DNA from: Candidatus Heimdallarchaeota archaeon
GTDB lineage: Archaea > Asgardarchaeota > Heimdallarchaeia > JABLTI01
Assembly: GCA_019056785.1 (NCBI GenBank)
Contig: DXJV01000101.1
Span: 1 to 30,328, forward strand
Direction of reading: 5' to 3'
DNA length: 30,328 nucleotides
Shown: positions 1-30,328 of the stretch, one piece after another
Layout: each line of letters starts with the position of its first letter
Numbering within the stretch: the first letter of the stretch is position 1
Notes under the pieces: generated by a model
Databases searched by the model: none
Told to the model about the DNA's origin: nothing
What the model saw: the letters and a program-made list of their open reading frames with translations, nothing else
Translations under genes and position numbers: made by a program

Positions 1-377
1 TTCCGCTCTTCAGAAGTGAGAATGTGGGGTGGTTTCGAGCAAATAACGCCCTTTACGAGCGTACCATCGCGAATTTTAATGAGCACCCGTTGGCTCAGCA
101 ACACCTGGTCCCACCAGCCCCCTAAAGGATTAAAAGTGATAAAACCACTTTTGTTTATCCCGGAAACAATGAAACCAACTTCATCATTGTGACCGGCAAG
201 CATTATCTTTGGTCCTTTATCCCCTTTTTTAAAGATGATAGAACCTATGCGGTCTTGCAACACTTCGTCAGCAAATTGTTGCGTATATTCTTTTACTTGC
301 TTAGTGACGTCGCGTTCAAAACCCGAAGGGCCAAAAGCATTTGTCCATTTTTCGAGTTCCTTAATATTTAAGTTCAT
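1..377 (-). CDS. M42 family metallopeptidase (TET-like aminopeptidase), N-terminal part; runs off the window start
   Basis: Not in the ORF track. Manual translation from ATG 377: MNLNIKELEKWTNAFGPSGFERDV...PKIMLAGHNDEVGFIV...FNPLGGWWDQVLLSQRV...KPPHIL. GPSGxE, HxDEVG, LGGW and KPPH are M42 motifs. Confidence 0.92.
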   Translation of the reverse strand, partial: MNLNIKELEKWTNAFGPSGFERDVTKQVKEYTQQFADEVLQDRIGSIIFKKGDKGPKIMLAGHNDEVGFIVSGINKSGFITFNPLGGWWDQVLLSQRVLIKIRDGTLVKGVICSKPPHILTSEER

Positions 378-470
378 TTTTTTACACTCGCCAAGGTCTT
401 ATTTTCAATTGTTTTTAAACGTTTAATTTCTTTTTAATTTTTTGCTTTTTTCATATAATTTTTATCTAAT

Positions 471-490
471 AAAAAAGCCTTTTATTTTAG
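471..490 (+). promoter_or_regulatory. Putative archaeal BRE/TATA promoter for the TPR-longin gene
   Basis: AAAAAAGCCTTTTATTTT about 20-35 nt upstream of ATG 510. Similar AAAGC/CC-TTTT(T)A words precede the genes starting at 14967, about 25570 and 29868. Confidence 0.4.
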
Positions 491-509
491 AACTTTCAAT
501 AAATTAGTC

Positions 510-2636
510 ATGCAATTACTCTTTGATTCCTTTATACAACGCTTCCCGCAAGAACTCCGTAACCGGTTGAAAACTGCAGTTGCCCATCAGACCCATCTAA
601 ATCCTGTAGAACGACTTCATGCCGGAACATGCCTTGTGTTAAAGGAGCAGCTGGCAGAGATCCAAGAATTGAGGGAATTACAAACAAAGAAAATTGATAT
701 CGCTTCTTCAAAAAACCCTTTTAACATATTTAAAAAAACTCGGATGAAAAAGCGGATTCAGTTACAGATTAAAAACAAGTTAATACTTGCTAAAGAAAAC
801 GCCTTCCAGTTAGCTTCTTTAAGTGGTTATCTTATTCCCCTTATGAGGGCTACAAAAGATTATCTTACATTATTAAAACAAATTGAACATCCATACGTTC
901 AACTTCTTTATACTTATTTTGCTAGTGGTGGTACTAACAATCAGGAAACACGAGAGAAAATAGAGGAAAATATCAAACAACTTGAACAGCACCCCAGCTA
1001 TAATCACGAAATGCGGGGTTTTGTTTGTGCCATACGCTCATGGCTCTATGGAACTATTGGTGACACGATGGTTTTAAAAAGCATTTTCAAATACATCCGA
1101 GAGCGTCTCCCAGTAACTGAGAATATAGTTGAAATACGTGGCTTACAAGATGCCGCCACAAATGCTATCTGGTGGTTCCTTCATTCTGGTGTAGAATCCA
1201 ATATTGATGAAATGATCTCCTTTCTGGAACCTTTCATTTTGAAATATAAGTTGTACATGTCTTATACCGATTTCTTAAATTTGAAGGGTGCAGTTAACAG
1301 TTATTTTGGTAATACAGCTGAATCGATAGAGAATTTCACACAACTTATGAATGAGCATGAAAAATATCATAATGATTACCGGCTTTCAATAGCTATTGGC
1401 AACCTTGCAGAATCGTTTTCTGCTGAAGGGAAGATCGTTAAAGCAAAGGAAATGATGGAAAGAGCAATCAAACTCTATAAAGAGTCTACTGGACGATGGC
1501 CCTATCTTTACTTAACTGAAATTGGGAATATCTATTATCTTATGAACGACCCCCGTGCAGAAGAATCATTTCTTCAAGCCTTTGAAATCAAGAAAAATGA
1601 AACCTCCCTTTTCAAAGCCTTCATTCTGTTCGAATTGATTCATTTTTACCTCCGAACTGAACAGTTAGACAAAGTAGATGCCTATTTGAAAGAAATGCGA
1701 TTTCTTGCTCGTGAGTTGGAAACTCTATCAGTTAATGCATCTTTAGATTATCTTCTTGGCTTTAATGACATGTTACAACAGAATTTCTCCTATGCAATTA
1801 AGTACCTCCAATCCTCTTTGGAACAAGCACATTTAAGCAAAAATTCTGACTTGATTCTTTCGAATAACATCTTATTAGCTGCGATTCACTTACAACGGTA
1901 TCGAATAAATGAGAAAGATGAAGAATTAAATAATGCATTGAACTACTTGGAGACTGCAATCAAGTTAGCAGAAGAGTTTGATCATGTGCAAGTTTTAGCT
2001 ATCGGATTAGTGATACGAGCATACTTGAACGCAAGTAAAGGTGAATTTTCGAAAGCTTTTGATGACTTGGAACAAATAAAAGAAATCTCGGATCGAATGG
2101 ATTTTGAGCAATGGAAACAAGAATATCAAACGGTTGTTGATCTTGTTGTGAAAGGAGAAAAAGAAGGGAAACTAAAGGTCCAGGAAGAAACAATTTTCAA
2201 ATATATTTTACCTCAAATTAAGTCGATGCTTTCTTTCAAATTACCAGAGCGCAAGCATCGAAAATCTATTGTTTTGGGATTGCTAGTAATAAATGATAGC
2301 GGTATACCTGTTTTCACGAAACTAAGTAAGAATCTCGAGACAGATAAATTGATACTTTCTGGCCTTATAACTGCCATTAGTCATTTTTCAGAATCTATTA
2401 TAAGTGGCAAAGATAAAGGACGCTTACGAGAAATTCTTTATGAAGGTATTTGGCTCACAACGCAACCGGTAAAAAATGGTCTTGTGGTTGTTATCGCTGA
2501 AGAAGCCACAGCAGAAATTCGAATCTGGGCAAGTAGTATCGCAAATCGCATAAAAGAGGTTCCTGCAATTGTGGAAATGAAAAATGAATTAACAATCGAT
2601 ATTGATGATATTTTGAAACAGATGAATTTCTCGTAA
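510..2636 (+). CDS. TPR-repeat protein with C-terminal longin/roadblock-like domain
   Basis: 708 aa. Helical TPR-like repeats (AIGNLAESFSAEGKIVKAKEMMERAIKL; EIGNIYY; ALNYLETAIKLAEE). C-terminal ~120 aa (GLLVINDSGIPVF...LILSGLITAISHFSESI...LREILY...LVVVIA) follows the profilin-like longin/roadblock pattern. Confidence 0.75.
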   Translation: MQLLFDSFIQRFPQELRNRLKTAVAHQTHLNPVERLHAGTCLVLKEQLAEIQELRELQTKKIDIASSKNPFNIFKKTRMKKRIQLQIKNKLILAKENAFQLASLSGYLIPLMRATKDYLTLLKQIEHPYVQLLYTYFASGGTNNQETREKIEENIKQLEQHPSYNHEMRGFVCAIRSWLYGTIGDTMVLKSIFKYIRERLPVTENIVEIRGLQDAATNAIWWFLHSGVESNIDEMISFLEPFILKYKLYMSYTDFLNLKGAVNSYFGNTAESIENFTQLMNEHEKYHNDYRLSIAIGNLAESFSAEGKIVKAKEMMERAIKLYKESTGRWPYLYLTEIGNIYYLMNDPRAEESFLQAFEIKKNETSLFKAFILFELIHFYLRTEQLDKVDAYLKEMRFLARELETLSVNASLDYLLGFNDMLQQNFSYAIKYLQSSLEQAHLSKNSDLILSNNILLAAIHLQRYRINEKDEELNNALNYLETAIKLAEEFDHVQVLAIGLVIRAYLNASKGEFSKAFDDLEQIKEISDRMDFEQWKQEYQTVVDLVVKGEKEGKLKVQEETIFKYILPQIKSMLSFKLPERKHRKSIVLGLLVINDSGIPVFTKLSKNLETDKLILSGLITAISHFSESIISGKDKGRLREILYEGIWLTTQPVKNGLVVVIAEEATAEIRIWASSIANRIKEVPAIVEMKNELTIDIDDILKQMNFS

Positions 2637-2679
2637 ATTGTCTTTACCTTTAAAAAGCTTGGAAGGGCTTATTCTTCTC

Positions 2680-3108
2680 ATGAATATCCGCCAAGCAACT
2701 GCTGAAGATTTAAAAGAGGTTATTGCTATCTGGAGAGCAGCAAGTCTACCCAATAAACCAAAAGGTAGGGACCACCCTTTCCAACTTAAAAAACAGCTTT
2801 TACAAGAGAATTTTTGGCTTCTGGTAATGGAAGATAAAGGACAAATTGTTGGAACAGTTATGGTTACTCATGACTCGAGGAAAGGCTGGATCAATCGATT
2901 AGCAGTACATCCAGACCACCAGCACAAAGGAATTGCTTTGAAATTACTAGAAGAATCAGAAAAAATCCTCTTAGCAGCTGGAATAGAGGTTTACGCTGCG
3001 TTAATTGAAAGTGGCAACAACCCTTCGCGAAAACTATTTGAAAAAGCTGGTTATACTTTTCATGAAAAGATTGTTTATTATAGCAAAAGACTTTCGCAGG
3101 ATTCATGA
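2680..3108 (+). CDS. GNAT family N-acetyltransferase
   Basis: MNIRQAT start (ATG 2680 preferred over TTG 2638); acetyl-CoA motif RLAVHPDHQHKGIALKLL; NxxSxxLFEKAGY. Confidence 0.9.
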   Translation: MNIRQATAEDLKEVIAIWRAASLPNKPKGRDHPFQLKKQLLQENFWLLVMEDKGQIVGTVMVTHDSRKGWINRLAVHPDHQHKGIALKLLEESEKILLAAGIEVYAALIESGNNPSRKLFEKAGYTFHEKIVYYSKRLSQDS

Positions 3109-3145
3109 TAAAAAGAAGCTGTGCCTGCCTGTTCAGCAGGCAAAT

Positions 3146-4309
3146 TTAAAAAGAAGGCAATTTTTTCACTTTTTTTGGCTCTTTTGATAGATTTGCTCCT
3201 GTTTCAACATCCAATTCCTCAACATAGTGAATTTCGCCGCTAATTCGCGCATCAGTTTCGATATAAATAACTTCGCCATAGACATTTTTTGCCCGGGCCT
3301 TTTCTTCTATTGTAATGTCCTTTCCAATGAGATCATCTACGGTAGCTTTTTCAGAAATAATGATTTTATCGGCAATTACAGGGCAAGTGGCAAGTCCTCT
3401 CCGGCCAATTTTGAAATAGTTTCCTTGAATTCTCGAGGCGCGAATTTCGTTTCCAATTGTAATCTCGTTTCCATATAAATTCCCATCGATTACGCAGGAA
3501 CCTCCAACTGCGAGCCGCCCTTCAGTAGTAATGTCGTCATCAATGATGAGAGTGCCACCAACAGAAAGATTTTTCCCAGTTGCTTTCGCTTCGATTTTTA
3601 TTGTTCCGCCAACGGTTAATGAGCCAAACTCGAATTCTTCTTCTGCTTTAAAAGAGCCTCCAACATTTGCATTTGCAATCTTTGCTGATTCCTCAAGTTT
3701 AATTGTGCCACCAACGTCAATTGTATCAATATCCACCTCTCCTTCTGCTTGAAATGTCCCACCAACTTTTACCTCTAAAAATTTCCCACTTTCTACTTTT
3801 GCTGTCCCTCCTACACGAAGATTTTCGATATCTGCCTGTCCTTCTAGTTTAACTGTTCCTCCAACTGAGATTGCGCCAATATTGCAATCGCCCTCGATTT
3901 TCATTGTTCCTCCGACTTGTACGGTTTCAGCTGCGACATTTCCTTCGACTTTCAAAGTACCTCCAACTTTAATTTCATCGCTTTGAAGATCGCCTTCTAC
4001 TTCTAAAACGCCTCCAACTGCAATTTCAGGGGATAAAAGAGCCCCCTCAACAGAAAGCCGTTTGTCGATTCGAATGTGTTTCTTCACAGAGAGATCGCCT
4101 TCAACTGTAAGGGAGCCACGTTTGCAGCGAATGCTTATAGCAGTAAGATTGCCAACCACAGAAAAACTTCCTTTTGAAGTTATCGTACCGGCGATGTATA
4201 TTTCTTCATCTTTTGCGACAAGAGTTGCACCATCGCCGACTTCCACATTGTTATCGATGTGGTCTAGCTCGATTCGTTTTCCAGGGGGAATAAATTCTTT
4301 ATCGTCCAT
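3146..4309 (-). CDS. Long bactofilin-like (polymer-forming cytoskeletal) beta-solenoid protein
   Basis: 387 aa, V/G/I/E-rich; 11 consecutive ~17-aa repeats of xVGG(T/S/V)xxxEG; no signal peptide or TM helix. Confidence 0.75.
   Translation of the reverse strand: MDDKEFIPPGKRIELDHIDNNVEVGDGATLVAKDEEIYIAGTITSKGSFSVVGNLTAISIRCKRGSLTVEGDLSVKKHIRIDKRLSVEGALLSPEIAVGGVLEVEGDLQSDEIKVGGTLKVEGNVAAETVQVGGTMKIEGDCNIGAISVGGTVKLEGQADIENLRVGGTAKVESGKFLEVKVGGTFQAEGEVDIDTIDVGGTIKLEESAKIANANVGGSFKAEEEFEFGSLTVGGTIKIEAKATGKNLSVGGTLIIDDDITTEGRLAVGGSCVIDGNLYGNEITIGNEIRASRIQGNYFKIGRRGLATCPVIADKIIISEKATVDDLIGKDITIEEKARAKNVYGEVIYIETDARISGEIHYVEELDVETGANLSKEPKKVKKLPSF
3495..4025 (-). repeat. Degenerate ~51-nt coding tandem repeat (VGG windings)
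   Basis: CC(T/A/G)CC(A/G/T)AC recurs at about 51-nt spacing on the + strand, matching the 11 VGG motifs. Confidence 0.8.
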
Positions 4310-4335
4310 TTTGCTATCACTACCTTGTCTTGCTA

Positions 4336-4428
4336 TTATCTTCCACCTAACAGGTAATAATTTACTTTAGCTTGTCGTTTTTCTTTGGTTATTTTTTGTC
4401 TGATTTTCTCTTTTTTATCGTGTTTCAT
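4336..4428 (-). CDS. Putative 30-aa basic small protein upstream of the bactofilin-like gene
   Basis: MKHDKKEKIRQKITKEKRQAKVNYYLLGGR*. Its start context (GGTTGATAGAAAAATG) resembles that of the downstream gene (GGTAGTGATAGCAAAATG). Confidence 0.45.
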   Translation of the reverse strand: MKHDKKEKIRQKITKEKRQAKVNYYLLGGR

Positions 4429-4512
4429 TTTTCTATCAACCTTAATTATTCGGTAAGTATCATACTCGTTATTTATTTAAAAAGCAAATTCACTTTTAAG
4501 AGACTCAAATTG

Positions 4513-4531
4513 AGGTCACAAAATGTGACCT
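4513..4531. promoter_or_regulatory. Perfect inverted repeat AGGTCACA-AAA-TGTGACCT; candidate operator or terminator hairpin
   Basis: 8-bp arms with a 3-nt spacer, about 30 bp upstream of a minus-strand TATA-like TTTTAAATAAAT and downstream of the methyltransferase stop. Confidence 0.5.
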
Positions 4532-4597
4532 TCAAAAAATAAAAAAAGCCAATTTTTTGGTTAAGAAAGATGCAATTGTTCTTTTAAAGTGCGCTGT

Positions 4598-5389
4598 TTA
4601 TTGTTTCTCAAGCCTTTGTTGTGCCAGTTGTAAATACTGTGGATCGATTTCAAAACCAACATAATGGCATCCAAGTTTCTTTGCAGCAAGAGCTGTGGAC
4701 CCACTCCCCATGAACGGGTCGAGAACGATAAACGGTTCTTTTTTTTGCAATCCATGAAGTTTAATGCACATCTCTGCCAATTTAACCGGGAAAGCAGCCG
4801 GGTGTGCTTTTTTTTCTTGAACAGTCTCGTAGGGTATGAACCACTGGTTTCCTCTCCCTCGCAAATCCTGTTTGGCATGTTTCCAACGGCCGATATTACT
4901 TTTATCTGCATACGGAACTCCTATGGCCAATTTGTCTAAAATAACATCTCCCTTTTTAGTGAAATGAAAAATGTATTCATGTGAGTTATTCAGATATCTT
5001 TCTGAATTGACTGGTTTATAATGTCCAATGTTTATCTTCTTTTCAGGAATAGCTATAGATTTAACCCAATGAATGGTATTTTGTAATTTAAAAAAACGAG
5101 CAAATTCCTGAGCAATTTTGAACGCTCGAAATTCATCTGAGGGCTTATCTCCAAGGTTAAGAAACAAAGAACCCTTGTCATTTAACACACGATAACAAGC
5201 TTGAGCAACATCGCCCATCCACTGTAAATAGTCTTTAAAAGGTTGTTTGTCATGGTAGACGCTGTAATCGATACCAATATTATAAGGTGGAGAAGTAACT
5301 ATTACTTCAATGGATTTTTCCGGCAATACTGCGTTCATACCTTTGATGCAATCCATTTGAAAGATCGTATCGAGCCAGTTATTTTTCAT
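4598..5389 (-). CDS. Site-specific DNA amino-methyltransferase (N6_N4_Mtase family, beta class, probably m4C)
   Basis: TSPPYN catalytic motif near the N-terminus; HPAAFP; VLDPFMGSGST SAM-binding motif and GFEID near the C-terminus. Confidence 0.93.
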   Translation of the reverse strand: MKNNWLDTIFQMDCIKGMNAVLPEKSIEVIVTSPPYNIGIDYSVYHDKQPFKDYLQWMGDVAQACYRVLNDKGSLFLNLGDKPSDEFRAFKIAQEFARFFKLQNTIHWVKSIAIPEKKINIGHYKPVNSERYLNNSHEYIFHFTKKGDVILDKLAIGVPYADKSNIGRWKHAKQDLRGRGNQWFIPYETVQEKKAHPAAFPVKLAEMCIKLHGLQKKEPFIVLDPFMGSGSTALAAKKLGCHYVGFEIDPQYLQLAQQRLEKQ

Positions 5390-5600
5390 TATTCTCTCAA
5401 AACACCTTTATTTTAGAGATTGGCAAATAGTTCTCTGTTATTAAGCTATTCTTTTTAGCTTTAAAAAGTCCTAAGATGTTGGTTCTTTATTAAACATACT
5501 CTTTCCTCATTAATAAAATATTTAATTACAAAACTCTTTTCTAATTCTGTCCATTTAAGAGTATTCGACAAAAATTGTATTATTCATTTGAGGGTGACCT

Positions 5601-6128
5601 TTGAAAGAAATCTATTTAACATGTGACTCCCCTTGTTTCAGTTGTCCCGTAATTGGTAGATTACTTAGGATCACAAATTTCAATCAAAGAAAACTTGAAA
5701 ATGCTTTCTACTGCAATGAGTGTGATATTTATTATCTTTGTCGAAAGGGATTGGCTTTTACAAGAACAAATGCCGGTGATTTAAAACCCATTTGTACAAA
5801 ATGTGGGCGTTACCTTCAAACAGTGGAATTAAGTTATGAAGTCGGGCAAGATGAAAGACCTTTTTCCTCTGCAAATATCTTAATTGTTAGAAAAGAAAAT
5901 GGCTCTGGGTACACCATCCTCCAGGGTATCAAAGGCGCCTATTTCAAAGACTTGGCAGAGGTCTTTCTCTATATTTTGTTTACTTTTGGTGCAGATAAAT
6001 ATAATATTGTCAATTATAACTCAACAACAAAGCAATTCAATGAGATCTTTGATGGTGAACTCTTTGAAGATAAAGTTGTTCTGCGTTTAAATGCCCCTAT
6101 AATTGATGGTTATCGTATAGTTTTCTAA
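5601..6128 (+). CDS. Cys-rich putative zinc-binding hypothetical protein
   Basis: TTG start after GAGGGTGA SD; CxxxCxxC, CxxC, C and CxxC in the first 70 aa. Confidence 0.65.
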   Translation: MKEIYLTCDSPCFSCPVIGRLLRITNFNQRKLENAFYCNECDIYYLCRKGLAFTRTNAGDLKPICTKCGRYLQTVELSYEVGQDERPFSSANILIVRKENGSGYTILQGIKGAYFKDLAEVFLYILFTFGADKYNIVNYNSTTKQFNEIFDGELFEDKVVLRLNAPIIDGYRIVF

Positions 6129-6143
6129 AGAGCACTAAATGAA

Positions 6144-6605
6144 TTATTGTTGAATTTCGGCCCCACAGTTTTTACAAAATCTGCTCCCAGGTTCAAGTTG
6201 TGCGCCACAAAAACTGCAATAGCGTGTTTCAGGTTTTTCGCTAATTGTAGATAAAGTTGCTGAGGGCATTAATGATTTATCCTCAGAAGGAATGTATTCT
6301 TGAGAGTTATCTGAAAAGTAGCGCGCTTCGGGTTCAAATGCTACCGTCGGTTGTTTATAAACAAAGAACCTTATTGTTGAAACTATTGCTGATAGAATAA
6401 AGAAACCAATTATTAACCAGATCCAGAATTCATTCCCCCACCAGTGAAATACTAAATATCCCAGAACATAAAAAAGTACAAAGAAAAATATGGCAGAAAT
6501 CCAAGGTTGAATTACTCGCCGATAGAGCCGCCGTTGTGAGTTCATTTTAAGTTCAGCTACCAAGCTTGATTTGTTACATTCATCTATTAAAATCATTTCA
6601 TTCAT
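6144..6605 (-). CDS. Two-TM membrane protein with C-terminal double zinc ribbon
   Basis: Two hydrophobic helices, then YCSFCGAQLEPGSRFCKNCG. ATG 6605 avoids overlap with the DUF302 gene. Confidence 0.8.
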   Translation of the reverse strand: MNEMILIDECNKSSLVAELKMNSQRRLYRRVIQPWISAIFFFVLFYVLGYLVFHWWGNEFWIWLIIGFFILSAIVSTIRFFVYKQPTVAFEPEARYFSDNSQEYIPSEDKSLMPSATLSTISEKPETRYCSFCGAQLEPGSRFCKNCGAEIQQ

Positions 6606-6609
6606 TTTT

Positions 6610-6975
6610 TTAAAATCGTTCCCACGCTTTGTGGACCATTTTTCTTGTTTCTTCAATTACTGGCTGCATCGCCTTGGGTGAAGCAAGTCCAACTTCCTTT
6701 GCAATTTTCATAATCGAGACATGAGAAACTATTATTTTATCGTCTAGCTCATAAACTACAAAACTACAGGGAAAAAGCAAACCCACATTGAATGATGCTT
6801 CTAACCCCATTTTTGCCAATTTTGGTCCACAAGCAAGAATCGTAGTGTATCGAGGGTGATCCATTATACCCAATTTTTTCTTAAAAATTTCATCAATTGA
6901 TTTTACAAGAAGAATACTAAAGCCTTCCTCTTCACAAATTGTTTTGACATGTTCTACAGCATTTTCGAAACTCAT
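6610..6975 (-). CDS. DUF302 domain protein
   Basis: SFENAV...EEGFSIL...FKKKLG...YTTILACGPKLA...GLLFPCSFVVYE matches the DUF302 C-x-P / LLPC pattern. Confidence 0.85.
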   Translation of the reverse strand: MSFENAVEHVKTICEEEGFSILLVKSIDEIFKKKLGIMDHPRYTTILACGPKLAKMGLEASFNVGLLFPCSFVVYELDDKIIVSHVSIMKIAKEVGLASPKAMQPVIEETRKMVHKAWERF

Positions 6976-7080
6976 TGCACGTTCTTTTTAATATATCAAC
7001 CATTACAAAAGCACCATGTGATTATAGATTCATCATCATTAAAAGGGACATGCTTGAAAAAGTAAAGAGAAAGCCTTTCC

Positions 7081-7968
7081 TTATTTTCTTTTTTTCTTTC
7101 GTGCATGGATTTTATCCCGTTCATTCATTAAATCGGCTAAAAATTCTGAGGGGATGGTGAAATAGTCATCTAGAAAATCGAATTCGAAACTAACTTTGTA
7201 TTTTCTCCCGAGTCGAGTGACTTCGTATAATTCATATGTTATTTCGGAGACTTGCTCAGGCATGTATTTTTTAATTACTTTTTTGAATGCTCTGGCGAGT
7301 TCTGCTGTTGTTAAATCATGGTTGAACTCAGGATAAATGGTATATGTTTTACATCGTTCTTCTGTTCCGAAACGAGTGACCTTTGTAGAGGCAATTTCTT
7401 GATTCGAAATTAAAACGGTGGTGTTTTTCCGAGTAATGAGTTTTGTATAATTTGGTGTCATCTCTGCTACAATGCCCTCGACATCACCGATTTGAATATA
7501 GTCGCCCAAACTAAAGGGGCGTGTAATTAAAACAGTAAAACCAGACATTAAGTTGCCAACCGTCTTTGTAGATGCGAAACCAATAGCCGCACCAAGGATT
7601 GTTGAAAGCGTTATACCAAGCTCTGCCGGGAGGCCACCAAAAGCAGCAATCAAAGAAAAGCCGATGATAACCACTAAGATGCGGCTGATAAATGCTGTGC
7701 TATTGATCACTTCATCTGCCCAGTCTTTCTTTTTCCCGAATTTCTTAATCATCCACCGGCTAAATCGAGCAATAATGGCGGTGACAAAGAGTAAGAGCAA
7801 AATAATAATCACAGAGATAAGTAGATTTATCCCGTAGTCATTTAGAAACATCAAAATTTCATTCCATTGATCAATGAAGAAATTTTTAAGATCTTCCCAG
7901 AAGCTTCCTTTCGTAAAAAATCCCGTCCATTTGATTGGTGCATTCTCAAGAATTTCAAACAATGGCAT
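7081..7968 (-). CDS. Small-conductance mechanosensitive channel (MscS family)
   Basis: Three TM helices, then GAAIGFA...GNLMSG...RPFSLGDYIQIGDVEGIVAEM...TKLIT...VLISN. Confidence 0.9.
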   Translation of the reverse strand: MPLFEILENAPIKWTGFFTKGSFWEDLKNFFIDQWNEILMFLNDYGINLLISVIIILLLLFVTAIIARFSRWMIKKFGKKKDWADEVINSTAFISRILVVIIGFSLIAAFGGLPAELGITLSTILGAAIGFASTKTVGNLMSGFTVLITRPFSLGDYIQIGDVEGIVAEMTPNYTKLITRKNTTVLISNQEIASTKVTRFGTEERCKTYTIYPEFNHDLTTAELARAFKKVIKKYMPEQVSEITYELYEVTRLGRKYKVSFEFDFLDDYFTIPSEFLADLMNERDKIHARKKKRK

Positions 7969-8049
7969 GAAATTTTCAAACTCCTAATTCTCTTAAGGTT
8001 TTATATGTATTCAATAGCAAGGTTTCAAAAGTATTTTTTGATTGCTATC

Positions 8050-9276
8050 TTATTTTTTTTTAATGTTCTTTTGTAAATATCGGTATTTTGGCTTTAAGAT
8101 TGTTCGTAAAAGTTTTTTTTTCTTTCTTGATGTAAGTGCGTAATTAACTCCTCGGAGTAATGCTTTAACATGATTGTCCCAATTTCTATTGTCAATTAAT
8201 TCTTTTCCTTGTCTGCTAATTTCATCTCGCAATTTTGGATTATTAGTAAGTAATAAAATGGCTTCTTTTATCTCCTCGGGATCATTGATGTTTTCAACCA
8301 AAATGACATTTTTTTTGTGGATGATATCTTTATCATGTCGAAAGGCAGAGGTAATGACTGCCAATTGGCAAGACATCGCCTCAAAAACAGTGAAGCAAGA
8401 GGACTCATTTAGTGAAGGGGAGGTGAAAAAGTCTGCTGCAACATAATGGCTGTGAAGCTCCTCTTCCGGCACGAAGCCTGTGAAAATCATTCTCTCTTTG
8501 TTTTTAAAAGGAAAACTCGAGTAATTTTCCCAATCAGGGCCGTCCCCTACAAAAAGAGCATACAGGTTCTTTGCTTCATCCATTGCTTTGTCAGTTCCCT
8601 TGAGCAAGTTTTTAATATTCTTCTCTTTTGCAAGTCGTCCAACATAAATTGAGACAATAGCATCTTTTGGAATACCATGCCGCTTTCGTATGTCGAATTT
8701 TGGCTTCCCTGGATGAAACTTTTCTTTGTTTATGGCAAATGTCGTTCTAAAAATGCGTTCCTCTGGAACTCCCAGGTCCAACAATTTTGCTTTAAAGCGC
8801 TCCGTAGCACAGAAAAAGACATCAATAATTCCTGCGTAAAAAATTTGAGAAAGGGTGATTATCGTCACATTATACCAGAATCGAGGTGTGTGTAAAACGT
8901 TTCGTAGAATGACGCGCTCATCTTGATGAATAAAAATCCCAACCTTTTTAGACATCATCTTTGCGAGAATGGCGCCTAATACACCGATTGTCGCAGGAGA
9001 ATGAGTAATAACGAAATCTGCTTCTTTAATGGCTTTATACATCCGTTGATCCGGCAATGCAAACCAATAGCCTTCTTCATTAAAGCCCGGGTTGAAGCAA
9101 CGACTAACAGTAAAACCCGGGAAGGGGTGCTCAATATAAGGAGTATTTTCAAATTTTGGGCAAACGAGATTAACTTCATGGCCTGCTTTCACCAGCGCCG
9201 GAATAACATAGTCAAAATAGCGTGTTACGCCATCATACACTGGTTTGTAGGAATCACAGAGGAAACAAATCTTCAT
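8050..9276 (-). CDS. Glycosyltransferase family 4 (GT-B)
   Basis: MKICFLCDSYKPVYDGV; YVGRLAKEKN; VGDGP; PSLNE...VFEAMSC. Confidence 0.92.
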   Translation of the reverse strand: MKICFLCDSYKPVYDGVTRYFDYVIPALVKAGHEVNLVCPKFENTPYIEHPFPGFTVSRCFNPGFNEEGYWFALPDQRMYKAIKEADFVITHSPATIGVLGAILAKMMSKKVGIFIHQDERVILRNVLHTPRFWYNVTIITLSQIFYAGIIDVFFCATERFKAKLLDLGVPEERIFRTTFAINKEKFHPGKPKFDIRKRHGIPKDAIVSIYVGRLAKEKNIKNLLKGTDKAMDEAKNLYALFVGDGPDWENYSSFPFKNKERMIFTGFVPEEELHSHYVAADFFTSPSLNESSCFTVFEAMSCQLAVITSAFRHDKDIIHKKNVILVENINDPEEIKEAILLLTNNPKLRDEISRQGKELIDNRNWDNHVKALLRGVNYALTSRKKKKLLRTILKPKYRYLQKNIKKK

Positions 9277-9475
9277 TGGTTCTGCCGCCCTAATTGTTGT
9301 CCTTCAAGAGGAATAACTTTTTTCGAGACAAACGCATACTTAAACTATTCGTTATTATTTAGTTATTAATTAAATCAGTTAATTATCGAAGCATCCTTTA
9401 CTTTTTTTTATATAGATGGGGGCCAAGTGGTTTTTTTAACATAAAATTTGTTATTAATAATGTAAAAAAGAATTA

Positions 9476-10063
9476 TTGGTGGAAGAAAGCTTGTTCGAAG
9501 GAGAAAGTGTACGATTGCGCTCGCTAGAATTGAGCGATGTCCCTTTAATTATGAAACACTGGAATAACATAAACCTCAGAAAAGAACTCGGACCAGTCGT
9601 TCCTCACTCGAGTAATGAGCGGGAAATGTGGGTACGACAAACCTGGAAAGAAAGAGAGCAGCGAACCGCTTTTGTGTTTGCCATTGAAACGAGAAAGGAC
9701 CGGTATTTCTTGGGTCATTGCGCTTTGAAGAATGTCAGGTGGATTAATCGCTCAGCAATAGTCAGTATTGCCATTTATAATAAAAGTGATAGAGGGAAAG
9801 GCTACGGGACAGATGCGTTGAAAGTATTGCTGCGTGTGGGATTTGACTTTTTAAATTTGCATCGCATTGCTTTGAATGTTTTTCATACTAATAAACAAGC
9901 ACTTCATGTGTATGAGAAAATCGGCTTTAAAAAAGTTGGTGAATTACGAGAAACTGATTTTGTGGATGGGAAGTATGTAAATGATGTAATAATGGATATG
10001 CTTGAAGAAGACTATAGACAGCTTTATCATACTAAATTGGCGAAAAATTGTTTGAGGGGTTAA
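9476..10063 (+). CDS. GNAT acetyltransferase, RimJ/RimL-like
   Basis: VRLRSLE; RGKGYGTDAL; LNLHRIALNVFHTNKQALHVYEKIGFKKVGELRE. Confidence 0.9.
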   Translation: MVEESLFEGESVRLRSLELSDVPLIMKHWNNINLRKELGPVVPHSSNEREMWVRQTWKEREQRTAFVFAIETRKDRYFLGHCALKNVRWINRSAIVSIAIYNKSDRGKGYGTDALKVLLRVGFDFLNLHRIALNVFHTNKQALHVYEKIGFKKVGELRETDFVDGKYVNDVIMDMLEEDYRQLYHTKLAKNCLRG

Positions 10064-10087
10064 AAGCAAAGAGAGCAAAGACTGCTT

Positions 10088-10270
10088 TCAAGAATAGATC
10101 TTCTCCAGTTTAACTAATTTATCAATTAGGCGATTAATTTGTTGAATAAGGCGCTCAATTTCAGCCCGTTCCATTTTTTCCATCGTCTGAGAAGTAATGA
10201 ATGCTTGAATTTGTTCCTTTAATTTTTTAAAAGCCCGATCTAAATCCAACTGCTTTCTGGCATAATTCAT
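10088..10270 (-). CDS. Small helical-hairpin/coiled-coil hypothetical protein
   Basis: 60 aa with two amphipathic helices and heptad-spaced Leu/Ile; no overlap with other credible genes. Confidence 0.6.
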   Translation of the reverse strand: MNYARKQLDLDRAFKKLKEQIQAFITSQTMEKMERAEIERLIQQINRLIDKLVKLEKIYS

Positions 10271-10301
10271 GTGTAATTTATCGTTAATAAATTATAAAAC
10301 C

Positions 10302-10730
10302 ATTTGGCAAGCAATTGAGGGGAGCTCTTCATTTACCGGGGGTAAAAGCCAAATAATTCCCCCCTTAAAGAAGGTGGGTGGAGATGGACCGAAAAAAGAA
10401 AAAGTAGTTTCAGTCCATCTCGTATTCTTTAGCCGGAGAATTATTGCTAAAGCGTAACAGTAGTTTTTTTCCAATAGATTCTTTTTTACCAATGAAAAGG
10501 GGTGCGACAACAAATTAACCAGTTGTTGTATCTGAAACACAGGAAGCATTTAATTGAATAATTGTGATGACAGGGCTACTCCATCGTTTGATCCCATGCC
10601 TTTTAGGAAGGATTTTAGTAAGCGTCTCTCAAGTCATTTTCCATCAAACTTTCGTTAACAGTAAATTAGAGAAATATTCTGAACCAAGATAATCATTTCC
10701 TTAGCGAACAATTCTCCAAGAAGAATATTC
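10302..10730. ncRNA. Candidate structured RNA or long structured leader (family unknown)
   Basis: Crossing stems 10302-08/10348-54 and 10315-22/10361-68 with nested hairpin 10332-46; further hairpins at 10381-10421, 10427-10452, 10507-10529 and 10706-10730; no credible CDS. Confidence 0.45.
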
Positions 10731-10827
10731 GGTTTAAAGTATTAAAGCCTTGTAGAAATTTCTTTCCATATTTGTAGTCGAAGAGCTGGTATTTCTAGCG
10801 AATTTTTCCGCAGAAAAAAGAGTGGTG

Positions 10828-11217
10828 TTAAAAGGTTATTTTCTGATGGCATTTTGTGATGGTCCAATCGATTAAAGGCTGAAGGGCCTTTGCCAACTCT
10901 TCTCCCAAAGGAGATAATTGATATTCTACCCTCGGAGGTGCTTCTTGAAAGACTTCTCTGCGAAGCAACCCTGCAGAAAGTAATTCCTGAAGCCGTTTTG
11001 AAAGGGTTGTGTCACTTATTCTGTTTTTTGTCCAACCTTTATGCAATGTCCTCTGGAGATCATTATACCGAAAGCTTTCATTTGTACTTAAAAGATAGAT
11101 GATCTGAATCGACCATTTTTTTCCGAGAAGTTGCAACAATTTTAATGCCGGCGCAAAACAAGGGACGGCTAATTGGGACTCTTCTTGACAAAGGTCTTTT
11201 TTTCCTTCTTGATTCAT
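10828..11217 (-). CDS. HxlR-family winged-helix transcriptional regulator
   Basis: PCF...LQLLGKKWSIQII...RYNDLQ...ISDTTLSKRLQEL...RREVFQEAPPRVEYQLSPLGEEL; N-terminal Cys residues. Confidence 0.92.
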   Translation of the reverse strand: MNQEGKKDLCQEESQLAVPCFAPALKLLQLLGKKWSIQIIYLLSTNESFRYNDLQRTLHKGWTKNRISDTTLSKRLQELLSAGLLRREVFQEAPPRVEYQLSPLGEELAKALQPLIDWTITKCHQKITF

Positions 11218-11323
11218 GATGATTACTCCACTCTTTGATAGTTACTCCATCGCAGATTAGCGAACGCTTAAATAAGCTTGCTTTAGTAAATAAAGTAATA
11301 ATGCTTTATAAAATAAAGTATTG

Positions 11324-11500
11324 ATGAAATTGAAAATGAATTGCACAGAACATGAAAAAACAAGTCATACTGACTGTGGAAAATTTAGTAAAGATGTTCC
11401 AAAAGAGGAACAATTAAAACACTTGAAAGACTGTAAAAGTGAATTATTAGCAAAGGTCGCTGAAATTGATGCGGCAATTAAAAAACTTGAGGAGAATTAA
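11324..11500 (+). CDS. Small Cys/His-containing coiled-coil protein (DUF5320-like C-terminus), divergent from hxlR
   Basis: Below the ORF-track cutoff: MKLKMNCTEHEKTSHTDCGKFSKDVPKEEQLKHLKDCKSELLAKVAEIDAAIKKLEEN* (alternative start 11336), followed by a T-run. Confidence 0.7.
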   Translation: MKLKMNCTEHEKTSHTDCGKFSKDVPKEEQLKHLKDCKSELLAKVAEIDAAIKKLEEN

Positions 11501-11610
11501 TTTTTTCCTCAGAAAATTTTATCTTTAACATTTTTTTCATTTTTCTATGAATCGCAAGTCAATTAGTGCTTCTTTTTATGGATAAATATCGGTAATCATT
11601 GAAAAATTGT

Positions 11611-14832
<3,222 letters not shown>

Positions 14833-14966
14833 TTAAAGCTTTCTTGTTTGCATCATTTTTAATTAGTACGTGGAAAAAAAGAAAAAAAAGCTTGTTTCTA
14901 AAGCTTTTTATCAAATAGAATGCTATTAATCAATTACTAAATACAACTTTAGGAGTAAAATAGATT

Positions 14967-15386
14967 ATGCCAAGATGGAGAATACCCGGAAGAGTTATTA
15001 GAGGAGTAATTAGGCGAAATGTTAGACGGCAAGTGAGAAGAACATTCTTTAGACGAAGAGCCAGAAGATGGTTGATTGGCGGAGCAATTTTATTAGCAAT
15101 AAGTGGAACACATCGAGCAGTGAAACTCCGAGAAGAAGATGCACGACGGTTGGAAAATCATTATGGGCGCCCAGTGGAAGAACTTTCAGAGGACGAAATC
15201 AACCGAGGAATACACTATTATAATATACAACCCTTAACAATTGATGAAAGTGATAAGCAAAGAATTTACGAAGAAGATGAACGGGAAGAGGGTTTACAGA
15301 GCCAAGGGCACAAATATTGTATGTATTGTGGTGCTTTGTTAGAAAAGGATGCAAAATTCTGTTCGAGTTGTGGCGAAAAAGTTTAG
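14967..15386 (+). CDS. Arg-rich N-terminal protein with C-terminal double zinc ribbon
   Basis: AGGAG SD; Arg-rich first 35 aa, short hydrophobic stretch, acidic middle, YCMYCG...FCSSCG. Confidence 0.8.
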   Translation: MPRWRIPGRVIRGVIRRNVRRQVRRTFFRRRARRWLIGGAILLAISGTHRAVKLREEDARRLENHYGRPVEELSEDEINRGIHYYNIQPLTIDESDKQRIYEEDEREEGLQSQGHKYCMYCGALLEKDAKFCSSCGEKV

Positions 15387-15430
15387 AAGAAGAAAAAATT
15401 ACTGCTCTTTTTTTCCTTCCTCTCATTTTT

Positions 15431-15922
15431 TTATTGAAAAAGCTTTCCAATTGCTTCGGCCCAGTTTTCGACATCCTCTTTTTTCCAATTGTCGACAATT
15501 TGTTCGCCATTTTTCCTAACCCATCTGCCACCAAAAGCTGTTTTCGCAAGAGGTTGAAGAGAGGGGTTTTTTGCAATAACTCTGTCAATGTATTTTGAAA
15601 TTACTTTTTGATGTTCTTCTTTGTCGTTTGCTTTTAAGGCATCACCAGCTAAACCCGAGCAAACAAAGAGGGCAACCTTTTTGTTAGTGAAATCCTTCTT
15701 TTGCACAATTTTCTTAACTGTGCGAACCCAGAATCCCATGGCAATACCAGAGCCGATTATTAAATTTTCATATTCTTCAAGAATGTCCTTTAACTTTGCT
15801 TTTTTAGCATTGAATAGAGCAATATCCAACTTGAACTTCGTCTTGAGAATATCTGCAATGATCTCAGCAGACTTTCTAGTCATGCCTTTTCTGGTTCCGA
15901 AAATGATTGCAACTTTTGTCAT
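15431..15922 (-). CDS. Flavodoxin-like domain protein (Flavodoxin_5/HemG-like)
   Basis: IIFGTRKGMTRKSAEIIA FMN-binding loop; LIIGSGI; VALFVCS; AFGGR; DNW...VENWA. Confidence 0.85.
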   Translation of the reverse strand: MTKVAIIFGTRKGMTRKSAEIIADILKTKFKLDIALFNAKKAKLKDILEEYENLIIGSGIAMGFWVRTVKKIVQKKDFTNKKVALFVCSGLAGDALKANDKEEHQKVISKYIDRVIAKNPSLQPLAKTAFGGRWVRKNGEQIVDNWKKEDVENWAEAIGKLFQ

Positions 15923-16010
15923 TAGAACTACCTACGAGGGTTTTTCTTTATCTCCTAATAAAGTCACCCTCACAAATGACAAATAACATTCTCACCTCGG
16001 TTCTCTTTAG

Positions 16011-16250
16011 CTACTCTTCTGTAAGTTCTTCCTCTAGAACTTCCCCTGCAAACCGTGTGTAGGTGCCAAGTTGGAACAATAAAATGATCATAATAGCTAG
16101 GATAATTAAACCAATAAAGAGAAAAACGTATCCCCAAAGACTTGTTCTATCACGTATGAGATAGTAAATTCCCAAAACAACCATTGGAATAGAGCTAACA
16201 AAGACCAGAATAATTGAGAAAATTAATATTTTCGGTGAAAGTTTAACCAT
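16011..16250 (-). CDS. Small two-TM membrane protein
   Basis: 79 aa; two long hydrophobic helices and an acidic tail. Confidence 0.7.
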   Translation of the reverse strand: MVKLSPKILIFSIILVFVSSIPMVVLGIYYLIRDRTSLWGYVFLFIGLIILAIMIILLFQLGTYTRFAGEVLEEELTEE

Positions 16251-16408
16251 TATTTTTCACTTAAGGTAGTATTAGTGATTTACACCTTTTAAATCATTTT
16301 CCATTATAAGAAAGGATTCTTGTTGAAAGCAAAATTATTGCAATACCTTCTTTTGTCAGCTTCCTTAAAATTGTAGTTTTTAGAAGATAAGTTGCTCCCC
16401 ACATTGTC

Positions 16409-18172
16409 CTACCAAAGTGGTAGGGCTCTTTTCTCATCAATTACCGGCAGGGTTTGTTCATCAAAAATAATTCTACGCCTGAATTTTATCTCTTCATTTT
16501 TCATCGGCTTTTTAAACGCGAGAATTTTGCCTGAGAGAAAAGTAATTGTTTTTGCTTTTTCGAGTTTTTCGAAAATTGAGGTGGGAAGGTCAAGTACCCA
16601 GAAAGACTTTAGGCGTTCATTCCATGCATATACCCATAGGCGCTTTCTTTTTTCAATAATTTCTGCAATTTCCCACGGTCCATGATATGGTTTAGCAATT
16701 TTGCAGTTGAAATCTTCCTTTATTTTCTCGAGATTTTTTTGATCTGGTTCTTGTAGAGTTCTGTCCTTAATGGTTGTTTTCAGTATTTCAGCCGCGTCAG
16801 CGATTAGCGGATTGTCAGGAGAGAGGAGGCGCAAATTTGCCAGATGAAGCAGCTCCTGAGCAGCGCTTTTCTTATGTTGAGCTGAAAGTTTTTCATCTTT
16901 TAGCATTTTACTGAGAATTTTCTTTGCCAGTCCAGGGTTGGGAATAGCAAGTGCTTCTTTGGCGAGGAGAAGTAACGTTTCAGCGCTCTGATCTTTGATG
17001 AGTCCAACTTTTCTGTTATAAATAACTAATAGGGCTGTAGCGACAGAACGATATTTTTCTAATTCACTTGAAGAGCTGATCTGGCTTTCTAAAAATTGCT
17101 CGAGATAGCGCATACTTTCTTCGATGGAGCCTAATTCTAGCAGAAGAAGTGCTTCTATGAAAAGTAATTGACTTGCGTTTCGTTGCAAGTTTTCCTCATA
17201 GGAGCGCAAGAAGACAATGGATTGTGCTGCAGCGCGAACATGCGCTAAAGCCCCTACAAGATTTAAATCTAAATGTTCTTGTTCTGCAAGTTCCAAATGA
17301 TAACTTGCCAGTTCTTTATGAATTAGTTCAATAACGATTGGAGGGATTGTTGTCTCTTTTAAAACAGTCCGGAGTTGTTGCATCAATTCCAGGCATGCAT
17401 TTTCTGTCAGAAAATCTGGATCGGTTCTTTTTCTTCGCATTATTTCTAACAAGGGGGTAATCTTCTTTATTTCATTACTTCTCGTTCCGTTTTCGATGAA
17501 AGCAAATATTTGTTGCTGCAATTTGGCATTACTTTGTTCCGAGGCAATGCTCACCTTGGAAAGAATCTCGATGGATGTGGTTATTACTTTTTCATAGGGG
17601 AGTGTTCGTTCTTTTTTCCTCAGGAATTTTTGAAGATAATAATAACTCATAGTAACATTGTCAATAATTTGTTGCCGTCTTTCTGGATCTGAAACGAAAG
17701 GAAGCATCTGGAGAAAGAACAAATGAGTGTATTGACACTTTATACTTTCTTCTCCTTTGGCAAGGTCCTTGACAATGTTATGAACACCTTCGTCATCTGT
17801 AATAATCATAACATCCTTCCCTTGTTCTTTCAAATGATAGGCAAGACGGACAATATCTATATCAGTTAACTTTTCATCCTGTACATCTTGAAAGGTAATT
17901 CTATGTTTATCTAAGGCGAGGGCTTTGATCTGTTCAAAGAACTCATCCCGGGGGCTTTCAAGGAAGGAAAAGAGAATGCGAATTTTATGTATGAATTTTG
18001 TGTGCAAAGCTTCTACGAAATCTTTGCTCAGGTCGTTTTTAGCTAAAACATATTCCATTTCAAGTGGTTTTTTTAACTGCAAGAGAAGTGTGTGGGCTGA
18101 GCTTTTTCTCGAGTGCATATAGATGTAGACTAACGAACAGGTGTCGAAAATACATGTTTTCCCTTTTACCAT
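16409..18172 (-). CDS. PIN-domain protein with central helical/TPR-like region and C-terminal beta-rich domain
   Basis: PIN pattern CIFDTCSL...LTDIDIVRLA...VMIITDDEGV; TPR-like EALLLLELGSIEESMRYLEQ; GGAGG SD; 18 bp after the ATPase stop. Confidence 0.75.
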   Translation of the reverse strand: MVKGKTCIFDTCSLVYIYMHSRKSSAHTLLLQLKKPLEMEYVLAKNDLSKDFVEALHTKFIHKIRILFSFLESPRDEFFEQIKALALDKHRITFQDVQDEKLTDIDIVRLAYHLKEQGKDVMIITDDEGVHNIVKDLAKGEESIKCQYTHLFFLQMLPFVSDPERRQQIIDNVTMSYYYLQKFLRKKERTLPYEKVITTSIEILSKVSIASEQSNAKLQQQIFAFIENGTRSNEIKKITPLLEIMRRKRTDPDFLTENACLELMQQLRTVLKETTIPPIVIELIHKELASYHLELAEQEHLDLNLVGALAHVRAAAQSIVFLRSYEENLQRNASQLLFIEALLLLELGSIEESMRYLEQFLESQISSSSELEKYRSVATALLVIYNRKVGLIKDQSAETLLLLAKEALAIPNPGLAKKILSKMLKDEKLSAQHKKSAAQELLHLANLRLLSPDNPLIADAAEILKTTIKDRTLQEPDQKNLEKIKEDFNCKIAKPYHGPWEIAEIIEKRKRLWVYAWNERLKSFWVLDLPTSIFEKLEKAKTITFLSGKILAFKKPMKNEEIKFRRRIIFDEQTLPVIDEKRALPLW

Positions 18173-18190
18173 TTCTTTTTTTGAACCTCC

Positions 18191-20044
18191 TTATTGGCTT
18201 GACAAGTTGACAATATTGTCCCATTCACTCTCAAGAAAATCTTGGTTGTAAGTGAAAATGATGCTTTGTTTTATTGCTTCACCTTCTATTGCTGTGAGAA
18301 CATCCCGGAAAAGCTTCCCATTGAAGGAATCGAGATGCTGACAAGGTTCATCGATAATCAAAAGATTGAATTGCTCGAGTGATTTTTGAAAAGCAATACG
18401 TATTGCGAGGAGAATAAGAAAGCGTTCGGAACCACTCAGTTCATAGGCTTTTAAAACACGACCGGCCTTTGCCGGCTTGGCTGTGGGAACAAATTTATCG
18501 TCCCAATCTATTCTCCAGTGTTCATTTTTATATTTCTCCCAGATTTCTTCTGCAACTGTTTTTACATTACTAGTCATTTCAAGCCGCAATTTCTTTTTTG
18601 CTTCAGTAATAGTTTCAAGAATTAAGTCGCAGATTTTCTCCTTGTGTTTGAGCTCTTCTTCTGTTTTTTTCATCCTATTTATTTGATCTTCAGAAACAGC
18701 TTTTGCACCTTCTAAAATTCCCTTCTGTTTGGTTAGCTCTCTCTCTTCTTTATTTAATTCCTCCAATTTTTTCTCCAAACCATTAATTGTTTGAGGATAA
18801 TTTTTCCCTTCAAACAATTTTATCATGCTCTCACAAGTTCGTAAATTTTCGAGTTTTTCACTGATTGCATTTTTCTGAGTTATGTAATATTGGATTCTTC
18901 TGTTTACTTGTTCGATAGAATGGTTGAGTTTTTTAAGCTCGTTTTTTTGCTTTTTTAAATTATCAATTAATTCTTCCAGCTTGCCTTGGAGTTTTTCTAA
19001 TTCTTCTTGCAGATTCTTGAGCACCTTTTCAGTCAACTTCGGGTCCATTTCACGCCCACATGTTGGACAAATACCTTTACCTGCTGTGGCAGATTTTTGC
19101 TCCAGGATAACTTCAACGAGATTCTTTTTGAGAGTTAATGTTGCTTTGTATTCCTTCTCTTGGGAGGTTAAATTGTTTAAAATCTCTTTCGCTTTTTGTT
19201 GTTTAGTTTCCAATGTTTCTTTGTCTTTTTCTGCAGTTTGCTGTCGTTCTATCAATTTTACTTCTAATTCTTTTGGCTCATCTTCCCCCAGGTCAATCAT
19301 AATTGTCTTTAACTCTTCCAGTATTCCATCTCTTTTTTCAACATAATCTTTGAGTTTCTTCAAATCCGTTATTTCATTTTCAATCTCATTCAACCTTTTC
19401 TCAATCTTGGCTGGCTTTAACCCTTTTATTTCTGGAGGAACACCAAGATTAACTTCTATCCCAGCCTTAGTTCTAGATATTTGTTTTGTGATAAATTTCG
19501 TTTGTTTATTTACCTCTCTTTTCAAGTCAAACAATTCATTTTCTATTCTGCTTGCTTTTTCCAAGCCGATGAGACGGTCAATCTCCTTGATGACAGCATC
19601 ATTTGGGTTTGCTAAAAATTCATACACATCTTCTTCTTTCATATAGATGATCCTTTGGAAGATCTCTTCCGAGAGCTCTAAGCGTTCTCTTAAAAATTGT
19701 TCGGCTTCAGGGCCAACATAAAGTGCTTCAGAAAGCTCATCCACGTCATAAATGAAAAGTTGTGTTTTTGGCTTCTTCCCTTTATCCAATTGCCGTCGAA
19801 GCAGATAATCGCCTTCTTTTTTCCCAAAATTAACAATAATATCAACAAAAGCCATTTCCTTATCAGTTCGCCGTGGGTCTGTTTTTTTTGGTAGTAACCC
19901 CGTTAGAGCAAAAGAGATGGCCTTTGCAATACTACTTTTTCCTGATGCATTTGCCCCGTAGACTAAATTTTTTCCGGGTAAAAATGCGAGGCTTATTTCT
20001 TTATGTCCCATCCAATTGTTCAAAGAAATTTGTTTTACAAGCAT
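18191..20044 (-). CDS. Short Rad50/SbcC-like SMC-family ABC ATPase with zinc hook
   Basis: 617 aa; Walker A GANASGKSS; coiled coils around a central CPTCGR hook; signature LSGSE; Walker B LLIIDEP; D-loop QHLD. Confidence 0.93.
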   Translation of the reverse strand: MLVKQISLNNWMGHKEISLAFLPGKNLVYGANASGKSSIAKAISFALTGLLPKKTDPRRTDKEMAFVDIIVNFGKKEGDYLLRRQLDKGKKPKTQLFIYDVDELSEALYVGPEAEQFLRERLELSEEIFQRIIYMKEEDVYEFLANPNDAVIKEIDRLIGLEKASRIENELFDLKREVNKQTKFITKQISRTKAGIEVNLGVPPEIKGLKPAKIEKRLNEIENEITDLKKLKDYVEKRDGILEELKTIMIDLGEDEPKELEVKLIERQQTAEKDKETLETKQQKAKEILNNLTSQEKEYKATLTLKKNLVEVILEQKSATAGKGICPTCGREMDPKLTEKVLKNLQEELEKLQGKLEELIDNLKKQKNELKKLNHSIEQVNRRIQYYITQKNAISEKLENLRTCESMIKLFEGKNYPQTINGLEKKLEELNKEERELTKQKGILEGAKAVSEDQINRMKKTEEELKHKEKICDLILETITEAKKKLRLEMTSNVKTVAEEIWEKYKNEHWRIDWDDKFVPTAKPAKAGRVLKAYELSGSERFLILLAIRIAFQKSLEQFNLLIIDEPCQHLDSFNGKLFRDVLTAIEGEAIKQSIIFTYNQDFLESEWDNIVNLSSQ

Positions 20045-20053
20045 TTTATTTTT

Positions 20054-20257
20054 TCACTCTCCCTCGGTTATTTGTAGATATTTCTTTATCTCAGCTATAA
20101 AATTGAATGATTTATCGTCGATCTTTTTTAATAATTTTTCAATTTCAGCAACTTCTTCCTCACTAATCTTCGAAAAATCTTTCTTGGCTCTCTTATTGGA
20201 CTTCTCACAAACTTCTTGAAATGTTCTTGCTAACACTGCTCCAATTTGTTTTTCCAT
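20054..20257 (-). CDS. 67-aa helical hypothetical protein, tightly linked to the Rad50-like gene
   Basis: GAGGT SD before ATG; charged amphipathic helices; stop 9 bp before the ATPase start, and its last codons contain the ATPase SD (GAGGGAGAGTGA). Confidence 0.75.
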   Translation of the reverse strand: MEKQIGAVLARTFQEVCEKSNKRAKKDFSKISEEEVAEIEKLLKKIDDKSFNFIAEIKKYLQITEGE

Positions 20258-20382
20258 TGTTTTCTAACCTCAAATTTTTCCCGAAAGAAAATATTAGCTA
20301 TTTTTCTTTAATTTTCCTCCCTTTTTTACCTTTTGTTTGGGTAAAAAGCAGAAGTAACTCCTTTTTGTAATGATTTTTTCCG

Positions 20383-23115
20383 TTATTTTTCCCTTTTCGT
20401 GCAAATCCATTTCCAATCGCATATATCGCAGCTCTTCTTTTTAGCCTTTTTAGGAAATCTTCTCGAGATAATATTCTCTATAGTTTCTTTTACTTCGAAT
20501 TCCATACTTTTAAGGGCTTCCTCACTAATGTCAACCTCTGAACGGGTTCCTTCATCGAGGTGGTGAACTACAGCTCTTTTTGGTTGGAACCCGAGAGAGC
20601 GCATTGCTGCAATTGCATATAAGCGTAACTGTTTCACATAATCAGTTGTCATTTCAGAAAGGTCGCGTTCTTTGAAGTCCACTATTTCAATGGCTTCTAA
20701 CTCTCCTTTTTCATTGAATTTTTTGATCAGATCGATTTGCCCGGAAATGAGCGCTTGTTCTAAGGCAAATTCAAACTGTTTTTCTGTTTCAAGTATGAGA
20801 TTAAATTCTCCAGAGAATCGCTCAATATAATTTTTTATTATCCTGATTGCACTCTGCTTAAATCGGTCAATGAATTCTTGGGTGCAATACCGCAGGAAGA
20901 AATTTTGTTCAACAATTTTCAAGATTTCTTCATCTGATGGGGGGTTCGTTAGATATTTGGAATGGATAATGTTCAAAATGTTATGAATGGACCGGCCGTA
21001 GCCTAATGCAATGGAAATTTCCGGATTGAATCCAAAAATAAAGCGCAATTTATAATCGTAGGGGCAATGGTCGTAATAGCGCAAATCGCTGTAGGATGTG
21101 GCAAAACGTTTCAATGGCGCCGCAAGTTTCAAATCTAATTTTTCTCGATGAGTGGGGTCTGGAATTGGTTGGGTTAAAGTTTTTGCCTGGGGAAACTCTC
21201 TCAGAAAGCGTGATGGTTCGTTTTGAAGTCCCGGATAATTCTTCTTATATTGATGTGTTGACAAGAAAAGAAATTTTTCGCTTCGTGTTATTGCGACATA
21301 AAATAACCGTCGCTCATCCTCAAGATTTCCTTCATACCGTTGTACATTAAATAAATTAGTAGGAATTAGCCATCTGTTCGAGTTTCTTGCTCTAATTGGG
21401 AATAACCCCTCGATGAGATGGGGAACAAAGACTACCGGAAATTGCAATCCTTTTGCACGATGAACTGTCATAATTTTTATTGCATTAATCTTTGTTGGGT
21501 CATCTGCCCCTCCCTCTTCGTAGTTCCATTTTGCATAGCCTACAATGTAGCCGAGAAAGTATTTGATGTCTTTTAATTTAATTTGCTTATAAATAGCTTC
21601 AAAATCTGTTATCGCCTGGCTAAACATGCCGAGATTATACAGTTGTGTTTCTGAGAATTCAAATTCTATTGCCCCCATAAAGCCGAGGATAAGGTGGAAA
21701 AAGCCTTGCAAACTGATAGTGTCATTTGGTTTGTAACTGGCTTTTAATTGTTCCACTTCACGAACGAATTTTGTTGCATCGCCTTTGTCTTGAAACGTCA
21801 GGCGATATTGTCTGTGCAAATCTTCCGCTGTGATAGTTTTATTATCAACTTTCCAATCACCTAAAAAAGCAAATGCCTTGACGGCAAGTATGACCTCATC
21901 TTGTTCGAAAAGTTTTCCACCACCCTTCACAACAAAAGGTATCCCCCGTTCTTTAAAAGCTTGCATGTAGCTATCTGCTGATCTTTTAACTGTTCGGAAG
22001 AAAATTGCTATGTCTCGATAGTCAAGAGCATACTCCTCTCCTTTATTATTAACAAATTTTGTTCCTCGTAACTGTTCTATACGATTGATAATGAAGTTGA
22101 GTTCTTCTTCAAAGGTGCGAAATTGGACGGCATAAAGGTCGCCCGGCTCAAACTTTATCTTAGCTTCTTTCCAACCCGAGATGCTTTTCGGCAGCCGATT
22201 AAAATTATGTTCGATGAATTGCCTGGCAGAGTCAACAAGAACTTTACTACTCCGGAAGTTGATTGTAATGTCTATCACTTCTACATCAGGATAGCGTTTA
22301 CTAAAAGTAATGAGGTTATCGACATATGACCCCCGCCATTGATAGATACACTGATCATCATCGCCAACAACACAAAGACTTTTCGAATGTTGTGCAAGCT
22401 GTTCAATAATCCGTTCTTGGAGGGGGTTTATATCTTGATATTCATCAACAACAATGTGCTTGTACCGTTTGAAAACCTCTTCAGCAAATTCCTTGTCGTT
22501 TATTAATAATTGATAAACTTCATACATCATCCCAGAAAAGTCGAGGAAACGCTCCTCATCCAGCAATTGGCAATAGTATTCAAAACACTCGCGGAAAGGT
22601 TTTGGAAGCTCCTCGAGTGGAATAAGCTCTTCGCGGACCACGTCAACATTAAAACAGAAATTCATAACGTCGGCATATTTTCGACGAATTATTTCCCCGA
22701 GTTTGATTTTATTGAAATTACGTCGAAAATGGGTGAAGAGGATTCGTTTGTGTTCATCAAGCACATCATAATTCTTATACTTTGGTTTAAACTCTTGTAA
22801 AAGCTGATAGCAAAATGAATGTATGGTTCCAATATACATCTCGCCTATTTCAGGGTTCTCGGGTCGGAGTTCTTGGAGATGTTTCCGAATCCTGAATTTC
22901 ATCTCTTCCGCGGCATTTTCAGTGAAAGTAAAAGCAACAATTTCTCTCGTAGGAACACCGGTGCATACGAGATTGGCAATTCGACGGGTGATAACATCGG
23001 TCTTCCCAGAACCGGCACAAGCAATGATCTGAAGATTCCCCTCCCAATGGTCAATAGCTCGTTGTTGGTTCTTAGTATATCTCAAAACGATAACCTCTCT
23101 TGCTAAAAAGTTCAT
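20383..23115 (-). CDS. UvrD/PcrA-like SF1A DNA helicase fused to a C-terminal RecB/Cas4-like PD-(D/E)xK nuclease with four Cys (Fe-S)
   Basis: ACAGSGKT, TFTENAA, GTIHSF, VDEYQD, VGDDDQCIYQWRG, NFRS, TVHRAKGLQF, EDERRLFYVAITR; then SYS...CP, GRSIH, E...GQIDL...VDFK, QLRLYA, CxxCxxxxxC. True start may be TTG 23085 (after GAGGT). Confidence 0.93.
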   Translation of the reverse strand: MNFLAREVIVLRYTKNQQRAIDHWEGNLQIIACAGSGKTDVITRRIANLVCTGVPTREIVAFTFTENAAEEMKFRIRKHLQELRPENPEIGEMYIGTIHSFCYQLLQEFKPKYKNYDVLDEHKRILFTHFRRNFNKIKLGEIIRRKYADVMNFCFNVDVVREELIPLEELPKPFRECFEYYCQLLDEERFLDFSGMMYEVYQLLINDKEFAEEVFKRYKHIVVDEYQDINPLQERIIEQLAQHSKSLCVVGDDDQCIYQWRGSYVDNLITFSKRYPDVEVIDITINFRSSKVLVDSARQFIEHNFNRLPKSISGWKEAKIKFEPGDLYAVQFRTFEEELNFIINRIEQLRGTKFVNNKGEEYALDYRDIAIFFRTVKRSADSYMQAFKERGIPFVVKGGGKLFEQDEVILAVKAFAFLGDWKVDNKTITAEDLHRQYRLTFQDKGDATKFVREVEQLKASYKPNDTISLQGFFHLILGFMGAIEFEFSETQLYNLGMFSQAITDFEAIYKQIKLKDIKYFLGYIVGYAKWNYEEGGADDPTKINAIKIMTVHRAKGLQFPVVFVPHLIEGLFPIRARNSNRWLIPTNLFNVQRYEGNLEDERRLFYVAITRSEKFLFLSTHQYKKNYPGLQNEPSRFLREFPQAKTLTQPIPDPTHREKLDLKLAAPLKRFATSYSDLRYYDHCPYDYKLRFIFGFNPEISIALGYGRSIHNILNIIHSKYLTNPPSDEEILKIVEQNFFLRYCTQEFIDRFKQSAIRIIKNYIERFSGEFNLILETEKQFEFALEQALISGQIDLIKKFNEKGELEAIEIVDFKERDLSEMTTDYVKQLRLYAIAAMRSLGFQPKRAVVHHLDEGTRSEVDISEEALKSMEFEVKETIENIISRRFPKKAKKKSCDICDWKWICTKREK

Positions 23116-23323
23116 GGTTTTCTTCCAAATAATTTTATCTGTTAATGCAATGTTTTCTTCTCGAGAGATATTGTCTCCCTATTTCTTTTCTCCGGAGCTT
23201 ATCAAAACTGAACAGTAAATTAAATTTACAAACGAAAAAACCGACAAAGAAAAAGAGGAAGATCGGAAGAAACAATCCTCCGATTTCTAATTCAAACGGA
23301 CGATTAATTTTAACATGCTTTTT

Positions 23324-25297
23324 TCATTTGAGGATGAGAGTAGTTTGCCGTTTTCGTCTAATGATAATAGTTAGAAGTAATGCAACACCCGTACAAACTA
23401 GTAATGTTCCATAAGGTACACCGCCTGTTGGTGTTGGTGAGGGTGAGGGTGAAGGTGATGGGCTTGGGCTTGCACCGGGATAATCATTAGGGTCTGTTGG
23501 ATCTGTCCCGGCTATATACTCATCATAATCCGAGTACGTATCGTTATCAGTATCTGGATTTGTAGGATTGGTTTCATAGCCATCAAATCCATAGCGGGAT
23601 TCTTCATAATCGTCCAAACCATCAGCATCTGTGTCTGTATTAAGGGGGTTGGTTATGTATCCGTCGTCGCCAAGCGTTACTTCTTCAAAATCGGTTAAAA
23701 GGTCGCCATCTGTATCGTTTTTTAGGGGATCGGTTATATAGCCATATGTCCCCGTAACTTCATCATAATCATTGAGTTGGTCATTATCTGAATCGCTATC
23801 TTCTGGGTATGTGTGATAGGTGTAAAATTCTTCACCATCCAATAAGCCGTCGCCATCCATATCACCTATTGTGGCGTCAGTCTTACTGCTTAAAACTTCA
23901 TAGCCATCAAGAATATAGTCTGCATCGGTATCATTTAATTGTGAATTTGTTTTGTAATAGGTTTCAGTTGAATCATCAAGTAAATCGCTATCAGTATCCA
24001 TGACACCGGTGTGAAACATCGAACCATAAAAACCATACCATGGAGCGTTGTAAACTTCTTTTTGTGAGGTTGTGGTGGCTTGGTAACATCTGAAATAACC
24101 ACCTGCAGCACCAATCAAAATTTCATATTGAAAGTCATGATTAAGGTCAACAATCAAAGGAGTGGCAGTGAGAAAATGAGAAAAGGTTGAATACCAAATT
24201 TGACTGCCTGTTGAGTTGTAACAACAAATGGTATAATTAAAGGGGTCATTAATAACGACCACTATTTCTAAGAGATTGTCTTTATCGAGATCAGCAACCA
24301 CAGGACAAGTTGACTGAGTCATGCCCGTTGTAGTTGACCATAGAACAGTGCCTGTGCGATTCAAACAATATAGCTTGTAGAGAAAATCACAAACAAGGAT
24401 CTCTACTTCGCCATCATTATTTATATCTCCAAAAGCTGCTGCGGAACCAAAAACTGTCGTCGAGGTGAGTCTCCACTGCTCTATGCCGGAAGCATTAAGA
24501 CAATAAAAATTGTTATCTCGAGAAGAAACATATACTTCATAGGAGTTGTCGTTGTCTAGATCAGCGAGAACTGTAGCACTAATTTCGTCGCCTGTAGTGA
24601 AATTCCATTGCTGAACTCCGCTACTGTCCAGGCAGTAGACGCGAGAGTCATTAGAACCATAAACAACCTCGAGAGAAGCATCGTTGTTTATATCTGCAAT
24701 GGCAGCAGAACATGAAGCATTAGCCGGAAAGGTCCACTGTAGCACCCCATCATGACTAAGGCATTGCAGTCCTTTGGTGTTTGTCCCAACAATTATCTCG
24801 AGCCAACCATTGTTGTCTAAATCTGCTACTGCAGGAGACAACTCAACTCTTTCTGCAGTTGTATTGTAATGCCACTCTTCGGTTCCAGTGGAGCTGAGAC
24901 AATATACTAAGCCCGCAAAATCACAAATAATGATCTCTAGTTCAGGGTCAAGATCAAAATTGGCGATTATAGGGGTGGGACCGTAAATAGTGTCTAAAGT
25001 GTTAAAATACCATTTAAGGTCACCAGTGGAGTCTAAACAATAAAATTTCCCCTCAAGTCCACCAAAGAACACCTCTAGATTGCCGTCGCCATCAATGTCT
25101 GCTGCAGCAGCACTATCGTGAATAGCATGAGCAGTATAGAAATCCCAACTTAAGGAAAAGCTCAGATTATTTGTTGCTTTTGGAATAGAAAAGCTGCTTG
25201 GCTCTGAAACGTTCAAAGAACCATTAATAAAAGGTAAAATTACTACCAAAAGAAGTAAAATAGTACTTTTTATCTCGAGTCTAAATTTTACCACCAT
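23324..25297 (-). CDS. Membrane-anchored surface protein: FG-GAP/PQQ-like beta-propeller plus thrombospondin type 3-like Ca-binding repeats
   Basis: Signal peptide; eight D-[LIF]-[DN]-x-D...E[IV] blades with W-x-F strands; seven DxDxDxxxD repeats; (PS)n/PT linker; TM helix followed by RRKR. Confidence 0.85.
   Translation of the reverse strand: MVVKFRLEIKSTILLLLVVILPFINGSLNVSEPSSFSIPKATNNLSFSLSWDFYTAHAIHDSAAAADIDGDGNLEVFFGGLEGKFYCLDSTGDLKWYFNTLDTIYGPTPIIANFDLDPELEIIICDFAGLVYCLSSTGTEEWHYNTTAERVELSPAVADLDNNGWLEIIVGTNTKGLQCLSHDGVLQWTFPANASCSAAIADINNDASLEVVYGSNDSRVYCLDSSGVQQWNFTTGDEISATVLADLDNDNSYEVYVSSRDNNFYCLNASGIEQWRLTSTTVFGSAAAFGDINNDGEVEILVCDFLYKLYCLNRTGTVLWSTTTGMTQSTCPVVADLDKDNLLEIVVVINDPFNYTICCYNSTGSQIWYSTFSHFLTATPLIVDLNHDFQYEILIGAAGGYFRCYQATTTSQKEVYNAPWYGFYGSMFHTGVMDTDSDLLDDSTETYYKTNSQLNDTDADYILDGYEVLSSKTDATIGDMDGDGLLDGEEFYTYHTYPEDSDSDNDQLNDYDEVTGTYGYITDPLKNDTDGDLLTDFEEVTLGDDGYITNPLNTDTDADGLDDYEESRYGFDGYETNPTNPDTDNDTYSDYDEYIAGTDPTDPNDYPGASPSPSPSPSPSPTPTGGVPYGTLLVCTGVALLLTIIIRRKRQTTLILK
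23430..23472 (-). repeat. Hexamer-like low-complexity repeat encoding the SPSPSPSPSPTPT linker
   Basis: GGTGTTGGTGAGGGTGAGGGTGAAGGTGATGGGCTTGGGCT on the + strand. Confidence 0.8.
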
Positions 25298-25647
25298 CCA
25301 AAAAATGCTTGTGTATTAATAACATTGAAGTTAAAAATTAAAGTCTTTGTTATAGGGCATTCTTATAATGAGTTTCTCTTTTTCACAGAAGAGATTTGAA
25401 AAACCACCCTCCTAATAATAGAAAATCGAAAGTTTACAATCTCATTAATGTAGGAGTGTTGCAAATTGGCTCTTTTTTATAAAGAAAAAAGCTATTGTTT
25501 TTAAATTGCTAAACCTTTTTAACCCAAGTCGCAAAGATACTTACTTATTGTTTAAACGTAAAGGAGTGGATTGGTTTTACAAAATTTCTTTTAAAAAAGA
25601 GAACTTTTATTTTTTTAATTTGCTTTAATATTGTTTTCTCAGGATTA

Positions 25648-27924
25648 ATGTCGAATGGAGTTAGTAGAAATACTTCTCGTCCTCTAAACATAAGCACCCA
25701 ATTACAAGTAATTGGAAATCCTGAACAAGGCAACTTCATTTTTGCATTAACAGCCCCGATTTTGATAAGCCCTTCTAATGGTTATCTAACAAATGATCGA
25801 ACCCCAACCTTAACCTGGGGCTCTGTTTCTGGGGCATATTCTTACGATGTTCAAGTTGATGATAATAGCGATTTTTCAAGTATTGTTTACTCTACTAATA
25901 TCCAAGCCACAAGTATTACTATTCCTATTAGTTTATCTGATAACACTTATTATTGGCGGGTTCGGGGAAAAGAATTATTCGGTGGCTTAGGCCCCTGGAG
26001 TGTTATCTGGCATTTTCAAGTAGATGGTACACCTCCCCCTTCGCCGGCACTTGTTTATCCCACTAATGGTTTAATAACAAATGACAATACGCCCAGTTTT
26101 GATTGGAACCCCTCATCGGGTGCCAATTTCTACCATATTGTGATAGATAATTCCCCAAGTTTTTCCTTGCCTTATGTTGCAGAATATTCTACTAGTTTAA
26201 CTTCTTGGACTTCCGGCCCACTTGGAAATGGGGTTTTTTACTGGCATGTCCAAGCAAGAGATGCTGCTGGTAATTGGGGCTCTTATTCTGGTACAAGAAG
26301 TTTCACGATCGATACCATTCCCCCTGCGGCCCCGGCATTGAATTCACCTTCTCATATGAGCGTAATAAATGACGACAGCCCGTTTTTGGATTGGTCCTCC
26401 GTATCAACTGCAGTGCAATATCATCTTCAGGTTGCCTCAAGTTCCAGTTTTAGTTACCTGGAGTTTCAAGTGTATACTGGAGCTACTAGTTATACAGTTC
26501 CTCATCTCACTGACGGGATGAAATATTGGCGAGTGCGCGCAAGAGATTCTGCAAACAATTGGGGCTCTTGGAGCACTTACCGGATTTTCACAGTTGACAC
26601 GAATCCGCCTTCTCAACCTGCGCTTTTCTCTCCAGACGAGGGGCTCTTAGACAATAACCCCACCCCCTTATTAAATTGGTCTGATGTAGCAGATAGCTAT
26701 TTGTATCAAGTCGAAGTAGCAGATAATGATACTTTCAGCACTTTAGTTGTAAATCAAACAGTCGTTAATAGCGACTATACAACTGCTACCCTAGCAGATG
26801 GTGTTTATTATTGGCGGGTACGTGCAAGAGATGAAGCTGGCAATTGGGGTTCTTGGAGTGTAATACGAAATTTCACAATCGATACTACGCCACCAACAAT
26901 TGTAGCAGTGACTACTGACCCTACAGCTCCAACAGATATCCAGCTTGTTACTATCAGTTGTAATGTGAATGACCTTCATGACATTGATGAAGTAATACTC
27001 CATTACCGGATTAATAATGGCTCGTGGATTAATGTGACAATGCCCCTAACAATAGGAACACTCTATGAGGTGACAATTGGACCTTTCTCTTACAATGATG
27101 TCATCGATTATTTTATTACTGCAGAGGATTCAAGCACACACCCCAATACTGCAACAGCTGACAATTCAGGCGCCTTCTATCAATTTACCATTGTTTCGGG
27201 TGATGTAACAGGACCAATTATCTCTTCGATTAGCCATGCTCCAACGCAACCTACTGAATTAGATACAATTACAATAAACTGTGAGGTAACAGATGATAGT
27301 GGAATTTTTACCGTCATACTCTTCTATAGAATAGATGATGGCGAGTGGTTAAACCAAACAATGACTCTTGACACTGCTGATTGGTATACTCTGACAATAG
27401 GACCATTCGAATATGGCAGCATTATTGACTATTATCTCAAGGCAATTGACAATTCACCTAATCAAAATGTAGTAACTAGTGACAATGGAGGTCTTTATTA
27501 TAACTTCACAATTAGTTCAAGTGACATTTTGTCCCCGGTAATCTCTACAATCGTTTATACTCCTAATTATCCCACAGAATTAGATGACATAAATATTACC
27601 TGTCAAGTAACAGATGCAAGTGGTCTCATCGTCGTCTCTCTTTACTTCAGAGTGAATAATGCTAGCTGGCGAATGGTAAATATGACTTTACTTTCGGTTG
27701 ACATTTACAGCGTTGTTTTGCCTTCTTTTACAGTAGGAGACACGATTGACTTTTACATAACTGCAATAGACAATTCTGTGGCACAAAATATGGCAAAAGA
27801 TGATAATGGCGGGCTCTATTATACAATAACTATTTCTCAATCATCAAAAACATTTCCAATTGTCTATTTGCTCCCTTCACTAACGGTTCTTTCGATTATT
27901 ATTATCTTAAGAAAGAGAAAATAA
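25648..27924 (+). CDS. Membrane-anchored surface protein with four FN3-like and three other Ig-like repeats
   Basis: Four ~96-aa repeats (PxLxxP...W...Y...YYWRVRAxDxAGNWGxWS...FTxDTxPP) and three ~105-aa repeats (PT..D.ITI.C.VTD.SG..V.L.YR...IDYY..A.D...DNGG.YY); C-terminal TM plus RKRK. The true start is probably upstream, near 25570. Confidence 0.85.
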   Translation: MSNGVSRNTSRPLNISTQLQVIGNPEQGNFIFALTAPILISPSNGYLTNDRTPTLTWGSVSGAYSYDVQVDDNSDFSSIVYSTNIQATSITIPISLSDNTYYWRVRGKELFGGLGPWSVIWHFQVDGTPPPSPALVYPTNGLITNDNTPSFDWNPSSGANFYHIVIDNSPSFSLPYVAEYSTSLTSWTSGPLGNGVFYWHVQARDAAGNWGSYSGTRSFTIDTIPPAAPALNSPSHMSVINDDSPFLDWSSVSTAVQYHLQVASSSSFSYLEFQVYTGATSYTVPHLTDGMKYWRVRARDSANNWGSWSTYRIFTVDTNPPSQPALFSPDEGLLDNNPTPLLNWSDVADSYLYQVEVADNDTFSTLVVNQTVVNSDYTTATLADGVYYWRVRARDEAGNWGSWSVIRNFTIDTTPPTIVAVTTDPTAPTDIQLVTISCNVNDLHDIDEVILHYRINNGSWINVTMPLTIGTLYEVTIGPFSYNDVIDYFITAEDSSTHPNTATADNSGAFYQFTIVSGDVTGPIISSISHAPTQPTELDTITINCEVTDDSGIFTVILFYRIDDGEWLNQTMTLDTADWYTLTIGPFEYGSIIDYYLKAIDNSPNQNVVTSDNGGLYYNFTISSSDILSPVISTIVYTPNYPTELDDINITCQVTDASGLIVVSLYFRVNNASWRMVNMTLLSVDIYSVVLPSFTVGDTIDFYITAIDNSVAQNMAKDDNGGLYYTITISQSSKTFPIVYLLPSLTVLSIIIILRKRK

Positions 27925-27950
27925 TTTTCTCTCTTTTTACTTTTTTTTTA
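27925..27950 (+). terminator. Putative archaeal oligo-T terminator
   Basis: TTTTCTCTCTTTTTACTTTTTTTTTA immediately after the stop, between convergent genes. Confidence 0.5.
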
Positions 27951-28062
27951 TTTGTTATTGTTCCAAGATACAGTGACCTTTGTTAATCCCTGTCTGAAAA
28001 CGAAACATTCTGTACAAACGGGGGAAGCTTGTTTAATTTTTTTAAAAAAAGAACGCAAGCGA

Positions 28063-29868
28063 TTAAAAAATCGACTTCCGCTGTTTTTTAATTCGAACAA
28101 TAATATTCACAGTGGCTGTTATAACTAGCGAACCCATTATCGTTAGAAACGCAATGCTTGTTTCCCCTATTGAAAGGGTCGTGAGAGTATCTTCATAAAC
28201 AAAGCCTGCGCTTTCCATATGTTGCCTTGCTAATGTGAGATTATATTCATATGGTTTTAATGTATGGTCAAAATCAATGGCAGTCTTTGGAAAACCAGTC
28301 ACCCCAGGAGTTCCAAGATCATTAAGAACATCTTCAATAATTGCTTCTCTGGGAATGGCGTGATTAATAGCTTTTCGAACATGTTTTGCTGACTCCGGTC
28401 CACTAATTGGGCAAAATTCTCCGGTACCTATGTAGGGATGTTTGTTATTAAAAGCCATTTCTTGTAAACCGAGTTTATCAACCATTGTATAAGAAACAGC
28501 TGGAGGGAGCTGATCAGGTTGGAATGGGAACGCATGATCAATCATATCAACTATCCCTGAAGAAATCGCATCCAAGGCATCGATATAATTAAAATACTCA
28601 AAGTAAACTTCATCGAAGTAGGGTTCAGAACCATACCATTCATCAAAATACTCATTCTTTATTAAATGGATGATTTGATTGGTTTCATTATATGATGCAA
28701 GCCGGTAAGGTCCGGCGCCAAAAATCTTACCGGGATCGGTTTTAGCCCAAATTTCAGCTTGGGTACTCAGATTTGCATATGGGATCGTTTCCCAAATGTG
28801 CTTTGGAAGAATATCTAATGCTAAATATTTTTTCTGAAATACATCCCGCTTCTCAAAGGTAATACTTAATGTATAATTACTTATTGCAGGATCCCATTGC
28901 ACAGAGCTTTCGTTAACATACATCCACCAATCCTTATGATAATATGGCACTCCAAAGTCTGCGTTAAATATAACATTGTAAGAAAAATTAACATCATAAG
29001 CGTTTAAAGGTGTTCCATCTGCCCAAGTAGCATTGGGATTAAGCTCGATATTGTAAGTATACCCATCTGTTGTGGTAATGGATGTTGCAAGTCGAGAGCT
29101 GTAATCATAACCATTTAAGGAGTCACGTTCGATTAAACCAGTATATATTTGATGTAACCATTGTGCATCATTTTCACTCATTAAACCATCATATATATGA
29201 AAATGTTTGAATTGATATCGTGTAGCATAATGAAATTTCGTTTGGTGAGAAATACTCCAATTTTCCATTGATTGAAAATCAAGTTCCCAAAGAAGGGGAT
29301 CCCAGCCAACTAAATTTGGGTCATGGGGATAGATATCAGCCGGATAGAAAATCGTAGCTCGAGGTAAGTCGTCATACAAAATCGCTTGAATCTGCTTAGC
29401 CCAGTAAATACGATCGTCAAAGACAAAAGAACTGCTGTAGTTGCTAATAGCCCAGTCCATCTCAGGATTCTCGTACTGATAAAAGTTGTCGCCATTAGGA
29501 GTAATAGATGGGCTGTCAAACAAACCGGTTGGATTAAAATCAAGACGCCCAGACCAACCAACAAAGAGAATATCATAACCACCCTCAGCGTAGGAAGGAA
29601 TGGGATAAGGACCAGGATAACTCCAAGTTCGGGGAGAAATTTCTACCCAACTAGCTAATATCAAAGTTGTTCCAATGCCTATTTGTTGTAATTCTTTAGA
29701 AATTCGTGTAACCCACCCCGTCCTGTCTGGTTGGCCTTTTGGGCATAATAAATATATCGTAAAAAAAGGTGTTGGAGCTGTTGCTTTGATTTTTTGTGTA
29801 TTGATAATCGGCATAAAAGATACACTAATTAAAATTAATAATAGTGCGGAAGCTTTTTTATTCAGCAT
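28063..29868 (-). CDS. ABC transporter substrate-binding protein, family 5 (OppA/DppA-like), circularly permuted, with C-terminal TM anchor
   Basis: IYTGLI...RLATS...DGYTY...WADGTPLNAYDVNFS, GAGPYRL, AFN...VRKAINHAIPRE, YNLTLARQHMESAG; the usual C-terminal block (LQQIGI...GYDI...GW...NFYQYENPEMD...DDRI...QAILYDDLP) is at the N-terminus. Confidence 0.9.
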   Translation of the reverse strand: MLNKKASALLLILISVSFMPIINTQKIKATAPTPFFTIYLLCPKGQPDRTGWVTRISKELQQIGIGTTLILASWVEISPRTWSYPGPYPIPSYAEGGYDILFVGWSGRLDFNPTGLFDSPSITPNGDNFYQYENPEMDWAISNYSSSFVFDDRIYWAKQIQAILYDDLPRATIFYPADIYPHDPNLVGWDPLLWELDFQSMENWSISHQTKFHYATRYQFKHFHIYDGLMSENDAQWLHQIYTGLIERDSLNGYDYSSRLATSITTTDGYTYNIELNPNATWADGTPLNAYDVNFSYNVIFNADFGVPYYHKDWWMYVNESSVQWDPAISNYTLSITFEKRDVFQKKYLALDILPKHIWETIPYANLSTQAEIWAKTDPGKIFGAGPYRLASYNETNQIIHLIKNEYFDEWYGSEPYFDEVYFEYFNYIDALDAISSGIVDMIDHAFPFQPDQLPPAVSYTMVDKLGLQEMAFNNKHPYIGTGEFCPISGPESAKHVRKAINHAIPREAIIEDVLNDLGTPGVTGFPKTAIDFDHTLKPYEYNLTLARQHMESAGFVYEDTLTTLSIGETSIAFLTIMGSLVITATVNIIVRIKKQRKSIF

Positions 29869-30129
29869 AGCTCTCCCTCATTGATTATTGAAAATTATCT
29901 TTTAAAAAAGCTTTTCTACAAAAGTTTAAAAATTCCTATTTTGTTGAGAATTTCAAATTTTGGATTGTTATACGGAGGAAAAATTTGATTCTCAAAATCT
30001 TTTTTATTAGAATTTCACATAAATCGATAATTAATAACTATTTATCTGTAGAATTTTTTTAAAATTCTCTTGATGCTAAAAAGACTTTCCCGTTATAGGG
30101 TTCTGAAATTTTGTTTTCTTAATTTAGAA

Positions 30130-30328
30130 TCATTTTAAGATGTTCCTTTTTTCCATCAGCTCTGTTTTCCATTGATGTGTGTGAGTATCAAAAGCCTCTT
30201 TCCATAACCCATAAAACTCTGCTTTTTTATAATCGAGAAAATAAAAGTCCACCTTTTTTGAAACCTTCCAAAGAAACTCTGAAAGGTTTGAAAAATGTGG
30301 TGCAGGGCAACGAATGTACCAGAGAAAA
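30130..30328 (-). CDS. C-terminal end of a hypothetical protein entering from beyond the window
   Basis: Open frame ...FLWYIRCPAPHFSNLSEFLWKVSKKVDFYFLDYKKAEFYGLWKEAFDTHTHQWKTELMEKRNILK* with protein-like composition. Confidence 0.65.
   Translation of the reverse strand, partial: FLWYIRCPAPHFSNLSEFLWKVSKKVDFYFLDYKKAEFYGLWKEAFDTHTHQWKTELMEKRNILK

Follow-up and report, generated by a model that had tools for sequence, protein, structure and literature searches.

Three adjacent genes of a Heimdallarchaeota contig encode a 67-aa helical protein (P0001), a short Rad50-like ATPase (P0002) and a protein with predicted PIN, TPR-like and OB domains (P0003). We put at roughly one half the probability that this trio is an accessory, Asgard-restricted sensor-effector module which works like Lamassu or RloC and is set apart from the normal Mre11-Rad50 repair genes. 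The window, i.e., the whole stretch of 30,328 nucleotides that was analyzed, contains the following features of interest:

20383..23115, minus strand: 910-aa fusion of a UvrD/PcrA-type SF1 helicase and a PD-(D/E)XK (Cas4/RecB-like) nuclease; Pfam UvrD-helicase, UvrD_C, PDDEXK_1 and Cas_Cas4
20054..20257, minus strand: 67-aa small subunit (P0001), all-helical, directly upstream of the ATPase gene
18191..20044, minus strand: 617-aa short Rad50-like SMC/ABC ATPase (P0002); Pfam AAA_23 and SMC_N
19931..19957, minus strand: Walker A of P0002, G30-S38, GANASGKSS; G30, N32, G35, K36 and S38 invariant (alignment A2)
19634..19636, minus strand: Q-loop position of P0002, Glu137 replacing the Gln of Rad50 (head alignment against canonical Asgard Rad50)
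19058..19069, minus strand: CPTC zinc-hook motif of P0002, C326-C329, at the coiled-coil apex; invariant in 15 homologues
18347..18364, minus strand: Walker B of P0002, LLIIDE, D565-E566; invariant in A2, also seen in the head alignment
18248..18250, minus strand: H-loop position of P0002, Tyr599 replacing the His of Rad50 (head alignment)
16409..18172, minus strand: 587-aa PIN-TPR-OB protein (P0003), AlphaFold2 model
17708..18172, minus strand: predicted PIN nuclease domain, P0003 residues 1-155 (VIA-align, Foldseek, conserved acidic residues)
16778..17686, minus strand: predicted TPR-like helical solenoid, P0003 residues 163-465 (AlphaFold2 model)
16427..16681, minus strand: predicted C-terminal OB-fold domain, P0003 residues ~498-582 (domain model)

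An earlier note on this DNA had described three co-oriented genes with short gaps and SD-like sites, among them a zinc-hook SMC ATPase and a PIN/TPR-like protein, in a window lacking mre11/sbcD, nurA and herA. This description holds. The ORFs of 67, 617 and 587 aa lie on one strand (minus) at exactly the coordinates given there, spaced 9 and 18 bp apart, and purine-rich SD-like sites (GAGGT, GAGGGAG and GGAGG) precede all three ATG codons. The domain scan of window ORFs of at least 100 aa detects no Mre11/SbcD, NurA or HerA domain, and no Metallophos/Mre11 gene is found within the window. The ATPase is recognized by AAA_23 and SMC_N and carries the invariant CPTC motif, and fold searches agree with the PIN/TPR assignment, to which a C-terminal OB fold is added. 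Window neighbors of the trio encode a beta-galactosidase, a flavodoxin and an FG-GAP protein, none of which is a defence gene.

The trio was expected by the same note to co-occur in related genomes, and the same order is indeed found in both related and distant Asgard genomes. The order small gene, ATPase, PIN protein is kept in four deeply diverged clades, with ATPase identity down to ~25%; conservation of the gene order in many other genomes confirms that the arrangement is far beyond chance. About 14 of 400 Asgard species genomes carry the trio. Clade A comprises G000, G004, G010, G011 and G053 together with metagenome loci L037 and L040-L042; clade B comprises G118-G121 (28% identity for the ATPase, 23% for the PIN protein), clade C G016 and L070, and clade D G036. 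At E<=1e-40, the trio is detected in nine of the 400 genomes, with 3 of 11 in the genus to which the window belongs and 1 of 25 in genus g7. It occurs patchily in genera g1 and g7, and clade A loci show at least four different flanking contexts; both features point to an accessory module. All sampled genomes of g10 (3/3) and g6 (2/2) have it, a pattern less expected of a sporadic defence gene. Searches of IMG/VR viral contigs and PLSDB plasmids did not recover the trio, another point against the sensor-effector reading. GmrSD and a PLD-helicase adjoin the trio in L040, a PLD-SNF2 helicase in G010, and HNH, Mrr, a 1763-aa DEAD helicase and PDDEXK_4 in L037 and L041; a 299-aa PD-(D/E)XK-like gene follows the trio. 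A clade B PIN-TPR homologue adjoins a DISARM-like cluster and a HEPN-NTase pair. The neighbors are of defence type in several loci, and we count this in favor of the defence reading.

P0002 is a relative of archaeal Rad50. The solved structures in the PDB that are nearest to the profile of the ATPase family are the Rad50 heads of M. jannaschii and P. furiosus (E 4e-21) and the zinc-hook region. A sub-threshold Rad50_zn_hook match covers residues 323-355 of P0002, and the CPTC region (residues 326-329) aligns with the zinc hook of P. furiosus Rad50 (structures 1l8d and 6zff). As in archaeal Mre11-Rad50 loci, which are associated with HerA-NurA, the hook lies in the coiled coil and a partner gene is located just upstream of the ATPase gene. 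Unlike in those loci, this partner has only 67 aa and no Mre11 phosphoesterase, and the coiled coil is half as long as in Rad50 of congener G010 (959 aa). With NCBIfam Rad50 models, P0002 scores at best 83 bits, far under the cut-offs of 700-1087; the canonical Rad50 of G010, which also falls below the cut-off, scores 214 bits, 2.5 times as much. The model of archaea-specific SMC-related proteins (ASRP, NF045487) yields 76 bits versus a cut-off of 300. Differences are also found in the Q and H loops. Canonical Rad50 rows of the head alignment keep the Q-loop Gln and the H-loop His, the latter in every row, whereas Q-loop Glu is common to trio clades A-D and the 629-aa protein of G148, and the four trio clades have either Tyr or Phe in the H loop. 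Judging from these substitutions, the protein may be an ATP-binding switch with slow hydrolysis, not a motor.

The Rad50 phylogeny and the search for a separate mre11-rad50 locus, both proposed in the earlier note, point the same way. In the head-domain tree, all 14 trio ATPases fall into one clade without canonical Rad50 (support 97/99), joined there by a LmuC-linked LmuB from G325 on a long branch. Carrier relatives G010, G004 and G011 keep a separate HerA-Mre11-Rad50 operon on other contigs, so that the canonical operon and the trio coexist. Canonical Mre11, Rad50 and HerA were not found in the window's own assembly. However, Mre11-like matches are present in 10 of 10 congeners and the assembly is 82.5% complete; the gap is therefore probably due to missing sequence.

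P0003 has no Pfam match. Its AlphaFold2 model (pLDDT 84.5) consists of a PIN domain, a TPR-like solenoid and a C-terminal beta-domain. The best VIA-align match of the PIN domain is HARP RNase P (7f3e, Z 9.9, 138 aligned residues, rmsd 3.4), followed by 1y82 (Z 9.8), VapC15/21, Nob1 and Dis3 PIN domains; HARP, VapC and Nob1 all have Z 9-9.9 across 120-138 residues. Foldseek matches 7og5 and 5h4h with probability 1.0. Acidic residues D10, D51, D104/D106 and D126/D127 are conserved across the family, and a clade B homologue has a sub-threshold Pfam PIN_6 match. By sequence and model, the domain is a plausible catalytic nuclease with RNase-type structural neighbors. The solenoid matches TPR proteins with VIA Z of 8-11, which is only moderate for helical repeats; in the clade B homologue, Pfam TPR_19 is detected at E 6e-5. 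Modeled alone, the beta-domain is an OB fold (pLDDT 88). Nearly all of its best 50 VIA rows are OB folds (RPA, HIN, Teb1, SSB, CST, AsnRS; Z 5-6.8), and Foldseek retrieves the same fold class with weak E-values.

Recognizable counterparts of the small subunit (~72-89 aa) precede the ATPase gene in clades B, C and D, and identity within clade A is 45-57%. P0001 matches no Pfam or PADLOC family, and hhalign finds no similarity of its family to an Asgard LmuC or to Mre11. Structure prediction weakly supports a complex of P0002, P0001 and P0003 residues 275-587, with a score of 0.49 versus 0.00 for the best control; of 80 solved complexes, 58 attain the pass mark, as do 2 of 110 mismatched pairs, and passes at scores <=0.60 comprise only seven of the same 80 complexes plus both passing mismatches. 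At least 92% of contacts agree between the runs, and the partner pLDDT is at least 82.

The earlier note suggested a Rad50-derived module in which the PIN nuclease is under the control of DNA sensing, for abortive-infection-like defence or specialized repair. In the defence version, which we infer, P0002 would dimerize via the CPTC hook and ATP-engaged heads and would bind an invading element at its DNA ends or replication intermediates, while P0002 and the 67-aa subunit would keep hold of P0003 by its C-terminal half. Rearrangement driven by DNA and ATP would then free or activate the PIN nuclease, and this would cut nucleic acid captured by the OB fold. Since the structural relatives of the PIN domain are of RNase type, the substrate would most likely be RNA (tRNA, rRNA or mRNA). 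As a result, growth would stop or the invader would be lost. RloC, in which a Rad50-like zinc-hook ATPase is coupled to a tRNase (PMC3458546) regulated by DNA and the zinc hook (PMC3458546, PMC3874168), offers a parallel by its description, namely a Rad50-like ABC ATPase with coiled coil and CxxC hook governing an RNase, which is only predicted for the trio. RloC, however, is bacterial and consists of one polypeptide that includes a PrrC-type anticodon nuclease domain, whereas the trio has its nuclease on a PIN-TPR-OB protein of its own, plus an additional 67-aa subunit.

The main rival to the sensor-effector reading, which we consider unlikely, is a specialized DNA-end processing or repair module, acting beside or as a back-up to Mre11-Rad50/HerA-NurA. 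Here, a Rad50-like tether would recruit a structure-specific PIN nuclease instead of Mre11, the OB fold would bind ssDNA and the UvrD-PD-(D/E)XK protein would resect ends. The affinity of the ATPase profile to archaeal Rad50 among solved structures is consistent with this, as are the small gene in the usual place of mre11, the presence of the module in all sampled g10 and g6 genomes and the lack of canonical Mre11, Rad50 and HerA in the window's own assembly. The OB fold resembles ssDNA binders (RPA, SSB, CST), and the AddA-like helicase-nuclease gene adjoins the trio in most clade A loci (G000, G004, G011, G053, L037 and L041); both features suit DNA repair equally well. In L041, NurA-HerA-AAA_23 also lies near the trio. 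However, carrier relatives keep the full canonical operon, the gap in the window's own assembly probably being missing sequence, and the distribution is patchy within g1 and g7. Furthermore, the structural matches listed for the PIN domain are RNases and include no FEN/XPG-type nuclease, the Q- and H-loop substitutions speak against a normal Rad50 ATPase cycle, and neighbors at several loci are of restriction type.

The resemblance to Lamassu (LmuA-LmuC-LmuB; DdmABC; ABC-3C systems) deserves closer comparison. Lamassu senses DNA ends and liberates an effector (PMC12663957; 10.1101/2025.03.14.643221). Both systems have a short (~600 aa) Rad50/SbcC-derived SMC-like ATPase, in which the CxxC hook is optional (PMC12663957), a small partner gene directly upstream of it, and a third protein that begins with an enzymatic effector domain and has a C-terminal part without catalytic function. 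Both are patchily distributed, often close to other defence genes. The earlier note had already remarked that gene order and effector do not match canonical Lamassu, and this is borne out. The trio order is small-ATPase-effector in all four clades, while Lamassu has LmuA-LmuC-LmuB, an order also seen in Asgard loci L062 and L064; the effector is thus downstream and not upstream. Listed LmuA effectors are Cap4, Mrr, protease, Sir2, FMO, HNH, SMEK and lipase, PIN not being among them (PMC12663957). The C-terminal domain of LmuA is helical (a helical bundle, or helices plus sheet) and is sequestered by LmuB/LmuC (PMC12663957), whereas that part of P0003 is modeled as TPR plus OB. The trio ATPase has Q-loop Glu for Gln and H-loop Tyr for His. 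Finally, archaeal Lamassu is reported only in Euryarchaeota and Thaumarchaeota (PMC12663957), whereas the trio host is an Asgard archaeon.

Membership in Lamassu is unproven, and it is rather doubtful that the trio is a plain member, with LmuB, a minimal LmuC, an LmuA bearing a new PIN effector and a rearranged gene order. The length of ~600 aa, the single CxxC and the hhhhDE Walker B of P0002 suit the description of LmuB (PMC12663957), the small gene lies ahead of the ATPase gene, in the place that LmuC takes relative to LmuB, and the best PADLOC match is LmuB PDLC03859 (full length, E 7e-39, 133 bits). However, canonical Asgard Rad50 proteins from NurA-HerA-Mre11-Rad50 operons obtain 84-130 bits with the same model, those of ~700 aa 95-130 bits; the match is therefore non-specific. 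The partners, checked with PADLOC as the earlier note had advised, do not point to an already described system. At E<=0.01, no PADLOC family, LmuA included, recognizes P0003 or its stand-alone homologue from genus g4 (L020). P0001 and its L037 homologue match no LmuC model, whereas the LmuC of G325 matches four, the best at E 5e-12; the hhalign probability between the small-protein family (alignment A5) and this LmuC is 0.1%. The LmuC-linked LmuB of G325 does fall inside the trio clade, but on a very long branch (5.1), and the head-domain tree places the Sir2-type Asgard LmuB outside it. The ATPase family profile matches no solved LmuB chain, and Lamassu chains are absent among the fold-search matches listed for P0003, which may nevertheless resemble them.

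A further, less probable reading is that the trio is not an offshoot of Lamassu and instead represents an independent, Asgard-specific reuse of archaeal Rad50, in which a hydrolysis-impaired zinc-hook DNA sensor (Q-loop Glu, H-loop Tyr) and a minimal 67-aa adaptor would gate a pre-existing autonomous PIN-TPR-OB ribonuclease. If so, the archaeal lineage closest to eukaryotes would have an immune or conflict system that has not been described before. Distant PIN-TPR-OB homologues of other archaea stand alone, without an SMC partner and in ordinary contexts; the nuclease thus has no need of the ATPase, which counts against the sensor-effector reading. The least probable reading is a housekeeping or stress RNA-processing enzyme which, in a few Asgard lineages, gained regulation by an ATPase that has nothing to do with invaders: many archaeal members are stand-alone, those of ~600-630 aa from genus g4 and the P0094 loci lie in conserved non-defence contexts, ESM Atlas look-alikes are 630-aa Thermoplasmatota clusters (score 0.93) and the PIN relatives include Nob1, HARP and Dis3, but four clades share a tight and ancient linkage to a DNA-type Rad50-like ATPase, the module is rare, and neighbors at several loci are of defence type.

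The 910-aa helicase-nuclease gene lies 125 bp upstream of the trio, outside the coordinates first noted. It is absent next to the trio in G010, L042 and clades B-D and is therefore dispensable for it. Orthologues (E<=1e-80) are found in only seven of the 400 Asgard genomes, five of which are clade A trio carriers. The protein may be a frequent fourth component or a partner system, unwinding or degrading DNA from ends. It matches PADLOC GajB models (E 3e-69) and NCBIfam PcrA/AddA. Linkage of an ABC-type ATPase gene to a UvrD-family helicase recalls Gabija (GajA ATPase-nuclease and GajB UvrD helicase) and AddAB/AdnAB-type systems. Unlike in Gabija, the locus has no OLD/TOPRIM GajA, the helicase has its own PD-(D/E)XK nuclease and the trio can do without it.

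The three genes analysed here are best read as a sensor-effector module resembling Lamassu and RloC, a reading to which we assign a probability of about 0.5. They are encoded as follows:

20257-20054, minus strand: ORF of P0001, a small protein of 67 aa
20044-18191, minus strand: ORF of P0002, a Rad50-like ATPase of 617 aa
18172-16409, minus strand: ORF of P0003, a PIN-TPR-OB protein of 587 aa

The earlier note had described three co-oriented genes with gaps of 9 and 18 bp and SD-like sites; the ORFs, their spacing and a purine-rich SD-like site before each of them were all confirmed. The order small protein-ATPase-PIN protein is kept in four diverged Asgard clades. Clade A includes the window's own assembly (G000), G004, the congener G010, G011 and G053, together with the metagenome loci L037, L040, L041 and L042. 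Clade B (G118-G121) has identities of 28% for the ATPase and 23% for the PIN protein, and its small gene overlaps the start of the ATPase gene. Clade C is found in G016 and L070, and clade D in G036. Named homologues belong to Heimdallarchaeota, Hodarchaeales and further Asgard MAGs, and Arf-family GTPases are also encoded in the window's genome; both bear out an Asgard origin. P0001 is a real gene: it shows 45-57% identity within clade A, and in the other clades a recognisable counterpart precedes the ATPase gene. Neither P0001 nor P0003 had a significant match in Pfam, NCBIfam or PADLOC. The P0001 family showed no similarity to an Asgard LmuC (the Lamassu small subunit) or to the Mre11 of G010 (hhalign, probability 0.1% each), leaving both a 'minimal LmuC' and a 'free Mre11 Rad50-binding helix' without sequence support.

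The description of P0002 as a zinc-hook SMC ATPase also holds. The protein matches Pfam AAA_23/SMC_N, with a sub-threshold match to the Rad50 zinc hook, and Walker A (GxNxxGKxS), Walker B (LLIIDE), the SGSE signature and a CPTC motif at 326-329 are invariant in 15 homologues. Searched against the PDB, the family profile A2 matched archaeal Rad50 heads (E 4e-21) and P. furiosus zinc-hook structures, and no LmuB/DdmC chain at E<=0.01. P0002 scores only 83 bits with NCBIfam Rad50 models, whose cut-offs are 700 or more, and 76 bits with ASRP (cut-off 300). In the head alignment, the Rad50 Q-loop glutamine is replaced by Glu137 and the H-loop histidine by Tyr599. Both replacements are common to every clade of the family, and canonical Rad50 rows retain Gln and His; the residue changes suggest an altered ATPase cycle. 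The head-domain tree (IQ-TREE, LG+C20, 29 rows, 367 columns) places all 14 trio ATPases in one clade (97/99) together with the LmuB (SMC-like ATPase of Lamassu) of G325, the branch of which is very long (5.1), and a 629-aa protein of G148. Outside this clade fall short and long canonical Rad50, a DPANN Rad50 and the Sir2-type LmuB of G035. At locus L058 (7242-10686), the short Rad50-like ATPase of G148 has a Q-loop Glu and an H-loop Phe and is preceded by uncharacterised genes of 274 and 245 aa. At locus L059 (7194-9840) of G286, a Metallophos (mini SbcD-like) gene of 281 aa lies before another short Rad50-like ATPase, of 602 aa.

A separate HerA-Mre11-Rad50 operon is present in all three carrier relatives from family f1 (G010, G004 and G011), making it unlikely that P0002 is the only Rad50 of its genome. 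In G000, an assembly that is 82.5% complete, the search for a canonical Mre11, Rad50 or HerA operon came up empty. Since Mre11-like matches occur in ten out of ten congeners, this is most likely an assembly gap. Contigs C60, C47 and C66 of G000 (L029, L025 and L026) between them carry a lone NurA, flanked by an Arf-like GTPase and PolB, as well as a canonical SMC-ScpA pair and an SMC-like protein of 1007 aa.

The trio has an accessory distribution. Orthologues of P0002 at E<=1e-40 are found in 9 of the 400 Asgard species genomes, including 3 out of 11 in the window's genus and 1 out of 25 in genus g7. P0002 had no match among PLSDB plasmids (tblastn), and alignments A1 and A2 found no relative among IMG/VR viral contigs. 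Clade-A loci are found in four or more different settings. Ordinary ones include the window and L039, which have flavodoxin and beta-galactosidase flanks in common. Others are rich in defence-type genes, namely, GmrSD and a PLD-helicase in L040, a PLD-SNF2 helicase in G010, and HNH, Mrr, a 1763-aa DEAD helicase, DUF2779, PDDEXK_4 and NurA-HerA-AAA_23 in L037 and L041. Two further genes recur beside the trio:

20383-23115, minus strand: UvrD/PcrA-type helicase fused to a PD-(D/E)XK/Cas4-like nuclease in a single chain of 910 aa
L037/L041, 10776-11675, and L017, 7071-7823: PD-(D/E)XK-like gene of 250-299 aa, weak match to PADLOC RTasPDDEXK (E 3e-6)

In G010, L037 and L041 the latter is the next gene after the trio; it is missing from the window. 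The 910-aa gene adjoins the trio in six clade-A loci, and only 7 of 400 Asgard genomes have an orthologue of it at E<=1e-80, five of them being clade-A trio carriers. In G010 it exists only as fragments elsewhere in the genome, and it is thus a frequent but dispensable partner, which may represent a fourth component or a partner system. A specialised repair module, which the OB fold and the helicase-nuclease neighbour would fit equally well, ranks second among the readings but is improbable, given the accessory distribution and the defence-type surroundings. Under the preferred sensor-effector reading, the ATPase would be a DNA sensor derived from Rad50, with a zinc hook and an altered ATPase switch; together with the small adaptor it would control the PIN-TPR-OB nuclease, and the helicase-nuclease would often work alongside. 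Gene linkage, the separate ATPase clade, the accessory distribution, the folds and the motifs are observed, and the complex, its trigger, its substrate and the defence role are inferred from them.

P0002 gives a full-length match to the PADLOC LmuB model PDLC03859 (E 7e-39, 133 bits). The same model gives 84 bits with the canonical 959-aa Rad50 of G010 and has matches in 153 of the 400 Asgard genomes. All five inspected matches of ~700 aa (L060, L061, L065, L066 and L067, from G206, G303, G190, G386 and G121) lie in NurA-HerA-Mre11-Rad50-like arrays and score 95-130 bits. We therefore rejected the LmuB match as proof of Lamassu membership, because canonical Rad50 controls match too. In contrast to the sparse P0002 orthologues, genera g10 (3/3) and g6 (2/2) appear uniformly positive with this model, a single locus having been inspected per genus. 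Because PDLC03859 matches ordinary short Asgard Rad50, it probably gives rise to false Lamassu annotations in Asgard, and automated calls need care. Genuine Lamassu loci are nevertheless present in Asgard, both in the canonical A-C-B order:

G325 (L062), 6027-9311: a 256-aa gene followed by LmuC (E 5e-12) and a 675-aa ATPase
G035 (L064), 4477-8850: SIR2-domain LmuA (effector) followed by a 208-aa gene and a 746-aa ATPase

The trio, in contrast, runs small protein-ATPase-effector, bearing out the mismatch with the canonical layout proposed earlier. Tests with the LmuA profile, LmuC and gene order each came out against membership, the LmuB match speaking neither for nor against it, and thus we file the trio as working like Lamassu rather than belonging to it, a plain subtype being somewhat less probable still than a repair module. 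A 2025 survey places archaeal Lamassu only in Euryarchaeota and Thaumarchaeota, and its effector and host lists include neither PIN effectors nor Asgard (PMC12663957). No description of the module was found in the literature searched.

P0003 had been proposed to be a PIN/TPR-like protein, and its AlphaFold2 model (pLDDT 84.5) agrees, with an additional C-terminal OB fold. phmmer found no match among PDB sequences, and whole-model Foldseek gave weak E-values only. The N-terminal PIN domain (Foldseek probability 1.0) aligns in VIA-align with HARP (7f3e, Z 9.9) and 1y82 (Z 9.8), and also with VapC, Nob1 and Dis3 PIN domains. Members of the wider family share its conserved acidic residues D10, D51, D104/D106 and D126/D127, and a clade-B homologue has sub-threshold Pfam matches to PIN_6 and TPR_19. 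The TPR-like solenoid reaches Z 8-11, merely moderate for helical repeats. Folded alone (pLDDT 88), the C-terminal domain is an OB fold, nearly all of its best 50 rows being RPA, HIN, Teb1, SSB, CST and AsnRS OB domains (Z 5-6.8). No Lamassu chain was among the matches listed for P0003, although absence from such lists does not mean a different fold. Since the PIN neighbours among the matches listed are all RNases, RNA is the favoured candidate substrate. An RNA-processing enzyme with its regulator would share these neighbours but, set against the defence-type contexts, is the least probable reading. In genus g4 and in P0094 loci, distant homologues with the PIN-TPR-OB architecture (~600-630 aa) are encoded on their own in ordinary surroundings, and ESM Atlas look-alikes fall in Thermoplasmatota clusters. 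One clade-B-like relative lies without an adjacent SMC ATPase:

L068 (GCA_037305845.1, CP147778.1), 9001-19746: region with PIN-TPR protein P0064 and its neighbours

Thus, the nuclease family is older than its link to the ATPase and able to act without it. P0064 adjoins a DISARM-like cluster (PLD, MZB/DUF1998, helicase, DNA methylase, SNF2) and a HEPN-nucleotidyltransferase pair.

The trio proteins may form a complex. Modelling P0002, P0001 and residues 275-587 of P0003 together gave a score of 0.49 versus 0.00 for the best control, with contacts agreeing to at least 92% between runs and partner pLDDT of at least 82. The support is weak: of 80 solved complexes 58 cleared the pass mark, as did 2 of 110 mismatched pairs, and passes at 0.60 or under comprise just seven of the solved complexes plus both mismatches. 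By analogy with Lamassu, which assembles as A1B2C1, the ATPase probably has to dimerise for the real complex to form.

To our knowledge, Rad50/SMC-derived immune sensors (Lamassu, Wadjet, RloC) have so far been almost exclusively bacterial, and little of the defence repertoire of Asgard archaea, the prokaryotes most closely related to eukaryotes, appears to have been charted. If the trio is indeed a sensor-effector module with a defence role, PIN-TPR-OB, probably an RNase, would be a new effector class in SMC-based immunity, and the ATPase would mark a second route from a Rad50-type repair enzyme to a sensor. It would also be a natural case of an ABC ATPase in which the Q-loop and the H-loop are both replaced, helping to understand signalling driven by ATP binding rather than hydrolysis.

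Elsewhere in the window, ~11 kb from the trio, lies an orphan N6/N4 DNA methyltransferase (4598-5389, minus strand; Pfam N6_N4_Mtase, E 3e-50); none of the flanking ORFs scanned was recognised as a restriction gene. At 3146-4309 (minus strand), this Asgard genome encodes a bactofilin-domain protein (E 8e-14) of 387 aa.
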